Shown: positions 1 through 62,620 of the stretch, piece after piece
Numbering within the stretch: position 1 is the first letter of the stretch
Layout: each line of letters starts with the position of its first letter
IMG/VR virus record: IMGVR_UViG_3300048837_000408
Coordinates: 1-62,620 of that record
Source: a virus
Taxonomy: Duplodnaviria > Caudoviricetes
Length of the DNA stretch: 62,620 nt
Strand: one strand, 5' to 3'
Notes under the pieces: model-generated
The model's input: only the letters and a program-made list of their open reading frames with translations
Database searches by the model: none
What the model was told of the DNA's origin: nothing
Position numbers and translations under genes: made by a program

Positions 1-127
1 AGCCCGCTATCCTGAATACACCTGACTTGCGTGATCCACCTGATATGCAAAACGTGGCGAACAAATTAGATGGTGCTCCCGATCCTGCTCCTACGCCGAA
101 CAGTGAGCCAAAGGTAGCGGCTCCTAG
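1..127. repeat. 127-bp direct terminal overlap, copy 1 (circular assembly overlap)
   Basis: Identical to 62494-62620 and lies inside a coding frame that continues across the junction. Confidence 0.97.
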
Positions 128-3100
128 TTTACCGGAAGTGGTCAAACCCATGCAGCGGGCAACCAGTGATCTAGCTGGACAGAAGGATGGGCGGCGTTTG
201 GTAGCTGATCTGCGGGATGCGATGGGGGAGAATGGTACGATTGTTCTGAAAGAGAACGTACCTGGAAAGTATGCCGTTGCCTATGCCGATGGTAAGGTGA
301 CGATTGAATTAGATGCCAGCGTCCTGCGCCGGAAGGTATCCCAGGTACGCACCACCATGATTGATGCCATGACGGACGCGATGGCGGTGATTGATCGTGA
401 GTGGGCGGAGGGTATCCCCTTTATGGCTGGCCGGGATCTGCGGAAAGATTTGAGCGTCTTCCTTGCCAATCCGGGGCAGTTACGCCAGGAAGCCCCCCAG
501 GTGTTTGATGTTATCCAGAAACGGTTTGACAATAACACCCAGCGTAGAAACATGATGGCGGGATTGCAGGGGCGGGATCGGTTACGCTATCACCAGTTTG
601 CCAATTATGAGCGGGCGGGGATTGGGGCGGAGTTAGAGGTAGGTATTGATGAAGCCGACATCAAGCAGTATGCCCCGGAAGATTTCTATATCAACGGGGA
701 TTACCGCCGCCAGATGTCGAATAAGGTTGCGGATGCGCGGGAGAAGTACGAAGGTACAGCCATTGGTAATCATCTCTCGCGGATGCAGAACACATTGGAT
801 CGGGTGTCATCCTATCTGGATAGCTGGATGCGGATATATTATCCTGGCCCCCTCAACTTGAGGAAGGATAATCCAGCGCGGGGTGAGATGTGGGAGAAGT
901 ATTTCCAGATTAAGACCACGGTTTATCGGCGGTATGGTGAATACATGGAACGCAACCTGTCTCTGATTGAGGAGATGGGAGATGCTGCGCCCTTCGATCA
1001 ATCCCTTTCTCAAATCCTGAGTCAGTTAGGGTTCGGGTTCCAATTCACGAAGGATGGGAAGAAACTCAGAACGATTGCTTGGTTTGATGAGACTGGCAGA
1101 GCGGAGCGCAAGATCAGTGTAGCGTTCTACGCGAAGGATGCCTTCCTTCAGCAGTTCTTTGGTAAGAATGTAGTCAACATGGAGAACCTGCGGGATCTGG
1201 TTATGTCGGCTCCCTACCGGGGAGTGGATACTGTCTGGAATCCAAAGCAGTTCGAACGGGTAGCGGAGGAGATCACTGAGGATGTGGTCGGGGAAGTAGC
1301 CGAAGATGTGATGAAGGTCGCCCCCATCAAATTAGATGACGCCCAACGTCAGGTAGTCAAGGATAAGTTGGGGTTTGAGTTAGATGAAACCGGCACGATG
1401 AAACTAGAGGATCGAAGGCAAAATACCTTATTGCGGAATGCTCTCAATAAGGCTATGAGGGGTGAAACTCTGGCCGCTGATGAGGCAATGGAGCTAGGAA
1501 AGTTGGCCGCACAGTCCTCCACTACTGGGCTGAGAAATAAGGCTTACTACTGGTTGATCCATCATGGCTCGGAGTTTGCGCGTCCCACCAAGACCATGAT
1601 TGATGTGGACTATTTGAAGTTCTTCAATGATTTCGGCGGTCATCCGCAGGGAGATGTGATCCTTCAGACGTTTGCCAATGATCTGAAAGATATTGTGGGG
1701 AATGAGCATGTGTTCCATCTCTCGGGGGATGAGTTCTTTGCTGATTTTGATACGCCAGAACAGGCCGAAGAAATCATGCAACAGGTGTATAATAAATTTA
1801 GAGAACACGATTTTATTTTCAGGGAGGTAATAGATGGCAAGCCAACCGGACAAGAAATTGTCGCCAAAGGTGACTTCAAATGGGGAACAGCCGCAGATGA
1901 GTTCGAAGCCGATCAAAAGCTCATCGCCAAAAAAGCAGCAGATAGAAAGATTCGAGGGGCGGAGCCTTCGGGAATTAGCCGAAGAACTGCATCAGCGGGG
2001 GTGGAAGGAATACCAAGTGGAACTCCTCCCGCCGCAGGGAGAAAGTACGTCCCTCTAACGGATGAGGATTGGGCAAAGATTACTGAGGTGGTAACGACTG
2101 TTGATCCCGTTCAGACTGCCCGGAATACTTACAGTCAGAACATCACCAAGATCAAAGACCCCCAGGCGGTTGCGCTTATTCAAGCCGAAGCCCAGGAGAT
2201 GATGGATGACATCTTCGACCTGGATGTTTGGGATGGGCGACCATTGGGGGATGAGGACTTCGTTGAGTACATTGGTAAGACGGAGTGGGGTGCTGATCTG
2301 GTGGAAGTCCTGAAGAAACAGAAGAACCCCCGCACCGCTTTGATCGAAGCCTTTGAACAGGTCATCAGCGGGAAGGGATCAGCCTCGAACCTGACCAAAA
2401 ATCTACGCCAGCAGATCGTCAAGAACTTAGAGACTGGATTGGGAAACCGTCCTGCTCATCCTTATATGCGGAAGCTATTAGGTCTACCAGAGGATGAGGC
2501 TATTGCTAAGAGTTGGTCGGATCTGGGGCGTAACCCGATGCGGGAACTGGAACAGATGGTGGATACTCGCCAGAACGAACAGGCGTTGTGGGATGCCTTC
2601 TCACAGCAGGAATGGTACGATGGTCGCAGTCTGAAATCTGCCTGGGGAAACAACGCTCGTAACCCGGAAGTGTTCGCCGCCCACCTGCGGGATTTGATCA
2701 AGAACCTGCCCGATGGGGTACAGGATAGCAGCATAGAAGCATTACAGATGTTGTTGTTCCAGGTACAGAACTACAAGGCTTTGCGGAATAACTTCAATGG
2801 ATTATTTGGCACGCGCCGATCCTGGCGGTTGGGGAAGAACAGCCACGTGCCTCTGTCTAAGACAATTGGCTCCATGCCGGACAACTATCAGCAGTGGTTC
2901 CTCAATGCGGAGGAAGCCGCGCAAACCGTAGATGGGATAGATGCTGGGCTGCGGAAGTGGAAAGACTATGCTAAGAATAAGCCTGACCTGGGATTACAAG
3001 AAGCGGATCTGGATGCGCTGGAAGTAAGTGCGGAGGAGATCGCCCGCCTGAAACAATCCCTGTTGAATATGGCAGCGTTTGGTCCCGATGAAAAGAATCT

Positions 3101-6005
3101 GGAAACCCTGCTACGTGATTCGTTTGGTTGGGTGACACGCCAGAAGGATAACGTATGGCAGCGCCGGGTGGGGAACGAGTGGCAGAACCTTTCTAAGAAA
3201 GAGATGGGGATGTTTCAGCGGGTACAGAATGTATTGACCGAACAGGCCAATATCTTGAAGGGGGCCGGGGATGTAGAGGGTGCGTTACAGCGCACCAATC
3301 GGTTTATGATCGACTACGGTGACTTCTCTCGTCTGGATGAGATGATGCGCTACGTGGTCCCCTTCTGGAAATTCACCTCACGATCCTTCCCCTTCTGGAT
3401 TGAGACACTGGCGACTCATCCGCAAATCCTGGCAGCGTATGGGAAGTATATCAACTTCACGCGCCGGGTACAGATGCAAGAAGGTATTCGAACATCGACC
3501 GGCGAACAGATGCCATCCCTGGAAGGCTACCTGCCTATCCCTGGAACCGATATGTGGTTCAATCCATTGGCTCCCTTGTCCTTCCGCTATGTGATCCCCA
3601 AGTATCGAAACTATGGGGATGAGAACGAGAATATGCCGATCATGGGGCAGGTGTTCAACTGGCTACAGGATTACTCTCAGGTATTCGGGGTGGGTTTGAA
3701 CCCCATGTTTGTGGCTCCCTGGAAGATCATGGGACACCTGGATAATAAGCCTACCTCCGCTTTGGTTCCGCAGATCAATCTCATGCCGCCGTGGTATTTG
3801 AACAGTATTCGCGGGTACGTCAATAAGATCGGTGGGCCGGTGGCGCAGGATGCGGCTGAGGTGATCCTGGGATCGGAACTTCCTTGGATGGATTACATGG
3901 TGGAGCGTAGACTGCTTGCCAATCTCTCGGAGGAAATTCGCCGTGATCCTGCCCGCGCTACGGAACTGGTAGCCAAGATGGAACTGGCGATCCGAGAACG
4001 GGAAGGCAGCGAACTGTGGAATGAAACCCGCCGTGAGATGGAGAACTCGGATCTGGCCCGCAACTGGGCAGGATACTTTACGGCCATGTATGCCAAAGAG
4101 TTCACCGATGCTGAGGTGGATTTCCAACACCTGCGGGATGATTTGAATTTCCACCGTTCGATGGTCAACGACCAGATTGGGGCAGAGGTGTTCGGGTTAG
4201 ATCCAGATGTGGTCAACCGTTATGAGCACTACACCCACACAGCCTATGAAACTCCCGAAGGTGCACAGGTCAACTTGTACAATAACCTGCGTTGGGTACA
4301 GTCTCCAACCGGGGAGGAACTCCAGGGGCAGGAGCGCAGGGACGCAGTGGTCGCCAAGTTGGATCAACAGGAAGTGACCGCCAAGTACCACGAAGCTCTT
4401 GAACATAACTACGAATGGTATCAGTCCCAATTGAAAGCCTTACCTGTGGGAGCCGACAGCAAGTTACGTCAGAAACTCTACCAACAGTTCATCCAATACC
4501 GGGATGAGATCGAGGGCAGCGAATTATACGATACGGCTACGCGGGGATGGGCGATGGGATACAAGCCCGAGGAACTGGTGTACGAACACTTCCAGTCCTT
4601 GTGGTGGCAGATCGTGGAGGAAACCAAGCCGCAGTATGATGGGGAGGACTATAACGCTTATCAGTTACAGGTGGCCCAGTGGACTTCCGATCTACCCTAC
4701 ATTGCTACCACACTGGCATCCGCCGCTGGTCTGAACCAAATGCTGACCACCCAACTCAAGGTGGAAGAACTGCCTGAAGGTATGCCGATGGCAGGTGGGC
4801 GGGAACTCAACGTCCAGAACCTAGTCCAGAAACTTATCGCGGAGACTACCCCGGAACTGTACGAACAGTGGTCAAAGGGGAAGGATACCCCCATGCGGGC
4901 GATGGATAAGGCGTGGCAGGAACTCTACTGGAATAAGTATTGGGATACCATGCGGGATCTGTCCGGGTACGAGCGTGAACTGGTTGAACAGAACTTCATC
5001 CTCAACTTCCCCAAACCTTCTACCGAGATGATGGTGAACTGGGTGATGCAGAACTATCCAGGACAGTTCGATCCCAAGATGCTACAGGATGCGGTGCAGG
5101 ATCGTAAAGTGGAAAGTGTCGCTTCTCGCCTTGCCCCCAAAGATCCACAAGCCACAATGGAGCAGGATGTGTGGGATACTCTCAGCATGGCGGGGCCGAA
5201 CAAGGATGCGTTACAGAAAGCCTACGAACAGATGGGCGGCTACTGGGCATCGGACATCTCCGGTTTATGGTACGGGTCGGGGGGTAGTTCCTCCGCTTGG
5301 TCTGATCCTGAGAAGTTCCAGATGTTCCATGATCGCCTGATGGAAGCTGCTGCCAGTCTGGGATTGCAAGAGCCAGATGCCTTGACCTTGAAGGAATGGG
5401 CGCAAGCACAAGACCTGGACGCCAAACGTAAGGCTTTCCTTGATGAGAAGTTAGGCGCGGATTACATGGATAATATGCGGGCGTACTGGGCAGCGGATAA
5501 GCGCACCCGTTATGAGATGCGAAAGGCCGACCCAACCATTGACGAATACTACCGTATCCAGGATGGGTGGGAAGAACAGTACCCCATCTGGGCGAAGTAT
5601 TACACCGAACAGGAAAGCACCAGCACGAAGACTTCTACTGGTTCCGGCGGGGGTGGGGGAGGATACACACGCCGTTCCTATAGCAGCGGAGGTGGTAGTG
5701 GATCATCATACGTCCCGGCATCCTACACACTGGGGATGGGGGCACGCTCCACGCTGGATGCCTCTCGCCTACCGGGATCATTGGGGAAAGCCAAGCCGGG
5801 AGGTTCGATCCGTATCCCTGCTGCCCTGCAAGGCATCATTGGGGAAGCGGCTACAGCGGAGATTGAAAGCGGGGAACCCATCTCGCAAAAGACCCAGGAC
5901 TTCCTGAAGAAAGTAGAGAAGCGCCACCCTGAGCATAAAGAGATTATCCGAACCATCATTGGGGGAAAGCCAGTCTCGGGGAATGTCCTAAAAGAAATGC
6001 AGTAA
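1..6005 (+). CDS. C-terminal two-thirds of a ~3,100-aa internal virion/DNA-ejection protein with an embedded GGDEF domain (gene starts at 59196)
   Basis: 1992-aa ORF in frame with the open frame from ATG 59196 once the overlap is removed; motif FMIDYGDFSRLDEMMRYVVPFWKF resembles large podovirus ejection proteins; GGDEF motifs at about 1510-1960. Confidence 0.8.
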   Translation, partial: PAILNTPDLRDPPDMQNVANKLDGAPDPAPTPNSEPKVAAPSLPEVVKPMQRATSDLAGQKDGRRLVADLRDAMGENGTIVLKENVPGKYAVAYADGKVTIELDASVLRRKVSQVRTTMIDAMTDAMAVIDREWAEGIPFMAGRDLRKDLSVFLANPGQLRQEAPQVFDVIQKRFDNNTQRRNMMAGLQGRDRLRYHQFANYERAGIGAELEVGIDEADIKQYAPEDFYINGDYRRQMSNKVADAREKYEGTAIGNHLSRMQNTLDRVSSYLDSWMRIYYPGPLNLRKDNPARGEMWEKYFQIKTTVYRRYGEYMERNLSLIEEMGDAAPFDQSLSQILSQLGFGFQFTKDGKKLRTIAWFDETGRAERKISVAFYAKDAFLQQFFGKNVVNMENLRDLVMSAPYRGVDTVWNPKQFERVAEEITEDVVGEVAEDVMKVAPIKLDDAQRQVVKDKLGFELDETGTMKLEDRRQNTLLRNALNKAMRGETLAADEAMELGKLAAQSSTTGLRNKAYYWLIHHGSEFARPTKTMIDVDYLKFFNDFGGHPQGDVILQTFANDLKDIVGNEHVFHLSGDEFFADFDTPEQAEEIMQQVYNKFREHDFIFREVIDGKPTGQEIVAKGDFKWGTAADEFEADQKLIAKKAADRKIRGAEPSGISRRTASAGVEGIPSGTPPAAGRKYVPLTDEDWAKITEVVTTVDPVQTARNTYSQNITKIKDPQAVALIQAEAQEMMDDIFDLDVWDGRPLGDEDFVEYIGKTEWGADLVEVLKKQKNPRTALIEAFEQVISGKGSASNLTKNLRQQIVKNLETGLGNRPAHPYMRKLLGLPEDEAIAKSWSDLGRNPMRELEQMVDTRQNEQALWDAFSQQEWYDGRSLKSAWGNNARNPEVFAAHLRDLIKNLPDGVQDSSIEALQMLLFQVQNYKALRNNFNGLFGTRRSWRLGKNSHVPLSKTIGSMPDNYQQWFLNAEEAAQTVDGIDAGLRKWKDYAKNKPDLGLQEADLDALEVSAEEIARLKQSLLNMAAFGPDEKNLETLLRDSFGWVTRQKDNVWQRRVGNEWQNLSKKEMGMFQRVQNVLTEQANILKGAGDVEGALQRTNRFMIDYGDFSRLDEMMRYVVPFWKFTSRSFPFWIETLATHPQILAAYGKYINFTRRVQMQEGIRTSTGEQMPSLEGYLPIPGTDMWFNPLAPLSFRYVIPKYRNYGDENENMPIMGQVFNWLQDYSQVFGVGLNPMFVAPWKIMGHLDNKPTSALVPQINLMPPWYLNSIRGYVNKIGGPVAQDAAEVILGSELPWMDYMVERRLLANLSEEIRRDPARATELVAKMELAIREREGSELWNETRREMENSDLARNWAGYFTAMYAKEFTDAEVDFQHLRDDLNFHRSMVNDQIGAEVFGLDPDVVNRYEHYTHTAYETPEGAQVNLYNNLRWVQSPTGEELQGQERRDAVVAKLDQQEVTAKYHEALEHNYEWYQSQLKALPVGADSKLRQKLYQQFIQYRDEIEGSELYDTATRGWAMGYKPEELVYEHFQSLWWQIVEETKPQYDGEDYNAYQLQVAQWTSDLPYIATTLASAAGLNQMLTTQLKVEELPEGMPMAGGRELNVQNLVQKLIAETTPELYEQWSKGKDTPMRAMDKAWQELYWNKYWDTMRDLSGYERELVEQNFILNFPKPSTEMMVNWVMQNYPGQFDPKMLQDAVQDRKVESVASRLAPKDPQATMEQDVWDTLSMAGPNKDALQKAYEQMGGYWASDISGLWYGSGGSSSAWSDPEKFQMFHDRLMEAAASLGLQEPDALTLKEWAQAQDLDAKRKAFLDEKLGADYMDNMRAYWAADKRTRYEMRKADPTIDEYYRIQDGWEEQYPIWAKYYTEQESTSTKTSTGSGGGGGGYTRRSYSSGGGSGSSYVPASYTLGMGARSTLDASRLPGSLGKAKPGGSIRIPAALQGIIGEAATAEIESGEPISQKTQDFLKKVEKRHPEHKEIIRTIIGGKPVSGNVLKEMQ

Positions 6006-6015
6006 GACTAAATTC

Positions 6016-6069
6016 AGTAATAAAAAAACCACTGTACTTATGAAAAGATACAGTGGTTTTTTTATTACT
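6016..6069. terminator. Bidirectional intrinsic terminator
   Basis: Perfect 21-bp inverted repeat AGTAATAAAAAAACCACTGTA / TACAGTGGTTTTTTTATTACT with 12-nt loop, just after the giant gene. Confidence 0.85.
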
Positions 6070-6093
6070 ACAACCTAACCATAGAATTACCCC

Positions 6094-6126
6094 CCTATTG
6101 CTTTTTCCAGACAATTCGGTTATACT
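6094..6126 (+). promoter_or_regulatory. Sigma70-type promoter for scaffold/capsid genes
   Basis: CCTA-TTGCTT, 17 nt spacer, TATACT. Confidence 0.65.
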
Positions 6127-6193
6127 ATACGCATAAGATTAATGCGTGTATCAAAACACGTACCTTAATAATTCAATAGGAGTGATAAGCAAC

Positions 6194-6925
6194 ATGGGTA
6201 TGGTTACTGATGAGACAGATGCTCTGGTAGTTCCCGAGGGGACGAACCAGAGCGGCGGAGTTACAGATGTGACGACCGCCAATCCCGCCAGTGATGCAGA
6301 CAGCGAAGCCGTTTATAAAGAACAGCTTTTACGGTTGCAGAAGGACATTGATCGGATGCGTTCCACGTATGATCGGAACGCGGCGGAACGGGATCGCCAG
6401 TGGAAGGCTGAGAAAGCTGAACTGGAAACTCGTTTGCATCAAACCGCCACGAAGGATATGGATGAGAAGGATCGCGCTACTTACGAACGTGATCTGTACG
6501 CCTCCCGCCTTCAAGAGTACGAACAGCGGTTAGAGCAGATGGAGCAACAGCGTCAGCAGGAAGCCAATATGCGCCAGTACGCGGATGCCTATCAGAAAGC
6601 CTTTGGTGTCAAGCCGGAGGACCTGGATTTGAGTGATCCGCAGAAATTCCAAGAATCAGCGTGGAGCGCGGCAACCAATCGGTTCGCAGAGTTACAGCGC
6701 AGGTTAGAGGAACTGGAAGGCAAGAAACCCACTACGGCCCGCACCGCCACTACGGATAAATCGGTAGTGACCACGCAAGGCAATGTCCCGCGCTCGAAGC
6801 TCACGATGGCGGATTTTCGGACAAGGGTCGCACAGATGCGGGGTGTCCCCGTTACAGCGATTACGGATGATGACGTTTGGCGTGAGTACGAGCAGGGAAG
6901 GATTAGCCTTGACGGGTTGCTCTAA
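6194..6925 (+). CDS. Capsid scaffolding protein
   Basis: Charged coiled-coil protein directly upstream of the capsid gene; AGGAG precedes ATG 6194. Confidence 0.7.
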   Translation: MGMVTDETDALVVPEGTNQSGGVTDVTTANPASDADSEAVYKEQLLRLQKDIDRMRSTYDRNAAERDRQWKAEKAELETRLHQTATKDMDEKDRATYERDLYASRLQEYEQRLEQMEQQRQQEANMRQYADAYQKAFGVKPEDLDLSDPQKFQESAWSAATNRFAELQRRLEELEGKKPTTARTATTDKSVVTTQGNVPRSKLTMADFRTRVAQMRGVPVTAITDDDVWREYEQGRISLDGLL

Positions 6926-6948
6926 TCAAAAAAGATTGGAGGCCATAA

Positions 6949-7932
6949 ATGGCTAACGCAAATCAGACTACGATGGCTGACAGCATCAAGACTCAGTACG
7001 AGTCCCGCCTGTTGGCACGTGCGGTTCCTCGGTTCATTCATGGCAAGTGGGGTGAAGTTGCCCGCTTGTCAAAGTTCGGTTCCTACGAAGTTCGCCGTTA
7101 TAGCTCGATGGCGAACGTGACTTCCGCCCTCACTGAAGGGCAGACCCCCGGTGAGGCTACGCAGCCCACCATCACCAAACTCACCTTGACCCCGGCTCTG
7201 TACGGTTCATGGCTCGCATGGTCTGATGAGGTTGAGTGGACCGCTATGGACCCCATCCTGTCGGAATACACCGGCATCATGGGCGAGCAAGCTGGCTCCA
7301 GTATGGACGCGATTGTACGTGATGCGCTTCATACCGGTGCGACTGTGGACTATGCTGGTACTGCTACGCAGCGTAACGATGTTGATACGACCAACGATCT
7401 CCTGGATTACACCGCTTTCATTCGCGGCGTGGTTGTGCTGGAAAATGCCAATGCGCTGCCCGCTGAAGGCGAGATGATCCCGGTTGTGATCAGCCCCTAC
7501 GGGTTTGGTACGTTGATGAATGACGCCGACTTCGTTGACCTGTTCACCCGCGCCGATCCTGCCGCTATGCGGAATGGTTACGTGGGTAACATCCTCAACT
7601 GCCGTGTGTATGTTACCTCGAATGCGAAGACCTATGCGGGTGAAGGTGATAACTGTGACGTGCACACCGCCCTGTTCATCGGGCGTCAGTCGCACTCGTT
7701 CGCCGGTTTCGCCAATGCTCCGTTTGACTATGCCAACGGGGACAGCGGTGGGGAACGGTCGAACAACACCATGCGGGCAGTCAAGCCGGTGGAAGTCATC
7801 ATCAAGGGACTGGGCGAAACTGGTCTGGATCCCCTCAACCAGCGCGGAACGATTGGCTGGAAGTTGTCGCACACGCAGCAGGTTCTCAACAGCGCGTGGT
7901 TGCTCTCAATGGAACACGCGAGTATATTCTAG
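6949..7932 (+). CDS. Major capsid protein, N4-gp56-like family
   Basis: 327 aa; LTEGQTP, YGSW, and DPLNQRGTIGWK C-terminal signature; GGAGG RBS. Confidence 0.92.
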   Translation: MANANQTTMADSIKTQYESRLLARAVPRFIHGKWGEVARLSKFGSYEVRRYSSMANVTSALTEGQTPGEATQPTITKLTLTPALYGSWLAWSDEVEWTAMDPILSEYTGIMGEQAGSSMDAIVRDALHTGATVDYAGTATQRNDVDTTNDLLDYTAFIRGVVVLENANALPAEGEMIPVVISPYGFGTLMNDADFVDLFTRADPAAMRNGYVGNILNCRVYVTSNAKTYAGEGDNCDVHTALFIGRQSHSFAGFANAPFDYANGDSGGERSNNTMRAVKPVEVIIKGLGETGLDPLNQRGTIGWKLSHTQQVLNSAWLLSMEHASIF

Positions 7933-7938
7933 TGACAA

Positions 7939-7966
7939 TAATGGGGAGTCATACAACTCCCCATTA
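7939..7966. terminator. Hairpin between convergent capsid and LAGLIDADG genes
   Basis: 11-bp stem TAATGGGGAGT / ACTCCCCATTA. Confidence 0.6.
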
Positions 7967-7994
7967 CGCTGAACCTTAACAAACAAATAGTGAT

Positions 7995-8612
7995 TTACTG
8001 GATTTTCCGGTCAATGCGACACTGTTTTAGGGCATGGTACATTTGATCCATTGTCGCAATTTCATCTTCAGTAAATTTATGGTGACGCATGTGTCGTTTA
8101 TATTCGATAAACATTTTCCAGATTGTATAATCTTCTTTCTTATTTGTGCGAAGGGGATACGCATCAAGTAAGTCAGTTAGTTTTATACAATCGGAAAATT
8201 TACGAATATTATAAATGACTTTAGGTGCAATGTTTTGACCATACTTATTTTTATAGGTTTTGGGAACTACATACACATCACCACATTTCATCTGTTGATG
8301 AATTTCACGAATCACTGGTTCTTCTTCTATACGAAGACCCACCTGAAATAGAGGAACATATCCATTATTTTGTGTATGTTTCGCTATACCAAAATGTCCT
8401 TCCCCGTCAACTAGTCCAGAAAACCATGCTCCCCAGTTATCGAGGGGCGGCGTCTTATAAAGATTGAGGATGTAATCTAACACATCCAATTCTTCGTAAG
8501 CGGCACGCCCATAGCGATCAAGAGTGAATGGTATCTGACCTGATCTAGCAACATCTAAAACAGTGTGGCGATTGTGAGAAAGTAATTTCCCAACCTGACC
8601 GGATGTAAGCAT
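7995..8612 (-). mobile_element. Free-standing single-motif LAGLIDADG homing endonuclease with N-terminal HTH
   Basis: WFSGLVDGEG motif and YPLRTNKKEDYTIW tail; MerR/excisionase-like N-terminus; AT-rich and antisense to the operon. Confidence 0.85.
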
Positions 8613-8660
8613 TGTGACCTCCCTGAGTAATATTGTGGTAAGTTACATGTATATAATCCA

Positions 8661-8689
8661 GTTATATCATGGTTTGTTTCTGCTGTCAA
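8661..8689 (-). promoter_or_regulatory. Promoter for the LAGLIDADG gene
   Basis: Minus strand TTGACA, 17 nt spacer, TATAAC. Confidence 0.65.
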
Positions 8690-8703
8690 CAAAGGAGTCT
8701 AAT

Positions 8704-9204
8704 ATGGCTGCAAAAATTCTCTGGCCCGGTCCAGTTCCGGGTGTAATGAATGTGGCGAAAGTCACGTTTGGCGCGAAAAGCTCAGATAACCCGGATGTCT
8801 TGTGGCCCGCCACTGACATCTCCATTGGTACTGTGCTGTTCAAGGCGCTGCCGGGTACGTTCATCAAGAATGTTATTCGTAACATCCGCACCGGCTTTGG
8901 CTCCACTGGCGCGTTCATTATGAACGTGGGCGATGGAACTGACCCGGACGGCTGGATCGAATCGACTGATCAGAATGCTTCGGATGCCGGGATGTACAGC
9001 GTGGATACCCATGCTATCGGATCTACCGGCGCTACCAATGCCTACGCCTTCATCAATGGCAAACTGTGTTCCACCGGGAATACCCTGGACACGGATGGCT
9101 TGGAATCGGTTGTAGTGGCGACAGTCGGCGCGCATCCCCTGAACTTAGGGCTGGCTGACTTTTACGTCATGTACTTTTTCGATGGGGAAGTTGACCCCAA
9201 ATAG
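8704..9204 (+). CDS. Probable head decoration/cement protein
   Basis: Beta-rich 166 aa protein after the capsid gene; VGDGTDPDGW motif; AAGGAG RBS. Confidence 0.55.
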   Translation: MAAKILWPGPVPGVMNVAKVTFGAKSSDNPDVLWPATDISIGTVLFKALPGTFIKNVIRNIRTGFGSTGAFIMNVGDGTDPDGWIESTDQNASDAGMYSVDTHAIGSTGATNAYAFINGKLCSTGNTLDTDGLESVVVATVGAHPLNLGLADFYVMYFFDGEVDPK

Positions 9205-9286
9205 GTTTGACTTGTGAGTACGGGCGGGGAGGTAAGTCTGTCCTGGGACGCCCTCCCCGCCTTGCTCTGCCCGCTACAGGAGGCGG

Positions 9287-10189
9287 GTGGATATGGCAAC
9301 GAACAAACACTTATTGTTTCCCGAGCATAAGCACAGCAATACGGTACGTATTATTGGCTTTGCAAAATCAAGCCGGGAAGAAGCATTCAAGAAACCCGGC
9401 AGTGACGCTTGGGCATTAAACGAGATGCACGAACAGTCCTGGTGTGATATGAGCCAGATCACTGGTTGGTTTCAGATCCACCCCAAGTTTGATTATTTCC
9501 GCAAGAACAATCGCAACTCACCTAACCACTGGCCCTGGCTACAACAGTGGCATCCCTTCCCTGTCTGGATGATGGACAAGTTTGATGACATCCCCAACTC
9601 AGTACGCTTCCCGTTAGAAGACTGCATTGATACCTTCGGGCAGTATTTCACCAGCACCCCCGCCTATGAACTGGCGCTGGCGATGCTGATGGGCTATGAG
9701 CGCATTGAAGTCTATGGAATTGAGATGTCGGCGGATAGCGAGTATGTCTACCAGAAGGCGGGATTTGAATACCTGATTGGTTTCGCAAGGGGATTGGGGC
9801 ATGAGATTTATCTACCCCAGGATTGCTCCCTGCTACGCGGCAACCTGTATGCCTATGAGGATCTACGGGCGGCATCTCGCACCTACTATGGTTTCCGCGA
9901 ACGCTACCTGACCGAACAGTGTCAGACCAGCTTGGCTGTCCTCAATCAGTGGACGGGTAAGATGCAAGAGATCCAAGAGATCATGCAAGACCCGGAAGCT
10001 CCTATTCCGATGGACAGCCGTAAGTGGTTTGCAGATCGTTATATCCAACGGCGGGATGAGCACCTGATCAAGACCACGGAAGCAGCGGCTTGGCAGGGTG
10101 CGTGGGGTGAGATGAGAGAGTTGGTTCATTGGCATGACAGCCAGAACATTCCTTTGGATCGGGTGGAGGCTGAAAATGTCGAAGCGTAA
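9287..10189 (+). CDS. Conserved phage protein with MptE/DUF115- or sialyltransferase-like pattern and coiled-coil tail
   Basis: IIGFAKS, WALN, STPAYELALAMLMGYERIEVYGIEM motifs. Confidence 0.45.
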   Translation: MDMATNKHLLFPEHKHSNTVRIIGFAKSSREEAFKKPGSDAWALNEMHEQSWCDMSQITGWFQIHPKFDYFRKNNRNSPNHWPWLQQWHPFPVWMMDKFDDIPNSVRFPLEDCIDTFGQYFTSTPAYELALAMLMGYERIEVYGIEMSADSEYVYQKAGFEYLIGFARGLGHEIYLPQDCSLLRGNLYAYEDLRAASRTYYGFRERYLTEQCQTSLAVLNQWTGKMQEIQEIMQDPEAPIPMDSRKWFADRYIQRRDEHLIKTTEAAAWQGAWGEMRELVHWHDSQNIPLDRVEAENVEA

Positions 10190-10961
10190 TCGTGGTCGCC
10201 GGATGCCTCAGAGGAACCCTGAGCGTGAAGCCCAGATCCTCAATACGCCCGTTCAGGACTTGATGCAAGAGATGGTGGTGCGGGAGTTCATCAATAAGAT
10301 GGCTGACCCCACTATCACAGAACTACAACGCTTCAACCTACAGATGGAACTCCAACGATTTGTGCGTGGGGATGCCTCCCTGTTAGCGCAAGCGGATGAC
10401 CCAGCAATAGCAGAACAGATCAATCAGATGCGAGCGAAACGGGCGGCGATTGATGAGGCTGAACAGAAGTTCTCAAAAGACCCGCTGAAGTTTGTGGATG
10501 AAGTGATTACGGACGCGGAGAAGAAAGCCAGTAGGCGTCCTGGGGATCAGGATCAGCGCAGAGTGGTAGCTGCCCAGAAGTACCAGACTCTCAGGCAGCA
10601 GATGGTAGCTGAACGTAAGTACCAGGAACTCCAACTGGCGAAGATGATTGCTACCGGCCCAAAACGGCTGGTTCATATCGACCCCGAGTATGAAACCGTA
10701 TCTACTCAAAATGGCCCCCTGATGCAAGAGATCCCCGTCATGGTGTCCACGATGGGCAAGCATTATCAACTAAAGACTGGCGACCAGATGGTTCCTGAAA
10801 TTCTGGCGCGGATCTACGAACAGAAAAGGCGCACCCGTCAGGAACAGCACGAACGGGAGAACGCCTTAGATTTCAGCCGGAACCGAGAAAAGACGGAAGT
10901 CGATCAAGACATGATCCAGATCGACCGCAAGTACGGTTCGAAGATGAACATTCTACAGTAG
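10176..10961 (+). CDS. Hypothetical coiled-coil protein (head/tail assembly region)
   Basis: ORF with GGAGG before ATG 10176, coupled to neighbours. Confidence 0.6.
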   Translation: MSKRNRGRRMPQRNPEREAQILNTPVQDLMQEMVVREFINKMADPTITELQRFNLQMELQRFVRGDASLLAQADDPAIAEQINQMRAKRAAIDEAEQKFSKDPLKFVDEVITDAEKKASRRPGDQDQRRVVAAQKYQTLRQQMVAERKYQELQLAKMIATGPKRLVHIDPEYETVSTQNGPLMQEIPVMVSTMGKHYQLKTGDQMVPEILARIYEQKRRTRQEQHERENALDFSRNREKTEVDQDMIQIDRKYGSKMNILQ

Positions 10962-10969
10962 GAGGCACG

Positions 10970-12118
10970 ATGGCTGAGGCAACGTCAACGAGAAAAGAAT
11001 TACGCAGGGTGATCGCCCGAGCAGCACGCCTAGAGTTCTTCAGGCGTTACTCAGCCAATGAGGTTGCCCTGACCGGAACCCCCACCACCACATCCCTGAC
11101 CAGTTCTTCACTGACGCAGGTAGCAAGCTTTTGGCAAAATGCCTGGGCGTATGTGGTGGATGGGACACAGGCCGGAGCGGAGCGCAAAGTCACCGCCTTT
11201 GATGCTGTGACCGATGCCCTCACGTTGGAGTACGCTTTAGCTGGCGCTCCGGCAGCAGGGGTAATGATTGAACTCTATGATACATGGTCGGCTGCGGATA
11301 TACATGACGCCATCAACCGGGCGATCCGCGAATGGGGGCGCATCTTCTTTGATTCTGTAATGGATCAGACCCTCATATTAAAGGAAGATACCATGGAGTA
11401 CAGCCTGACCTCCCTGGTCAAGCGGGTCTGGTCATTGCGGAAAGTGCGAATTGAACAGGCAGGCAATTCAATTACAGGTCTAACCACCAGCGCGAGCGTA
11501 GTGGGTAGTCATGTGCAACTGGTACAAACCGCCATGTTCAAGACCAATGATCAGTACAACGGTTATAAGATCAGCATCTATGATGGGACGGGTGCGGGGC
11601 AGGTTGGGGATGTGGTGGATACGGTGGCGACTGGAACCTATATCACGGTACTGGCTACCCAATTTGCTACCACCCCAGACAGCACCTCGAAGTTCCGCCT
11701 ATGGCTTCCGTCTGAACAACTGTCGGACACTTGGCCCTTGGCGAACTGGCGCACCGACTCCCCCGAGTTCCCCGACTACCTGATCCTGAATAAGCTAGAA
11801 CCATCGTTCTATGGGATGCGGATGTACCTGTACTACACGCATGTTCCAACGGAACTGACAGCGGATGCAGACACGACCGTTGTTCCCAAAGAGTTCATTG
11901 TCAATCAGGCTCTCGCCTACCTGCATGAGTCCATGATGGGGGACAATCGTTCGGATGCCAACCGCCACGCCAATATTGCACAGGTGTATCGCAATCTGGC
12001 GACCGAGTATCGGGAACGGTTTGGCACGCGCCAACCGGCTACGATGGTGCAGGTGGAGGATAACCTGCCGTATGGGGCACACGCGGATTACATCAATCCT
12101 TTGGGATGGGGTGAATAA
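10970..12118 (+). CDS. Probable head-tail adaptor (tail tubular A-like) with duplicated beta insert
   Basis: IHDAINRAI, PTELTADADT and helical C-terminus typical of podovirus adaptors; position before nozzle-like gene. Confidence 0.6.
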   Translation: MAEATSTRKELRRVIARAARLEFFRRYSANEVALTGTPTTTSLTSSSLTQVASFWQNAWAYVVDGTQAGAERKVTAFDAVTDALTLEYALAGAPAAGVMIELYDTWSAADIHDAINRAIREWGRIFFDSVMDQTLILKEDTMEYSLTSLVKRVWSLRKVRIEQAGNSITGLTTSASVVGSHVQLVQTAMFKTNDQYNGYKISIYDGTGAGQVGDVVDTVATGTYITVLATQFATTPDSTSKFRLWLPSEQLSDTWPLANWRTDSPEFPDYLILNKLEPSFYGMRMYLYYTHVPTELTADADTTVVPKEFIVNQALAYLHESMMGDNRSDANRHANIAQVYRNLATEYRERFGTRQPATMVQVEDNLPYGAHADYINPLGWGE

Positions 12119-12324
12119 TGGATATAAGAATGGGATCAACTGGGTTAATTTTCATTGTCGCAGAGGATGATGTGGATAACTACATCCTCCGCCTAATTGA
12201 AAACCGTTATCACTCAGGCAAACAGCCAGAAATTAAAGCCATCAGTAATGACCGAGATGGGAAACTCTTTATGTCATTGGATTTTGGATTGGAAAATCCA
12301 GATCCAATTTACGTGGAGGATTGA
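12118..12324 (+). CDS. Small AT-rich hypothetical protein
   Basis: 68-aa ORF overlapping the upstream stop; part of the AT-rich insert. Confidence 0.45.
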   Translation: MDIRMGSTGLIFIVAEDDVDNYILRLIENRYHSGKQPEIKAISNDRDGKLFMSLDFGLENPDPIYVED

Positions 12325-13148
12325 TGATCTGTCAAGAATGGCAACGCCTTCTCATACTTCCTCGCCAATCTGGTTTGGGGAGTGGAGTCGGCGTACATCC
12401 AGCGCAGGATTTCTTTAGCCCGATCTCCATGTACACGAACGGAGTATATCGAACAAGTGGATTGGAACATATGACCATTCCACTCATGGGGCTTTCGATC
12501 TCTCTCTGTAAAATATACTGGTGGTTGAACAACACATTCAAGAGAGTGTTGGATGCCTTTGGCGAAATTGAGACTTCCAAGTTCAACGCCGATAGACATA
12601 TCTCCGAGGTTTCGCCCAGTTTTCCTAATACTGATCCAGCCGTTTCCATCCCAATATCCTCGAAGGAAGTGAGACATGCATTCTGGGGGAACTGCTGGAA
12701 ATATTTTATTGAGAGACTTATGGGGATGCAATCCATATTGTTCAAGTTGTTCTACAAAATCCATCCCATACATAATCAATTGGGGCGTAGTAGCCTTCTC
12801 TTGAATAATAAAGTCAGAATCAATTACATCCCTCACCTGCAACAAGAGATCGTGATCTTTGGAAGTGAGAGCGGCACGTGTCCGATCTTGCCAGATGTTC
12901 CCATCCGCGAACATCAAACCCAGAAACCAAGCACTCTCCATAGACCAAGTTCCCAAGAACTCCCGGTTGTAATGGAACTTGGGATTCTTACGTCTGCGCT
13001 CACGCTGAGCATCAGAAAAATTTCTAGGTGTATATCCGACTTTTATAAGTTCACGATGAACTTTTTGCGGATATGTATTGAATTCTGCCGCAATCTCTTT
13101 CAGAGATTTCCCATCATCGTAAAGTTGTTTTGCCAGAATAGTATCCAT
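12309..13148 (-). mobile_element. Free-standing two-motif LAGLIDADG homing endonuclease with N-terminal HTH
   Basis: WFLGLMFADG and FLRGYWDGNG motifs, LARKYEK ending; GKSLKEIAAEF HTH; AGGAG RBS; antisense. Confidence 0.88.
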
Positions 13149-13215
13149 GATTTATCTCCTGTTATATTATTGGTTTATATCGGTAACATCCTAATTATAA
13201 ATCGGTTAGGAGGAT

Positions 13216-15105
13216 ATGTCAATGGCTGAGCGCCAAGGTCATGTATCAATTGATAATCAACCATATCGTGTGTCGTTAGAGACTTACCGAGTTAGGGATG
13301 TATCTGACTTTAGCCCAAGAAGCTCAACCCCTGGTGGGGGCATCATCTTCTCCGAGATGTCCCTGTACCAACCCCTCAATCAAACCGATTGGCGACATGG
13401 GTTTGGGTTCCACTGGCACACGGACGCTGCTGGGTATCAGGAAACAGTGGGAAACATTGATGCCCGCCATTCTGGAATTGTGACCCTGTTCACTGCTAAG
13501 TCTGCCAGGAAATCCGCAACGCAAGCACTCCACGGCGGATTTACGCACACCCACGCTCCCGGTTATTTCCTGTGCTGGTCCGGGGCTACCTCCGGGGTGG
13601 TGCAGAAATTCACCATTCAGTCTGGGGCGTGGTCGGCTGTATCCGCATTGGATGATCCCACCAATTTCTGCTGGACGAATGGAACCTATACCTTCTCTTG
13701 TCCCAACGGGGCGCGGATCAAGAAATCAAACGCCGCCGATCTGGAAACATGGTCGGATGCGGGTGTCAATGAATATGCCACGGACTACAAATGGTTGGTT
13801 GGACATGATGGGTTTGTGTACGCGGGTAAGGATGATACCAATCAAGTCTACTATGGGGCGGCGGTAGACCTTTCCGATTTACACGGCAGACCGGAGGACG
13901 ACCCGGCTGTGATTTATGTTGGTCCCACCGGGCGCACCGTACTGGGTGCGGTGTCCTTCATTGGGGACTTATTCTTCTTCCGCTACGATGGGATCTTCAA
14001 GATGGATAAGGATCGCAGCGCAGCCCGTAGGGTACTGGACTACAGCGATCAAGTCCATCTGGATAACTTCCGCAGTGTGACGGTCTACAATGGCTCCCTG
14101 TATTTCCCCATCCGTAACCAACTCTGGCAGTGGAATGGGACACGCACGGCAATTGTAACACCCCCCACCCTGACGGACACTTTCCCCTATGTATCCTACT
14201 CCAAGTTCGACAACCTGACCGTGATCGGAAACTTCCTATTCCTGACCGCCAAGACATCTGACGCCAATAACTTCTACGACTTACTGTGCTTTGATGGGGT
14301 GGGCTGGCAGAAATTAGCAAGACTTACCACCACCAATGGGGACAGCATCGGTTCGATGCGCTGGCTGGCGGGGGGAACTGTAAATGATTGGCTCTGGTTC
14401 AACCATTACTCGCTTACGGCTGAAGTTGCCGGGGTATATTATTTCCCACTCAGGCTGCAAGACGAGTACCCGTATGCCTCCCTCCCCACCTCCGGGCAAC
14501 ACTCCATTATTTCTTCCAAGATAGACGCTGGCTTCCGGCGTATTCAAAAGTCCAGCCCATCCGTTTTGATTGAAGCCAGTTCTCTAAGTGCGGGACACCA
14601 GTATCTCAAAATCTACTACCGTCTGAATAATGCTACTGCCTGGACTGCCTGGGGCGGGACGGATGGTACGACCAATATTATCTCAGCAAATGGTGTAACG
14701 GAACTGGTGAACCCGATTGCGGCTGGCACGATTGAATACTACTGGATGCAGTTCAGGGTGGATCTTGTGACCGACAGCGCCACGGTTTCGCCGGTACTGG
14801 AGGGGATTACCTTACGCCTCCTGATGCGTCCCGATACCGACTATGGTTATTCCTTTGACATCATCGCGGAGCAGGATTACGAATACGGACTACAGATGGT
14901 ACAGCGTGATCCCAAAGATATGATCACTGACCTGCGGGCAGCGCGAGACAGCAAAGCCCCCATTGCCTTTGTCGATCCCTTTGGGGATAGTCATCGTTGT
15001 TATCTAACCAGTGTCAACGAACTGGCGACAGAGTGGATGCCGGATGGGGTGGGGCCAAGTGAGAAAATATCCCACCGTATCACGGTCAACTTAATAGCGG
15101 TCTAA
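13216..15105 (+). CDS. Probable tail nozzle (tail tubular B / P22 gp10-like beta-propeller)
   Basis: 629 aa, aromatic beta-rich repeats, follows the adaptor. Confidence 0.6.
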   Translation: MSMAERQGHVSIDNQPYRVSLETYRVRDVSDFSPRSSTPGGGIIFSEMSLYQPLNQTDWRHGFGFHWHTDAAGYQETVGNIDARHSGIVTLFTAKSARKSATQALHGGFTHTHAPGYFLCWSGATSGVVQKFTIQSGAWSAVSALDDPTNFCWTNGTYTFSCPNGARIKKSNAADLETWSDAGVNEYATDYKWLVGHDGFVYAGKDDTNQVYYGAAVDLSDLHGRPEDDPAVIYVGPTGRTVLGAVSFIGDLFFFRYDGIFKMDKDRSAARRVLDYSDQVHLDNFRSVTVYNGSLYFPIRNQLWQWNGTRTAIVTPPTLTDTFPYVSYSKFDNLTVIGNFLFLTAKTSDANNFYDLLCFDGVGWQKLARLTTTNGDSIGSMRWLAGGTVNDWLWFNHYSLTAEVAGVYYFPLRLQDEYPYASLPTSGQHSIISSKIDAGFRRIQKSSPSVLIEASSLSAGHQYLKIYYRLNNATAWTAWGGTDGTTNIISANGVTELVNPIAAGTIEYYWMQFRVDLVTDSATVSPVLEGITLRLLMRPDTDYGYSFDIIAEQDYEYGLQMVQRDPKDMITDLRAARDSKAPIAFVDPFGDSHRCYLTSVNELATEWMPDGVGPSEKISHRITVNLIAV

Positions 15106-15831
15106 ATGCCTAGGACTACGAGAAAGACACTCAATAAAGGGTATGTTCAACTGCAGAGCCGGGTCAAACGAATCCGGCTGGATAAGAACCCGGAACGCCC
15201 CTTCCGTATGCGGGCGAAGTCTCTGATCCCTACGGAGCGTCTGCATAAATCCCCCTGGTGGTGGGTGACGCACCGCAGAGGCATCCGCCGACCACAGATC
15301 GGGGAAGAACCATTGGAGGCGCGGGCTGTTCCACACAGTCTGGTCAAGGGAACCAAGCCGGAACGAATCGTATTCAAGTGGTTATCGGATCACTACTATA
15401 TCAGCGGTGTCGACTTCGATTTTCAAAGCTCGCTTTCCGGTGGTCGTCTTGAATTGGGTGGCATAGTCGTTGACTTCATCTTCCCCATTCTGAAGATGGC
15501 TCTACAAGTTCAGGGACCAACCCACGATCAGTACGCCCGGATGCGGAAAGACAATGAACAGCGGTTGATGTTGGAGGCGATGGGCTACCACGTCTTCTTT
15601 ATCGAGATGGACATCATCTACAACGAGCCACGCTTTGATGAGTATATGCGGAGATTGCTGGGTCTGGGTTATCCCAAGTGGGGCGGGGAGGTCAATGGAT
15701 TTCATGTGGTCCACGATGGGACAGAGGAACAGATGGAGAAGTTGAATACCATCCTCCTTCTAGCCCTGAGCCTTGAACGTAAATTCAATGATGCCAATGA
15801 GAAGTTATTGGGAGTGAGGGTGGACGTATGA
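15106..15831 (+). CDS. DUF559/Vsr-like PD-(D/E)xK nuclease-fold protein
   Basis: TKPERIV, DFDFQ, VDFIFP, ALQVQGPTH, D..QR..LEAMGYHV pattern. Confidence 0.7.
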   Translation: MPRTTRKTLNKGYVQLQSRVKRIRLDKNPERPFRMRAKSLIPTERLHKSPWWWVTHRRGIRRPQIGEEPLEARAVPHSLVKGTKPERIVFKWLSDHYYISGVDFDFQSSLSGGRLELGGIVVDFIFPILKMALQVQGPTHDQYARMRKDNEQRLMLEAMGYHVFFIEMDIIYNEPRFDEYMRRLLGLGYPKWGGEVNGFHVVHDGTEEQMEKLNTILLLALSLERKFNDANEKLLGVRVDV

Positions 15832-17771
15832 CGGTTCTGGCAACACTTGAGTCAGTAGAGGAAACCCTACAGCGGATTGAACTGGTAGCCAACGAGATCC
15901 ACCAGAAGCTCACCATCTCGGGTGATCAGATCGTGGTGATTGGGGGACTGTCAGATATTTCCGAAGACCTGGGGCTGATCAAGGCGGGTGAGTTCCGGTC
16001 AGGTACGGGTGTCCCTCTCAAGAGTGGTTTTACTGGGGTGCGGATCGGCGCTCCTGGCTGGCTGTACGGCAGCACCCGCTATGCCATTGTGGGGATGCAA
16101 GCGGATGTGCTCAAGTTCGGATTATCCGTAGAGACTGGGGAGATCCTGGCACAGTTAGGTACGATTGCGGGCTGGACGATCAACGATACTCAGATCACCA
16201 AGGGCAACCTGATCATTGACAGCAGCGTACCCTCTATTGAGACTGCGGATTACAGCCCTGGTTTGATTGGCTTCAAGATGAACGGTGCTGGGAATGCGGA
16301 GTTCGCTAACGTGCGGGTGCGCGGGGAGATCCGGGCTACGGTACTGGCCTATAACGAACTGACTGCTACGGCTGGGAGCCAGGGCATCTTCAAGAGTGCT
16401 GGGAAGCTGCAATCAGATGTCACCGTACCGGCCTCCCCCACCACATTCAACCTGGACATATCCGATCCAGCTTCCGGCCATGCTCAGTTATTCGCAGCCA
16501 ATGATCTACTCCTGATTGCTACCGGAACGACAAAGACCTGGGTGAAGGTCAATTCAGCCAGCGATCAAACTACGTTCTGGCGCTACGTGTGTGTCATCCA
16601 ATCTGGGTCAGAAACCACCCACCGGGCGGGAGCCATTGTGGTGGATTACGGAGCATCCGGTCAGGGTTTCCTGTATATGACCGCCGATGATCCTGATGGC
16701 CCATTCTATTCCATCCGTACCCATGCGGGTGCACCCTGGACAACCCAAACAGAACTAGGTAGGTTCGGCAATCTCAAAAATGGGTGGGGGTATGGGGCAT
16801 CCAACATTTATGGAATTGCACTTGGAACCTATGCCGCCAACCAAGGGAACATGACCTGGGATCCCCCTAATGGGCTGCGCCTGGGGATTCATAATGTCAC
16901 CTATATGCAATTCTACAGTGATGGGGGCGTAGGAAAAGCTAAAATCCTGGGCAAGCTAGAGATGCCGGGAACCAGCAGCGCCATCTCCATTGGAGCAACC
17001 CCGCCTACCGCTGCCAATGCGGGGACAGGTGTTTGGATTGATCGGACTGGTTTCTACTCCCTGGCTTCTAATGTCTATCAAGTAAAGATAGATGCTACCA
17101 ATGGAAAGTTATATGCAGGTGGTGGCGATGTCATCCTGGACATAGATGGATTGACCTTTGCTTATGGTACTACTACCAAGACGGTTAGCTGGAAGACGGG
17201 GGCAACTGAGTATGGAAAGATACGGGTAGTCAACGCAGTTCCCGGTCAGGCTCGGATAAATTTCTACACTGATGGGATAGTAGAAGCCTACTTAGATTCT
17301 GTCTATGGCATGTGGGCATCCAATCTCTACTCAAATGAAAACGTAAAGTATAAAGGCGCATTGATTTATGAGGATGCAGGTGGGGGAACGACTCTAGTAT
17401 ATGGGTTCCACCCACTTGCTGCCCCCCTGACATCTACTGCCTGGGATGGGGACGCACGATCCACCACAGCAAAAACCAAGATCGACCTATCCTCTGTCTT
17501 TGGCGCACCCGCTGGAGTCAAAGCAGTTATGTGCGATATAGCCATCCGAGATAGTGGGAGTTCTGGGGCAGATACTTATCTAATCCTCAGTCCGAACAAT
17601 ACATCTGGATCTGGTTTACTCACGGATTGCGGTGGACAGGTGGACGATAGTTGGGAGCGTGACAATCTCATTGTACCCTGTGATGCTAACGGGGATATTT
17701 ATTTTCAGAATGTAGCCAGTGGTGCGGGCACAATGGATGTGTTCCTCACCATCTGGGGTTATTGGATCTAA
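15828..17771 (+). CDS. Tail fibre / receptor-binding protein
   Basis: 647 aa Gly/Thr-rich; GTIAGWTI and GNAEFANVRVRGEI motifs; TIWGYWI-type fibre tip. Confidence 0.75.
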   Translation: MTVLATLESVEETLQRIELVANEIHQKLTISGDQIVVIGGLSDISEDLGLIKAGEFRSGTGVPLKSGFTGVRIGAPGWLYGSTRYAIVGMQADVLKFGLSVETGEILAQLGTIAGWTINDTQITKGNLIIDSSVPSIETADYSPGLIGFKMNGAGNAEFANVRVRGEIRATVLAYNELTATAGSQGIFKSAGKLQSDVTVPASPTTFNLDISDPASGHAQLFAANDLLLIATGTTKTWVKVNSASDQTTFWRYVCVIQSGSETTHRAGAIVVDYGASGQGFLYMTADDPDGPFYSIRTHAGAPWTTQTELGRFGNLKNGWGYGASNIYGIALGTYAANQGNMTWDPPNGLRLGIHNVTYMQFYSDGGVGKAKILGKLEMPGTSSAISIGATPPTAANAGTGVWIDRTGFYSLASNVYQVKIDATNGKLYAGGGDVILDIDGLTFAYGTTTKTVSWKTGATEYGKIRVVNAVPGQARINFYTDGIVEAYLDSVYGMWASNLYSNENVKYKGALIYEDAGGGTTLVYGFHPLAAPLTSTAWDGDARSTTAKTKIDLSSVFGAPAGVKAVMCDIAIRDSGSSGADTYLILSPNNTSGSGLLTDCGGQVDDSWERDNLIVPCDANGDIYFQNVASGAGTMDVFLTIWGYWI

Positions 17772-17781
17772 GGGAGAACAC

Positions 17782-17940
17782 ATGACGAAAGAACAGTTGA
17801 TGGAAATGTTGCAACAAGAGGAAGAACAACTCAAACAATTCAGCCATGAGGTCAATGCAGAACTGGCCTTCCGGCAGGGACGTATCAAAATATTAGCAGA
17901 ACTTCTACAGAAAGAGGAACAGAATGAGCAATCCGAGTGA
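17782..17940 (+). CDS. Small coiled-coil protein (possible fibre chaperone)
   Basis: MTKEQLMEMLQQEEEQ with GGAG RBS, after the fibre gene. Confidence 0.55.
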   Translation: MTKEQLMEMLQQEEEQLKQFSHEVNAELAFRQGRIKILAELLQKEEQNEQSE

Positions 17941-18958
17941 GCGAGATTTATGGTGGGAGGCACGACAACGCACGGCACGGGAGAGTAAATCCTTCTCGTC
18001 CATAGTTCGTAATACTGTTGTGTCCCTCCCCGGTTCACCCACCAAAGTTACCTTCGCAGCCCTAGGATCACTGGGACGAGAAAAATCCGGTATCGTAATT
18101 GACCTCAATAAGTACCGAGCAGGTCGGGATCTACAGAAATATATTGATGCCGGTGTGGATGCCTTTGCTTTACGGATTGGCGGTCCCCTTCAATGGGCAA
18201 TGAATGAGTGGCGTTACACTGAGGATCCCACCTTCCGCCCCTATATGGAGCAGTGTGATAAATTGGGTGTTCTCAATCAGACCATAGGTTACATTCTTCA
18301 CAATCCATTTGAACTGTGGGTGAATGATTACAACACCCACATCGACCTGATCAATGAGTGGACCGGGGGCGGATATATGCCAGCGGCTTTAGCTCTTGAC
18401 CATGAGGTCGCTCAATGCTGGCAGGGTGGGCAGAAGATTACAGCATCCGCGCACAATCTGGTAGGTTCACTGAGCAAAGTCACGGATCTGATGACCCGAA
18501 GATTCAAGAAGAAGGTAGCTATCTATACTGCCCGATGGTTCGTCAACACCTACTATCGTGTGGAGCATGAGGTCTTTTTAGATAACATCAATCGACCAGA
18601 AATTGGAAAGAACCGTTTAGCGTGGATGGCTTGGTATCCCCAGGTATTCCCGGAGAACGCCGACTTCCAAAAAGTAATTGAACAACTGCTGGTCCCATCC
18701 GGTACACAACTTGCTAACTTGCTACAAATTGGATCCCACACCTCCGCTGATCTTTGGCAATTCTCGGATCGAGTCAAGCTGCCGGGTGATCCTACGGGGG
18801 TTGATTGTAATGTGACGATGGGAAGCCTGGATCAGTTCCGTGCAGCGTTTGGATTAGGTGCTGCCTCTGTGCCCGAACCTGAGCCAGATCCATCTCATAA
18901 CCACGCAGCGGATATTGTGAAGCTGGAAGAAGTGATTGCATCCTTGAAAGCTGGGTAA
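17924..18958 (+). CDS. Endolysin, GH25 muramidase-like
   Basis: VIDLNKY, ALDHE, IYTARWF, WMAWYP, LWQFSD, VDCN motifs. Confidence 0.82.
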   Translation: MSNPSERDLWWEARQRTARESKSFSSIVRNTVVSLPGSPTKVTFAALGSLGREKSGIVIDLNKYRAGRDLQKYIDAGVDAFALRIGGPLQWAMNEWRYTEDPTFRPYMEQCDKLGVLNQTIGYILHNPFELWVNDYNTHIDLINEWTGGGYMPAALALDHEVAQCWQGGQKITASAHNLVGSLSKVTDLMTRRFKKKVAIYTARWFVNTYYRVEHEVFLDNINRPEIGKNRLAWMAWYPQVFPENADFQKVIEQLLVPSGTQLANLLQIGSHTSADLWQFSDRVKLPGDPTGVDCNVTMGSLDQFRAAFGLGAASVPEPEPDPSHNHAADIVKLEEVIASLKAG

Positions 18959-18960
18959 CT

Positions 18961-19356
18961 ATGGGAGAGAGCGAGCACGCCTTACTTCAAACCATCGTAT
19001 CACAAAATCAAACCATGCTTCTGCGGATGGATGAGTTCGTCACGAAAGATGACCTGATGGCGATACAACACTCCGTCCAAAAACATGATGATTTTATCAA
19101 TGGTAACGGAACCGAGGGGGCGAAGTCAAGGCTGAACCTGCTCGAACTCTCCGTCCGACAACTTACTGCGAAGATAGATGAGTGGGGGAAAGACATTTCA
19201 ACCGCAATGAAAACTATCGCGCAGCAAGTGATCAATCGTATGGCACTCAAACTTTTGTTGGGGTTAGGGGCAGCATTGGTGATCCCGCTGATCTTGTGGG
19301 TAACTGGTGTGATCTACGAGGCGTCAATCCTGATCCGCCCCACCCCCATACCATAG
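18961..19356 (+). CDS. Membrane-anchored coiled-coil lysis-cassette protein
   Basis: Coiled coil, NGTEG motif and C-terminal hydrophobic helix next to the lysin. Confidence 0.55.
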   Translation: MGESEHALLQTIVSQNQTMLLRMDEFVTKDDLMAIQHSVQKHDDFINGNGTEGAKSRLNLLELSVRQLTAKIDEWGKDISTAMKTIAQQVINRMALKLLLGLGAALVIPLILWVTGVIYEASILIRPTPIP

Positions 19357-19365
19357 GAGGAAAGC

Positions 19366-19722
19366 ATGGATATTACGGTTTATCTTCAAGCGGCAATGCG
19401 GGGGGTTCCCCTGTTGTTCGTAGTACTGATGTTGGTGGAAGCCCTCAAACGAGTCAAAAATAAAGATGGTGAGCAGGCCGTGAATGATAACTGGCTGCTG
19501 CTGTCCAGCCTCTTGATCGGCTTGGTACTGGGGATTGGTTATATGGTCGCCAGTGACCGTCCACCTGCGGGGGATGACTGGTATCCCATCTTTGTATACT
19601 GGTTCGGCCTGTTTATCTACGGCACAGGATTGGGACTTCTCGCCAGCCTATTCTTCGATGCCCTCAAGGGGATCGTGGAGAAAGCGGTTGAGAAACTAAT
19701 CAAGGCGGGAATGACTGAATGA
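19366..19722 (+). CDS. Holin
   Basis: 118 aa, three hydrophobic segments and charged C-terminus, in the lysis cassette. Confidence 0.7.
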   Translation: MDITVYLQAAMRGVPLLFVVLMLVEALKRVKNKDGEQAVNDNWLLLSSLLIGLVLGIGYMVASDRPPAGDDWYPIFVYWFGLFIYGTGLGLLASLFFDALKGIVEKAVEKLIKAGMTE

Positions 19723-20474
19723 AAGGGGTTTTCCCCACTGACGAACACTTCCCCTTCCAGGATGATCGGGCACGTGAAGTCGCTATGCAAATCGTACAGG
19801 ATTTCCAGCCCGATCTCCTAATCACCCTGTCGGATGGAATAGATTTCTACAACATTTCCGCTTTCGATAAGAACCCAACAAGGGTGGCTACCAATCTCCA
19901 AAAGGAAATAGATGCTTGGGTCAAGGGGCAGTTGGAGTGGAGTAGTGCCGCCCCATCCGCAAAAAAGAAAGCGGTATTGGGGAACCATGAAGATCGTCTA
20001 CGGCGCTACTTGTGGCGTCATCCCGAGATCGCATCGCTGGATGAACTGAAATTTGAGAGCCTACTCAAGTTCGATAAGTTAGGGATCGAGTGGAGTGGGA
20101 ATGACTACGGATATGATGAGATCCTGCTCCACAAACGGCTGCTAGTCAAACACGGACATTTGATCCGCAATAAAAGTGCGATGTCTGGATACGCTGAACT
20201 AGAGAAGGAACGGTTTACTACATCGGTACTGACCGGACATACCCACCGTGGGGGTGTAAGTTATGTATCTACCCGTTTCGGCATTCAGGCTGCGTATGAG
20301 GGGTTCTGCCTATGTAAACTTGATCCAGAGTATACATCCAATCCAAACTGGCAGCAGGGGATAACACTATTTGAGGTGAATGATAATTGGCTTTCCGTTG
20401 AACCGATCCCCATCCATACAAACTTGTTCGGAAAGAAGCTCGCCATCTGGCGGGGGAAAGAGTACATGGCATAA
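19719..20474 (+). CDS. Calcineurin-like metallophosphoesterase
   Basis: DEH, SDGID, GNHE, HG and GHTH motifs. Confidence 0.88.
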   Translation: MKGVFPTDEHFPFQDDRAREVAMQIVQDFQPDLLITLSDGIDFYNISAFDKNPTRVATNLQKEIDAWVKGQLEWSSAAPSAKKKAVLGNHEDRLRRYLWRHPEIASLDELKFESLLKFDKLGIEWSGNDYGYDEILLHKRLLVKHGHLIRNKSAMSGYAELEKERFTTSVLTGHTHRGGVSYVSTRFGIQAAYEGFCLCKLDPEYTSNPNWQQGITLFEVNDNWLSVEPIPIHTNLFGKKLAIWRGKEYMA

Positions 20475-20477
20475 AGC

Positions 20478-20559
20478 AACATCACCCACGCAGGGGAACG
20501 TGGATGATGTTAGCAATATTATACTACGATATTCTCTTTTGTGGGGATTATCGTAGTAT
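20478..20559. terminator. Two hairpins between the convergent late and replication operons
   Basis: AACATCA..CCACG / CGTGG..TGATGTT and ATACTACGATA / TATCGTAGTAT. Confidence 0.6.
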
Positions 20560-20756
20560 TATTTTGGGGTGACGATATTGGCGCGAACGAAGGCATCCTT
20601 GGCTTCCAATAACTTCCGCATCCCAACAGACTTCTCCGGCCCATCCGGTAACATTTCTTCCATCAGATGAGCAAGCTCCGCGATGGGTTTACTGACCTTC
20701 TGCAACTGGGGCGGAAGGTGTTCGTAAGTAAAAAACTGAATCGTAGTTGACGGCAT
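20559..20756 (-). CDS. Acb2/Tad1-like helical hairpin protein (candidate cyclic-nucleotide sponge)
   Basis: FFTYEHLP...LA...LPDGPEKSVGMRKLLEAKDAFVRA resembles the Acb2 pattern P..RE.SLA.TKLEEA. Confidence 0.55.
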   Translation of the reverse strand: MPSTTIQFFTYEHLPPQLQKVSKPIAELAHLMEEMLPDGPEKSVGMRKLLEAKDAFVRANIVTPK

Positions 20757-20758
20757 TT

Positions 20759-21046
20759 CTAGTCCTCCATCATTTGAACAGAACGTAATACAGATTCTAA
20801 TCCCACCAGATCGAGCAGTTTACCCACCCGCTCAACTTCTGCTCTGGCGATCTCCACATCTATTTCTGCAATCTCCATATCATCAAACGCCTGATGATCA
20901 TTGGTTTGCATGAAGCGCATGGTCGCCGCCCGCTTGACCTCCAACGCCACCTGATAGTTCCGGTAGGCGGCTTGGATGATGATGGGGCTGATGATCGGCA
21001 TACCTTCCGGTGTCTCTCCTACTTCCACGTAACCTTCTTCTGTCAT
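20759..21046 (-). CDS. Hypothetical protein
   Basis: 95-aa ORF with RBS, tightly packed in the operon. Confidence 0.6.
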   Translation of the reverse strand: MTEEGYVEVGETPEGMPIISPIIIQAAYRNYQVALEVKRAATMRFMQTNDHQAFDDMEIAEIDVEIARAEVERVGKLLDLVGLESVLRSVQMMED

Positions 21047-21050
21047 AGTC

Positions 21051-21248
21051 CTAATCCTTTCTAAGTTTATGAATACATTCTTCCTTCTGTTCCCAGGCTT
21101 TCTTGTCCAGATAGGTTAATAACTCAAGGCGATCCAGTTCTGTCAGCAAATACTCGTTCATCAGATCCAATACGAATCCAGCTATGTCTCGCTTGAGTGC
21201 TCCCATATCTACAACATAGCCCTCATCATATTCCTTCTCCTCTGTCAT
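21051..21248 (-). CDS. Hypothetical protein
   Basis: 65-aa acidic ORF, ATGA-coupled. Confidence 0.6.
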   Translation of the reverse strand: MTEEKEYDEGYVVDMGALKRDIAGFVLDLMNEYLLTELDRLELLTYLDKKAWEQKEECIHKLRKD

Positions 21249-21724
21249 TTCATTTCCTCCCGTAATCCATAGGTTGCTATGCAGAGGGCGTCACAGATCC
21301 CATCATGCGGGACCCGACACCCCTCTGGAATAAGACTAACATCCGGGTAGGTGTGCTGACAAAAGGCGACCGCACCATCCTTATCATGCGCGTAGTCCTT
21401 GCTCAGCACCACCCGTTTCCATACGACTGGGGACACCAGCCTGACCGGAATACCCCATCCCTTTGCGATCCCCTGTACATACCCATACCCCTTACCGAAT
21501 GTGAACATAGATGTCACGCCCTGCCCCGGCCTTGCGCTCACTCTCTCCAGATACAAAACAGGATTTGTAAACCGGGCCACCATGAAGAAAGCCGACAGGT
21601 CATCCCCATTGATCTCATGGTCAACAAGGGGCATAGGCATTACCCAGATGGGGGTGAGTGCGCCGGGATGCAGGACAGCCACCCCACCATGTAGACCTGG
21701 ATCGATGCCAAGTATGCAGGTCAA
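21245..21724 (-). CDS. ruvC: RuvC-like Holliday junction resolvase
   Basis: ILGIDPG, LERV, GVTSMFTFGKGYG, P..WK, DGICDALCIA. Confidence 0.85.
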   Translation of the reverse strand: MTCILGIDPGLHGGVAVLHPGALTPIWVMPMPLVDHEINGDDLSAFFMVARFTNPVLYLERVSARPGQGVTSMFTFGKGYGYVQGIAKGWGIPVRLVSPVVWKRVVLSKDYAHDKDGAVAFCQHTYPDVSLIPEGCRVPHDGICDALCIATYGLREEMK

Positions 21725-21822
21725 TCTTCACCCTCCATATATGAGTGCCACAATAAGTAGCACAATAATGATCAATGAGCCAATGGCGTCTACCCACAAT
21801 GGATGTTCATCGGATGGTTGGG

Positions 21823-22083
21823 TCATTCTTCCTCTCCTTTAGATTGTCTCAACTCACGCTCACCTAGCATCTTCAGATAGGTGTCCTTCTCCATCCAACC
21901 AAGGTCATCTGTCTTGATCTCACATACGTCCCGGAACCGAACTTTGTAACCCAGATCATCACCAAAGGTGGCACAATCCGCTATGGCGCGGTTCCCATTA
22001 CGCACCGCAGGAACAATCATGATTACAAGAAATACAATCACTAAAATATACAGAAACCCCCACTCTTTAAAATGTGCTTTCAT
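21823..22083 (-). CDS. Hypothetical membrane-anchored protein
   Basis: N-terminal hydrophobic helix; coupled ORF. Confidence 0.55.
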   Translation of the reverse strand: MKAHFKEWGFLYILVIVFLVIMIVPAVRNGNRAIADCATFGDDLGYKVRFRDVCEIKTDDLGWMEKDTYLKMLGERELRQSKGEEE

Positions 22084-22289
22084 TCTTCCTCCTCCTCATC
22101 TTCCCATTCCGATTCTTCAGTTTCCTCTCGTTCCTCTAACTCATCTGCCCAACAATCCTCACAGTAATCATCCCCATTGTCGTGCGCCCAACCCCTCATT
22201 TCCATATCAACAATCTCATGTTGATGACGAACCTTAATTGCATTACGACAAGAGTCACAGCGAACAATAACTAAAGGATCATCCCACAT
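22080..22289 (-). CDS. Small zinc-finger protein with acidic tail
   Basis: CDSC and CEDC motifs. Confidence 0.6.
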   Translation of the reverse strand: MWDDPLVIVRCDSCRNAIKVRHQHEIVDMEMRGWAHDNGDDYCEDCWADELEEREETEESEWEDEEEEE

Positions 22290-23280
22290 TTTCTTCCTCC
22301 TCTCCCTCTACTGGTTCCTCAGTCATGGTAAATCCACCCTGAAGTTTCTCAAAGAATGGCGCGAAGATTTCATGGTCGCCGGTCTGCGCTTTCTCCAGCA
22401 GCCCATTCAACCGGCCATAACTCACTCCGTCCATCTTGACTACACTCTTACGCTCAGCGTGACCGGACACAAAGCAGTCGAACACCGCCGTCATCTCCAA
22501 ACTGACGCCATAGTTGGGAATGATGAACACATACCCCTTACGGTTGGGAACCACGCCACCATAGCGCAGCTTCTCCACCTTGATCTGCACATGACTTGAC
22601 CCATCATCCATAACTTCCGCTTTCCGAAGGATCAGGCGGTTGGCTACTGCATAGGATTTGCTAACCCCACCAGGCGTAATGTGTCCCCGATACCCAATGG
22701 CATCCATCATATGATTCACTTCGATCACCAGTTTGGGCGGCTCTGTGATCCGCAGCTTTGACAGGATACGCCGGTTCACCTTGGCTACCAACTGCGCCCG
22801 CTTACCCATGTTCGCTGCCGTCAGATCATTCTCCATTTCCGCAACGGGAATGATGGCTCCCAGGCTGTCGATGATTACCGCACCTGACTCACCCGTCAGA
22901 CTATCCACCGCCTCCAGTAGAATGTCCTCATGCTTACGGGGTTTCTTTTTCTTATCAATGGCTTCCACCACGTGCAAGATGCCATCAAACCCCACATGTT
23001 CAAGGGTTGCTGCCATGTGTCGTTCTTCCAGGGCAGTCTCCAGATCGGCTATCGTGATCCGTTTCTGTCCAGTAGCCTTGCAGATGATCCCCGCTAAGGC
23101 CATTGCCAGGGTGGATTTACCCACTCCGGGTGGGCCGTACAATTCCGTGGCTGTGCGGAGAGGATAACCCAGTTCTGTCCTGCTTCCTAACAGGTAGTCG
23201 AAACTGTACATCCCCGTCCGTACCCGCTGATAACTATTAGTCTGTCCCTGTACCGTTACCGTCATCCACACCCTCCGCAT
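22279..23280 (-). CDS. RecA/UvsX-like recombinase
   Basis: ELYGPPGVGKST Walker A, DLE, IIDSL Walker B, TPGG. Confidence 0.88.
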   Translation of the reverse strand: MRRVWMTVTVQGQTNSYQRVRTGMYSFDYLLGSRTELGYPLRTATELYGPPGVGKSTLAMALAGIICKATGQKRITIADLETALEERHMAATLEHVGFDGILHVVEAIDKKKKPRKHEDILLEAVDSLTGESGAVIIDSLGAIIPVAEMENDLTAANMGKRAQLVAKVNRRILSKLRITEPPKLVIEVNHMMDAIGYRGHITPGGVSKSYAVANRLILRKAEVMDDGSSHVQIKVEKLRYGGVVPNRKGYVFIIPNYGVSLEMTAVFDCFVSGHAERKSVVKMDGVSYGRLNGLLEKAQTGDHEIFAPFFEKLQGGFTMTEEPVEGEEEENVG

Positions 23281-23647
23281 AATCTAAGAAACAACGTGAG
23301 GTGCGCTGAAGGAATTTCTCCTGAGCATCCTCATACAGTTCTCGAAAGAACCCGCGCCGGTCGCTATCCACCTGCACCAGTATCTTTTCCACCGCCTCAT
23401 CAATCTCCGCCATTGCAAGATGCCCGACTTCATGGAGAATAAGCCGCCGTGTGAGGGGGGACTGTTTGATGGTACGCCTCAAATCAATGGTCGCATTGAG
23501 GTAACGGTAGGAGTAATGAGCCGCCCCCATATTGGAACTTGACCCACCCGGATTATCCATCAACTCAACTACAATACTCCATTCATTGCCAATACCCCAT
23601 ATCTGCTTGCTTCTACGCAATGCATCAACGATCCACTTCTGTATCAT
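23237..23647 (-). CDS. HEXXH zincin-like metallopeptidase
   Basis: LILHEVGHL motif and downstream E. Confidence 0.6.
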   Translation of the reverse strand: MIQKWIVDALRRSKQIWGIGNEWSIVVELMDNPGGSSSNMGAAHYSYRYLNATIDLRRTIKQSPLTRRLILHEVGHLAMAEIDEAVEKILVQVDSDRRGFFRELYEDAQEKFLQRTSRCFLDYAEGVDDGNGTGTD

Positions 23648-24519
23648 TTACCCCATGCCCCCTTCCTAAGTAACTGCCAGATGATTCCATATACCGACAT
23701 ATCCTGAATGGAGTCATCAATGCTCTCACACTTAGGCTGAGATGGTTGATCGAACACAGCATCACTGATCGTGATCTTGAAACCCATCAGGTTCATCAGG
23801 CGGGCAATCTTATCCCAAATTCGGGTCATCAAACCCAGTTCCCCGGTCCCCAGAATATTTGCTGGGGAATAATCCGCGTTCTTATTCAGGTGGACTTGAT
23901 ACATATTCTCAATGACTTCACGGAAAGCGCGGGTCTGGTTGGGACGGGAGAGTTCCGTGATGTGCACACCTTGGGGTATGCTCTTCTGACTCATCAAACC
24001 AATCACATCCCCCCAATTCTCTGCGACAACCGGCCATTGAAAGTTCTGATTATGGGGACGGCGCATGAGGATGCTGTAGCCCTGGAATTTCTGAACGTTA
24101 TGAGGACCATCATCAATCAGGACATCTCCCAACAATAGTCCCTTGTCATACCCCTCAACATAATCAGGATAGGTGCGCTTTGGATTTTCTTGTAAGAACC
24201 CATACCGAATAAGCCAGCGTAATTTCGAACCAGCCGCCCCATTCGTGGCTGAGGTGGCAAACACCACCCGGTAGCCCCGTTGTCTCAGACACTCTACCCC
24301 ACTAAAGGCTCCCCCTATCGGAAGTACATCGTCATACAAGGTAGGGTCTTCCAGGTAATCATAGATTTTCTCCCCACATTCAGGCTTGACCCGTTTGAGT
24401 AGGGACCACTCCGTCATGCTTTCTCGGGTCAGATTATCATCATAGTCTTTGTTGTACCGAGATAACCATGTTGGCATCAGATCGGCGCACACATCATCCA
24501 CATCCACGAATACAATCAT
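23644..24519 (-). CDS. HAD 5'(3')-deoxyribonucleotidase fused to a DUF1599-like nucleotide-modification domain
   Basis: VDVDDV, LIDD, PHN; then KNADY, RIWDKIARL, ESIDDSIQDMSVYGII. Confidence 0.8.
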   Translation of the reverse strand: MIVFVDVDDVCADLMPTWLSRYNKDYDDNLTRESMTEWSLLKRVKPECGEKIYDYLEDPTLYDDVLPIGGAFSGVECLRQRGYRVVFATSATNGAAGSKLRWLIRYGFLQENPKRTYPDYVEGYDKGLLLGDVLIDDGPHNVQKFQGYSILMRRPHNQNFQWPVVAENWGDVIGLMSQKSIPQGVHITELSRPNQTRAFREVIENMYQVHLNKNADYSPANILGTGELGLMTRIWDKIARLMNLMGFKITISDAVFDQPSQPKCESIDDSIQDMSVYGIIWQLLRKGAWGK

Positions 24520-25184
24520 TTCTCCACCACCCGCGCCTCTCGAATGATCCGCTCAATGGCGGTCTTGGCGAACTCCGTTTCCAGGTCTTGATTGAGATAC
24601 CCAATATATTCCTGATCGTCCCCCTGGCGGGCTAACAATGTACCATCCCGCTCCAGATACAGGGTTACAGCGGTATGCGAGTTCGTCACCTTGCCCCGCC
24701 TCTTACGCACCACCTCTTTGATAGAGGCGGGATCGGGGGCCTGGGCGATTTCTTCCCAGTCAGCCGCATCTAGTTCCCCCTCACGCACAGCAGCGGGCAG
24801 TAGTAGTAAGCCTTGAATGGGTTTCCCCAGTAGCGCCCGTTCAATGGCATCGGGTAGATCGGACTTCACGAATACCGTTTCCCACACCCCCACGTATTTG
24901 CGCGTAGTCTGGGGGCTGATGCCGGTTTCCGCAAACACCCGATCCTCGAAGTCATCATTGGGAATGCCAAAGCTCTCTCGCGCTTCCTTCCAACGGTACA
25001 GAAGTTTTGCCAGGGACAGTCCCGAGATGTGCATGGTCGCCTTCTGATCGCGCACAAAGGAAGCAATTCGGTCATCGCTTTGCTCAACAATGGCAGCATC
25101 CACCAATGTATCCACATAATTCAGCGCGACCCTGGCGGTATCCGTCACCGCAATCTCTTGATCCAGGTAGCCGTCTATGCTCAT
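24516..25184 (-). CDS. Hypothetical protein
   Basis: 222-aa ORF coupled on both sides. Confidence 0.65.
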   Translation of the reverse strand: MSIDGYLDQEIAVTDTARVALNYVDTLVDAAIVEQSDDRIASFVRDQKATMHISGLSLAKLLYRWKEARESFGIPNDDFEDRVFAETGISPQTTRKYVGVWETVFVKSDLPDAIERALLGKPIQGLLLLPAAVREGELDAADWEEIAQAPDPASIKEVVRKRRGKVTNSHTAVTLYLERDGTLLARQGDDQEYIGYLNQDLETEFAKTAIERIIREARVVEK

Positions 25185-25435
25185 TCCTGTACTCCCTCTA
25201 ATTCTTTCTTAATCTGTTGGTATTCATTGAAGTCATACACCAATAAATTAATGACCAACGGATCTCCAACCATAATCCTAGATGCAATCTCATTTGTGAT
25301 CGCTATTTTTATGTACCCCCACCCATCTTTCCCTGTACCCATTCCCATAAGATTATCTTCCGGGAACGAGTAGATATGTTTATTTTGATCACACATATTT
25401 TTTAGCACAATAAATGGGCTAATCATCGAAGCCAT
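25181..25435 (-). CDS. Hypothetical protein (AT-rich)
   Basis: 84-aa ORF in operon. Confidence 0.55.
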   Translation of the reverse strand: MASMISPFIVLKNMCDQNKHIYSFPEDNLMGMGTGKDGWGYIKIAITNEIASRIMVGDPLVINLLVYDFNEYQQIKKELEGVQE

Positions 25436-25653
25436 TGCCTTTCAACCCGATTGGCCGACTGTCTGAGTGCGAGGGCCAAATCACGCGCACCTTGTGGAGT
25501 AAGTATAGTTCGTGTCATACCCACTACTAGTTCAACATTATCCTTACCATCATCCACACGGATTTCTATTCCAGGCATATTATCAGGGATTGAATAATCA
25601 ATCTTCCGCATAATATCGGGATCTGTGTTATCTTGAAACTCTAATTTGTTCAT
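25423..25653 (-). CDS. Hypothetical protein (AT-rich)
   Basis: 76-aa ORF; ARDLALALRQSA helix. Confidence 0.55.
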   Translation of the reverse strand: MNKLEFQDNTDPDIMRKIDYSIPDNMPGIEIRVDDGKDNVELVVGMTRTILTPQGARDLALALRQSANRVERQWLR

Positions 25654-25812
25654 CCCTTCCTCCCCACATACACCTTCTCTTGCGGAATGTTGTACTCCGT
25701 AATCAGATCGCTGATCTTATGCCACATTTCCTCGGGTGCAGTTGCACAGATGTGGATGGCCTTCTCTTTCCCATCCCGGCACTCGAATACACGCACCACT
25801 GCTTCGTACTCA

Positions 25813-26031
25813 CTAACCAACGCTTTTAGCGTATATGCCTTTGACATCTCGCACCTTCTCCTCTGGAATTTTGAACTCACCCCGCGCCCAATTGATGTCG
25901 GCTACATAATCCTCTCTCGTTGTGCCAAAAGCCTCGATCAACTCTAAGGACGAAAAACTTTTCTTCTCCACTACCAATACATACCAGTCATCACCCAACT
26001 CAGCCCCGATGATATAAGTATTCTTTGCCAT
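25813..26031 (-). CDS. Hypothetical protein
   Basis: MAKNTYIIG start within the 85-aa ORF. Confidence 0.5.
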   Translation of the reverse strand: MAKNTYIIGAELGDDWYVLVVEKKSFSSLELIEAFGTTREDYVADINWARGEFKIPEEKVRDVKGIYAKSVG

Positions 26032-26236
26032 TCCTGTAATTCTCCCGATAGATATGAACATGCGAATCATCTACGTTATATTTCATTTTCGCTAGAATAA
26101 GATCATCTTCGTAAGTGCTGGCAGTCGTTTCAATGGTGGCAAGAACTTGGAAAGAATAGCCTCTCCTCTCCATCACTACAATCACACTCACATCATCCCC
26201 ATGCGATAAATCCAACCCAATAACTTTAGCCGCCAT
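26000..26236 (-). CDS. Hypothetical protein
   Basis: 78-aa AT-rich ORF; IGLDLSHGDD start. Confidence 0.5.
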   Translation of the reverse strand: MAAKVIGLDLSHGDDVSVIVVMERRGYSFQVLATIETTASTYEDDLILAKMKYNVDDSHVHIYRENYRNGKEYLYHRG

Positions 26237-26771
26237 TCCTGTATTCCTTTCTAATGTCTTTCGTATAGTCTGCGAATCGTTGAACCGCCAGCCGGAAGTC
26301 CCCCACCACCATGCTCAGTAGAACCTTGGGGGTGTATGCTGCCACCACTACCTCCACATTGGAGGGGAACAGGGCGGGGCGGGGCAACCGACAGGCATTG
26401 ATCTTGGATACCGTCTGCCCCACGCAAATCTTTGTTACCTCGCTACCCATCAGGAGCACCCCACGTGCGGTGCGTAGCTCCTCAAGGAACATCTCCATCA
26501 TATGCGCGTAGCATTGTTCCTTGAACTCTTTACCCACCTTGGGGTCGTGTCTCCACAGCAGGGTCGCCCGACACTCACCGTACTGGATGCCAGCCCGGAT
26601 CAGTTCACTACGGAGGGCTTGCCCCGCTTCTCCCACGAAGGTAGCATTGACCCGCAGTTCCTCATAGTCAGGCGACTCGCCCACCAGCAGGATCGGAGCG
26701 TTCTTCTTACCGGAAGTGGCTACCTCTTTCCTTTTACAGACGGGGCACTCGTTCATTTCTTCTCTCCCCAA
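26226..26771 (-). CDS. Family-4 uracil-DNA-glycosylase-like protein adjacent to PolA
   Basis: CPVC, ILLVGESP..EE, FVGEAG, LLMG motifs; final HP motif reads TP. Confidence 0.75.
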   Translation of the reverse strand: MGREEMNECPVCKRKEVATSGKKNAPILLVGESPDYEELRVNATFVGEAGQALRSELIRAGIQYGECRATLLWRHDPKVGKEFKEQCYAHMMEMFLEELRTARGVLLMGSEVTKICVGQTVSKINACRLPRPALFPSNVEVVVAAYTPKVLLSMVVGDFRLAVQRFADYTKDIRKEYRNGG

Positions 26772-28477
26772 TTTGGTCCCCAGAATGGCTCCGCCACTAC
26801 CGGGATGGTGTCACCCAATGTCATGCGCCCCGCCTCTGTCCAGGCATCACACAGTAATTGGATATACGCATCCTTGTATTCCAGCGGGACATCACACACG
26901 ATCTCATCGTGCACGAACATGGTCAGGCAGAAGGGCAGTCCCCGCCTGGTCGCCTCACTGTGAACGAACGCACCCGCGATCTTGGTTTGATGGGCAGCAG
27001 TGGATTGAATCGGGGCGTTGATCGCATTGTTCTTCCACTGATAGGAGTGCATATTCATCCAGCACCGCCGACCCAAAGCGTTCCGCACATACTCTTTGCG
27101 CTGCGCCTCACGCCGATACTTCTCCATGTACAGCTTCACCCCAGGGAACCCCCGGAAGTAGGTCGCTAGATGTCGTTCGGCTTCTTCCTCCGAGATGCCA
27201 GCCTTCGCCGCAATCCCCGCAGCACTCATACCATAGGGGATACCCAGGTTGATCGACTTTGCAGTTAGATACTTTGCCTTGTCGGACTTGTCGAAGTTTG
27301 GATCACTGAAGACCAACCGCCCGGTGGTGATGTGGGGACTGATGCCACTCTGGAGATCCCCGATGAGGTGCTTGTCCCCGCTGAGTTTAGCGAGAATGCG
27401 AGGTTCCTGTTGAGCAACATCTGCCCCCACTGTGATACAACCCTTCCCCGGTATAAATAGATTCCGAAATTCCGGCACGGTACGAGCGGGAATATTCTGG
27501 AGATTGGGATCTGTGCTTGACATTCTGGAGGTATCCACCGCCCCACAAATTTTCCAGTTGGTGTACACCCACTCATCGTCCTCCAGGTACTTTTCAATCC
27601 AGTTGTATCCATAGGTTCCCGCCGCCTTCGAGTAGTGTCTATACGCAAGAATGTTGTCGATCAGTTCCAGACCGGACTTGCGCCCCCGCTGGATGAGCTT
27701 ATCCTTCAGATCGTTCAGGTGTTCCTCATCCGTGGAGGGAATCTTGAACCCAAACACTTCCTGAATTTTCTTCTGTACCTGCTGCCACGATCCGGGGTTG
27801 AAGTCAAGGCTTGCTCTGATCTCATCGGATTTAGTCTGGAAGGTATGCGCCAGATTCGTCCACCCCTCTACATCTATCCGAGCGGGGGGCATATCCAGCA
27901 CCACCCAGATCATCGGAGCGTCAGCATCCCAGTAGAAATCAAAGGGTTCATCATTATCTTCTATGTAGGCCATCTGCTGTTTGGCTATCCGCAAGGTGGA
28001 CAGGGCATCCTTCGCCGCGTACTCCTTACGTTGGGGGGTCATCTCGGTTGCGGATTGGAACTCGTCCCGCGTTTCCTTCTCCATGTACTCCCCCAACCAA
28101 CGGATCGAGAGGGAACCCAGATCGAACAGTGAGTGATACCCACCCCATAGCTCCTGATCCACCAGCATCGTGTCCCAGATAGGGCGGGGGAGGATGGTTG
28201 CCCATCTCCGCATCTGACGCAGATCGAACACCGCGTTTTGTAGCACCCATCGTCCCGCCTTCAGTAGATCCACCACCTTACGCAGATCATAGGAGTCGTA
28301 GATTTGGTATACTGTCGGATTATCGCTATCCATATCCCGCTCTAGGGCGATGGACAGACAGGCGAACTCACCCGTTGGCCGATGGAGCTTACCATCAATC
28401 ATGGAATACAGTTCCATATCTAGACTAGCCATCTCACCTGAATAGGCTTCAGGCGGTAGCCCCTCATGGACGATCAT
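26753..28477 (-). CDS. polA: Family A DNA polymerase with 3'-5' exonuclease
   Basis: ExoI DME, ExoII NAVFD, ExoIII YAAKD; RMSSTDPNLQNIP, DVAQQEPR, KSINLGIPYG, VHDE. Confidence 0.95.
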   Translation of the reverse strand: MIVHEGLPPEAYSGEMASLDMELYSMIDGKLHRPTGEFACLSIALERDMDSDNPTVYQIYDSYDLRKVVDLLKAGRWVLQNAVFDLRQMRRWATILPRPIWDTMLVDQELWGGYHSLFDLGSLSIRWLGEYMEKETRDEFQSATEMTPQRKEYAAKDALSTLRIAKQQMAYIEDNDEPFDFYWDADAPMIWVVLDMPPARIDVEGWTNLAHTFQTKSDEIRASLDFNPGSWQQVQKKIQEVFGFKIPSTDEEHLNDLKDKLIQRGRKSGLELIDNILAYRHYSKAAGTYGYNWIEKYLEDDEWVYTNWKICGAVDTSRMSSTDPNLQNIPARTVPEFRNLFIPGKGCITVGADVAQQEPRILAKLSGDKHLIGDLQSGISPHITTGRLVFSDPNFDKSDKAKYLTAKSINLGIPYGMSAAGIAAKAGISEEEAERHLATYFRGFPGVKLYMEKYRREAQRKEYVRNALGRRCWMNMHSYQWKNNAINAPIQSTAAHQTKIAGAFVHSEATRRGLPFCLTMFVHDEIVCDVPLEYKDAYIQLLCDAWTEAGRMTLGDTIPVVAEPFWGPNWGEKK

Positions 28478-29804
28478 AATATTTGATCCTTCTCCCCAAC
28501 CATTCAGTCACCGTGGTTGACACCACATTACCCGCCATCCGGTACTGCGTACTGTCGCTCATCCCATCGCACCAATCATCGGGGAATCCCTGAAGTCTCA
28601 TACATTCAACCGGAGTCAATCGGCGCACACCCACCGTACCGACCATAAGGTCGGTACTACTCTTATAGTCACGCATGGCTATGGTACTGGCTACTTCATC
28701 CTCCTCACACTGATCCGATCGTTGCATTCGATAGGTAACTGCGGGAGGATGATCTAATGCTAAGGTATCAGTAACTTCTATTGAATGAATTGGCCCCTGT
28801 GCTCCTGTTTGATTGGTGCGAAACGCTACTGTTACATAATTATCACTGTCCTCTCGATGGGACAATTGTGCCTGAGAACGCAGAGAGCGCGCACAATCCC
28901 TTGAAACCATTACCGGATTTGTATAGTTTAGTGAATACGATCCATTCTCCTTTGCTTGTAGTGTCCCACTCACGCCCCCCTGTAATCGGAAGTTTCTAAC
29001 ATCTACTGCATCGTTGAATAGATACAGCCCAGTCTTGGCCCCCATCCCACCACCGTCACCCTGGAGTGTGACTGATGTGTCCGGATCTATTCTAATTCGG
29101 TCTGCTGTCCTGCCGAAGTCAATAGTGCTTTCTTCAGAATGGGAGGCAGCTCCTTCCCCCGCTTTTCTGCTCGGCGGAGTATCCCCAGGCAAGCCTTCTG
29201 GCTCAAGTAATACTTGGATGCTACCTTCCCCTCCAAAATGGACGACAACGAACACACGCTTGCGCCGTTGGGCCAGTCCGAAATATTGGGAATCCAATAC
29301 TCTCCATGCGAGTGTCGCTTGTCCACTTCGAGCCACGCCGGTTCTTGCCCACCGCCCAGATCGAGGCATTGGAATGTCGGCTTGGAGCAGTTCCGCAATG
29401 ACCGCCTGGAAATCGCGTCCCTGGTTGCTTGACAAAGCACCCGGTACATTCTCCCAGACTGCCCAATCGGGGCCGACCTCTCGAATAATTCTTGCTCCCT
29501 CAAAGAATAGGTTGCTTCGCTTACCATCTAATCCCTCCCGCCGCCCCGCCACCGATAAGTCCTGGCAAGGTGAACCGAAACTAATAATGTCTGCATACGG
29601 TAATGGGAAGGGCCTTCCTTCCCCACACAATTGAATGTCGCCGTAGATCAGATGGTCAGGCCAATGCTTGCGGAGCACCTGCTGGCAGTTCTTGTCAATC
29701 TCTACGTGCGCGATTGTCTCAATCCCCGCTTGCTCAAAGCCATAAGCGAACCCGCCCATCCCGGCAAAGAGATCAATATGATTCACCAGACCTCCCGGCA
29801 GCAC
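28464..29804 (-). CDS. C5 cytosine DNA methyltransferase
   Basis: DLFAGMGG, GSPCQD, ENV, QRRKR, RRLTPVECMRLQGFP, GN motifs; likely start GTG 29786. Confidence 0.93.
   Translation of the reverse strand: MLPGGLVNHIDLFAGMGGFAYGFEQAGIETIAHVEIDKNCQQVLRKHWPDHLIYGDIQLCGEGRPFPLPYADIISFGSPCQDLSVAGRREGLDGKRSNLFFEGARIIREVGPDWAVWENVPGALSSNQGRDFQAVIAELLQADIPMPRSGRWARTGVARSGQATLAWRVLDSQYFGLAQRRKRVFVVVHFGGEGSIQVLLEPEGLPGDTPPSRKAGEGAASHSEESTIDFGRTADRIRIDPDTSVTLQGDGGGMGAKTGLYLFNDAVDVRNFRLQGGVSGTLQAKENGSYSLNYTNPVMVSRDCARSLRSQAQLSHREDSDNYVTVAFRTNQTGAQGPIHSIEVTDTLALDHPPAVTYRMQRSDQCEEDEVASTIAMRDYKSSTDLMVGTVGVRRLTPVECMRLQGFPDDWCDGMSDSTQYRMAGNVVSTTVTEWLGRRIKYYDRP
29087..29527 (-). CDS. Nested alternative-frame ORF inside the C5 MTase
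   Basis: 146 aa containing SLSSILE...KYYLSQKACLGILRRA..RGKELP, a segment normally associated with C5 MTases. Confidence 0.6.
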   Translation of the reverse strand: MVSEATYSLREQELFERSAPIGQSGRMYRVLCQATRDAISRRSLRNCSKPTFQCLDLGGGQEPAWLEVDKRHSHGEYWIPNISDWPNGASVCSLSSILEGKVASKYYLSQKACLGILRRAEKRGKELPPILKKALLTSAGQQTELE

Positions 29805-30103
29805 ACCCGGAAGTAATACGGAATTTCATACTCATCTTCAAACACCAACTCAACCACAATCCCAGCATCTAACAAAACTAGAGCCTCATCCAAAACAAGG
29901 GTGGTTCCGAAGCAAGGCTTTCCCTGCTCATTCATATTGAATGCCGCCCGCACGAAGATCAGATCCATCGCATCCAGCATCTCGGTCATCCCCTGTAGGT
30001 TGTGGAACAGAGCATTGACACCCCCATCGAACTGTACCGGATTGATGTCATTCTCTACGATCTCATATACCTTCTCAGAGATTATGCCAACTAAGTCCTT
30101 CAT
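29783..30103 (-). CDS. Hypothetical protein
   Basis: MKDLVGII start within the 158-aa ORF. Confidence 0.55.
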   Translation of the reverse strand: MKDLVGIISEKVYEIVENDINPVQFDGGVNALFHNLQGMTEMLDAMDLIFVRAAFNMNEQGKPCFGTTLVLDEALVLLDAGIVVELVFEDEYEIPYYFRVCCREVW

Positions 30104-31232
30104 CTTCCCAGCCCCTTTCCCCAGTGAAACCAAATCTAATTGCACCAATACCCGACTTATACCCACCGCGACTTGCCCCCATAATAAGATAAGAACTACC
30201 TTCAATATATGGAAGTTTATTCGCTTTGTTATCCTTACCCATATCGACAAAGATACCATCAGGGTTGTAAATCAGGACAATCATATAGGCCATTGCTTCA
30301 GCCAGCCGACTATAACGAATGTGGTTTACTCTCGGAATACCTCCAATGTACTTATCACTCAATTGACACAGCAATACAATGGGACGATCAATCAACTTTG
30401 CCGTGTTTGCGATAGTCATGTAGATATAGGATGCATTTGCTGTATCTTCCCGCCCCCCCTTGGGAGTCATCAAATCCGCAAAGTCAATGAATACACAATA
30501 AATCTCGGGGTCACTAGCAATAAGGCGGCTGATGGCAACGGAGGCAGAATCCACATCATAGATCCCATCATCCATTCTCAGTAGCTTTCTCTGCCCATCG
30601 GGTAGGTTGGGTCGTATCTCAAACCACCGCGCCATGATCTCCTCAGCCTTCATCTCTAAACTCAGTAATCCGACTTTCTTTTTCTTGCGGGTCATCTTGT
30701 CTATCAACTTAACAACCGTAGTTGTTTTTCCAGTTTTGGGTGGTGCTCCCACTAAGATCATTCCAGATGCGGGCATCCCCCCAAAGTATTCATCCCATCC
30801 CTCCCAGTAAGTCGGTATCCACTTAGCTTTCCTTGGCTCAATCTGATCGCCAGATCGCCAGTTGAAGCGGTTGATTTCCAGCTTTGAGAGTTCAGCACCG
30901 GCCCTACTAATATCTATCTCCTCACCCTTGAGGAGCCTCCGCACCGATTTATCCAACGATGCGCCGACCTGAACGCGGGTTGCAACCGTTTCCAATAACT
31001 TGATGTATGAACTTGTGTCTGTATCTTTTACTGAGTCTGCGGCGAGTAGCGCCGTCTGTACTGGTTGAAAGCCCACGTGCCCTATAATATCGGCCTGATC
31101 TTTTCCGGCCACCACCTCCTTTACGATCTGATCATACGGCGCTTCCAGCGCCAACAGGTCTACCGATGCGGGGCTGATCCTTCCTTGCAGCACCAGCCCA
31201 GTGACGATTTGTGATGCCGCCGACCAATCCAT
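30075..31232 (-). CDS. DnaB-like replicative helicase
   Basis: GAPPKTGKT Walker A, SLEM, FIDFADL, LCQL motifs. Confidence 0.88.
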   Translation of the reverse strand: MDWSAASQIVTGLVLQGRISPASVDLLALEAPYDQIVKEVVAGKDQADIIGHVGFQPVQTALLAADSVKDTDTSSYIKLLETVATRVQVGASLDKSVRRLLKGEEIDISRAGAELSKLEINRFNWRSGDQIEPRKAKWIPTYWEGWDEYFGGMPASGMILVGAPPKTGKTTTVVKLIDKMTRKKKKVGLLSLEMKAEEIMARWFEIRPNLPDGQRKLLRMDDGIYDVDSASVAISRLIASDPEIYCVFIDFADLMTPKGGREDTANASYIYMTIANTAKLIDRPIVLLCQLSDKYIGGIPRVNHIRYSRLAEAMAYMIVLIYNPDGIFVDMGKDNKANKLPYIEGSSYLIMGASRGGYKSGIGAIRFGFTGERGWEDEGLSWHNL

Positions 31233-31956
31233 TTGCTACCCATGCCTCCTCCGCTCGATGGAACGCCAACTCATAATAATGAGGATCATTCTCAATCCCA
31301 ATAAAACACCTTCGTAAATTGATACAAGCCTCAGCCGATGTACCAGACCCCATTACGGGATCTACTACCAGATCCCCCGGACGAGTATAGGTTTCGATAA
31401 GATACTCAAATAGGAGAAGCGGTTTTTGTGTTGGATGCACCTTCCCCTTCTGTGACGCATTAGAATAATTCAGAATATTCTTTGGGTAGTAAAGATTATT
31501 TCTTGTGGTCACAGCAGATGGGTCTATAAAATAATTTGTACTGGATGAATACCCACCCTTATTTCTAACCTTACCCCGCTCCTCCATCTTAGGATAATAG
31601 GTTACCTGTGATTTTCCAAATACCAATACATCCTCTGTAATTTGAAATGGCTGTTTTTTGGCATTGGCAAATCCAGCACTATTGTTTTTATTCCATACCC
31701 ACCGATGCCGATACTGCTTCAAATTACTCATTACCAACATACTGGTGAATGGCTCAATGGCAGTCAATACTATTGCAGCATTGGGGGTAGTGATCCGTTT
31801 AAACTGATCCCACATGACATCCAACGGAATCATTTTGTCCCAAGTATTACGTGCCGTTTTCTCATACGGCAGATCCGCCAAGATCATATTGACTGATCCA
31901 TCTCCCACCCGATCTAACAGATGTAGACATTCTCCCAACCACATTTGACAGTCCAT
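31132..31956 (-). CDS. N4/N6 DNA methyltransferase (beta class)
   Basis: DLPY, HPTQKP, DPVMGSGT, FIGIE. Confidence 0.92.
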   Translation of the reverse strand: MDCQMWLGECLHLLDRVGDGSVNMILADLPYEKTARNTWDKMIPLDVMWDQFKRITTPNAAIVLTAIEPFTSMLVMSNLKQYRHRWVWNKNNSAGFANAKKQPFQITEDVLVFGKSQVTYYPKMEERGKVRNKGGYSSSTNYFIDPSAVTTRNNLYYPKNILNYSNASQKGKVHPTQKPLLLFEYLIETYTRPGDLVVDPVMGSGTSAEACINLRRCFIGIENDPHYYELAFHRAEEAWVANGLVGGITNRHWAGAARKDQPRIGRPVGAGSAV

Positions 31957-32794
31957 ATAACACCTCCTTCAAACCTTGAGCATCTTTCTGTAAGTAATCA
32001 TTTGGATCTTTCGCGCCCTCCGGGTAATCCAATCGCGCCACCTGCCCACGCCAGTCTAAGCCAGCCGCCAGCAGGTTCGCTTCTCGTTCTTCGCCTTTAT
32101 CGGGTAGGATGCAGATTTTGTACGGCCACCAGCCAAACCAATCTGGCTTGATATTACTCTTGCCTACTGACGGTGTACTGACGGCATACCCCATTAAGGC
32201 CAACGAGATAGCATCGAATAATCCAAACGTAATAAAGAGGGTGGTTCCACCCATCTTCCAGGTGGGGGTATAAATCCCCGGCTTCTGTCCCTTCACTTGA
32301 AAGAACCTCTGCCCGGTCTTCCCTTGCACCCAGCTTCCAGCCCGAAACAAGATGTCCTTGAGAGAGCCGTCCTGTCGGTAGGATGGAACCACATACCACC
32401 CATCCCAATACCCCAACTGATACTTGCTGATCGCTTCCCCAATGCCACGCTTGATGAGATAGTCCTGGTATTCCTCATGCTTGCGTAAATACGAATGGGC
32501 AGCATTGACAAAGTGATCCGGTTCCATACCAGTTGGGATATGGGGTTCGTACTCTGCGGGTTTAGTGAGCCGGTTGATCGGACGAAGCGCAACACGCTCC
32601 AATAAATGCTCCGTCCGACCCGTTGCCCCGCACGCCACGCAGCGGTATCTGTCCTCGTATACCAGTAAGGATGGCTTGTTATCCTCATGGTAGGGGCAGA
32701 TCGCGGATACATAACGTTCGTACCGCCGTGCCCCTTCCAGAGCCATCGCAAGATCGAGGACATCACCGCTGGACATTCTTAGTCTTCCCTCCAC
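31862..32794 (-). CDS. DNA primase (CHC2 zinc finger plus TOPRIM)
   Basis: CPYHED.KPS..C..C, G.FDAIS, PD, KDPND; the usual TOPRIM E reads F (ITFG). Confidence 0.85.
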   Translation of the reverse strand: MEGRLRMSSGDVLDLAMALEGARRYERYVSAICPYHEDNKPSLLVYEDRYRCVACGATGRTEHLLERVALRPINRLTKPAEYEPHIPTGMEPDHFVNAAHSYLRKHEEYQDYLIKRGIGEAISKYQLGYWDGWYVVPSYRQDGSLKDILFRAGSWVQGKTGQRFFQVKGQKPGIYTPTWKMGGTTLFITFGLFDAISLALMGYAVSTPSVGKSNIKPDWFGWWPYKICILPDKGEEREANLLAAGLDWRGQVARLDYPEGAKDPNDYLQKDAQGLKEVLYGLSNVVGRMSTSVRSGGRWISQYDLGGSAV

Positions 32795-33624
32795 GCCTTG
32801 CGCTTCGCCTTGGGCGCAGGTTCCGGTTCGACTTCATCCTCATCATCTTCCCATTCTTCTTCATCCTGCTTGGGCTTCTTCACCTCGGCGGGAACTTCGA
32901 ATGGGTTCTCAAATTCTTCTTCCTCAACCGGCTTGGCTTTCTTGGTCGCACCCTTCACAGCTTTCTTGAACATACCCGCAGGTACTTCCGCCAGGGTCTT
33001 GATGTATCCATTCTCCATCGTCACCATGAACGGCTCATCCCGCTCCGAGAGGATCTGTTCCAGATAAGGCAACACATTGTCCGAGTAGGCAAGGCTTTCT
33101 TGCACCACATCGAACCCGGCCAACTCCAGGAAGTCATACACCTTTTTGTTCTGACCCTTGGAGCCATTCAGGTAGGCAGTCCCATCCTTGTCCCGTCCGA
33201 AGTTGTACTCCAGGAACAGGGGCATCTCCGCACCTTCCCAATCCCCATTCAGGATCTCCAACAGGACGGTGAACTGAAGGTGCTCGGGCTTGTAGTAACT
33301 GCGACCATCCCGGAGCTTGACATCCTTCCCCTCCACCATGCGGGGCATGGGAAGTTCACCGGGCTTGGCAACGAACCGCTTGAACCGAACGATGTGCGTG
33401 CCACCCGTAGGATACAGGGAGTACAGCATATCCCCACCGCCATTAGTACGGACGGTGCAGCTTTCCAGTTGGTTAGCCATTGGGAGGCACAGGTATTCCG
33501 GGATACCGTCTGGACGTGGGATGCGGATAGTCTCGTCCTCATCATAGATGATGATCGTGGACTTGCCGATCTTGACCTTGACATTACTCAAAGTATTACT
33601 GTAAGTCTTATTTTCAACGCGCAT
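32779..33624 (-). CDS. Probable single-stranded DNA-binding protein
   Basis: Next to primase; beta-rich core and long acidic C-terminal tail. Confidence 0.45.
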   Translation of the reverse strand: MRVENKTYSNTLSNVKVKIGKSTIIIYDEDETIRIPRPDGIPEYLCLPMANQLESCTVRTNGGGDMLYSLYPTGGTHIVRFKRFVAKPGELPMPRMVEGKDVKLRDGRSYYKPEHLQFTVLLEILNGDWEGAEMPLFLEYNFGRDKDGTAYLNGSKGQNKKVYDFLELAGFDVVQESLAYSDNVLPYLEQILSERDEPFMVTMENGYIKTLAEVPAGMFKKAVKGATKKAKPVEEEEFENPFEVPAEVKKPKQDEEEWEDDEDEVEPEPAPKAKRKAWRED

Positions 33625-33626
33625 TG

Positions 33627-33891
33627 TTATCCTCTTGTAAACTCAGCTTGACGGCGCTTGCACCGTAAGTCATGTGCTGACTGAACACCATCCGCCAGCG
33701 ACACCAATAGACCCTTGAACCCATCCATACTCAATACCGTTGTGGTCACACCATCTTCAGAACTCTGCTCGATAATACCCTCCCCAATTGGAACTCGTAC
33801 AAGTACCCGCCCCTCTGGGACGAATGTTGGATTGTATGGTTTATACTGTACGGGATCCCGTACTGATCTCCTTCAATTCAAACTCAATCAT
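33627..33891 (-). pseudogene. Frameshifted small gene
   Basis: MIEFELKEISTG... from ATG 33891 stops at 33841; a start-less +1 frame (DPVQYKPYNP...EFTRG) runs to 33627. Confidence 0.4.
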
Positions 33892-34114
33892 CTTCATCTG
33901 GTTTCCTCTGCAATCCCATATCCTCATCCGAGAACCCGGCCTCTCGCATTTGGTCAGCCAGCATGTTCCGGCGTATGTCTGCTATCGAGATACCAATATC
34001 CTCTGACATCTGTTTCAAAATCTCGTACTGCTCGGGTGTTGTCCCATCTGGGCGCAGCACCGAAGCCCCCGTTCTTTTTCGCCCCCTTTTCTTGGGATCT
34101 TCTTCAGGTGGCAT
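33884..34114 (-). CDS. Small possible DNA-binding protein
   Basis: Basic N-terminus, then EQYEILKQMSEDIGISIADI (ribbon-helix-helix-like). Confidence 0.5.
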   Translation of the reverse strand: MPPEEDPKKRGRKRTGASVLRPDGTTPEQYEILKQMSEDIGISIADIRRNMLADQMREAGFSDEDMGLQRKPDEDD

Positions 34115-34384
34115 ACTTACTCCTGTTTCAAAAATTCAGCATCAACCCGTTCGACTAACTCCGGGGCTACCACTAAGAGGGACTCACGATACCCGGCAGC
34201 ACCAGAAATCCAGGTCACGTTGTTCAGATCACACATCGTGCTAAGATCAGTACCAATCGCTATCAACGTGAGGGCATGGATCACTGTCATACTTGGAAGG
34301 CCAGAAGTTCTTCCTTCTTCTCCGCCCCAACACATGCGACCTTTTCCTCGAACGCACCCATCAACGCATCACGAAACTCTGTAT

Positions 34385-36016
34385 TCATTCCTCTCTCCTT
34401 GTACGAATAGACTTACCCCGTTTTTCCAAAAGGCTCAACAGATCACTGGTTACGGTCGGGACTTTATCCAACCGAATTGCTGATCGCACTATCGCACGCT
34501 TCGCTTCAATCAATGTATTTATATCCTCGTCTATGGTCCCCTCCATCACCAAGTAAACTGCCTCAACTGGGTACTCCTGACCCGTCCGATCCAACCGACC
34601 TTCAATCTGCTCCTCGATGGCGGGCGACCACTCCCGTCCGGCAAACAGGATGGTCGAGCAGTCGATCCCATTCTTGCCGAACAGATCAATCCCCTCACCC
34701 CCCGCTGAAGTCAGCAGCATCACCCGCTCATCTGTGCTGTTCTGCCAACGGTCGATCACCACCTGACGCTCCCGATTACTATCATCCCCGGTGATCTTAG
34801 TGGTCCCGAACTTATACAGGTAATCCTCCAGCGCAACCACTGAGGATTTATAACCGCAGTAGATCACCAGCTTACGATCATCGGAGGCATCCAGAAAATC
34901 CTCTGCCCACTCCGCCACATGCTTTGCCCGCACCCGCTCAAGCCACTGGCGCATTGCACCCAACCAGTCCAGTGAGTTTACAAAGTAACCCTTACTGCCG
35001 GGGAACTCCTGGTGGATGGTGAATGGATCTTCGTCATACAATCGATCATACACCTTACGCTGGGCGGAAGTAAGCATCAGCGGAACCATGGTGCGGGTGA
35101 GGGGTGGCAGTTGATCAGAGACTTCACGCTTGAACCTTCTCAGCATGATCCCCCGCAGCCGATCCTCCAACTCCTCCAGGTTCTTCGCTCCCTGATAGCC
35201 CTTCTCCGCAGTCAGACAATAGCGGTTGGCATAACTGTACCAGTTGTAGGCTTTGGGACTAAGCATGTGCAGGATATTGTAGAGTTCCATCGGGCGATTC
35301 ATAATAGGCGTACCGGATAGGCCAATGATGTAAGGCGTACCTAATGAGATTTGCTTTGCCGACTTCGCCCGCCGTGTCTTATGATTTTTCAAGCGGGTAA
35401 GTTCATCATAGATAATCAGATCGAACTTACCGCACAACTCCTGCTCACGCGACACCATAATATCGTAGGACATTACCAGTATGGATTTCTTGATTGGTTG
35501 GCGACCTGTATCTATCACCTGTACCAGATGCCCCGCCTCTGGATACCACCGTTTCAGTTCACGCTCCCACTTATAAAGGATTGAGGCGGGGCATACCACT
35601 AAGATTTTCGTCAGACGCTTATGCCTTGCCCACAGAATAGACTCGGGGGTTTTTCCGCAGCCCACTTCGTCTGCGATAATCCCTCTCCCGTTAATTCTAT
35701 TCAGGAACTCAACTGCAACTAATTGGTATGGGTAGGGGGCGATGTCCCCAGGCAGGGGGTCGATCTCGAAGTCTGAATGCAAGTGATTGAAGGTATCCTT
35801 CTTCGCCAGGTGATGCACATCCGGCCCCACCACCATCCGATCACCCATGATCTTGATCGTCTGTCGTGCGTGCCAAGGAGTAGCAGGTACTTGCCACCAG
35901 AACCGGCCATCCTCTCTATGGGGCTGACGATCTGGGATCTTCTTTACCAGATCATTCAACTCAGGATTGTACGCAAACGAGATGTCGATGGTTCCCCTGC
36001 CCAGGTTGATAGTCAT
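34385..36016 (-). CDS. SNF2/SMARCAL1-like helicase
   Basis: ADEVGCGKT, VVCPAS, YDE, LSGTP..NRP.EL, GEGIDL, QIEGRLDRTGQ; HARP-like N-terminus. Confidence 0.9.
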   Translation of the reverse strand: MTINLGRGTIDISFAYNPELNDLVKKIPDRQPHREDGRFWWQVPATPWHARQTIKIMGDRMVVGPDVHHLAKKDTFNHLHSDFEIDPLPGDIAPYPYQLVAVEFLNRINGRGIIADEVGCGKTPESILWARHKRLTKILVVCPASILYKWERELKRWYPEAGHLVQVIDTGRQPIKKSILVMSYDIMVSREQELCGKFDLIIYDELTRLKNHKTRRAKSAKQISLGTPYIIGLSGTPIMNRPMELYNILHMLSPKAYNWYSYANRYCLTAEKGYQGAKNLEELEDRLRGIMLRRFKREVSDQLPPLTRTMVPLMLTSAQRKVYDRLYDEDPFTIHQEFPGSKGYFVNSLDWLGAMRQWLERVRAKHVAEWAEDFLDASDDRKLVIYCGYKSSVVALEDYLYKFGTTKITGDDSNRERQVVIDRWQNSTDERVMLLTSAGGEGIDLFGKNGIDCSTILFAGREWSPAIEEQIEGRLDRTGQEYPVEAVYLVMEGTIDEDINTLIEAKRAIVRSAIRLDKVPTVTSDLLSLLEKRGKSIRTRREE

Positions 36017-36017
36017 T

Positions 36018-36272
36018 TTATTCCACCGGGATCAGATGACTAACCTTTGTGTACCACGTTTCAATGCGGGGTTCTGAACCGGGATCATTCGTCCAGTGAG
36101 GATATTCCACATCAACACAATCCTCTACATCCCCTGAAGTACACACACCTTCATCATTGGCATCATAACCCAATCCGCCGCAGCCTATCTCCACCACCGT
36201 ACCGATGCCCCACTGAGGGCGGAACTTATGCGTCACCTTATCACCAATCTTATACTTCAGGTTCTCACTCAT
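36018..36272 (-). CDS. Small SH3-like hypothetical protein
   Basis: YKIGDKVTH..PQWGIGTVVEI. Confidence 0.6.
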   Translation of the reverse strand: MSENLKYKIGDKVTHKFRPQWGIGTVVEIGCGGLGYDANDEGVCTSGDVEDCVDVEYPHWTNDPGSEPRIETWYTKVSHLIPVE

Positions 36273-36516
36273 TGTTATCCTCCAACTCTGCCCAACCGAT
36301 TACAGTACCATCGGGAACCAGATCGAACTCCCACATCGGACCAACATACACATACCAAAGTCGAATCCTGCTGTTCCACCCATAACCTACTTTACCACTT
36401 GAAAGGAACACACGCACATCCCTATTGGAGTTGGGATACTCACTCGCCGGTTTGAACCCCGCAGGTAATCGGGTAGGGAACAGCCACGACTTTATTACTT
36501 TTTTCAACCAGTTCAT
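36265..36516 (-). CDS. DUF551-like protein
   Basis: AAGGAG before MNWLKK; ASEYP...VIGWAEL pattern. Confidence 0.55.
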   Translation of the reverse strand: MNWLKKVIKSWLFPTRLPAGFKPASEYPNSNRDVRVFLSSGKVGYGWNSRIRLWYVYVGPMWEFDLVPDGTVIGWAELEDNNE

Positions 36517-36541
36517 CTTGTTTTCTCCTTGTGTAACTACA

Positions 36542-36599
36542 AGTATAATAACATTCTCAGAAAAGTCAATAGGCAATTTCCAAATTCCCATGTTATAAT
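36542..36599. promoter_or_regulatory. Divergent promoters for the replication operon (-) and RNase H (+)
   Basis: Minus strand TTGACT, 16 nt, TATACT; plus strand TGTTATAAT extended -10. Confidence 0.65.
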
Positions 36600-36621
36600 T
36601 ATAGAAAGGAAGAAAAACCCA

Positions 36622-37068
36622 ATGATAAATATCTACTCTGACGGTAGTTGTTATCCGAATCCAGGACCGGGGGGCTGGGGCGCAGTCCTGATAGACGAGG
36701 AGGACCGCAAGGAAATCCACGGCTCCGACCCCGCCACCACAATATCCCGTATGGAATTGATGGCCGCTATCCAGGCTCTCGAATGTCTGGTAATTCCCTG
36801 TGAGGTAAGGCTTTACACCGACAGCCAGTATGTACAGAAGGGGATGCGGGAGTGGTCGCTGGGTTGGATGATCAACGGATGGCACACCCACAATGGGGAT
36901 AAGGTAGCCAATGCCGACCTCTGGCAGCGGCTCCTCCGCGCAGCGAAACTCCACAAAGTAGAATGGATCTGGATACGTGGTCATAGTGGCAACCCCGAGA
37001 ACGAACGAGCAGACCGCCTAGCCCTACTCGGAAGGACGATAGCCGAGCAACAGTTAGATAATGATTAG
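36622..37068 (+). CDS. rnhA: Ribonuclease HI
   Basis: YSDGSC..NPGPGGWG, RMELMA, TDSQY, NADLW, GHSGNPENERADRLA. Confidence 0.95.
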   Translation: MINIYSDGSCYPNPGPGGWGAVLIDEEDRKEIHGSDPATTISRMELMAAIQALECLVIPCEVRLYTDSQYVQKGMREWSLGWMINGWHTHNGDKVANADLWQRLLRAAKLHKVEWIWIRGHSGNPENERADRLALLGRTIAEQQLDND

Positions 37069-37070
37069 AA

Positions 37071-37167
37071 TTTTCCGAATTGACACAATTCTTTTCCGAT
37101 TCGGAAGCAACTACTTCCGATATAGCAAAAAACTCGTCCGATATAGCAAGAAACCTTTCCGATTAAC
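37071..37167. repeat. Five iteron-like repeats with exact 21-bp period
   Basis: TCCGA cores at 37074, 37095, 37116, 37137, 37158; copies 3 and 4 share TCCGATATAGCAARAAAC. Confidence 0.8.
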
Positions 37168-37169
37168 TA

Positions 37170-37198
37170 TTGACTTTTGCCTCAAAAATCGTTACACT
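37170..37198 (+). promoter_or_regulatory. Sigma70-type promoter upstream of the structured element
   Basis: TTGACT, 17 nt spacer, TACACT. Confidence 0.65.
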
Positions 37199-37201
37199 CA
37201 A

Positions 37202-37358
37202 GGCGATGGTTGCATCGCAAGCGGTCGCAGGGAACTTGTTAGTTCCCGAAAGACAAAGCGAAGCAAGAGCAACCGCCGCGCCAGCGGCAGTGAGCCGGTT
37301 GCGACAGCAACCGTAGCGAACCGAAGCAGATAGCCCATCGCCCCCGAGTGTTAGGGGG
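37202..37358 (+). ncRNA. Candidate structured ncRNA or ssDNA initiation element
   Basis: Closing helix GGCGATGG/CCATCGCC enclosing several GC-rich hairpins; no credible CDS. Confidence 0.5.
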
Positions 37359-37574
37359 AAATATTTTTAATTTCAGTAAGTGTAAAGTTGACACTAAGGC
37401 ATCGTCCTTATGAGCAGTGACTATAGGTAGTTCGCTATCGCTCACTACCTATAGTAAAGATCAGAGTTTGGACAAGGGTTTGACTCAGACGAGGGGGAGG
37501 GTCTGGTGCTAACAAAGTCCCTGAACAGTAGTGCCCCTCTCACCCCCATTCCGTTTCCCCCCTCTCTCCCCAGA

Positions 37575-38243
37575 TTAGAAATCCCGATACTTGAGCTTCC
37601 ACATAATGCGATGTCCATTACGTGAAAACATTGTTACTGGGGGGCGGGCTACAATTCCTTCTGGTAGATAGGTTCCCTGTCCCTTATCTTGAATAGTGAC
37701 GATGCTGTTTGGTAGCAATCGTTCCAGATCCTCACAAGATGTGGGAAGATACTTGATACCTCCGCAGAAGGGGACTCTCGCTATTTGTAGGGAGGTGGCG
37801 AGGGTATCGAGGAAATCTGTTTCCATCCACCACCATCCACATACCGCCTCACCTGCAATGGCGCAGTCGAACAGGCGGAATCCTACTGTATTAGAATAGT
37901 TTCCACCCTTCTGAATCTTGGGTCCGTACCCCTCTCCGAAGATTACCACCTCTGGAAATCCTTCTGGTTTTTCAAAGACGGCGTGGAGTTTTTCTTTTGT
38001 GAATGTTTCCTGTAGGTATGAGAGGAGGAAGGTTGGCATCTGGGCATCTTTGGTACGTCCTCCGTACTCAATAGATCCATCCGAATGTAAGGCTATCCTG
38101 ACATTTGTGCCATCCACCTTCTCCGTGAGAACCCAGGTATTTATATATGAAAATTCTGGGAAGCGAACATCCGTAGTGATGACCTTGAATTTATCATCCC
38201 GGTTATATAGTGTCTCAATCTTTGGGTATTCTAGTGTAATCAT
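37575..38243 (-). CDS. RNA ligase (Rnl2-like adenylyltransferase domain)
   Basis: EKVDGTN, FGEGYG.KIQ, FRLFD, EGIV, KLK motifs. Confidence 0.85.
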   Translation of the reverse strand: MITLEYPKIETLYNRDDKFKVITTDVRFPEFSYINTWVLTEKVDGTNVRIALHSDGSIEYGGRTKDAQMPTFLLSYLQETFTKEKLHAVFEKPEGFPEVVIFGEGYGPKIQKGGNYSNTVGFRLFDCAIAGEAVCGWWWMETDFLDTLATSLQIARVPFCGGIKYLPTSCEDLERLLPNSIVTIQDKGQGTYLPEGIVARPPVTMFSRNGHRIMWKLKYRDF

Positions 38244-38489
38244 TTATCCTCCTAATGGTTTTGCTTTGCTGATGGCGGCTTTCAGTTCTTCTTGTAGTCT
38301 TCGGTTCTTTACCTCCAGTTGTTGTCGGATGATTGACTCATCCTCCATCCATGTACAGTAGACGCACATCATCTGCCCTACTGTTTCCCCCTCCTCGGGT
38401 TCAACGCAGATCAGGGGTAGGCCGCAGTTCTCGCAAAACTCAGCGTTACTCCAATCTTCTTGGGTCCATTTACTCCAGGGTCCGGTCAT
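38244..38489 (-). CDS. Small zinc-binding protein
   Basis: CENC and CVYC plus coiled tail. Confidence 0.55.
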   Translation of the reverse strand: MTGPWSKWTQEDWSNAEFCENCGLPLICVEPEEGETVGQMMCVYCTWMEDESIIRQQLEVKNRRLQEELKAAISKAKPLGG

Positions 38490-38491
38490 AG

Positions 38492-38707
38492 TTATTCCTC
38501 CTTAGTCATTTCCCGTAGAAACAATTTGCGTACCAGTGTGCGGATCTCGTAGTAATCCGAGTCGCACATCAGGCGGTACTCATTGAGGGCACGGAGCACA
38601 CCTTGGTAGTAAGCCCTTGCCTCAATGATTTCGATTTGAGTCTTCGCCGCCTGGTATGCGGCGTTGATCTCTCGGATCAGTTCATCCTTATTCCACATAT
38701 CCCTCAT
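38492..38707 (-). CDS. Hypothetical protein
   Basis: 71-aa helical ORF. Confidence 0.55.
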   Translation of the reverse strand: MRDMWNKDELIREINAAYQAAKTQIEIIEARAYYQGVLRALNEYRLMCDSDYYEIRTLVRKLFLREMTKEE

Positions 38708-38799
38708 TCAGGTCTGGACTTTTACCAGACGACCGCGCCAGCCTACAAACCCGACTGGCGGGGGTAATCCACGTTGGATCGAATAAAAATCCTATGGAC

Positions 38800-39045
38800 T
38801 TACCACTGATCGGGACCGGGTTTGACAATGAACTCGGAACTGCGCGGGAAGCCATTTGTCCAGTACGTCTCTTTGTAAGTCGCTCCGACCTCCAGGACGG
38901 TGCGGTAGCTTCCGCCCGTCGCGGGTTGACTGTAAATCGTTTGCCACTTTTTGCCGCCACGGGGACCGCTAGTTAGTTTACTTAGCCGATACTCGCCCGG
39001 GTTGTACGGATATGGAATTGCACGTTCGATCTTTCGAGTTTCCAT
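38800..39045 (-). CDS. Hypothetical protein
   Basis: AGGAG before METRKIER. Confidence 0.5.
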   Translation of the reverse strand: METRKIERAIPYPYNPGEYRLSKLTSGPRGGKKWQTIYSQPATGGSYRTVLEVGATYKETYWTNGFPRSSEFIVKPGPDQW

Positions 39046-39138
39046 TGTTTCGCTCCTGTTGTGGTATACTATGCGTATAGGCAGATAGGGGGACAGGTTC
39101 GGGCGGCGTATCTTACAACCGGGTACGCGCCCGATCAT

Positions 39139-39645
39139 TTATATCCCCTGTTCTCTTGGTTTCTTGACCGATGAGCGGCGGGTGTCCCCCCGTTGCGGGG
39201 GTCTGCCCGGTCTGCGTTTGCTTGCCAGCTTGATAGGCGTTCGGTTCAATCCAATCATCCACATTTCTATACCCGCCTCTAGTATGTCGGCGGTGTTATC
39301 CCATAGTTCCAGTGCGTAGCAGTCGTGGGTTTGCACGAACTGGATCTTCCGGTCCCTGGCCTTGACATTGTATGGATTGCCGGGGGTGTACCTGGAGTCT
39401 GCGAACCAGATATAAGCCGGCTTGCCCCGCAGCGTGAACTTGCAAATGAAATTCACAATGATGTCACCCTCCATCAGTTCTTCCACATTCCATTCTGCAT
39501 CTAAGTAACCGCAGCGTTTCACCGCATCCCGCAGGGATAACTCTTTGCGGGTCGGGTTGGCTATGCGTTCGGCGTGTCGCCTTGCATTCACCACGGCCCA
39601 GCCCCTTCCCTTGGTCGGACGGTACAGATGTTTGTAGGTCATCAC
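39139..39645 (-). CDS. Hypothetical basic protein
   Basis: 168-aa coupled ORF. Confidence 0.55.
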   Translation of the reverse strand: MMTYKHLYRPTKGRGWAVVNARRHAERIANPTRKELSLRDAVKRCGYLDAEWNVEELMEGDIIVNFICKFTLRGKPAYIWFADSRYTPGNPYNVKARDRKIQFVQTHDCYALELWDNTADILEAGIEMWMIGLNRTPIKLASKRRPGRPPQRGDTRRSSVKKPREQGI

Positions 39646-39854
39646 TCCCCATCCTTGTAAGCCTTACGATATTCGTGCCAGCTATCGGAGTGTTCTTCCT
39701 TCTCCTGCATCCCTTCTCGTGCAGCTTCAATGATGAGATCCACAATATCTCCAACCTCATTGTCATTGTCGGAGTCCCATCGAAGATCCGCCTTCTCAGC
39801 CAACAGGCGGAAGTAGTGTTGTAGTAATTGTTTAGCGGCATTGCGTTTGTACAT
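39642..39854 (-). CDS. Hypothetical protein
   Basis: GGAGG before MYKRNAAKQ. Confidence 0.55.
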   Translation of the reverse strand: MYKRNAAKQLLQHYFRLLAEKADLRWDSDNDNEVGDIVDLIIEAAREGMQEKEEHSDSWHEYRKAYKDGE

Positions 39855-40089
39855 TTTTCCTCCAGTGGAACAGGCGGTCGGCCCGCTCCTGACATTCGCG
39901 TAACTCGGTTGCGTATGCTTTAGTGCTGTCTTGTACCAGAGAATGACACTCACTGCATAGAGGGATCTGATTCTCTGGGTCATTCCAGGTGGTAGGGCGG
40001 GCGGATCTGGGTTCAATCTCGTGTGTCCCGGTGGCCGGTTTGACCAGGCAGCGCCCGCACCTACCATGATAGGCGTCAATAAGAGACAA
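39832..40089 (-). CDS. Small HNH endonuclease-like protein
   Basis: CGRC, THEIEPRS, ENQIPLCSECH. Confidence 0.75.
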   Translation of the reverse strand: MSLIDAYHGRCGRCLVKPATGTHEIEPRSARPTTWNDPENQIPLCSECHSLVQDSTKAYATELRECQERADRLFHWRKNVQTQCR

Positions 40090-40279
40090 GGGTATAGCCT
40101 ACCATCTTGTAGTTCTCGATCCAGTGTGCCCCGCAATAGATACATCGGTAATGACGATAACCGTCTGCATCATAAAAGGAGATAAGTCCTTGGTTTGTTT
40201 GGGTTGACCTGCATACAGGGCAGAGTGAAGGATCTTTCAGGTATTCTTCATCGGTTACAGGTCTCGTAGTAGTTTCCAT
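40076..40279 (-). CDS. Zinc-ribbon protein
   Basis: CPVC and CIYC; AAGGAG before METTT. Confidence 0.6.
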   Translation of the reverse strand: METTTRPVTDEEYLKDPSLCPVCRSTQTNQGLISFYDADGYRHYRCIYCGAHWIENYKMVGYTLVSY

Positions 40280-40519
40280 CTCTTTACTCCTTATATCAGA
40301 CTTACCAACAATATCCGTAGTGGGTAGGGTCCTGATCCCTTGGTTTGGTAACTCCCTTGATCGTGAGTGCTGAGGGGAGTTGATCATCGGGGATCTGACA
40401 ATAACCCGTAGCCGCTGGTGTACTGAATAGCTTTGGTTTGTAGTAGTACCATGTTATCCTGGGTATCAGGCGGGCAAGGTATTGGGCTGCTCGGTGAGAG
40501 TTCGTTCGAATGAATACCA

Positions 40520-40843
40520 TTAGTCTACATCCCAGAGGTATGCATAATCCAGGCGCACCAGTTTTTGACAATCAGCAGGAAGATCCTCAAACGTGATCCG
40601 CTTGCCTAGGTGGGAGTAAGTAGGGCGGTCAATGGGTGTCTCACTCTCCCCATGATAGCCGAATCCTCGAGGGTGATAGGGGTAAGCACTCATACCCACG
40701 TACCAGAAGCGTCCTCCCGTATGGCGGGTGTAGCGTCCGGTATAAACTACGGTGTACTGGTCGGCAGTCTTCCCCCCGTTGTCATAGCAACGGATATAAC
40801 GGGGCTTGCCATTGGGTAACAGGCGTTCGGTTCTTGTGTTCAT
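40520..40843 (-). CDS. Conserved phage early protein of unknown function
   Basis: YDNGGKTAD.YTVV, P.HP.GF, HLGKRI.F.DLP pattern. Confidence 0.6.
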   Translation of the reverse strand: MNTRTERLLPNGKPRYIRCYDNGGKTADQYTVVYTGRYTRHTGGRFWYVGMSAYPYHPRGFGYHGESETPIDRPTYSHLGKRITFEDLPADCQKLVRLDYAYLWDVD

Positions 40844-41199
40844 TGCTCCTCCTTAGCTGGTAGTATTTCCCCATTCTTCCTATATGTAGTCATCATATCA
40901 TTACAGATCAGGTACAATTGACCCGGCTCGTACACGCTCAGTTTGTAGCGTATCATTAGCAGTTCTTCCAGGTCGTAGTAGTACATGCCGGACATTGTGT
41001 AATAGTGTTGCCTCTCCTCCCGGTAGAGGGTGAAGGCGTCAACCATGACCGGGGCTTGCAAATTGCAGGTGTCACCCCGCGCCCCCCACTCGCAGTCATT
41101 CAAGATAACTCTTACCTCCCCCGCTTCGATGTAAGGAGCGGGCGGGGCCTGGACGAGTGGCATAAACAACAGGTAGATGGTTAGGATAATGGCGTTCAT
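40840..41199 (-). CDS. Hypothetical exported protein
   Basis: Signal-peptide-like N-terminus. Confidence 0.5.
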   Translation of the reverse strand: MNAIILTIYLLFMPLVQAPPAPYIEAGEVRVILNDCEWGARGDTCNLQAPVMVDAFTLYREERQHYYTMSGMYYYDLEELLMIRYKLSVYEPGQLYLICNDMMTTYRKNGEILPAKEEQ

Positions 41200-41651
41200 C
41201 GTACCCAGTAGGTTACACCGTCAAATTCTACGGAGGTATAGTCATATTGCAATTCCTCAGCGGCTTTTTCCCAGTCAATACAGGTGAAGGGCCAATGAGT
41301 ATCCGATACCTCTTTACCGTAAAGATCGCTCGCCAGTTCTTGCGCGTAGTCCTCAAAGTAAGAGTCTCGAATGAGTGTCTCACCATAGCGCCAGTCGGAG
41401 GCGTATCCCTCAGCTTCAGATTGCAGGGCTAAGAGTGCTGCTAGTTCTTCAGCGTCCCCCGCTTCCTGGAATAGTTCCGGCTCCTGTTTGCTGGTGCAAT
41501 CTTCCTCGTGATAGAATAAGATGGTATCCCCAAAGGACATAGCTTTGCATTCCGGGCAGGTGTACTCCCGCATGTTTTCCAGTTCTTCGATTCGGGCGAT
41601 TACATCCCGGCTGTCAATCACATTATCGTTATTAGAAATAGAGGTAGCCAT
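41196..41651 (-). CDS. ArdA-like acidic antirestriction candidate
   Basis: Very acidic; FEDYAQELA...IDWEKAAEEL..DY resembles the ArdA C-terminal domain. Confidence 0.55.
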   Translation of the reverse strand: MATSISNNDNVIDSRDVIARIEELENMREYTCPECKAMSFGDTILFYHEEDCTSKQEPELFQEAGDAEELAALLALQSEAEGYASDWRYGETLIRDSYFEDYAQELASDLYGKEVSDTHWPFTCIDWEKAAEELQYDYTSVEFDGVTYWVR

Positions 41652-41721
41652 GTTACAATCTCCTTGTGTTGCGCCCCCGGTCTGACCACCTACCGGGGGA
41701 GAGGGTTAGAATAGAGTAAGG

Positions 41722-42333
41722 TTAGGCAGTTGTTTTCTCGCGCTCGTAGTAATCTACGACGGTTTTCGCTTCAGTTAGGCAGGTATCGTAGCCGAAGAAT
41801 CCCCAGCACGAATCAAGATCATCTCGAAGGTCTTCATCCTCTTGATCTGTCTCGTCATCAAAGCTGTCATCCAGTGGGGCATAGATACTATAGCCGTATA
41901 CATCACCCGTTAGGAATTGATCATACGTTTCTACCTCACCTTTCAGGTATCCGGCTACGCGCCCCTGTAACTTCTTACTTACCCGCTTCGCGCTGTATTC
42001 CTTGCGGACGTTCGCCAGTGAAACGTAGATCAGGCCAACCATACCGCTATCCCAAGGACAACTAAAAGCCCCGGTACTCATGGTAATACCGCCGTGCTCA
42101 TAGAGGTACAAGGGCAGCATGATACATGGTCCCTCATCCTGGATAATATCGGCTTTGAGTTCATCCCATGAGGAATAGTTACCCGAGTTATAACCGTGGT
42201 CGTCGTCACCCAGGTTATAGTTTCGATGGAAGCAAACCATTGTACCCAAGTTATCCCAGTTGCGGGGGTTGTCGGGGTTGTCGTCTTCCTCAATGACAAT
42301 CAAATGATTCTTATAGACGGTTTTCTCTTTCAT
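41722..42333 (-). CDS. Conserved acidic early protein of unknown function
   Basis: NPR.WDNLG, LPLYLYEHGG, WDSG, GDVYG, DSCWGF motifs. Confidence 0.65.
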   Translation of the reverse strand: MKEKTVYKNHLIVIEEDDNPDNPRNWDNLGTMVCFHRNYNLGDDDHGYNSGNYSSWDELKADIIQDEGPCIMLPLYLYEHGGITMSTGAFSCPWDSGMVGLIYVSLANVRKEYSAKRVSKKLQGRVAGYLKGEVETYDQFLTGDVYGYSIYAPLDDSFDDETDQEDEDLRDDLDSCWGFFGYDTCLTEAKTVVDYYEREKTTA

Positions 42334-42393
42334 TACACGCTCCTCTTATTGTGTCCTATAGTGGGGGAGTAGATGCGCTCCCCCACTTATTGA

Positions 42394-43131
42394 CTAGACC
42401 CAAGCGGGTTGACGATCAGCGTCCGGTAAGGAATTGAGGAAGTCGATAACCTCAGCAGGTACTTCCTCGCGCAGCCAAGCCGAACCGTATTTATACCCAC
42501 ATACCGGGCAAGGTTTAGACAGTACCCCTTCAGGGTGTTCCGATTCCTTTATCCAAGTAGTAAGTTTTTCTTCGGTGTTCTCGGTTGAATAGTCCGGGTA
42601 ATTGTCAACCGTTTCAATGGGTACGGTCAGGGAGTAGGGCATATTCATAATCTCTAATTCTTCGGGGGTAAGCTCTGCTTTACCTGAAGAATATAATTCC
42701 TTTTCTGCCTTGCGCTTAATCTCTGACCATAGATGAATCTTATTCCGGCTCAATTTGAGGTGGGCTATTGTTACTTTCTTCTTGCCCCAACCCATAGCCC
42801 GCTGATGAACGCAACCGGCCTTCAAGTCGTTCAAGTGCCAGCGTCCCCAAACGTCTAACAGGTCTAGCCACTTCTCACGGTCCCAACCGGGAGCGAATGT
42901 AATATCTTCGGGAGTAATTGGGTGATAGGTTCGATGGTCGTTATCTTCCGGGTTACGATGGGCAAAATCCATATTAATCTGACCGGCTCCGCCGTAGCTG
43001 TTACCCGAGGGACGAGGACCGATAACCCCGGTAATGGATAACTTACCCTGTGTATATTCAATCTCACAGAAAATTGATACACTCGCGCCGCCGTCAGTTT
43101 TGATCGTTCCCGGTCTGATTACTTTCTTCAT
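42394..43131 (-). CDS. Conserved early protein of unknown function
   Basis: LSITG, GQI, WHLND..AGC..Q, CPVCGYKYGSAW; GGAGG before MKKVIR. Confidence 0.65.
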   Translation of the reverse strand: MKKVIRPGTIKTDGGASVSIFCEIEYTQGKLSITGVIGPRPSGNSYGGAGQINMDFAHRNPEDNDHRTYHPITPEDITFAPGWDREKWLDLLDVWGRWHLNDLKAGCVHQRAMGWGKKKVTIAHLKLSRNKIHLWSEIKRKAEKELYSSGKAELTPEELEIMNMPYSLTVPIETVDNYPDYSTENTEEKLTTWIKESEHPEGVLSKPCPVCGYKYGSAWLREEVPAEVIDFLNSLPDADRQPAWV

Positions 43132-43181
43132 GTTCTTACCCTCCGCTTGTGTTAGGTCGTTGTGTTTGTCCGTCTGATAAT

Positions 43182-43220
43182 ATGATAGCAGGTTATTTGC
43201 ATTTGTCAATAGGCAATTTC
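43182..43220 (-). promoter_or_regulatory. Early promoter
   Basis: GAAATTGCCTA-TTGACA, 16 nt, TATCAT. Confidence 0.65.
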
Positions 43221-43411
43221 TCGCAATTGTGAGGAACTTTCGTTAGAGTTATATCAATAGTAGTATTGTTGGCCCCTTGCAAGTAGCAGGTATAATTATC
43301 CTCGCATTCTCGCGCAGCTTGCATAATAGATTCAGCCATCTCACAAGCGGTTATAAGATCATAACCCGCAGGTTGGATAATATCTAATAGACGGTCCTTA
43401 ATCGTTGGCAT
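43193..43411 (-). CDS. Hypothetical protein
   Basis: 72-aa ORF with RBS. Confidence 0.45.
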   Translation of the reverse strand: MPTIKDRLLDIIQPAGYDLITACEMAESIMQAARECEDNYTCYLQGANNTTIDITLTKVPHNCEKLPIDKCK

Positions 43412-43479
43412 AGTGTCACCCCATAGGAATAGAATACAGGATAGGGTTATATAACTTCCCTATCCTGATTAAGGTTATA

Positions 43480-44058
43480 TTACTCTTTGGAAAATCCAAG
43501 GGATTCGGCAGCTTCGATTAGATCATCCATCTTAATTTCTTCTGAAGATGAATAGTCTAATTCGTGCGCTACTTGACTTACCCAGTCATCGGGCAGGATG
43601 TATCCTTCATTTTCCAAGTCCCATTTATAGCAGGAACCCAGCGTATCAATGAAGTCTTCATACTCCCGATTATAATAGTCATCCTCATCTAATACCGGGT
43701 AATTTTCCAGTGAATCTAAGATAGACTGCCAAAAAGTTAGCGCCTCATGATTGATACCATCTTCCGTTGCAAGTCTAATCGCTAACTGTTCAGCCCAACC
43801 AACGGCCCAATGATTGAAATTACATACCTCAAAGTCATCCTCTAACCCGTTGTCCTTGATTAGTTGTTTGATCGTGGCGCTATTGGATTGATCCAAGGTA
43901 TTAGAATCCCGGTGCTCAAGAGTAAAGCATGACCCCCAAGTATTGAATAGATCCAAGTCCCCATGATAACCAAAGTTTGAAGGATGATTCAGGGATTCAG
44001 CGGCCCAATTATAGTCAATAGCTTGTAAGGCTTTCTTCAGTTCAGTTCCTTCTAACAT
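43480..44058 (-). CDS. Highly acidic early protein
   Basis: HWAVGW.E and LENYPVLDEDDY..RE.E motifs. Confidence 0.65.
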   Translation of the reverse strand: MLEGTELKKALQAIDYNWAAESLNHPSNFGYHGDLDLFNTWGSCFTLEHRDSNTLDQSNSATIKQLIKDNGLEDDFEVCNFNHWAVGWAEQLAIRLATEDGINHEALTFWQSILDSLENYPVLDEDDYYNREYEDFIDTLGSCYKWDLENEGYILPDDWVSQVAHELDYSSSEEIKMDDLIEAAESLGFSKE

Positions 44059-44142
44059 GATTGTATCCTCTCATCATAATAGGGTTAGTCTCACAATTGA
44101 CTGTCAGTATAGCGCGTACCATACTGACAGCGGATTATAGGA

Positions 44143-44520
44143 CTAGACGTTATAGAGTTTATCCAGGTTAGTTAGTGCCCATTTTCTCATGTTGGGGACT
44201 TCATTGCCCGCGCTATTCCATCCATTACCCTGTGCCCATGCTTGATATAGTTCATCGGGTAATGGGATAGCTTCATTGAATACTGTATTACTGACAGTCA
44301 TAGGCAACCCATCGGAACCATAGGACCCGGATAATGTCAGACGTTCACCCTTGACGCGTGCGAAGCCCATCATAAAATGCCCGAATTGTGACAGGGATGT
44401 TTTCCTAACAATTGCTCGAACCTCTTTTGATTCCCTAGTTTGAACCAACATAAGGAATAGACCCCGCGCAAACTGTACCCCATCCTGATTGTAGCCTGAT
44501 TTTTCTACTCGAATAAACAT
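44143..44520 (-). CDS. Hypothetical early protein
   Basis: GGAGGGTGA RBS before MFIRVEK. Confidence 0.6.
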   Translation of the reverse strand: MFIRVEKSGYNQDGVQFARGLFLMLVQTRESKEVRAIVRKTSLSQFGHFMMGFARVKGERLTLSGSYGSDGLPMTVSNTVFNEAIPLPDELYQAWAQGNGWNSAGNEVPNMRKWALTNLDKLYNV

Positions 44521-44524
44521 AGTA

Positions 44525-44686
44525 TCACCCTCCAAACGTAGCATACAGAATTACTGCCAGAATTGGCAGCAGGATAACCCAGGTAATAAGAGTATTGTAA
44601 CCCTTACCATGATGGGAGCGCTTAGGGCGATCAATAAATCCGCGCCCTGAATAGTAACCCGTACCTGTATAAGTGACCCGTTTCAT
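44525..44686 (-). CDS. 53-aa membrane peptide (not in the ORF track)
   Basis: GGAGG RBS; MKRVTYTG...LITWVILLPILAVILYATFGG. Confidence 0.5.
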   Translation of the reverse strand: MKRVTYTGTGYYSGRGFIDRPKRSHHGKGYNTLITWVILLPILAVILYATFGG

Positions 44687-44828
44687 AGCTAACCCTCCAG
44701 GTGTCTAGGATAGTCTTACAATTGGTGTAGTGTAAAGATCGCGCACAATGGTTACACTACACGGATTAGAAGACTATGGATCTAATAAGGTGCGTACATT
44801 ATAGGATTCCTTATTAGTGGATAGGTGA

Positions 44829-45074
44829 TTAGAAGACAGAATGAGATAATGTAAGTATGGGGTTTACAGGGTGACTCTGACAAGCTGTAAACCACGGACA
44901 ATAACGAATGGATAGGCCATATTCCACGGCTTGATCCAAGTCAGAACCCCGAGGAACCCAGGAAACAGCTGTCACATGGCACGCGTCAATTTTTGCCACC
45001 ACTACATATTGTCCTGATGGGTCCTGTAAAATCCCCCAATCGTTTTTGATATAACATAACTTACGCATAGTCAA
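44829..45074 (-). CDS. Hypothetical early protein
   Basis: GGAGG RBS, 81 aa. Confidence 0.55.
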   Translation of the reverse strand: MTMRKLCYIKNDWGILQDPSGQYVVVAKIDACHVTAVSWVPRGSDLDQAVEYGLSIRYCPWFTACQSHPVNPILTLSHSVF

Positions 45075-45095
45075 CCCTCCAAGTGATCGAATAGA

Positions 45096-45440
45096 TTAGA
45101 TGATCCAATCAACTGAGATACTCGGATAATGGCAGCGCATATAATCGCGCACAGCCTGAATGTCTTTACCTGTGACCTCTTTAGTGACCGGTGTTCCCTC
45201 AATAGCATAGTGCCCGCGTACGGTCCAAGTGGGATTATCATAAGCGTTGTGGTCCTGCCAATAATCTACTGACTGGACGAAACAAGATTCAGTCAGTATG
45301 TATACAGGATGATTTCCCTCAGGAGTGACGAGGGTATCCATTACCAAAGTCTCCACACCGTACCCGGCAAGATTCGCAACGGGTACAAGGTGAGGATTCA
45401 GGGCAAGGAATGAAGATTGAGCGGGAGTAAGGTCTAACAT
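45096..45440 (-). CDS. Hypothetical early protein
   Basis: GGAGG RBS before MLDLTP. Confidence 0.55.
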   Translation of the reverse strand: MLDLTPAQSSFLALNPHLVPVANLAGYGVETLVMDTLVTPEGNHPVYILTESCFVQSVDYWQDHNAYDNPTWTVRGHYAIEGTPVTKEVTGKDIQAVRDYMRCHYPSISVDWII

Positions 45441-45476
45441 GGTGATAACCTCCAAACTGAAGTAGATAGAATAGAA

Positions 45477-45686
45477 TTAGGCAGGAGTCGAACCAGTCCC
45501 GGTATACAAGCGAGTATCCAGGAAATATTCAGGATAAGAGTCAATCCAGTCTTGAGCTTCCCCCCATGCTGCATCTAATGAGAGGGACGATAGGCGAACG
45601 GTTACAATCCAGGTTCCCATAACTTGTGAGAATGCTTCTATGTAGTAGCCGAATCCAGGATAATAAGCCAACCGTGCATGTGTCAT
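45477..45686 (-). CDS. Hypothetical early protein, first gene of the leftward operon
   Basis: GGAGG RBS; directly after promoter. Confidence 0.6.
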   Translation of the reverse strand: MTHARLAYYPGFGYYIEAFSQVMGTWIVTVRLSSLSLDAAWGEAQDWIDSYPEYFLDTRLYTGTGSTPA

Positions 45687-45724
45687 GTGATAACCCTCCG
45701 GGTGACAGAATAAATCGTACTTTC

Positions 45725-45756
45725 AGTATAGCCAATAGATAGTCATTTACAATAGG
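45725..45756 (-). promoter_or_regulatory. Leftward early promoter
   Basis: CCTA-TTGTAA, 16 nt, TATACT. Confidence 0.6.
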
Positions 45757-45803
45757 ACAAACCGAAACCTAACCGAATATAACTGAACTGTAAGGTTATC
45801 TGA

Positions 45804-45868
45804 TAATCATTCTAATATTGTAATGACTCTAATATTGTAATCATTCCATATTTATAATCATTCTAAAA
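45804..45868. repeat. Four tandem 17-bp AT-rich repeats
   Basis: TAATCATTCTAATATTG, TAATGACTCTAATATTG, TAATCATTCCATATTTA, TAATCATTCTAAAA. Confidence 0.8.
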
Positions 45869-46196
45869 AGATAGTCCTGGCGTCTGACTCCTCATAGGAA
45901 TGTGACCACCCAGTCACATTGTAACCCGCTGCCCTTCCTGACTGGCCACATTCTTGCTTGCTATAAGTGTAGTTATCAAAACCATGAAGCACACCCGTAC
46001 CCGTGGCGCACCTGGCCCGCTTGCTAGTATATGTGCGGGTGGTGGCGCGGCCCAGGCTATAGGATGGGTGACGAGGTGCAGGGGGACAGGCGGGCGGGGG
46101 GAACGATACATTCGCATAGATCGAAGGTACGGTAGGTAGTGAGTTATGTTAGTTATGTTATGTTTGGTTTTGATCTATCTTTGAATAATTTTACTG

Positions 46197-46254
46197 GATA
46201 CGTAAACTAATTACTCCGAATATAAACCCCTATCTGCCAGATACGTAAACTAAT
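46197..46254. repeat. 15-bp direct repeat pair
   Basis: GATACGTAAACTAAT at 46197 and 46240. Confidence 0.75.
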
Positions 46255-46344
46255 CCCCTTCCTGGTTATATTCCCTAACCAGATTTAGATATTGCATATT
46301 GCTATTTTCATATCCCCCTGTATAATTATAGGTGGGAGGGCTTT

Positions 46345-47034
46345 ATGCAGTATTTTGGTGGGAAGCAACGGATAGCTAAACAAATCAGTTCTTATTTATT
46401 GGAACAGATGGATGATTGTCGATATTATTTTGAGCCATTTGTGGGGGGTGCATCAGTGTGTTCTCTGGTTGGGGGGAAGCGGTTTGCCTCAGATGCGAAT
46501 AAGTATCTGATTGCAATGTGGCGGGCATTACAGGATGGTTGGCTCCCGCCGAGAGTTGTTGATGAAGCTCAGTATCAGTATGTTCGGGGACATTTAGATG
46601 AAGATGCTGCGCTATCTGGATTTGTTGGGTTTGGGTGCAGTTATAGTGGTAAGTGGTTTGGGGGGTATGCGCGATCTGATGACCGGAATTATGCTGAGAA
46701 TGCTCGGAACTCTCTTATCAAACAAATCCCAACTTTGGGTCAGGTGCGATTTGAGGTGCGGGATTACCGAGAGACTTATCCAAAGCATTCCTTGATTTAT
46801 TGTGATCCCCCCTATCGGGGAACTACTGGTTATGGGGCGGTGGGTAAATTTGATTCGGAGGTTTTCTGGAGTACTGTTCGGGGATGGTCGAGAGATAATA
46901 AGGTCTATGTTAGCGAGTATCAGGCTCCGAAAGACTTTCGGTGTGTGTTGGAAATTCCGACAAAATTGGACATTCGTAATGGGGACGGTCTGAAGGAGTT
47001 TCGAATGGAGCGGGTGTTTACTTTGAATCAGTAG
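46345..47034 (+). CDS. Dam/D12-class adenine DNA methyltransferase
   Basis: YFGGK, EPFVGG, YCDPPY, VSEY; upstream promoter TTGCTA-16-TATAAT at 46299-46326. Confidence 0.9.
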   Translation: MQYFGGKQRIAKQISSYLLEQMDDCRYYFEPFVGGASVCSLVGGKRFASDANKYLIAMWRALQDGWLPPRVVDEAQYQYVRGHLDEDAALSGFVGFGCSYSGKWFGGYARSDDRNYAENARNSLIKQIPTLGQVRFEVRDYRETYPKHSLIYCDPPYRGTTGYGAVGKFDSEVFWSTVRGWSRDNKVYVSEYQAPKDFRCVLEIPTKLDIRNGDGLKEFRMERVFTLNQ

Positions 47035-47174
47035 TTTGCCTATTGCATTTATCTATTACCGATGTATAATGGGGCGGTTTTTTTATTTCTCATAGGCAAT
47101 TTCCCCAAAACCAGATATTCCATATTGCAATTTAGAAAAACCGACTGTATAATATTATCAGGAGAGCAAAACAA

Positions 47175-47339
47175 ATGGAAAATCAAATGAGAGTTTTTTG
47201 CCCGGAGTGCGGATATGAGATGGTGGTAAATGGGGATGACTTCGCTGTCTGCACTCACTGTGGGTTTGTAGTGATATTCGAACCTGTATATGAAGAATTG
47301 GGGATGGAAGATGAAAAACATGGCGTATCCAAAGCGTAG
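47175..47339 (+). CDS. 54-aa zinc-ribbon protein (not in the ORF track)
   Basis: CPECG...CTHCG; AGGAG RBS; promoter TTGCAA-17-TATAAT at 47125-47153. Confidence 0.6.
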   Translation: MENQMRVFCPECGYEMVVNGDDFAVCTHCGFVVIFEPVYEELGMEDEKHGVSKA

Positions 47340-47428
47340 GGCGGTGGATTGGTTGATGGGGCTGACTGCCTTCTTGGTCATAGCCGGTTCAATTTTTGGG
47401 TTTTGGTTGCGGGTGCGGGGGATGTGAG

Positions 47429-47578
47429 ATGAGCGCAAAGGGACCAGAGTGGGATACGCAAAGCGCACAGGAGTATAACTTAGACGCGGCCATTGGAATG
47501 CGAAACGGGCTGTTGTTGGGTTGCGGGTTCTGGATCGCAGTGGGGATTGTAGTTGGTTTCTTGGTGTGGGTGGTGTAG
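47429..47578 (+). CDS. Small membrane protein
   Basis: C-terminal hydrophobic helix; another membrane peptide ORF precedes it at 47311-47427. Confidence 0.5.
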   Translation: MSAKGPEWDTQSAQEYNLDAAIGMRNGLLLGCGFWIAVGIVVGFLVWVV

Positions 47579-47579
47579 G

Positions 47580-48041
47580 ATGAAACTTCTTTTCTTTTTC
47601 CTGGCGTTTGGGCTGTTGATGATCGGTGTAGCGGGTCAGTTGATAACGGGCTGGAACATTTGGTGGAATATCGTTGGGTTATATTTCACGGTCGCCCTCC
47701 TGTTGGTTTCTATCGAACGCTTATTCCCAGTTCAATATACTGATCCAGTCAAAGAACATTTCTCTCAGGCGCGGGCATCTGCTCTGAGTAAACTTCATTT
47801 GTCTCTGCTGTTCTTGTGCGCGGCACATTGGGGATCGCAGTGGATGGCGTTCATGGTAGAGTGGGGTGCGCTATTCGTGACCCTGTTTTCCGCCGTGTTC
47901 GGGTTGATGTATCTGGTGGGGGTGGCGAGTGGTTTCTTTGGTATGCTGGACTGGATCGCCTGGAAGTCCATGTTGGACGAGATAGAGGCGCGTCACCTGA
48001 AGGGGCGTGACCAATGGATGCGGAGGGAGTGGACAGAATGA
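47580..48041 (+). CDS. Multi-pass membrane protein
   Basis: About four hydrophobic segments. Confidence 0.6.
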   Translation: MKLLFFFLAFGLLMIGVAGQLITGWNIWWNIVGLYFTVALLLVSIERLFPVQYTDPVKEHFSQARASALSKLHLSLLFLCAAHWGSQWMAFMVEWGALFVTLFSAVFGLMYLVGVASGFFGMLDWIAWKSMLDEIEARHLKGRDQWMRREWTE

Positions 48042-48256
48042 TTAAGAAGTTGTTATTGGAGCCGATTATGTGTCAATCTAAAATCAGCGGAGTAGAGTAC
48101 ATGGAGAAGGTGTTGATCCGTGATGATGGGTATCCCGAAGCAGTCGTACATGCGGATTTCTTTGATGGGTTTAGTGGGTTGGAAGCACTTAGGACGGGGA
48201 TACCCATCATTGCCTATATTCAAATCTCTGAGTACCCAATTCGGGATGGTGAATGA
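48038..48256 (+). CDS. Hypothetical protein
   Basis: ATGA-coupled ORF. Confidence 0.5.
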   Translation: MIKKLLLEPIMCQSKISGVEYMEKVLIRDDGYPEAVVHADFFDGFSGLEALRTGIPIIAYIQISEYPIRDGE

Positions 48257-48495
48257 TGGATGAGTTGGAACAGTTACGTCAGGAGAACGCTGCCCTACGC
48301 GCTCAGTTGGATGCCGGTGGGAAGTGCGAGTGCGGGGAGAAGGATGTGTGCCGGATCGTGGCGCGGAGATTGGCTGTGGATGATCTGTTGGGTCGGGCGA
48401 TAAATTTATTGTCATCCTATAGTTTCCGTAGCGGTGTGGCAATCTCTGGAATGGACGAGTTGTTTGACGAGTATCGGTCGTTAGGAAAACATTAG
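48253..48495 (+). CDS. Hypothetical coiled-coil protein
   Basis: ELEQLRQENAALRAQL. Confidence 0.55.
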   Translation: MMDELEQLRQENAALRAQLDAGGKCECGEKDVCRIVARRLAVDDLLGRAINLLSSYSFRSGVAISGMDELFDEYRSLGKH

Positions 48496-48509
48496 GAGAA
48501 CTGGGAGAG

Positions 48510-49238
48510 ATGAAACCTTTGGCTTTGAGACTGAATAACGGTAAGACCGTGGATATGTACATGGAGCAGACGGACTACGATGATGGGCGCACCATTACTA
48601 CCTGCTTCCTGCACTTTTCACCGACTGAGTTTCACTTCACTGTAGGGGAACGCTGGTGCAGTGGACACGCAATCAAGCATCCTGGAGATGTAAGCGATCC
48701 TGTACGTGCTCGACAACTCGCCTTCCGCCGCGCATTGGAAAGTTTGGAGAGGATGGTTGGGGTGAAACTTTCCAAAGAGGCTTGGACGGAATTACGCCGC
48801 GCTCGGTATGATGCAGAAGCCGCCGCTGCGTTTCTAACCTGTGATGATGCGGTTGCTGTTAGTGATTTCTTACCGGATTATATTCACTATTGGTCATCGG
48901 GAGTGGGGGATGCAGCAGAAAGGGAGGCTACACAGAGGCGGTTGGAATTGGAAGCTAAGTATCCCTATAAAGCGAGTGAGTGTACTCCTAGGACTGAGGG
49001 TGGACCCACCTATCGGAATGTTTATGTTCTGTGCGATGATGGGGTGGAATCTATTGGATGGTGTGCGGATCTAATAGAATGGATTGTATACAACCCGGAT
49101 GGTAGATGTCCGGTAGGCCCTGCGGATGTAGGGGTATGTTTTAGGTATGGTGCGGATGTTATTCGGTGGGGAGAAATAGATGACTATTCCAAGCTGGCTG
49201 AAGAACTTTCCCAACGCAGTGGTGACGGAACTAACTGA
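48510..49238 (+). CDS. Two-domain hypothetical protein with DUF551-like C-terminus
   Basis: N-terminal G.A..HP.D..D...A..RAL motif; C-terminal ASE.TP...VIRW. Confidence 0.5.
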   Translation: MKPLALRLNNGKTVDMYMEQTDYDDGRTITTCFLHFSPTEFHFTVGERWCSGHAIKHPGDVSDPVRARQLAFRRALESLERMVGVKLSKEAWTELRRARYDAEAAAAFLTCDDAVAVSDFLPDYIHYWSSGVGDAAEREATQRRLELEAKYPYKASECTPRTEGGPTYRNVYVLCDDGVESIGWCADLIEWIVYNPDGRCPVGPADVGVCFRYGADVIRWGEIDDYSKLAEELSQRSGDGTN

Positions 49239-49291
49239 AGATCAGGCAAGGGCGCACATAAGTAAGTCTTATCTAGTAGTGGAGATACAGG

Positions 49292-49630
49292 ATGACAAAG
49301 AAGATATGGGAAATGGATTACGTGATAGAGAAGCTGACCGAGGAGGAGGCTGATGATCTGGTTTATACCCTGCGCCACCACCTCATCCCAGCACAAAATA
49401 GGAAGCCGATCTGGGCTGAGTACCGTGAAGAACGGGATGAGGATGGTCTGCTAGACTCCTACTGGCGCATCCGCTGTCTGGACGTACCTGAGTTCTATGC
49501 CATGTGCCGAGAGAACGAGATCGCTGACTTCTTTATTCAATTCGCAGAACGACACAATACATTCACAGGTGGGGGCATCCGCCCGAAAGAAATAGGGGAA
49601 GGGCAAAATGGGGACGAGGAGAGCGGATAA
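49292..49630 (+). CDS. Hypothetical protein, weak HicB-like segment
   Basis: EERDEDG..SYW.IRCLDVPE; overlaps the HicA-like gene. Confidence 0.4.
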   Translation: MTKKIWEMDYVIEKLTEEEADDLVYTLRHHLIPAQNRKPIWAEYREERDEDGLLDSYWRIRCLDVPEFYAMCRENEIADFFIQFAERHNTFTGGGIRPKEIGEGQNGDEESG

Positions 49631-49886
49631 CTTAGATACCTGCCAGACCAAGGCACAGTTCTTAGAGTTCGCCTTGGATCATGGTGGAACAGTGAAGAAC
49701 GGCGGTCGCCATCCCAAGGTTGTTGGACCCAACGGTGGGATCTGCGCCATCGCGGGACACAAGGATAATGAAGTTATTCCGATAGGTACGCGGAAATCCA
49801 TGGCCCGTCAACTGAAGGCGATCTTATTGGTAATGTCTTTACTGGCCTGTGGGGTGTCCTATCTGGTTATGCAATTCTTTTGTTAG
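49608..49886 (+). CDS. HicA-like protein with C-terminal hydrophobic helix
   Basis: GGRH, GH...IPIGTRKSMARQL pattern. Confidence 0.6.
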   Translation: MGTRRADNLDTCQTKAQFLEFALDHGGTVKNGGRHPKVVGPNGGICAIAGHKDNEVIPIGTRKSMARQLKAILLVMSLLACGVSYLVMQFFC

Positions 49887-49996
49887 GAGGAAGATGATGA
49901 GTAGAGCACGGAGATTCGGATTTCTGGCACTCAAGTTCGGGCTTGCGGTTGGTTGGGTTTGGGTGAGCGCGGCGTTATGCCTATTGGTGGGGTGCT

Positions 49997-50257
49997 ATGT
50001 CCTCTCCCATGCCTAAGCCAGAGGAAAAGTGGATGGTGATCGTGGACTATCTGGATCTATCTAAGACCGCCAGTAAACAGGATGTGAGGCAGTTGGCGAC
50101 CTTTTATGTAGTGGATCAGGTGGCGGGGCGTCAGCGTGCCAATAAAATTATCCGGGATGGGTTGTCTACTTTGGAGAGTAGCATGGAAGTAATCATACCG
50201 CCCCATCGGATCTTGAAGGTATCGGTGGGGGAGTTGAAACGTGGCAAGAAAGTCTAA
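49997..50257 (+). CDS. Hypothetical protein
   Basis: 86 aa; IIRDG...PPHRILKV. Confidence 0.55.
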   Translation: MSSPMPKPEEKWMVIVDYLDLSKTASKQDVRQLATFYVVDQVAGRQRANKIIRDGLSTLESSMEVIIPPHRILKVSVGELKRGKKV

Positions 50258-50606
50258 ATACATTACGATAGAGGGCGAGAAGTATTGCCCACAGTGTAGG
50301 AAGGTCAAACCTATTCAAGAGTTTGCGGGTGGGTATTGCCGGGACTGTTCGAGAGATTACCATCGCAAGTATCGGTTCCAAGTACGTTTGGCTCAGATCG
50401 AGGAATTGGTACGTCAAGCAATTGATACATACGGGATCTGCTCCTGTGGAGAATCCGATCCCGCTGTATTGTCGATAACACCTGCAACCCAAAGCCAATA
50501 TGGCGTCCTAGTAGAGTTGGTCGCGTCAAACTGGCCGAGTGGGTATAAGATGGTGTGTGCGAACTGTCTGATTAAAGAGAAAGCGAGGACTGTGCGGAAT
50601 AATTAG
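50241..50606 (+). CDS. Zinc-finger protein, degenerate HNH-like
   Basis: CPQC, CRDC, CSCGESD, CANC; the expected DH is absent. Confidence 0.5.
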   Translation: MARKSKYITIEGEKYCPQCRKVKPIQEFAGGYCRDCSRDYHRKYRFQVRLAQIEELVRQAIDTYGICSCGESDPAVLSITPATQSQYGVLVELVASNWPSGYKMVCANCLIKEKARTVRNN

Positions 50607-50673
50607 GCTCCGCCCCTATCCCCCAATCTACGTTTACTACAAGCGATCCCTCAGTCATCGAGTTACCGGGGGG

Positions 50674-50765
50674 TTGACTTTTAATCTAAAAAAAGTTATA
50701 CTGTAGTTAGGTTTTTCACTCTCCTTTCCTTGTGTCAGCCCCCCGTCCATGATCAGGCGGGGGGC
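50674..50765 (+). ncRNA. Candidate short RNA with anti-Shine-Dalgarno tract
   Basis: TTGACT-17-TATACT promoter, CTCTCCTTTCCTT, then GC-rich hairpin. Confidence 0.4.
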
Positions 50766-50783
50766 AAGGCGTTTAACTCTCCC

Positions 50784-50816
50784 CCTATTGCGTATAGTTG
50801 AAAACTTTGCTATAAT
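50784..50816 (+). promoter_or_regulatory. Promoter of the structural/packaging operon
   Basis: CCTA-TTGCGT, 17 nt, TG-C-TATAAT. Confidence 0.7.
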
Positions 50817-50862
50817 ATAGGTGATGGTAATATATCTGTTTGTTTCTCGTTAGGAGGAGATT

Positions 50863-51234
50863 ATGACGCTGCCCAAGCGGTTTTCTGGCGCTTTCACTTT
50901 TGCGATCAACTCTGCGCTTTCCAATCAGATTGATCTACAGGATAAAGCCTTACTACTGGTAAAAATTCCAGTTGCGGGGGATCTTGGTTCTGGGACTTTG
51001 ATTCGTCCTGAGATTTCTCACTCTACGGTTTCTTCTGACTTCGCCGCGATGGTGACTTCAACGGGTGGCACGCACCAGATTACTCCGTCCACTGGGTTGA
51101 GTCGTTGGAACCCGCTGGATTATCAGGGGTATCATATTGCTGGCCGCTATGCCCGTCTGCATTCTGTTCTTTCTTCCGGTGCGGATAAAACTTCAACAGG
51201 AGCGTACACCTTCCCCTGTCTTGGGGTGGCATAA
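50863..51234 (+). CDS. Probable small beta-sandwich virion protein
   Basis: AGGAGG RBS; first gene of the late operon. Confidence 0.5.
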   Translation: MTLPKRFSGAFTFAINSALSNQIDLQDKALLLVKIPVAGDLGSGTLIRPEISHSTVSSDFAAMVTSTGGTHQITPSTGLSRWNPLDYQGYHIAGRYARLHSVLSSGADKTSTGAYTFPCLGVA

Positions 51235-53408
51235 TGGGGCGCGGAATCTGGGGGAGGATGATCGGTGATCGGCGTTGGGGTCGATCCTTTGTGGGTACAA
51301 CCGCGAATTTGCGTTATCGGGCGATCCTCGATAACCGTGATATTGTCCTGACCCGCTGGCGCAGGAGTGATGTAAACCCGATTTCTGCTGCGGGTCAGAC
51401 ATTTGGTAATGTGGTTTATGATCAGGTTGCTGACGTTTGGCGACAGTTTAGTCACGGTCAGGTCGATAATAAAATCTACCAGATTACAAGCACAAATAGC
51501 CGTATATACGGTGAGCCTATCCTGGCGCTGGATCTAGGCGCTGGCGGCTCCTGGGACGACGCATCGATTGGCGTGCCATTTGTATGGTGCGAGACAGGCG
51601 AGACACGACCCTGGCGCATGATTTACCGGGGCGCATCAGCGGCAGATACCGACCTACAATTGGGGCTGGCTACATCATTAGATGGTGTGACCTGGGAGCG
51701 CAAGGACACAGCGGGAAATGTTTTATCCGCGCCGGTTTTGTCAAAGGCGATCAGCGGTTTTGGTGCAGTCGCGATTGATTTTGGCGGTATTCTGAAGGAT
51801 GGATCAACCTATTATCTGTACTACAACAACATCAGCACATCTGTCAGAAAAATCCGGTTGGCGACATCAACCGATCTCGTCACCTGGACGCCACACGCGG
51901 AAAATCCGCTCTACATCGGCACAGTTGGCGAGGACGTTGATGGTGCAACGGCGGACGACAATCAGGGTCGTTTTTGCGCCGATATTGTGAGATGGGATAA
52001 ACCGGATGGGACGGTGCGCTATGTCATGTTTGTGCCGCACTACATCGGGGAGCACACTACACCAGAGCAGGAGGTTTATACCTGCCCCTCCCCAATTTTT
52101 TTACGTGCAAACCGCTCTTTTGTCGGTACGATGTTCCGCACAGCCACCACTCCTGCCAGCCAGCAAAACGGGAAATATATCAACAGCAGCGGAACCGATA
52201 CGCCGCGTTTGGTTACGAATGACATTAACCGCAACGTTGTTACTAGCAGTCTGACAGGCCATGAGGTTCAGGCGGTCGTTGCTATGTATGTCGATCTGTT
52301 TGGTTGGACACATGAACTACTGATCCACGACCGGACGCTGGCTGGAAAACTCGAACCGGACGGAACCCTGGCAGGCTGTAAACTGATTAACGTCAGCGCC
52401 GATCTGCCTGTATCTGCGCCGGTTTTTCGGCTCGCGCCAAAAGGATCAGATGCGAACGTGCTCGGTTTATGGCTTCCCGGTCAAACCGGAACCATGCTGG
52501 ATTTTAGCGGGAACGGGATACACATGGGCGCGGCAAACGGGATTGTGATTGACGCTCGCGGTCTAAAGAAAGTATCTACCGTGTCCAATTCGGTTGCGCG
52601 AGTGCCGAGCGTTGGAAACCTTACCGACCCGGTTGTTTCGGTGTTGGAGGCAAATCGTACCGATTTCTCAATAGAGTTTACTGTTGAGTTCGCAGACCAT
52701 TGGGACAGCGGCATTCGATATATCTACTATCACGGCGCGTCAACAACCGTTCGGCATATCAACGCGTATATTACAGGCGGAGAAGAAAACTACACATTGT
52801 CAATCGGCCTGAGAAGCGGTAGCCTCTCAAAAACTTTCAGCCCAACGTTTCCGGTTGCTAGTGTTGAACTCAATACACCGATCCGGTTTGCAATATGCAA
52901 CAATCGGGTTGCGAATGACAATGTTTATATATTTCGGGATGGAGACCTGTTGTTATCTGGCGCGTTCAACTGGACAATAGACGATTTCAGCGCAACAGAC
53001 CCGCCGCTTCCGGTAGCAATTGGATCGATTGCATCAGGCGGATCTGCCTGGGGCGGTTATATCGATGAGTTGCGAGTGTCCAACGTTTGCCGCCACACCG
53101 AAAACTACACCCCGGCTAATTTCGTCATCAACTACCAGTCCAGCGGTCAGATTTTCATGCCGGTCTACGATGCTGGCGCAGATAAATTAGGCAGGTTGGA
53201 TCTGCAAAACGCTGTTCTTCCGGCTGGCACTTCGATTACGGTGACGGCCCGCAACGCTGAAAGCCTGGATGATCAGAGCGTTGATGCTGGCGCGTTCACT
53301 TTAGACGTTCCGACCGGACGTTATCACCAATATCTGATCACGTTTGCAACCACCGATCCAACCGTGACGCCGAGTATTACCGGCGCTGTACCGATGGTAT
53401 TTGGATAG
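51234..53408 (+). CDS. Glycosidase-like beta-propeller plus LamG/concanavalin domain protein
   Basis: SWDD, LATSLDGVTWER, YYLYY, LATSTDLVTW..H.ENP; then WGGYIDELRVSN.CR LamG signature. Confidence 0.75.
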   Translation: MGRGIWGRMIGDRRWGRSFVGTTANLRYRAILDNRDIVLTRWRRSDVNPISAAGQTFGNVVYDQVADVWRQFSHGQVDNKIYQITSTNSRIYGEPILALDLGAGGSWDDASIGVPFVWCETGETRPWRMIYRGASAADTDLQLGLATSLDGVTWERKDTAGNVLSAPVLSKAISGFGAVAIDFGGILKDGSTYYLYYNNISTSVRKIRLATSTDLVTWTPHAENPLYIGTVGEDVDGATADDNQGRFCADIVRWDKPDGTVRYVMFVPHYIGEHTTPEQEVYTCPSPIFLRANRSFVGTMFRTATTPASQQNGKYINSSGTDTPRLVTNDINRNVVTSSLTGHEVQAVVAMYVDLFGWTHELLIHDRTLAGKLEPDGTLAGCKLINVSADLPVSAPVFRLAPKGSDANVLGLWLPGQTGTMLDFSGNGIHMGAANGIVIDARGLKKVSTVSNSVARVPSVGNLTDPVVSVLEANRTDFSIEFTVEFADHWDSGIRYIYYHGASTTVRHINAYITGGEENYTLSIGLRSGSLSKTFSPTFPVASVELNTPIRFAICNNRVANDNVYIFRDGDLLLSGAFNWTIDDFSATDPPLPVAIGSIASGGSAWGGYIDELRVSNVCRHTENYTPANFVINYQSSGQIFMPVYDAGADKLGRLDLQNAVLPAGTSITVTARNAESLDDQSVDAGAFTLDVPTGRYHQYLITFATTDPTVTPSITGAVPMVFG

Positions 53409-53451
53409 TCCGCTAATCGGAATTTTCGAAACTATTTAGGAGAAAAGAGAA

Positions 53452-54237
53452 ATGCAGAAATTACCATTGATTTTGAATAGATTGGCGCAGTTGTGGGCGG
53501 GATTGACGGAGCCGTTCAATAACGATCCCGCCGTGTCGCTCCAGAAGATTCTGGATAACTATTATGGGACGACTGCCCATCCGGGTCTATTGAAGTTGGC
53601 GACTAACGCAGAGGGGGAGGCGATGGCTTCTTCCACGTTAGCCTCTACCCCAGCAAGTGTGGCAGCGGAGATCCCGAAGGTAGCCTTACAAGGCGCTGTA
53701 GATACTGGGGATGTGACTGCGATGTTCGCGCAGCACTATCAGATTATCCCCGCAATTGGTACAGCTACGGCGGTTCATGCTGCGGTTACATTAACAGCCG
53801 GATCACAGAATATTTCAACGGCAATTACCGCCTCTGATTATCCACGTACAACGACAATTAAAGGTAATGCGGAAGGCATTGCTGGAGATGTAATGGTCTA
53901 TGGGACGAATATAGACGATGAGGAAATTTCTGAAACGATTGCCTTGGATGGAACAACTGAAGTGGAGGGGGCCGTGGCGTTCAAGACACGTGGGTTGATT
54001 ATATTCCCGCAGAAGACAAATGCCAGCGGTGATACTGTCAGCATTGGCGTGGGGAATAAGGTTGGTCTTCCACATATTGCGTACAACGCCTCCTGCCTAT
54101 TGCTGGCATTATTTGATGGAAGTGCTGATTCGGGCGGTTCATTGGCGGTGGATGCAGATGAGATCGAAAAGAATCTATACACTCCCGCTGGAACCTTTGA
54201 CGGTGAGAAAGTGCTGGATCTAATTTATCTGGTGTAG
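53452..54237 (+). CDS. Probable virion structural protein
   Basis: GLLKLAT fibre-like repeat; Ala/Thr/Gly-rich; VYGT....ISETI...G..AFKT. Confidence 0.55.
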   Translation: MQKLPLILNRLAQLWAGLTEPFNNDPAVSLQKILDNYYGTTAHPGLLKLATNAEGEAMASSTLASTPASVAAEIPKVALQGAVDTGDVTAMFAQHYQIIPAIGTATAVHAAVTLTAGSQNISTAITASDYPRTTTIKGNAEGIAGDVMVYGTNIDDEEISETIALDGTTEVEGAVAFKTRGLIIFPQKTNASGDTVSIGVGNKVGLPHIAYNASCLLLALFDGSADSGGSLAVDADEIEKNLYTPAGTFDGEKVLDLIYLV

Positions 54238-54247
54238 GAGAACCAAC

Positions 54248-54547
54248 ATGGACCTAGAGGTCAAGAAAGAACGTGGCAAATTCTACGTGGTGGATCGGGA
54301 TGGTGGTCAGAAACTCAACAAGGGCAAACCATTCTCAACTCGCGCCCAAGCAGTGAAATATATGGAGAGTAAGATGGGTGCGGAGAAGTTGAGTGAGGGT
54401 GGGGAGATGTTGATGCCCAAGGGGGGTATGCCGGATATGTCTGCCTTGATGGGCGGGGGGATGCCTCCTATGCCTGGAATGATGGGACAGGCTCCCATGC
54501 CGGGGAAGATGGATCAGGTACGGATGAACCCGAGGGGCGCATATTGA
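54248..54547 (+). CDS. Small protein with Gly/Met/Pro-rich tail
   Basis: AGGAG RBS; lies immediately before terL. Confidence 0.55.
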   Translation: MDLEVKKERGKFYVVDRDGGQKLNKGKPFSTRAQAVKYMESKMGAEKLSEGGEMLMPKGGMPDMSALMGGGMPPMPGMMGQAPMPGKMDQVRMNPRGAY

Positions 54548-56109
54548 AATCATTCCTGCAATGGTTGGATGAGGATGGGTTTTACGTCAAGCAGGTCTGG
54601 GATATGGAGAAGAATGAATGGTCTGATGGTCCCGGTCTGTTGAAGCTATTCCCATTCCAGCGGAGAATTTTGGGTCACTGCCTGACCCCGGACGAGAATG
54701 GGAAATTACCTTATTCAACCATTGTCTATAGCACGTTGAAAAAAAGCGGCAAAACCATAATTTTGGCAGCGATCCTGGCCTGGGCGGGTGAGTGTGCCCC
54801 GGACAATTCTGAGCTTTTTAGCTGTGCGAATGATATGGAACAAGCTGCCTCCAGAGCTTATGCTGATGTTCAGTTCCATGTAGAAAAGAAACTGGGATTG
54901 ACTACAACGGCTAAGAAGGTTCGGTATGAGAATGGATCGACAACGGTAGTATTGGCAAACCAGTATTCGAGTGCGGCGGGATCACGACAATTCTTATCTA
55001 CCTTCGATGAACTGTGGGGTTACTCGTCTGAAGGCAGTCGGCGTATGTGGGCGGAATTGACGCCACCTGCCACGGTCAAGAATGCAATGCGTGTAGTGGC
55101 GACCTACGCCGGGTTTGAAACGGAAAGTATCCAATTGAAGGACTTGTATGATCTATGTTTCAAGAAAGAGGGTGGTAAGTATATCAATGGAGAAGTCGTC
55201 CCGGAGTTAGAAGATATTGTTGATATGCGGGGTGATCCAGTTTGTCGCAGAAGTGGTCGTGTGTTTATCTATTGGGATACAGAACCTCGGATGCCATGGC
55301 AGACACCTGAGTTCTATGAGCAGGAAATGTTGACCTTGCGCCCAATGGATTTCTTACGGATGCACCGCAACCGCTGGGCAAGTTCGAATGAATCCTTCAT
55401 TCCTGTGGAGATGTGGGATCGGGCGGCTAGTAGGTTGCAGGGACCATTGACCCTGTTCCGAGATGACCCTTTACGTTCCATGCCAATTTCGATTGGGGTA
55501 GACATTGGGACAAAGTATGATACGAGTGCGATGGTTGGGACCTATTACAACTCTCAGACTCGTAAGGTGGGGGTAGCCTTTCACCGGATCTGGACGCCAC
55601 TACAGGATGGGCAGATATTAGACCTTGAGCTAACGGTTGAACGCGAGTTATTGAAACTGTGGAAGGAATTCAAAATTGTTGGTATTCTGTACGATCCAAC
55701 CCAGTTCCAACGGTCAGCGGTTGCTCTCAAGAAAATGGGGATGCCGCTCATTGAAGTCCCGCAGCAGGGGTCGATTATGATTGAGATGACTCAAAATCTA
55801 TATGATCTGATGCGGTCGAATAATCTTGAAGCCTATCCATCTCCTGAGTTGCGAGATCACATTCAGTACGCTACGGCAGAGCATACATCGCGTGGTTATC
55901 GCTTGAAGAAGAATGAGAACGCCAAGTATCCGATTGATGCGGCTCAGGCATTGGCGATGGCGGCGTATGATTCAGTCAACAGGGGAGGGGTGGATACTTC
56001 GATCCCCATCTTTATTCAAAGTCCATTCTCAGATGATAATGGTTCGACTCGTATTCCAACCATTTGGGATGAGATCAATGCGAAATTACCGGAGGCGTTG
56101 AGATCCTGA
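54544..56109 (+). CDS. terL: Terminase large subunit
   Basis: LFPFQ, KKSGKT Walker A, FDELW Walker B, IGVDIG, YDP.Q, IDAAQALAMA. Confidence 0.92.
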   Translation: MKSFLQWLDEDGFYVKQVWDMEKNEWSDGPGLLKLFPFQRRILGHCLTPDENGKLPYSTIVYSTLKKSGKTIILAAILAWAGECAPDNSELFSCANDMEQAASRAYADVQFHVEKKLGLTTTAKKVRYENGSTTVVLANQYSSAAGSRQFLSTFDELWGYSSEGSRRMWAELTPPATVKNAMRVVATYAGFETESIQLKDLYDLCFKKEGGKYINGEVVPELEDIVDMRGDPVCRRSGRVFIYWDTEPRMPWQTPEFYEQEMLTLRPMDFLRMHRNRWASSNESFIPVEMWDRAASRLQGPLTLFRDDPLRSMPISIGVDIGTKYDTSAMVGTYYNSQTRKVGVAFHRIWTPLQDGQILDLELTVERELLKLWKEFKIVGILYDPTQFQRSAVALKKMGMPLIEVPQQGSIMIEMTQNLYDLMRSNNLEAYPSPELRDHIQYATAEHTSRGYRLKKNENAKYPIDAAQALAMAAYDSVNRGGVDTSIPIFIQSPFSDDNGSTRIPTIWDEINAKLPEALRS

Positions 56110-57965
56110 TGATGCAAGAACCCTCAGCACAGAATTCTATTGAAACCGTTAGTGAAGTAACACTTTACTACAGCCGCGCTAAGAAGTTCTGCGATGGCTG
56201 GCATAAGTTGATCGAACACCGGCGCGACCTGTACAACATGAACCACTACGCCAAACGTGCCCGCCAGGGGGAGGAACGTTACGAAGACCCTACCTATACG
56301 AACACGGTGGATCTGGCGATTGGCATCCTGGGGGAACCCGAGTTCAAAGTACATGGTTGGTCGCCCAGTATGCAGGAACAGCGTGACTCCGATCAGGTAG
56401 AGAAGTTTCTCAACGGTCTGGTGCAGATCAACTCGGATCGGGAGGAATACCTGATCCCCTATGAAGTAAAGATGAATTTCACTCGGGACGGATGTGCTGT
56501 GCTGTATGGGGTATGGGACCCGGTATTGGCGGATATGAGTGAGATCACGGCGACCGTGGCTGTTCCGAGTGGGGAGGATGGTCAGGAGCTAGTACCTCAG
56601 AATTTTGATGGTTTTGCAGAGCCTCCCATGCGGGTGCAGGTGATCGACCCGCTGAAGATTTTCCTAATCCCTGGTGGTCCGAACCGTTGGCTCCATGTTT
56701 TCCGGGTGGATGCCCGCACGGTGCTGGATGTGGAATTGGAATATAACATCCCCATCAAACGGTATATCAACATGGATCGTTCCCAGAAAGAGGGAGCAAC
56801 GGATGACTTTATTGATTACTGGCGACTGGCTGAGAAGATTATTGACGGGAAGACCAAGCGGATTGTAGAACATGCTGTCGTGTTTGGGGGAACCGCCATC
56901 TTTGAACTGCATGAGATGGAGGGTTATGAAGACTTACCGTACACTATCCAGTTCTTCAAGCCGGTGGATCGAGGGGATGCGAAAGGTTGGGGGCACTCGA
57001 TTGTAGATCCGTTAGAGGGAACTATCTCATTGATCGAAAAGGATACCAACCGCCGTCACCACTTGATTACCAAGTACGCAGGTCTTCCTCTGGTGGCAAA
57101 GACCATGGATGGGCGGGTGATCTCGATGGACCCAGCTTTGGGTTCACTTCAGCAGATGCGCCCAGATGAGAGTTTGGAGTTCCCCCGGTGGGAAGGAACG
57201 CCTCCTGATATTGAGAACGAGTTGGCCTTCCTGCGGGCGAGAGCACAGCAGTCTGGTTTCTCGGATGTACTCTTTGGGGCTGGTCCATCCCAAGTTAGCG
57301 GGTATGCCCTCAGTCAGATGGGGGATCAGAACCGTATCCGTTTGGAGCAGCCTATCAAGCATTTGCAGATGTTGTGGGCGACCTGGGCAAAGAAAGCCCT
57401 GCGTTTATGTGCCAACTTTGGGGCGGGCCGGGTGATCCGGGTGTATGGTCAGCAGCGCGGAGCGGAGTTCTATGAGCAGGTTTTCAGTGAGGGATTGGCG
57501 GATTACAACGTCTTATGTGTGATCAAACCTGAGTTCCCCAACGAAGCCCAACGCAAACATGCGATGGCGACACAGGTGATGGGCATCCTCTCGGAACACA
57601 CCATTATGCAAGAGTATCTGGACATCGACCAGCCAGGAGAGGAACGCAAGAAACGGTTGCTGGAGATGGCGCAGAATAATCCTGTCGCCCAGCAGTATGC
57701 CATGATCGCTCTCCTACGGGCGCAGGCTGAAAATGGGGATGAGGCGGCGGCTCTCACATTACAATTGTTAGTTCAAGGTGGTCCTCCTGGTCAGCCCGGA
57801 CCTACCGGACAACCCAGACGACCAGAGCAGTTGACCGGACTGGCTTCACCCACGGGGCAGTTACCTCCGCAAGCCTTGGGGGGAATGGCTCCTGGTCAGA
57901 GTGAGGCGGATCAGATGCGACAGATGGCGACTGCGGAGCCGCAGTTGTTAGGAGGGGTAGCATGA
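56109..57965 (+). CDS. Portal protein
   Basis: 618 aa after terL; IDP, WGHS, SGYALSQ motifs and Pro/Gln-rich tail. Confidence 0.85.
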   Translation: MMQEPSAQNSIETVSEVTLYYSRAKKFCDGWHKLIEHRRDLYNMNHYAKRARQGEERYEDPTYTNTVDLAIGILGEPEFKVHGWSPSMQEQRDSDQVEKFLNGLVQINSDREEYLIPYEVKMNFTRDGCAVLYGVWDPVLADMSEITATVAVPSGEDGQELVPQNFDGFAEPPMRVQVIDPLKIFLIPGGPNRWLHVFRVDARTVLDVELEYNIPIKRYINMDRSQKEGATDDFIDYWRLAEKIIDGKTKRIVEHAVVFGGTAIFELHEMEGYEDLPYTIQFFKPVDRGDAKGWGHSIVDPLEGTISLIEKDTNRRHHLITKYAGLPLVAKTMDGRVISMDPALGSLQQMRPDESLEFPRWEGTPPDIENELAFLRARAQQSGFSDVLFGAGPSQVSGYALSQMGDQNRIRLEQPIKHLQMLWATWAKKALRLCANFGAGRVIRVYGQQRGAEFYEQVFSEGLADYNVLCVIKPEFPNEAQRKHAMATQVMGILSEHTIMQEYLDIDQPGEERKKRLLEMAQNNPVAQQYAMIALLRAQAENGDEAAALTLQLLVQGGPPGQPGPTGQPRRPEQLTGLASPTGQLPPQALGGMAPGQSEADQMRQMATAEPQLLGGVA

Positions 57966-58168
57966 ATGTATTCGATCCGGTAATACAGGCATATGGAGAT
58001 GGTTTGCGAGATTTGCAAGATACATTCAAAATTGAGCGAGATCGCAATATTCAAGTGTATAATAAGCTCAAGCCTCAAGACTTTCAGGCGATCTCGGATA
58101 AGTACGGACCTGAAGCGGTGACGGATTACATACAGCGCATGGAGTCGCGCCGAATGAAGCGGAGGTAG
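57962..58168 (+). CDS. Small hypothetical virion-module protein
   Basis: ATGA-coupled with GGAGG RBS. Confidence 0.6.
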   Translation: MNVFDPVIQAYGDGLRDLQDTFKIERDRNIQVYNKLKPQDFQAISDKYGPEAVTDYIQRMESRRMKRR

Positions 58169-58170
58169 GC

Positions 58171-59193
58171 ATGGCAAAGAAAAAGAACACCTTCAATTGG
58201 GGTGATGGGAAAGCTCCGAAGAAACCAAGTTGGGTCAATTCGAACCGAACTGTCCAGCCTATTGTGGACACGGAGAAGCGTCAGTTTAATAACCCCAACC
58301 TGCGTACTGTGACGACTGTAAAGAAACCTACCCTGGATAAGACTTACTATAAGACGGGGGATCAGGGCTTGCACTTCTTCAACTGGGGGACGCAGAAACA
58401 CCAAACGGGCGGATCATTGGCAGGTGGGATCAATGACTACCTGATGAGTGCTGGACTGATCTCTAATGATCCAACCAATCCTGGTGGTGGGGGTGGAAGT
58501 GGTGGTTATGATTGGAGCGGTGGAGGGGGCGGGGGAGGAGAGTCTGCTCCAATCCCAGTTACCTGGGAAGCCTTTGATGCCAACATCGCCGGTGCACCGT
58601 CCTGGTGGAAAGCTCTGAAGCCATCGGAAACCAATGAGGCTACCGAGTATCTGGCGGCGACCAATATGTTGATCCCCTTCCTGTCCCCGGAGGATCAGCG
58701 TCAGGTGGCATCGAATTTATACCAGCAAGATCCAACCAACTTCGCCCACCTGAATCCTGAAACCATGGATAAGGTCAATGACCAGACGATACCCTTTGTA
58801 CCGCCTTCCGCCCTGACCACTGGACTGCGCCAACAGTTCACTTCCGGGGAACGGGCGAGTAATGCTCTGCAAGCTCTATCACAGTTGGCTGGAGCTACGG
58901 GTAAGACAGATGCGGAACTTGGACCGGGTTATCGGTATCTACGTTCGATCCTGAATGTAGGTTCCCAGTTTGGGGGAACCGGATCGAATATGCAAACCCG
59001 CCGTCAGCAGTTGAACGCGATGGGGGCACTTGATCCGTTGATGTCCCAGAGCCAGCAGCAGTCATTGAACGCTTATGGGCCACTGGCGCGAATGTTATCC
59101 CAGCCTTATTTCTCAGCAGGTCAGTTGGTTCCCATGCAGCGCACGCAGGATGGGCGGTACGTCTTTGGTGAGGCAAACAAGGAACTCTTATAA
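58171..59193 (+). CDS. Probable internal virion (ejection) protein
   Basis: Gly/Gln/Asn-rich, Cys-free, directly before the giant gene. Confidence 0.5.
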   Translation: MAKKKNTFNWGDGKAPKKPSWVNSNRTVQPIVDTEKRQFNNPNLRTVTTVKKPTLDKTYYKTGDQGLHFFNWGTQKHQTGGSLAGGINDYLMSAGLISNDPTNPGGGGGSGGYDWSGGGGGGGESAPIPVTWEAFDANIAGAPSWWKALKPSETNEATEYLAATNMLIPFLSPEDQRQVASNLYQQDPTNFAHLNPETMDKVNDQTIPFVPPSALTTGLRQQFTSGERASNALQALSQLAGATGKTDAELGPGYRYLRSILNVGSQFGGTGSNMQTRRQQLNAMGALDPLMSQSQQQSLNAYGPLARMLSQPYFSAGQLVPMQRTQDGRYVFGEANKELL

Positions 59194-59195
59194 AT

Positions 59196-62100
59196 ATGGC
59201 ATCCAAAGTCTTAGAGAATTTATTCAAGAAACCGAATCTCATTCAACGGGCATTGAAGCCGGGTCAGTCTGTCACCCCGAAGTTTTGGGAACAGGCGGAT
59301 TTTTATGACACCCTCAATCAATCCCGTCAGGATCGGGGCGATCCGCCTGTGTATGAGCCACAGGTCAAGATGGGGGATCGGTTGTTCTATGATCCCACCT
59401 TCAAGTCTGTCACCACGCGCTCATCTGGTCAGCCCCTCTTTTGGGATCAGTCAACCAATCAATATTCTTTGAAATCAACGGGCGTACCTGCCGTATATAA
59501 GGGTGAAACCAATTATCAGATTGGGGATCAGCCCGCCACGTTCACCAAGAACCAACCCACTGTCTCGAAGGAAGTCAAGGCGGGGGATAAGTTATATTAC
59601 AATCCGCAGGTAGGAGAGATTACCAATGTCGCAACTCAATACCCGGTCTATGAAAGAGTCGGTAAAGACGGCGTTTCAGAATGGTCGCTCGAAGGGGACC
59701 AGCAGGCCCTCTACCGGAACATTGTCGAAAAGAAAGAGGAGCCGGATGCGGTCTACACGCCGGGGCTGACAGGTGCGCCTACCCCACAGACCGTAGATAA
59801 GTATGGTAGTGCAGGGTTGAATTATTTCAAGACCGTCTGGAATCCGCGCAATGGATTGTGGCAGAACGCTGTCGATAACTTTGAACTGAGTACCGAGAAA
59901 CTAAAGCGGATGGGGTTCTATCTCAGCGAGGGATCGAATGCCACGATGGGGTTCCTATCTGGGGTAGCACAGGGTCCGGGGTTGGATCTGGCGCGGGGGA
60001 TCTGGTCAGGGTTGGCGGGTGTTGGACAGTGGTTGGGCACGAAGGGAGCCATCAAGATTGGCTCAGGTAATTTGAGTGAGGAACAGCAGAACCTTTTGGC
60101 TGCTCAGGGTGTCGCTGGCATCCAGGCCATGACGCCGGGGAAACGGGCAGCTTTGATTGAGTTGGAGAAAGTGAAGCGGTTACAGAACCCCGATTCAATG
60201 TCAGGTGGGGATGAGGCTCTGGTTCCCGTCAAGAAAGGAACGACTGATCGGATCGCTAACCGGGACTTACGAGAGTCCCTGGACTCTGATTCGGTGGAGT
60301 GGTTGGATCAGGCCGACTATCGCAGGGAGCGAATGGAGAACACCTTCGATCAGTCCCGCCAGTATTTTGAGAGTTTTGGGAAACAGATTTCGGGAGAACA
60401 GGAAGACCGGACTGTGACTCTGGCGCGTCAGTATGGGATTGCCATTCCTGAAGGTAAGTCGTACATGGAGCGTAGGCAAGTCCCCATCGAACTGCGCCAG
60501 AAACTTTATGAGAAGTCGCAGGAAATTCGAGGGCGGGCTTATCAAGAGGTGGGAACCAATCCTGTACAGGCAATTGAATCCCTGAAGGAGTCCATTCAGT
60601 TGGAGCGATCTGCGGGGGGTAAGTCGGGGGTATTTGATCCCTACTTTGCCTTCACCTGGGTATCCAACCCGGATGCGGAAGATAAGTACCTGTCTTCAGT
60701 AGCGCAGATGGAACTCACCTTGGGACGCCCCCTGTCTCGTTACGAGATGTGGAAAGCGCGGGATGCCTTTGTCGATCCTTGGCAAGAGGGGATAGGTGAA
60801 ACCATTTTCGACTTCACCAATCTTATTTCTTTGCCAGTTATTGATGACATCATCCCGGCTGTGTTCAAGGGTATCAAGACGATGGGAGCCAAGACCTTGA
60901 ATGGGATTATCAAGGCTCCGGTGGTGGGACAGTTCGTGGAGTATATCGGGGGACGGGCTGTACGCTCACAGGCTACTCGCTACGCCTCGGATATGACCGA
61001 CATTTTGATGGGGGTAGCAGAGTCCACCCGCAACCGCTCGGGTAATCGTTTTGAATTATTCCAGGGTAACCTTGAGAAGATTGGTAAGGCAATTGAATCC
61101 GGTCTACCTGCGGAGGTCAACATCGTTCGTGAGCTAGGCTTACCCTCCACTATTGCCGGTCGCCAGGAACGGGTATTGTTGGGGTTATCGAACGCTTTTG
61201 AAGGTACACTGAAGGTGGCAGATAATCAGGTGGAATTGAAGGATGCCATTCGTAAGGGCTTACGTCCGGGTGAGTGGACGATGCTGGCGGATGACGCCCG
61301 TAAGGAACTCCGGGGTAAGTTCTATAAAGTGGAACGCCCGAAGATCGAAAAGAATTTCCAGTTACCGGATCGGGATGTCAAGTGGCAGCAGTTCTATGAT
61401 GCTCAATTAGCCAAGACCAATGATGTGGATGCCCGCTTCTTTGCAGATGAGGAAATCCGTAAGCTGGAGGAAGCCGGGATTGAGAAGGCGGCTGGAGATG
61501 CAGCCGACAAATTGGTGGAACGCAATCTGGAACAGATCGTGCCTATTATGTCCTCGCGGTTCCGGGAAGGCTACCTTCAGGTCAATCGACCTGTGAAGCA
61601 ATCCTTACTCGGGAAGATGGCTGATAGTTTTCTGAGCACCTGGACAAAGTTTGTACTATCCGCCCGTCCCGCCTGGGTGGTGAATAACTACCTGGATAAC
61701 TCATTTCGCTATCTGGTTCATGGGGGTAATCCATTCCAGGTGATTGATGTGCTGCGGGCGGACACCATTCAGAAGTTATTGAGTGAGGGATTGCTACCTT
61801 CTCGTATGATGTACACCTTTGCTCGGGCAGAACTGGAGCGGGGCGGAGAGACAGTGGTACAGGTGTTGGCGCGGGGTGGGTCGTTTGGTAAAACCAGTAC
61901 GGCCCTGGACTTCTTTACTCACGCTGCCGAACAGTCTATTGAGAAGCGTTCGCAAGAACTGGATAAGTTATTGATTGAGAAGCCAGCCGGTGCGATCACC
62001 AATTTCCTGCGCCGGATCAAGAGTGGGGCGGGAGTATTCTCAGACAGCTTGACAGATGGTGTTTCGGACTGGAACGCGGCGATTGAGGCAGCATTTAGCG

Positions 62101-62620
62101 TGCGGATGTTTGATGATACCTTCCAGAAGAATATGACCAAGTTGAATGGATGGGGGCGAGGTCAGCTAGAGGAAATGCTACGGGTGAAGGGGGCATCGGA
62201 TAGCGCGGTACGATTTGCTCTACAAAGTTGGGATGCTCTTGCTACCAATCCCGATCAGTTACGCGCTATGCTGAAGTCTATGCGGGCGGGTAGCGGGGAT
62301 GTGATTGGTTATATGATCCCATCCCGCGAACTGTCAGAGGCAATGGAAGGTGTGACGCCTGAACTGCGCGATCAGTTCATCTCGGATGTGTCGGATAAAT
62401 TGCTACGGGCGATGGAGAACTCCCGCCTGAACAATGAAGTCTTTGAGCCTGGGAAGTTCTTTGACGATCTGATCAAGGACTTTGACGGCAAGAAGCCCGC
62501 TATCCTGAATACACCTGACTTGCGTGATCCACCTGATATGCAAAACGTGGCGAACAAATTAGATGGTGCTCCCGATCCTGCTCCTACGCCGAACAGTGAG
62601 CCAAAGGTAGCGGCTCCTAG
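59196..62620 (+). CDS. N-terminal third of the giant internal virion protein (continues to 6005)
   Basis: ATG 59196 (MASKVLENLF) opens a frame with no stop that I could find up to the window end; contains WTKFVLSARPAWVVNN; missed by the ORF track. Confidence 0.85.
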   Translation, partial: MASKVLENLFKKPNLIQRALKPGQSVTPKFWEQADFYDTLNQSRQDRGDPPVYEPQVKMGDRLFYDPTFKSVTTRSSGQPLFWDQSTNQYSLKSTGVPAVYKGETNYQIGDQPATFTKNQPTVSKEVKAGDKLYYNPQVGEITNVATQYPVYERVGKDGVSEWSLEGDQQALYRNIVEKKEEPDAVYTPGLTGAPTPQTVDKYGSAGLNYFKTVWNPRNGLWQNAVDNFELSTEKLKRMGFYLSEGSNATMGFLSGVAQGPGLDLARGIWSGLAGVGQWLGTKGAIKIGSGNLSEEQQNLLAAQGVAGIQAMTPGKRAALIELEKVKRLQNPDSMSGGDEALVPVKKGTTDRIANRDLRESLDSDSVEWLDQADYRRERMENTFDQSRQYFESFGKQISGEQEDRTVTLARQYGIAIPEGKSYMERRQVPIELRQKLYEKSQEIRGRAYQEVGTNPVQAIESLKESIQLERSAGGKSGVFDPYFAFTWVSNPDAEDKYLSSVAQMELTLGRPLSRYEMWKARDAFVDPWQEGIGETIFDFTNLISLPVIDDIIPAVFKGIKTMGAKTLNGIIKAPVVGQFVEYIGGRAVRSQATRYASDMTDILMGVAESTRNRSGNRFELFQGNLEKIGKAIESGLPAEVNIVRELGLPSTIAGRQERVLLGLSNAFEGTLKVADNQVELKDAIRKGLRPGEWTMLADDARKELRGKFYKVERPKIEKNFQLPDRDVKWQQFYDAQLAKTNDVDARFFADEEIRKLEEAGIEKAAGDAADKLVERNLEQIVPIMSSRFREGYLQVNRPVKQSLLGKMADSFLSTWTKFVLSARPAWVVNNYLDNSFRYLVHGGNPFQVIDVLRADTIQKLLSEGLLPSRMMYTFARAELERGGETVVQVLARGGSFGKTSTALDFFTHAAEQSIEKRSQELDKLLIEKPAGAITNFLRRIKSGAGVFSDSLTDGVSDWNAAIEAAFSVRMFDDTFQKNMTKLNGWGRGQLEEMLRVKGASDSAVRFALQSWDALATNPDQLRAMLKSMRAGSGDVIGYMIPSRELSEAMEGVTPELRDQFISDVSDKLLRAMENSRLNNEVFEPGKFFDDLIKDFDGKKPAILNTPDLRDPPDMQNVANKLDGAPDPAPTPNSEPKVAAP
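62494..62620. repeat. 127-bp direct terminal overlap, copy 2
   Basis: Identical to 1-127. Confidence 0.97.

Follow-up and report, generated by a model that had tools for sequence, protein, structure and literature searches.

A GGDEF domain in a cysteine-free giant phage protein: a candidate cyclase cargo

Why would a phage build a nucleotide cyclase into a protein of 3100 residues that is encoded among its head genes? The question is raised by a viral sequence of 62,620 nucleotides (the window, meaning the whole stretch of DNA that was analysed), in which an earlier note had described a GGDEF diguanylate cyclase inside a giant protein and had proposed that the cyclase is injected with the DNA. 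With a probability of roughly 55%, we favour the explanation that the domain is a competent cyclase, carried as exchangeable cargo by a cysteine-free polyvalent giant protein that would be packaged, injected and put to work making c-di-GMP early in infection.

The giant gene and its neighbourhood

The record is a complete, circularly permuted phage genome of 62.5 kb, with a terminal repeat of 127 b (positions 62494-62620 are a copy of positions 1-127). The giant gene wraps around the ends of the record, and was read as a single ORF of 3100 codons after removal of the repeat and rotation of the circle. The genes that matter for the argument are the following.

54544-56109, + strand: large terminase subunit, TerL (phrog_9, E 5e-37; PF20441 TerL_nuclease, 28 bits)
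56109-57965, + strand: portal-like protein of 618 aa, by Atlas model similarity
59196-62620, + strand: N-terminal part of the giant gene, from the ATG at 59196, running off the end of the record
3-6005, + strand: C-terminal 2000 codons of the giant gene, including the stop at 6005
6949-7932, + strand: major capsid protein (phrog_1357, E 1.7e-43; PF25209, 32.5 bits)

All on the + strand, the order is TerL, portal-like protein, an ORF of 340 aa, the giant, an ORF of 259 aa and the major capsid protein, the giant being the second gene past the portal-like gene and the second before the capsid gene. Its product contains no cysteine in 3100 residues, compared with 146 cysteines in the 13,548 residues of the 45 other ORFs of the phage. 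The earlier description of a cysteine-free giant gene in a portal-capsid block is borne out on both counts. The portal-like protein has no sequence match in Pfam, PHROG or PDB, and was recognized from its Atlas model (TM 0.68 to a cluster with 76% P22_portal and 59% SU10_portal) and from feature scores of 0.94-0.97 to Atlas clusters with portal families. The major capsid protein is ~30% identical to the major head proteins of Pagevirus (Bacillus podophage), and the phage is probably short-tailed.

No tRNA genes, sought as a clue to the host, were found in the genome. A search of genome contigs with the family alignment returned one locus, on a 43.8-kb MAG contig labelled uncultured archaeon, which is uninformative about the host. 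An ORF of 140 codons on the opposite strand (1494-1916), wholly within the giant gene, was taken as spurious.

The segment belongs to the GGDEF family and fold

The motifs from which a cyclase had been recognized were found at the positions given for them, all in the frame of one ORF.

1512-1967, + strand: GGDEF domain, giant residues about 1604-1755 (Pfam, PDB matches, model and Foldseek)
1521-1538, + strand: TTGLRN, GGDEF-domain motif in the giant ORF frame
1596-1655, + strand: MIDVDYLKFFNDFGGHPQGD, GGDEF-domain motif in the giant ORF frame
1713-1736, + strand: FHLSGDEF, GGDEF-domain motif in the giant ORF frame
1722-1736, + strand: SGDEF turn of the active site, with His-Leu ahead of it; H-x-S-G-D-E-F is the signature of the clade
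1905-1934, + strand: EADQKLIAKK, GGDEF-domain motif in the giant ORF frame

Both the profile search and the structure prediction that the earlier note had recommended agree with this assignment. Against the PF00990 cut-off of 23.8 bits, a segment of 155 aa scored 40.0 bits (E 4.2e-10) and the 2000-aa piece of the giant 34.7 bits, the alignment covering profile positions 37-109 of 161 only; a six-frame search of the 62.6-kb genome gave a sole match, at 39 bits. All 27 matches at E <= 0.01 in a sequence search of the PDB contain a GGDEF domain, and comprise diguanylate cyclases, GGDEF proteins and one ammonium transporter (over a short stretch). An AlphaFold2 model from a 34-row alignment (pLDDT 92.8, pTM 0.88) has the palm-like alpha/beta fold of GGDEF domains. 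Every top hit of this model in a Foldseek search of the PDB is a GGDEF domain, and almost every one comes from a diguanylate cyclase, DgcR, PleD, SadC, DgcZ and WspR among them (TM 0.58-0.67 by query, E as low as 4e-9, probability 1.00), with 14-25% sequence identity between the segment and solved structures. A Cas10/mCpol-type or polymerase palm was ruled out, since every sequence and fold match is a GGDEF domain. These results show, well beyond what chance would give, that the segment belongs to the GGDEF family and fold.

Residues of the active site were counted in 104 aligned full-length relatives of the domain, query included (A1 numbering). The metal-binding aspartates of the D-x-D are present in 104/104 (D38) and 99/104 (D40) sequences, and the acidic pair of the turn in 95/104 (D80, with Glu in 8 more) and 103/104 (E81). 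N46 (104/104) and D55 (97/104) are the residues that we take to specify guanine, by correspondence with PleD. A lysine of the last helix is invariant (104/104), and an arginine four residues on is found in 87/104 and a further R-G in 85/104; this lysine and arginine are likened to the phosphate-binding Lys/Arg pair of PleD by alignment only. The alignment and the conservation throughout the clade sustain the claim that metal- and guanine-binding residues, together with putative phosphate-binding ones, are retained in the giant protein. The claimed absence of the RxxD inhibitory site, a frequent but not a defining feature of active cyclases, holds as well, with E-H-V-F upstream of SGDEF and no Arg/Asp pattern in those columns anywhere in the clade.

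Within the motif itself the second glycine is present in 104/104 sequences, and the first is replaced by serine in 72/104, the domain of the giant among them. Position -2 is histidine in the giant and in 79/104 relatives, and arginine in 24. Enzymes with SGDEF have been reported active, namely ECA3270 (PMC3974145) and, in vivo, MbaA (PMC8079147), and A/SGDEF is found among experimentally verified cyclases (PMC13725321); in VCA0965, a Gly-to-Ser change abolished cyclase activity (PMC3974145). Going by these reports, serine at the first position may be compatible with c-di-GMP synthesis, depending on context. The GGDEF enzymes that make cGAMP are marked by a serine replacing the Asp of xxGD (PMC13725321), a mark missing from the domain of the giant, which has Asp there.

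The domain shares with canonical cyclases (PleD, WspR, DgcR, DgcZ; PF00990) the fold, the metal Asp, the guanine Asn/Asp, G-[DE]-E-F and the C-terminal Lys. In contrast to these enzymes, it is shorter, has neither a sensory or receiver domain nor an RxxD I-site, reads H-x-S-G-D-E-F instead of R-x-G-G-[DE]-E-F, and is embedded in a phage protein of 3100 aa. It also ends in a conserved C-terminal tail of its own, R-G-x-x-P-x-G, that is peculiar to the clade. The SGDEF cyclases ECA3270 of Pectobacterium and MbaA of Vibrio cholerae are cellular, membrane-bound signalling proteins, whereas the giant is a phage protein.

The cassette, its scaffold and its clade

Alignment of the giant with its relatives places the domain in a variable cassette, some distance ahead of the best conserved part of the protein.

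1248-2054, + strand: variable cassette, giant residues about 1516-1784, from the alignment (edges +/- about 10 residues)
1422-1511, + strand: helix-turn-helix stalk, giant residues 1574-1603, homodimer interface predicted by dimer modelling
3276-3842, + strand: most conserved scaffold core (P0002 residues 1092-1280), common to 26 IMG/VR loci

The cassette comprises a head linker, the helical stalk, the GGDEF domain and a tail linker. Full-length relatives of the giant come from other metagenomes and are 2567-3477 aa long; cysteine is absent from the giant and from all seven members of the family. In the closest relative (P0004, 66% identity) a linker of about 23 residues replaces the cassette and PF00990 has no match, while P0005-P0008 (44-45% identity) retain the GGDEF cassette, with 40-41% identity between their domains and that of the giant and all key catalytic residues kept. 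A second module has been added in P0005, P0006 and P0008, and in P0007 this second slot is empty, with the same linker motifs on either side. Whole-protein Pfam scans of the three proteins with second modules match GGDEF alone, and whole-protein phmmer searches against all fetched loci gave no match in the second-module regions. The by-eye impressions that these modules are ART-like (P0005, P0006) or HExxH-like (P0008) found support in neither search and were dropped.

None of the 26 remoter scaffold relatives in IMG/VR, of which eight are represented by ORFs cut at the 5' end, has the GGDEF cassette; one carries ART-PolyVal with DUF3990, and another a ResIII/Strawberry-notch-type helicase. 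The swapping of enzymes among related phages, raised in the earlier note as something to look for, is thus found, in empty, GGDEF, ART-PolyVal and helicase versions. At the level of sequence comparison, the GGDEF domain is shown to be an accessory, exchangeable cassette, with polymorphism in presence, absence and added modules among homologous giants, and P0004 shows that this type of phage can manage without it.

The ejection-protein-like motifs that had been described on both sides of the domain could not be substantiated, as no family in Pfam, PHROGs or PDB sequences was matched outside the GGDEF segment. The N-terminal part of the giant (59196-62620) has no Pfam, PHROG or PDB match, searches of PDB sequences with the scaffold returned the GGDEF match alone or nothing, and among cultured phages neither the gene (megablast) nor the scaffold core (tblastn, E <= 1e-5) had a match. 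The core is marked by the motifs PFW... and GY(L/V/I)P(I/V)PGTD, and its AlphaFold2 model (17-row alignment; pLDDT 54.9, pTM 0.34) was too poor for a fold search. A single-protein search of viral contigs found no related loci; they were recovered with the family alignment.

As in coiled-coil cyclases, a helical stalk that is predicted to dimerize precedes the domain. Dimer prediction on a segment of 227 aa gave an ipSAE of 0.57, compared with 0.00 for the best of three controls; among proteins of solved structure, 21 of 30 pairs and 0 of 23 single chains attained the ipSAE mark. Contacts agreed between runs to at least 84%, pLDDT was 77, and the predicted interface lies on the stalk helices (residues 30-59 of the segment, plus a few at 62-75). 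A homodimer formed via the stalk is therefore supported in silico, and the score may stem from resemblance to solved coiled-coil GGDEF dimers such as 6ttr and 3i5c, both of which were matched in the fold search with the GGDEF model.

The H-x-S-G-D-E-F signature is found in 69 of 103 close relatives of the domain, their proteins having a median length of 1875 aa. With two peptide patterns alone, the domain of this clade was recovered in 64 IMG/VR loci, nearly always in giant ORFs (median at least 2272 aa). These 64 GGDEF giants contain 63 cysteines in 161,102 aa (0.039%) versus 0.94% in neighbouring ORFs, a depletion of about 24-fold. Pfam annotation of 20 complete GGDEF giants yielded GGDEF in 20, the pyrophosphatase domain InPase in 7, ART-PolyVal in 5, LPD22 in 5 and LPD38 in 2. 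A local profile, used in place of a pyrophosphatase signature pattern that had found two ORFs only, detected InPase in 16 of the 64 loci (the four checked by Pfam are all PF18823), at most 100 residues from the GGDEF domain in 10 of the 16, and in 0 of 26 giants without GGDEF. InPase is absent from the giant protein of the present phage; its frequent presence beside the domain suggests turnover by GGDEF in the clade, an argument that is drawn from proteins other than the present giant.

A tblastn search of PLSDB plasmids with the domain returned nothing at E <= 1e-6. For 48 GGDEF-giant loci, left after dropping five near-duplicates and those short of upstream DNA, the first ORF of 380 aa or more on the upstream side matched portal or terminase Pfam families in no case (0/48), a scan that is uninformative because the portal-like protein of the present phage also lacks a Pfam match. 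In cultured phages, the nearest relatives of the domain are solo proteins of Yuavirus (Pseudomonas phages; 32% identity over 77%, E 1e-8 to 2e-7), such as Churro_042 of phage Churro, which has 156 aa and is annotated 'putative diguanylate-cyclase GGDEF-like protein'. Unlike the structural-block giant, the Yuavirus gene stands alone among small non-structural genes and adjoins a putative antirestriction gene; we found no functional study of its product in the literature. Particle delivery is therefore not a general trait of this clade.

Delivery, product and alternative explanations

The presence of GGDEF in injected phage proteins is an idea already in print. GGDEF is one of the domains that Iyer et al. 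2017 (J Bacteriol, PMC5512222) list for phage polyvalent proteins; they predict packaging and injection of such proteins, and suggest that these disturb the nucleotide signalling of the host. They call the domain 'not very widespread' in these proteins, whereas two peptide patterns recovered 64 IMG/VR loci here, and they give as an example an Acetonema longum prophage protein (WP_004096050.1) with GGDEF, SWI2/SNF2, MTase, zincin and ART domains. The present giant adds a member. Like the proteins described there, it is a giant phage protein beside portal-terminase genes, encoded with packaging and head genes (TerL at 54544-56109, capsid at 6949-7932), with GGDEF as interchangeable enzymatic cargo. 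Unlike them, it shows one recognizable enzymatic domain only, GGDEF (Pfam, PHROGs, PDB), and its scaffold matches no LPD/anchor domain at Pfam thresholds, LPD38 being met with only in the labels of a single Atlas cluster, at 10%. The proteins of close domain relatives carry LPD1, LPD5, LPD22, LPD38, ART-PolyVal, InPase and ddrB-ParB, all of them domains named for polyvalent proteins in PMC5512222.

Near-total avoidance of cysteine would suit packaging and threading with the DNA. The main text of PMC5512222 has zero mentions of cysteine, and our literature search turned up neither a comment on the avoidance of cysteine by ejected proteins of phages nor bench work on GGDEF cargo in a phage. The supplements of PMC5512222 may list further GGDEF polyvalent proteins. 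Precedents for very large capsid-carried enzymes, delivered with the DNA and acting ahead of phage gene expression, are the virion RNA polymerase of phage N4 (about 3500 aa) and DarB of phage P1 (PMC5512222; for an N4-like phage, PMC11445570). The giant has no sequence similarity to either protein (PDB, Pfam, outside GGDEF), and whereas their packaging has been shown experimentally, that of the giant is one we infer.

We hypothesize that the capsid carries the giant protein and that it is threaded into the host along with the DNA. Two cassettes would then pair through the stalk helices ahead of the domain, and the paired domains would condense two GTP to c-di-GMP, without feedback inhibition and before phage gene expression. 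The likely outcome would be an abrupt increase in host c-di-GMP, depletion of GTP, or both, by which surface, motility or nucleotide-based signalling might be reprogrammed to the benefit of the phage. If this holds, the phage imports a second-messenger synthase as a protein, which would work on host signalling or GTP pools ahead of any response from defence or phage genes.

The step from an active enzyme to an injected one is where a different explanation enters, since packaging is deduced solely from gene position and composition and the scaffold resembles no known virion protein in Pfam, PHROGs or PDB sequences. The giant could be made late, as the other head-block genes are, and work in the cytoplasm of the infected cell, where it might act ahead of lysis on the envelope, motility or nucleotide pools, or mediate superinfection exclusion, with packaging absent or incidental; the solo GGDEF-like genes of Yuavirus show that phages use the domain from inside the cell. 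We consider this unlikely: a cytoplasmic enzyme needs no carrier of 3100 residues, no avoidance of cysteine and no placement between portal and capsid genes, and related scaffolds bear ART-PolyVal or a Strawberry-notch-type helicase, which are described for injected polyvalent proteins (PMC5512222).

Delivery aside, the enzyme might release something other than c-di-GMP, for example linear pppGpG or a cyclic oligonucleotide of mixed or other composition, or do no more than consume GTP. It could in this way work against nucleotide-based immunity, as decoy or jammer, or soak up GTP. Such a product would fit the two non-canonical positions of the active site (Ser for the first Gly in 72/104, His for Arg at -2 in 79/104), the clade's own R-G-x-x-P-x-G tail and the lack of a product-inhibition site, and an adjacent pyrophosphatase fits any reaction that releases PPi; GGDEF-type makers of cGAMP exist (PMC13725321), and the mCpol of Panoptes makes decoy cyclic nucleotides (PMC12657218). 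We nevertheless judge it improbable, given the guanine-reading Asn (104/104) and Asp (97/104), the absence of the cGAMP-type Ser, the c-di-GMP made by tested SGDEF enzymes (PMC3974145, PMC8079147) and the nearest solved folds, which are all GGDEF domains and nearly all diguanylate cyclases. That the domain has no enzymatic role, and acts as a sensor binding GTP or c-di-GMP or serves the giant as a module for folding or spacing, seems to us very improbable. The Pfam alignment covers no more than 73 of the 161 profile positions, those in the centre, and many degenerate GGDEF domains are non-catalytic (PMC3974145), but all catalytic positions are conserved in a clade diverged to about 30% identity, the I-site with which sensor-type domains bind c-di-GMP is missing, the association with pyrophosphatase suggests turnover, and a scaffold that can spare the cassette (P0004) is at odds with a structural role.

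For the preferred explanation, that of a packaged and injected cyclase, the present phage offers a clean test object, with a cassette of about 230 residues, a predicted dimerization stalk, an empty-site relative (P0004) and relatives with added modules. Beyond the present phage, the GGDEF clade is almost confined to giant phage ORFs, with frequent pyrophosphatase fusion and a roughly 24-fold depletion of cysteine. We speculate, tentatively and with more doubt than conviction, that the H-x-S-G-D-E-F clade consists of phage-specific, particle-delivered, feedback-free cyclases, and that near-absence of cysteine is a general signature of threading from the virion. Within seconds of DNA entry, such enzymes would swamp the cell with c-di-GMP or deplete its GTP, often aided by a fused pyrophosphatase, and would provide the first demonstrated case of a second-messenger synthase that a phage injects as an effector. 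The near-absence of cysteine (0.039% versus 0.94%) would then be a usable mark of proteins threaded unfolded from the virion, and this depletion could aid the recognition of injected phage proteins in metagenomes.

The giant gene and its GGDEF domain

The last 127 bases of the window (62494-62620) repeat the first 127 (1-127), and the window is therefore a complete, circularly permuted genome of 62,493 bp. The record is cut inside the giant gene, and the open frame that holds the GGDEF domain runs past both record ends. Read around the circle, the gene encodes 3100 residues between an ATG at 59196 and its end at 6005. Because of the cut, automatic gene calls give only a 1986-residue tail (P0003), while the N-terminal part of 1141 codons is called as a separate open-ended ORF. 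No close relative of the genome was found among cultured phages. The features of the gene are:

59196-62620 and 3-6005, +, giant gene
1248-2054, +, cassette (giant residues ~1516-1784): head linker, stalk, GGDEF domain and tail linker
~1365-1400, +, head linker motif of the type L-G-[IF]-x-L-x-x-x-G-T-x-K-L
1722-1736, +, S-G-D-E-F motif
~2040-2090, +, tail linker motif of the type V-x-L-[ST]-x-x-E-x-A-x-I
~5640-5700, +, Gly/Ser-rich tract (runs of 6-7 Gly, then Y-x-R-R) near the C-terminus

The earlier note had proposed a GGDEF domain from sequence motifs, the positions of which are all exact, and the assignment is borne out by profile, sequence and structure searches. The Pfam GGDEF profile, PF00990, matches a 155-residue segment with 40.0 bits and a 2000-residue piece with 34.7 bits (cut-off 23.8), in an alignment that covers only profile positions 37-109 of 161; the match is unique in the window genome. 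In PHROGs, six families, all of unknown function, hit this stretch (best phrog_5594, E 9e-13). All 27 matches of a PDB sequence search (E ≤ 0.01) contain a GGDEF domain. The AlphaFold2 model of the domain, based on a 34-row alignment, is confident (pLDDT 92.8, pTM 0.88), with strands and helices in the expected order and S-G-D-E-F on the hairpin joining two strands. In a Foldseek search of the PDB, its top matches are GGDEF domains throughout, nearly all from diguanylate cyclases (DgcR, PleD, SadC, DgcZ, WspR; TM by query 0.58-0.67).

A search of the 200-residue region against 1.84 billion representative proteins gave 3476 matches at E ≤ 0.001, with 22 at ≤ 1e-10 and 2 at ≤ 1e-30. From the best 150 of these, the 103 proteins that align over at least 120 domain residues were combined with the query in a 104-row alignment. 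The first Asp of D-x-D, the Asn of x-N-D, the second Gly of the GGDEF motif and the Lys of the last helix are each present in 104/104 rows, and the Asp of G-H-x-x-G-D in 97. The acidic pair of the motif comprises 95 Asp and 8 Glu at the first position and 103 Glu at the second. We take the roles of these residues in binding metal, guanine and phosphate to be those described in the PleD literature. The alignment contains no R-x-x-D pattern upstream of the motif, and it supports the proposal that the metal- and GTP-binding residues are retained and the inhibitory site is absent.

To predict dimerization, two copies of a 227-residue cassette segment (window 1335-2015, stalk and GGDEF domain) were folded without an alignment. 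The ipSAE score was 0.57, compared with 0.00 for the best of three controls; among proteins with solved structures, 21 of 30 one-chain pairs and 0 of 23 single chains reached the ipSAE mark. Contacts agree by at least 84% between runs, with a partner pLDDT of 77, and the predicted interface is formed by the helix-turn-helix stalk (giant residues 1574-1603) that immediately precedes the domain, together with a few residues where the domain begins. Coiled-coil GGDEF dimers have been solved, and because two are among the Foldseek matches, the score may reflect likeness to these structures rather than the behaviour of the window protein itself.

Cassette variation in the giant family

A word-index search identified seven full-length relatives of the giant protein, and their alignment shows conserved flanks around a variable centre.

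Variable centre of the full-length relatives (name, length, identity, content)
P0004, 2860 aa, 66%: ~23 linker residues in place of the ~270-residue cassette; no PF00990 match
P0007, 3137 aa, 45%: cassette present, then a second slot that is empty
P0005 and P0006, 3477 and 3472 aa, 44-45%: cassette and a second module
P0008, 3473 aa, 44%: cassette and a second module of another kind
P0009 and P0010, 3162 and 2567 aa, 28-29%: no GGDEF domain

Recurring linker motifs flank every module of the variable centre in P0005-P0008, and in the empty slot of P0007 the head and tail motifs abut with almost nothing between them. Judged from the alignment, the bracketing motifs and the empty slot look like an intraprotein cassette-exchange system. 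The second modules of P0005, P0006 and P0008 match no Pfam family and nothing in the fetched loci. The GGDEF domain (40-41% identity) and the rest of the protein (41-42%) are about equally diverged. Since the closest relative is without the cassette, remoter ones have it and the domain has diverged like the rest, loss in the P0004 line would be the simplest history; the cassette appears dispensable for the scaffold. The G+C content of the cassette is slightly lower (48.5%) than that of the gene flanks (52.4-52.5%) and the rest of the gene (53.5%), which is weakly in line with acquisition from elsewhere. The cassette of this locus is compact and testable, and nature supplies both empty-site and add-on variants of it. 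The Gly/Ser-rich tract is kept in 8/8 family members, including invariant Gly columns, and might act as a flexible hinge or be a site of processing.

A search with the family alignment found relatives of the scaffold core in 26 IMG/VR loci, in ORFs of 563-4126 residues, eight of which are cut at the 5' end. None of the 26 matches a GGDEF profile made from the present alignment. One of the two longest carries ART-PolyVal (PF18760, 149.6 bits) and DUF3990, and the other a ResIII/AAA_34/Helicase_C_4 helicase. These cargos lie upstream of the conserved core, like the GGDEF cassette of the window, so that the enzyme swaps for which the earlier note had suggested looking in related phages do occur. 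Among 185,579 reference genomes, the sole scaffold-core match is on a 43,776-b contig (L093, CAYPUO010000001.1) from a MAG that bears the label 'uncultured archaeon'; by its size and content, the contig looks like phage DNA that ended up in the MAG bin.

The GGDEF clade and its fused pyrophosphatase

Close relatives of the domain are found mostly in long proteins. The 69 of the 103 with H-x-S-G-D-E-F have a median protein length of 1875 residues (range 178-5484), and the 20 with canonical R-x-G-G a median of 778. Three of the six top domain matches scanned have polyvalent-protein domains (LPD1 with LPD5; ART-PolyVal; LPD5). Two peptide patterns retrieved 64 IMG/VR loci with the domain, including five near-duplicate pairs, and in 64/64 it is located in a long frame (median 2272 residues, maximum at least 5995; 24 frames are cut by locus ends). 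In 20 complete ORFs, Pfam identified GGDEF (20), InPase (7), ART-PolyVal (5), LPD22 (5), LPD38 (2), RadC (2), and a Strawberry-notch-type helicase, ddrB-ParB and GNAT (1 each). Because the GGDEF domain is the sole part common to the window giant and such a protein, the cassette has moved between unrelated scaffolds. The domain had no match in PLSDB plasmids at E ≤ 1e-6.

Of the 64 ORFs with GGDEF, 16 have an InPase domain by a local profile, and the four checked by Pfam were all PF18823 (143-175 bits). In 10 of the 16, InPase lies within 100 residues of GGDEF, either just after it (L030, L043, L052, L058, L061, L063) or just before it (L037, L041, L045, L051). It was absent from the 26 giants without GGDEF, from all other ORFs of the 64 loci and from the window; the contrast with the 26 giants is rough, as the 64 loci were chosen for GGDEF. 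A fused pyrophosphatase would be expected beside a PPi-releasing enzyme, and the association supports turnover in the clade, not directly in the window protein.

Head-gene context, proposed delivery and possible roles

The giant gene is located in a block with the order large terminase (phrog_9, E 5e-37), portal-like gene, 340-codon ORF, giant, 259-codon ORF and major capsid protein (phrog_1357, E 1.7e-43), all on the + strand. The portal-like assignment is based on an Atlas structure (TM 0.68 to a P22/SU10 portal cluster); Pfam and sequence searches of the PDB gave no match. The capsid protein is ~30% identical to those of Pagevirus podophages, and none of the ORFs downstream of the capsid gene was conspicuous as a tape-measure-like or sheath gene; on these grounds the phage is probably short-tailed. 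A metallophosphoesterase gene (19719-20474; phrog_221, E 1.3e-36) follows an endolysin-like gene and closes the late block.

Gene context and composition are indirect evidence for delivery with the DNA. In agreement with the earlier description of a Cys-free giant gene in the block of portal and capsid genes, the protein has no Cys in 3100 residues, compared with 1.08% in 45 other ORFs of the phage (P ~3e-15). Cys is likewise absent from 7/7 relatives, down to 28% identity, and its count per protein is 0-3 among the 26 remote scaffold relatives. In the 64 unrelated GGDEF giants (loci L002-L091), 63 of 161,102 residues are Cys (0.039%), and 39 of the giants, one of them at least 5995 aa long, have none; for the other ORFs of these loci that lie on the same strand and have at least 200 residues, the share is 0.94%. 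As a rule, these giant phage proteins avoid Cys almost completely. Cysteine is not mentioned in the main text of the polyvalent-protein paper (PMC5512222), and this avoidance and the clade-wide pyrophosphatase fusion are additions worth following.

Polyvalent proteins were defined as multidomain giants encoded by phages and conjugative elements, predicted to be co-injected with DNA (Iyer et al., 2017; PMC5512222). GGDEF, 'while not very widespread', is named there among their nucleotide-metabolism domains, with a prophage example that combines GGDEF, SWI2/SNF2, methylase, zincin and ART domains in one protein, and the proposed role of such a cyclase is interference with host responses based on similar nucleotides (PMC5512222). 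The window giant would work like these proteins, and it shares their gene context. In contrast to them, it has no named anchor or LPD domain in Pfam and only one recognisable enzyme. Given the like context and these differences, we regard it as a member of the known polyvalent kind on a new scaffold; it is not categorically new, and the concept is already in print.

We favour, with a probability of roughly 55%, a feedback-free diguanylate cyclase that would arrive with the particle and act at the moment of entry; packaging, injection, oligomerisation on the channel and the product are what we infer. The earlier interpretation is supported in part: it stands well as regards domain and cargo, through the GGDEF matches and the swaps, but the 'ejection-protein-like motifs' proposed on both sides of the domain gained no support: the scaffold outside GGDEF has no known match in Pfam, PHROGs or PDB sequence searches, and the quality of its model is too low for further use. 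Cys avoidance would suit proteins that are stored extracellularly and then pass, unfolded, through a narrow channel and the periplasm. The giant has no conspicuous transmembrane-like segment (best 19-residue Kyte-Doolittle mean 1.28). Late action in the cytoplasm, without delivery, is unlikely in our view.

That the domain makes another nucleotide product, or acts as a GTP sink, seems about as unlikely. In cGAMP-making GGDEF enzymes, Ser replaces the Asp of x-x-G-D (PMC13725321), whereas the window domain keeps this Asp. A non-catalytic binding or spacer role is very improbable. The clade does depart from the canonical motif, with Ser for the first Gly (72/104 rows) and His for the Arg two residues upstream of the motif (79/104); the SGDEF enzymes ECA3270 (PMC3974145) and, in vivo, MbaA (PMC8079147) are reported to be active, and A/SGDEF domains appear among experimentally verified cyclases (PMC13725321).

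At the level of titles and abstracts, the literature searched contained no bench test of a phage GGDEF cargo. In cultured phages, the nearest relatives come from Yuavirus phages of Pseudomonas, as solo genes of 156 residues. Their neighbours are small non-structural genes, and a putative antirestriction gene follows directly; the encoded GGDEF-like protein would offer an easy bench model for phage GGDEF function. An example from the same wider group is the GGDEF-like Churro_042 of Pseudomonas phage Churro (OL763419.1; L092, 8866-9336).

Follow-up and report, generated by a model that had tools for sequence, protein, structure and literature searches.

Among described origins of replication, the closest parallels to the locus reported here are transcription-primed origins, iteron origins and single-strand priming signals. 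In ColE1 RNA II, the T7 primary origin, T4 ori(uvsY) and pAMbeta1 a promoter reads into the origin; transcription-primed origins involve RNase H and a family-A polymerase, and have a structured transcript and AT-rich DNA downstream. To our knowledge, none of the origins named has an iteron array beside its promoter. Iteron origins (lambda ori and those of theta plasmids) lie near AT-rich DNA and have between four and seven direct repeats, each of ~20 bp and in phase with two turns of the helix. Proteins of the Lin1244_N/DnaD type are known as initiators, and the origin may lie inside the initiator gene. The G4 signal consists of three hairpins in ~140 nt. The oriV of RSF1010 contains iterons, and its ssi signals are found on opposite strands.

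According to a review (PMC13037366), the RSF1010 origin has two ssi signals, and the motif GCGN(N)AGC is found at the priming origins of G4, St-1 and alpha3 and at RSF1010 ssiA; the stability of this motif is extraordinary in DNA but far lower in RNA. Structured RNAs form another group with which the locus can be compared. Y RNAs are described as 80-130 nt long, and the Rsr-linked motif of bacterial Y RNAs, GNCGAAN0-1G, is located near the 5' end (PMC4201824).

The element lies in an uncultured 62.6-kb phage of the Caudoviricetes (IMG/VR record IMGVR_UViG_3300048837_000408). The whole stretch analysed, 62,620 nt, is called the window. The features of the locus are the following.

36622-37068, plus strand: RNase HI gene of the bacterial type (Pfam RNase_H, E 5.1e-43)
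37070-37174, no strand: five direct repeats at an exact spacing of 21 bp (sequence reading and repeat search)
37170-37198, plus strand: predicted sigma-70-type promoter TTGACT-17-TACACT (9 of 12 consensus positions)
37202-37342, plus strand: multi-hairpin domain (folding and perfect-stem scan)
37341-37368, plus strand: terminator-like hairpin CCCCC-8-GGGGG followed by AAATATTTTT (terminator scan)
37359-37419, no strand: AT-rich spacer between the plus-strand cluster and the palindrome (sequence reading)
37420-37455, no strand: inverted repeat with perfect arms of 12 bp around a spacer of 12 nt (100% complementary)
37575-38243, minus strand: RNA ligase gene (Pfam RNA_ligase PF09414, E 2.7e-18)

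The hairpin cluster is tentatively read here, with slightly less than even confidence, as part of an origin-of-replication-type control region and not as a free-standing gene. The first-pass annotation had proposed either a ~140-nt RNA or a single-stranded DNA structure recognised by primase; both proposals survive the present analysis and neither is proved.

The domain is closed by a stem of 8 bp, P1, in which GGCGATGG (37202-37209) pairs with CCATCGCC (37335-37342). P1 encloses three perfect hairpins with the tetraloops TGTT, GCCA and GACA, namely H1 (GGGAACT-tgtt-AGTTCCC, 37230-37247), which caps a long imperfect arm, H2 (GCCGC-gcca-GCGGC, 37275-37288) and H3 (CGGTTGC-gaca-GCAACCG, 37296-37313). 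GCGAAGC is situated at 37258-37264, GGTTGC occurs at 37208 and 37297, and GCAACC at 37269 and 37307. The closing stem, the hairpins and these motifs had been described in the first-pass annotation and are present as described. The stretch 37314-37334 is unpaired. ARAGORN found 0 tRNA or tmRNA genes in the window, in agreement with the earlier remark that the element is not tRNA-like, and a tRNA was rejected. The annotation had also called the element switchable. An alternative pairing of the first GGUUGC with the second GCAACC does exist, 1.9 kcal/mol above the minimum free energy, but the closing stem dominates the ensemble, with pair probabilities of 0.94-0.98 for six of its eight pairs, and a switch is thus weakly supported.

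The domain has a G+C content of 0.61 and is set in AT-rich non-coding DNA. Folded as RNA, 146 nt reach -66.7 kcal/mol, compared with -42.6 +/- 3.6 kcal/mol for shuffled sequences (z -6.71; 0 of 200 as good). With flanks included, z is -5.2 on the plus strand and -5.1 on the minus strand, and with DNA parameters -5.7 and -6.0. The two strands fold equally well, which counts against an origin signal. In a scan of folding energy regressed on GC content, the window of the element ranks 24th of 4998. The summed density of perfect stems attains the genome maximum at this position (52), yet it stays inside the range of shuffled sequences (mean 40.4, maximum 59; 30 shuffles).

The chemistry of the hairpins points, as judged from their sequence, to DNA or to both strands. 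All 44 pairs of the minimum-energy fold are Watson-Crick, and the complete lack of G-U pairs is seen in 15 of 300 shuffles and in 9 of 314 natural windows. The tetraloops are neither GNRA nor UNCG. The loops of H2 and H3 (GCCA and GACA) and GCGAAGC follow the DNA mini-hairpin rule GCGN(N)AGC, and GCGAAGC, GCGCCAGC and GCGACAGC all occur on the plus strand within 51 nt; an ssi signal is characterised by stable hairpins of which one strand carries such motifs. The only two perfect hairpins of at least 5 bp in the genome, on either strand, that are capped by C-GNNA-G are the adjacent H2 and H3, and not one of 200 local shuffles contained two such hairpins within 60 nt. A cluster of three GCGN(N)AGC motifs inside 120 nt was present in 40 of 300 local shuffles. 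Enrichment of GCGAAGC was dropped as a signal because its frequency is that of chance (7 found, 5.2 expected). The single-stranded DNA reading gains support because the loops fit GCGN(N)AGC and not the GNRA rule of RNA, and also because wobble pairs are lacking, an iteron-like array of five 21-bp repeats is present, and the strand composition breaks at 37 kb (see below). The inverted repeat continues outward from P1 (ACTC, 37196-37199, with GAGT, 37346-37349) past the predicted start of the transcript, and this fits an element acting at the level of DNA.

The promoter, which the first-pass annotation had also placed here, is located between the repeat array and the hairpin cluster. Its TTGACTTTT occurs three times in the genome, against 0.39 expected, and all three copies are followed at promoter spacing by TAYACT. 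The extended form TTGACTTTT...TAYACT therefore has three matches where 0.01 are expected, and all of them are intergenic. The second member of the class (36569, minus strand) is upstream of the SNF2/replication operon, ~600 bp from the promoter of the element, and the third (50674, plus strand) is upstream of the operon starting at 50863. The plus strand of the element is probably transcribed, since its promoter is a member of this phage-specific class of three.

A sigma-70-type promoter of its own, here predicted by sequence match, is also what a small RNA gene would have. An autonomous gene for an RNA of ~150-160 nt, running from ~37205 to the hairpin and T-run at 37341-37368 and acting in trans, is possible though somewhat doubtful. 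Such an RNA would most plausibly be a protein-binding scaffold or decoy linked to RNase HI and the Rnl2-type ligase, and the five repeats would be operator sites timing its expression. The three-copy promoter class immediately upstream argues for it, as do the compact, G+C-rich domain (z -6.7) in AT-rich non-coding DNA and the terminator-like site directly after the domain; an RNA started at 37205 still forms P1 together with the full terminator (-69.6 kcal/mol). However, wobble pairs are lacking, the tetraloops are foreign to the GNRA and UNCG classes, the inverted repeat reaches upstream of the likely start, and five phased direct repeats would be unusual for the control of a small RNA promoter.

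The terminator itself is weak, which likewise tells against a small RNA. It has a GC stem of 5 bp and a loop of 8 nt, shares 2 nt with the 3' strand of P1, and its T-run is set back by three A. So short a stem and so distant a T-run make its function uncertain; the match to the consensus is weak, and terminator-like matches occur at the rate of chance (2 found, 1.9 expected, in a 2-kb scan). A terminator-like hairpin right after the cluster is more in keeping with an RNA gene than with a primer transcript and to that extent counts against an origin. A switch between P1 and the terminator was considered and dropped. The state with P1 cut to 6 bp and a full terminator stem (-71.4) is isoenergetic with the minimum (-71.6) merely through the loss of 2 bp by P1, and there is no real competition between the two structures, because P1 loses only these 2 bp.

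The first-pass annotation had recognised the hairpin element and the promoter but had overlooked the all-Watson-Crick pairing with the genome's only two C-GNNA-G-capped hairpins, the break in third-position skews, and the array of direct repeats that adjoins the 3' side of the RNase HI gene. The TTCCGAW cores of the array start at 37073, 37094, 37115, 37136 and 37157, the copy at 37136 being the variant GTCCGAT, and one inverted core is found at 37100-37106. The fifth repeat extends into the -35 box of the promoter. Copies 3 and 4 agree over ~18 of 21 positions (manual count), whereas all five copies share only the core, given as 8 bp; the 13-mer TCCGATATAGCAA has exact matches at 37116 and 37137 only. 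TRF reports a period of 21 with a score of 72 for 37114-37163, the highest tandem-repeat score in the genome, and the five-copy array is unique within the genome. It has the form of iterons, which are several direct repeats ~17-22 bp long whose spacing corresponds to about two turns of the helix. Arrays with the TTCCGAW core and 21-bp phasing are present in other phages inside genes of the replication-initiator type (Lin1244_N, DnaD/HTH_36), as found for all three ORFs that were scanned against Pfam, out of 12 translated. By this analogy, the phased arrays are consistent with origin iterons. No DnaA-box-like 9-mer was found near the array or the element, which counts against an origin.

Since 21 bp equal seven codons, the repeats can also be read as five 7-residue repeats in an open frame of 90 codons (37061-37333) that overlaps the RNase H stop. 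That this frame is a small protein gene is extremely improbable. It has no Pfam match and no clear ribosome-binding site, it has neither a homologue nor a called protein in a collection of 5.8 billion proteins, and frames of 90 codons are not rare here (62 ORFs of at least 40 aa overlap 7 kb). A coding ORF across the element was dropped, as it had no Pfam match and no homologue. The frame is uncalled in the phage's own record as well, and the non-coding nature of the region is in keeping with a small RNA.

The RNase HI gene starts with the ATG at 36622, preceded by an AGGAAG ribosome-binding site read from the sequence, and is the sole clear plus-strand gene within a minus-strand block. The RNA ligase is the final gene of the minus-strand early block and is oriented towards the hairpin element, which therefore lies exactly where the plus-strand (RNase H) and minus-strand (RNA ligase operon) units converge. 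The cluster might accordingly be a passive structural end or insulator, serving as the 3' UTR of the RNase H unit and as a barrier between the convergent units, where it would stabilise the 3' end of the mRNA and prevent collision of polymerases. No terminator follows the RNase H stop (37068) ahead of the element, no minus-strand terminator is predicted for the ligase operon, and the equal folding of both strands would suit such a role. We regard it as unlikely, however, because it leaves unexplained why a dedicated promoter separates the structure from the gene, why five phased repeats are present and why the loops are specifically C-GNNA-G, and because other operon ends of the genome have simple hairpin terminators (6018-6062).

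The skews of the third codon position, GC3 and TA3, both break at ~37 kb. On the coding strand, 15 minus-strand genes at 21-36.5 kb have a GC3 skew of +0.19 and 15 genes at 37.5-45.5 kb one of -0.07. The value is +0.21 for the 12 genes on the plus strand that extend from 46 kb round to 6 kb, whereas 14 genes at 6-20.5 kb have +0.01. A fit with strand and replication arm as terms places an origin at 37.0-37.75 kb and a terminus at 6-7 kb, near the antipode; none of 200 permutations fitted the skew as well, and the TA3 skew independently selects 37 kb. However, the second breakpoint is inconsistent between GC3 (7 kb) and TA3 (19 kb). The 37-kb break is also an operon boundary, between early and replication genes, and so is the break at 6 kb. 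As the breaks coincide with operon boundaries, an effect of gene class would predict the same group means, and both points count against an origin. Another origin candidate is an AT-rich divergent region of 0.9 kb with its own repeats at 45.5-46.3 kb; its existence counts against the present locus, although the skew disfavours it as an origin (residual sum of squares 208, compared with 136).

Several replisome genes are encoded by the phage. Pfam and PHROGs searches of the ORFs identified a family-A DNA polymerase (26753-28477), a DnaB-like helicase (30075-31232) and the RNase HI, and a CHC2 zinc-ribbon protein with PHROG DNA-primase matches (31862-32794) is read as a DnaG-type primase. A conserved neighbour of 281 aa (32779-33624) is likely, on the basis of its predicted structure (AF2 pLDDT 82), to be an SSB that has an OB fold and an acidic tail; its best Foldseek E is 0.012, with nothing at E <=0.001, and PrgE is matched at probability 0.98-0.99. 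It was dropped as a replication initiator since it resembles an OB-fold SSB instead. None of the 37 window ORFs searched with Pfam, nor of the 20 searched with PHROGs (the two sets overlap), matched an initiator family, many small ORFs being without family assignment, and the missing initiator counts against an origin. A search of the whole genome in six frames for reverse transcriptase (PF00078) gave no match, and a retron ncRNA (msr-msd) was rejected for that reason.

The RNase HI gene appears, from its sequence matches, to be a recent acquisition. Its best non-self matches (50-63% identity among the best 120 listed) are ordinary RNase HI, several of them on large contigs of bacterial size, and none of the 120 comes from the contig of 63,436 nt that carries the closest SNF2 relative. 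Because it was apparently acquired recently, RNase H would not be an ancestral part of an origin, which weighs against that reading.

The Rfam search suggested in the first-pass annotation yielded no family: there were 0 matches at the gathering threshold in the whole window with 4227 families (Rfam 15). At E up to 10, the region 36900-37700 gave six weak matches, none of them within the hairpin domain, although the first 29 nt of the domain are also covered by the weakest match, to bxd_1 (37142-37230, minus strand, 11.4 bits, E 9.2). That none of these families matches the domain even at this level tells against a small RNA, as does the outcome of the covariance search. Run on the window and on 62 loci (family and RNase H), a single-sequence covariance model recovered no sequence other than its own, and it recovered nothing in five whole family records or in bacterial genomes (0 of 5, 0 of 151 and 0 of 151). 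With 100 of the 110 TTCCGAW-array loci it gave two matches (E 0.49 and 2.4), and with 80 bacterial rnhA loci 17 matches (all at E >=0.76), none of which is significant. Pairing of a small RNA to phage genes was dropped as well. For the 57 phage genes listed, the best duplex with a translation-start region (-58.1) is no better than chance (shuffle mean -57.4 +/- 3.9), and the longest exact complementarity is 13 nt.

Direct searches for homologues gave a similar picture. There was no blastn match for 36500-38300 among 50,697 phage records or for 37060-37470 among 72,556 plasmid records, and neither blastn nor nhmmer matched the element to any of 118 loci. The exact 18-mer of H1 occurs 0 times in IMG/VR. 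Queries of IMG/VR gave 0 relatives with SNF2, one weak locus with the RNA ligase, and ten loci with RNase H, none of which has a similar element downstream. Relatives of the SNF2 protein have 68% and 53-57% identity and are on contigs of up to ~63 kb; profile scans gave <=42% identity among the matches listed, and searches with the SNF2 proteins P0002 and P0007 found no match. A search of three complete family genomes found no homologous element, and no consistent iteron or hairpin analogue was found at the syntenic boundary of 13 family loci. The skews of the relatives disagree too: G004 has a break upstream of the SNF2 block and no iteron array there, G002 has a break elsewhere, and G003 has little signal. 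This disagreement in skews and arrays, together with the negative search of the three genomes, counts against an origin.

The distant relative G004 has a Ro60/TROVE gene at the corresponding place upstream of its SNF2 block, together with a promoter and about six units that resemble Y RNAs. PF05731 matches only this relative, one of five records searched, and has 0 matches in the present genome. RNA cargo thus occurs at this position in the family, which lends support to a small RNA in the phage. The present element resembles Y RNAs in that its 5' and 3' ends pair into a stem enclosing several hairpins and in that it adjoins a gene of the RNA-repair type (RNA ligase); at ~140 nt it is also near the 80-130 nt stated for Y RNAs. 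Its 5' end, GGCGAUGG, is one base from GNCGAAN0-1G as given in PMC4201824, with U for the second A, a resemblance that favours a small RNA but leaves the motif incomplete. Unlike Y RNAs, the element has no T-arm-like or D-arm-like hairpins and no match to RF02553 at E up to 10, and the phage lacks the TROVE gene that accompanies a Y RNA within ~4 kb on the same strand. YrlA-type membership was rejected because of the motif mismatch and the absence of both an RF02553 match and a TROVE gene. A scaffold RNA of a new class, associated with RNase HI and the Rnl2-type ligase and filling the Ro60/Y-RNA slot of the relative, is improbable; it would be a Y-RNA-like closed-stem RNA without the tRNA-like domain, serving in RNA repair or against RNA-targeting defence.

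The stem-loop of H2, with its GCCA loop, presumably resembles the hairpin of one class of CRISPR repeat. The RNA might be a decoy directed at a protein of host defence, such as an RNA anti-CRISPR imitating the hairpin of a CRISPR repeat. Solitary repeat-like RNAs by which phages inhibit CRISPR-Cas are known, according to PMC10651486, but no CRISPR-DR or other Rfam model matched at E up to 10, and a decoy is very improbable.

Beyond the AT-rich spacer, the palindrome at 37420-37455 carries GCGATAGC in its own spacer on the minus strand (37434-37441), which fits the GCGNNAGC motif.

The origin-type reading, with the cluster as part of a control region, can be stated as a model. The protein-gated, transcribed cluster may supply a primer transcript, a plus-strand single-strand priming signal, or both; the proposal commands not quite half of our confidence. 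From the anatomy, promoter class, compositional break and replication genes described above, we infer protein binding, R-loop or primer use, and priming. A protein would bind the TTCCGAW array, whose five copies are in 21-bp phase and whose last copy reaches into the -35 box, and host RNA polymerase would initiate at the TTGACTTTT...TACACT promoter, which is of the same class as the neighbouring promoter of the replication operon. Rightward transcription would cross the 140-bp G+C-rich cluster into the AT-rich stretch, and the transcript, trimmed by RNase H, could become the leading-strand primer, RNase HI being encoded next door and the family-A polymerase by the phage. The displaced plus strand would form perfect hairpins with C-GNNA-G and GC-GAA-GC mini-hairpin loops, which could exclude SSB and so provide an entry site for the phage DnaG-type primase and DnaB-type helicase. 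The minus-strand palindrome past the AT-rich stretch could act likewise in the other direction.

The locus shares with G4-type origins and RSF1010 ssiA/ssiB clusters of stable hairpins on one strand with GCGN(N)AGC or CCGAAGG-type motifs. Like RSF1010, it has candidate signals on both strands, the plus-strand cluster and the minus-strand palindrome. A putative DnaG-type primase is encoded by the phage itself. Unlike the G4 and ssiA signals, the element is in a double-stranded DNA phage, behind a promoter and a repeat array, and has no sequence similarity to any of the plasmid or phage records searched. As in transcription-primed origins, a promoter reads into the region, RNase H and a family-A polymerase are encoded, the predicted transcript is structured with alternative pairings, and an AT-rich stretch lies downstream; here, however, an array adjoins the promoter, and the transcript would be short and followed by a terminator-like hairpin. 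The five 21-bp-phased repeats resemble those of iteron origins, and arrays with the same core lie in initiator-type genes of other phages. They differ in that the array is intergenic, only the 8-bp core is conserved, no initiator was recognised and DnaA boxes are lacking.

As a single example without homologues, the element carries limited weight until relatives or transcripts appear. If it is an RNA, it would be an orphan structured phage RNA between RNase H and RNA ligase, at the position of the Ro60/Y RNA locus of a relative, and would suggest that accessory functions based on RNA have a hot spot here in the phage family. The replication origins of uncultured lytic double-stranded DNA phages have almost never been mapped. 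If the origin-type reading is true, ~400 bp would unite, in one compact region, three origin devices each already known: repeats to which a gating protein binds, a promoter of the host type and, on the displaced strand, a hairpin signal like those of G4 and ssiA. Such a region would also suggest, in a form open to direct testing, how a replisome of the T7 kind (polymerase A, DnaB-type helicase, DnaG-type primase and SSB) may start without a phage RNA polymerase.

The hairpin element lies on the plus strand between an RNase HI gene and an RNA ligase gene. Its promoter, closing stem, hairpins and GCGAAGC heptamer were all found where the first-pass annotation had placed them.

Hairpin element and adjoining genes
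36622-37068, plus strand, RNase HI gene
37202-37342, plus strand, multi-hairpin domain
37202-37209 with 37335-37342, plus strand, closing stem P1
37230-37247, plus strand, hairpin H1
37275-37288, plus strand, hairpin H2
37296-37313, plus strand, hairpin H3
37575-38243, minus strand, RNA ligase gene

The 146-nt core has a folding energy of -66.7 kcal/mol, compared with -42.6 +/- 3.6 kcal/mol in dinucleotide shuffles (z = -6.71, none of 200 as good). With its flanks, the element has z-scores of -5.2 (plus strand) and -5.1 (minus strand), or -5.7 and -6.0, respectively, when DNA parameters are used. Because both strands fold far beyond their shuffles, the structure is real, although folding does not identify the strand. 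The element ranks 24th of 4998 windows of 150 nt in a GC-regressed scan. Its density of perfect stems is the genome maximum, yet within the range of 30 shuffles, and GCGAAGC occurs seven times in the genome against 5.2 expected. That the element arose by chance is scarcely to be credited.

All 44 pairs of the minimum free energy (MFE) fold are Watson-Crick; folds lacking wobble pairs were found in 15 of 300 shuffles and nine of 314 natural windows. H2 and H3 carry C-GCCA-G and C-GACA-G caps and, together with GCGAAGC, place three GCGN(N)AGC motifs within 51 nt of the plus strand. The genome has only two perfect hairpins of at least 5 bp with C-GNNA-G caps, on either strand, and both are in the element; 200 shuffles of local composition never gave two such hairpins within 60 nt. 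A weaker statistic, three GCGN(N)AGC motifs within 120 nt, was matched by 40 of 300 shuffles. A review of mini-hairpin DNA (PMC13037366) ascribes extraordinary stability to GCGNAGC and GCGNNAGC hairpins as DNA, and considerably lower stability to them as RNA, and lists such sites at the primase starts of G4, St-1 and alpha3, at ssiA of RSF1010 and at the early promoters of N4. The loops of the element obey this DNA rule and not the GNRA rule of RNA.

The inverted repeat reaches 37196-37199 and 37346-37349, and thus begins upstream of the transcript start expected at about 37205 if it lies, as is typical, about 7 nt beyond the -10 box. The alternative pairings, on which a switchable RNA of about 140 nt had been proposed, do exist, the best at a cost of 1.9 kcal/mol relative to the MFE, but P1 prevails in the ensemble. 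A local 5' hairpin alternative is 4.6 kcal/mol above the MFE. Downstream of the element an AT-rich stretch is followed by a perfect 12-bp palindrome (37420-37455), whose spacer bears GCGATAGC on the minus strand.

Five 21-bp repeats, absent from the first-pass annotation, lie in the stretch from the RNase H stop (37068) to the -35 box and form the top-scoring tandem repeat of the genome. The 9-mer TTGACTTTT occurs three times in the genome against 0.39 expected. Downstream of every copy, TAYACT stands at promoter spacing, a combination expected 0.01 times, although this statistic is inflated because the pattern was derived after the sites were seen.

Repeat cores and promoters
37073, 37094, 37115, 37136 (variant GTCCGAT) and 37157, TTCCGAW cores
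37100, inverted TTCCGAW core
36569, minus strand, TTGACTTTT promoter in front of the SNF2/replication operon
37170, plus strand, TTGACTTTT promoter in front of the hairpin element
50674, plus strand, TTGACTTTT promoter in front of the operon starting at 50863

The 9-mer and -10 box at three intergenic sites are good sequence evidence for a real promoter. The promoter-like sites at 36542-36569 and 43182-43209, both on the minus strand, have a common motif, AAATTGCCTA, directly upstream of the -35 box, and a phage regulator may bind there.

An origin-type region is the reading ranked first, with somewhat less than an even chance of being correct. It is placed there on four independent features: the phased array, a compositional break, a fold free of wobble pairs, and DNA-type loop motifs found at this site only. 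The promoter suits this reading and an RNA gene equally well. A pattern search of IMG/VR for three TTCCGAW cores at 21-bp phase retrieved 110 loci; such arrays are common in phage contigs. Because the pattern imposed the core, these loci are not homologues of the array described here. In the 12 loci translated, the arrays lie inside open frames of roughly 275-360 residues, and all three array ORFs scanned by Pfam have Lin1244_N or DnaD/HTH_36 domains. Many of the arrays fall within genes of this type and there encode 7-residue SEE-type repeats. We take these to be replication-initiator-type proteins with origin repeats inside the gene, an arrangement found in lambda. The arrays are probable origin-in-initiator-gene iterons, and the observations are consistent with phased TTCCGAW arrays marking phage origins.

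The 62,620 bp of the window form a complete IMG/VR virus record in the direct-terminal-repeat class. A giant ORF spans the record ends (59196-62618 joined to 3-6005, more than 3100 codons), showing that the ends are arbitrary. It is followed at 6018-6062 by a strong bidirectional terminator and then a new operon. Plus-strand genes, terminase and further structural genes among them, extend from about 46.3 kb via the record end to 20.5 kb, and minus-strand genes occupy 21-45.5 kb. The replication module (21-36.5 kb, minus strand) encodes RecA-like, 5'-nucleotidase, UDG-like, family-A polymerase, methyltransferase, DnaB-like helicase, CHC2 zinc-ribbon, conserved 281-aa and SNF2 helicase proteins. 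The CHC2 protein has PHROG DNA-primase matches and is read as a putative DnaG-type primase. The 281-aa protein (32779-33624, minus strand), encoded between SNF2 and primase, is predicted to have an all-beta OB-like fold with a long acidic tail (AF2 pLDDT 82); its weak Foldseek matches are ssDNA-binding proteins (PrgE, CST, LEF-3), and it is taken to be the probable SSB of the phage. The genome encodes three DNA methyltransferases, each of a different class (C5, N6/N4 and Dam-like D12; 28464-29804, 31132-31956 and 46345-47034), which suggests heavy anti-restriction modification. The minus-strand genes at 37.5-45.5 kb are small and have no significant family match, except for the terminal RNA ligase. 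No integrase or initiator turned up in Pfam scans of 37 ORFs or PHROG scans of 20, the two sets partly overlapping, and no reverse transcriptase in six frames of the whole genome.

Gene-wise third-position skews shift sharply at the intergenic region of the element.

GC3 skew on the coding strand
Minus strand, 21-36.5 kb, 15 genes, +0.19
Minus strand, 37.5-45.5 kb, 15 genes, -0.07
Plus strand, 46 kb round to 6 kb, 12 genes, +0.21
Plus strand, 6-20.5 kb, 14 genes, +0.01

GC3 skew was fitted with two terms, 0.09 for gene strand and 0.11 for replication arm. This fit has its origin at 37.0-37.75 kb and its terminus at 6-7 kb, near the antipode at 5.9 kb; an equal fit was found in none of 200 permutations. 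TA3 skew likewise breaks at 37 kb, but its second breakpoint differs, at 19 kb. Alternatively, the break might be a gene-class effect, which predicts the same group means as the replication-arm model, and boundaries between operons fall at 37 kb and at 6 kb alike. Among relatives, the break is 1-2 kb upstream of the SNF2 gene in G004 and at the divergent region in G002, and G003 has little signal. Given the operon boundaries at both breaks and the mixed relatives, the skew evidence for an origin is supportive but confounded. A 0.9-kb non-coding divergent region (45460-46340) separates the early minus-strand block from the plus-strand genes and contains about seven copies of TAATCATTC, two of GATACGTAAACTAAT and other short repeats. 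It is probably an early-promoter or regulatory region, and is a candidate alternative origin.

A close second, held tentatively, is an autonomous small RNA gene, for which the terminator-like end and a Ro60/Y-RNA precedent in G004 speak most. The promoter is credible, and the domain is compact, with a G+C content of 0.61 in AT-rich non-coding DNA. A terminator-like hairpin and T-run, a weak match, directly follow it, and an RNA starting at 37205 would keep P1 and the full terminator (-69.6 kcal/mol). That the element is instead a passive 3' end or an insulator is unlikely. Antisense pairing to phage translation-start regions was no better than chance.

Rfam gave no match at the gathering score in the whole window. 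With E up to 10 there were six weak matches; the hairpin domain contains none of them, and the weakest (11.4 bits, minus strand) overlaps only the domain's first 29 nt. ARAGORN found no tRNA, bearing out the earlier description of the element as not tRNA-like. A single-sequence covariance model found nothing significant across all locus sets and genomes searched, nor did blastn and nhmmer in the fetched loci. For the 90-codon frame that spans the region no homologue was found, nor is it among the called genes of the protein collection; a small protein encoded here is hardly believable. The element belongs to no known family, with no homologue retrieved. It may bear some resemblance to an RNA anti-CRISPR, but a role as an RNA decoy of this type is very improbable.

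There is no close cultured phage, the best SNF2 match being 32% identical. SNF2 homologues 68% and 53-57% identical are on contigs of about 47-63 kb. The loci compared for gene order, with SNF2 at most 42% identical, retain the order SNF2, 281-aa protein, primase, helicase, polymerase, and upstream of SNF2 they have neither RNase H nor RNA ligase nor the element. The window's RNase H is an ordinary bacterial-type enzyme (best matches 50-63% identical, several on large bacterial-size contigs), none of its best 120 matches is on close relatives' contigs, and the genome matches listed are mostly from Pseudomonadota, so that the cassette looks like a recent acquisition. Four phage records (L120-L123, at about 3440-3900) have an RNase H 51-53% identical to that of the window, followed by promoter-like boxes and 2-5 tandem non-coding repeats of about 55 nt before the next gene, a layout similar to that of a type III antitoxin array.

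The small-RNA reading has a precedent in the equivalent slot of the distant relative G004, where a promoter-like site, about six tandem Y-RNA-like units and a TROVE/Ro60 gene lie upstream of the SNF2 block.

Slot upstream of SNF2 in G004
15159-15834 (3070-3745 of locus L088), Y-RNA-like array, two units with T-arm-like and D-arm-like hairpins
16158-17744, TROVE/Ro60 gene, 529 aa, E = 7.8e-24, just upstream of the SNF2 gene

ARAGORN found no tRNA in this array. Its units match Rfam below threshold (YrlA, 33.3 and 26.6 bits against a gathering score of 69; nematode sbRNA, 31.8 bits). The YrlA scores alone prove little, because 13 of 14 unrelated control genomes also have sub-threshold YrlA matches. 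Nevertheless, the Y-RNA call is credible because the Ro60 gene adjoins. The window's own element was rejected as a Y RNA: hairpins like a T-arm or D-arm are absent, RF02553 does not match it, its 5' motif is one base off GNCGAAN0-1G, and the genome has no TROVE gene. The G004 array looks like a phage Ro60 and multi-Y-RNA module, and, judged from the sequence of this relative, the slot upstream of SNF2 does hold putative RNA cargo in the phage family.
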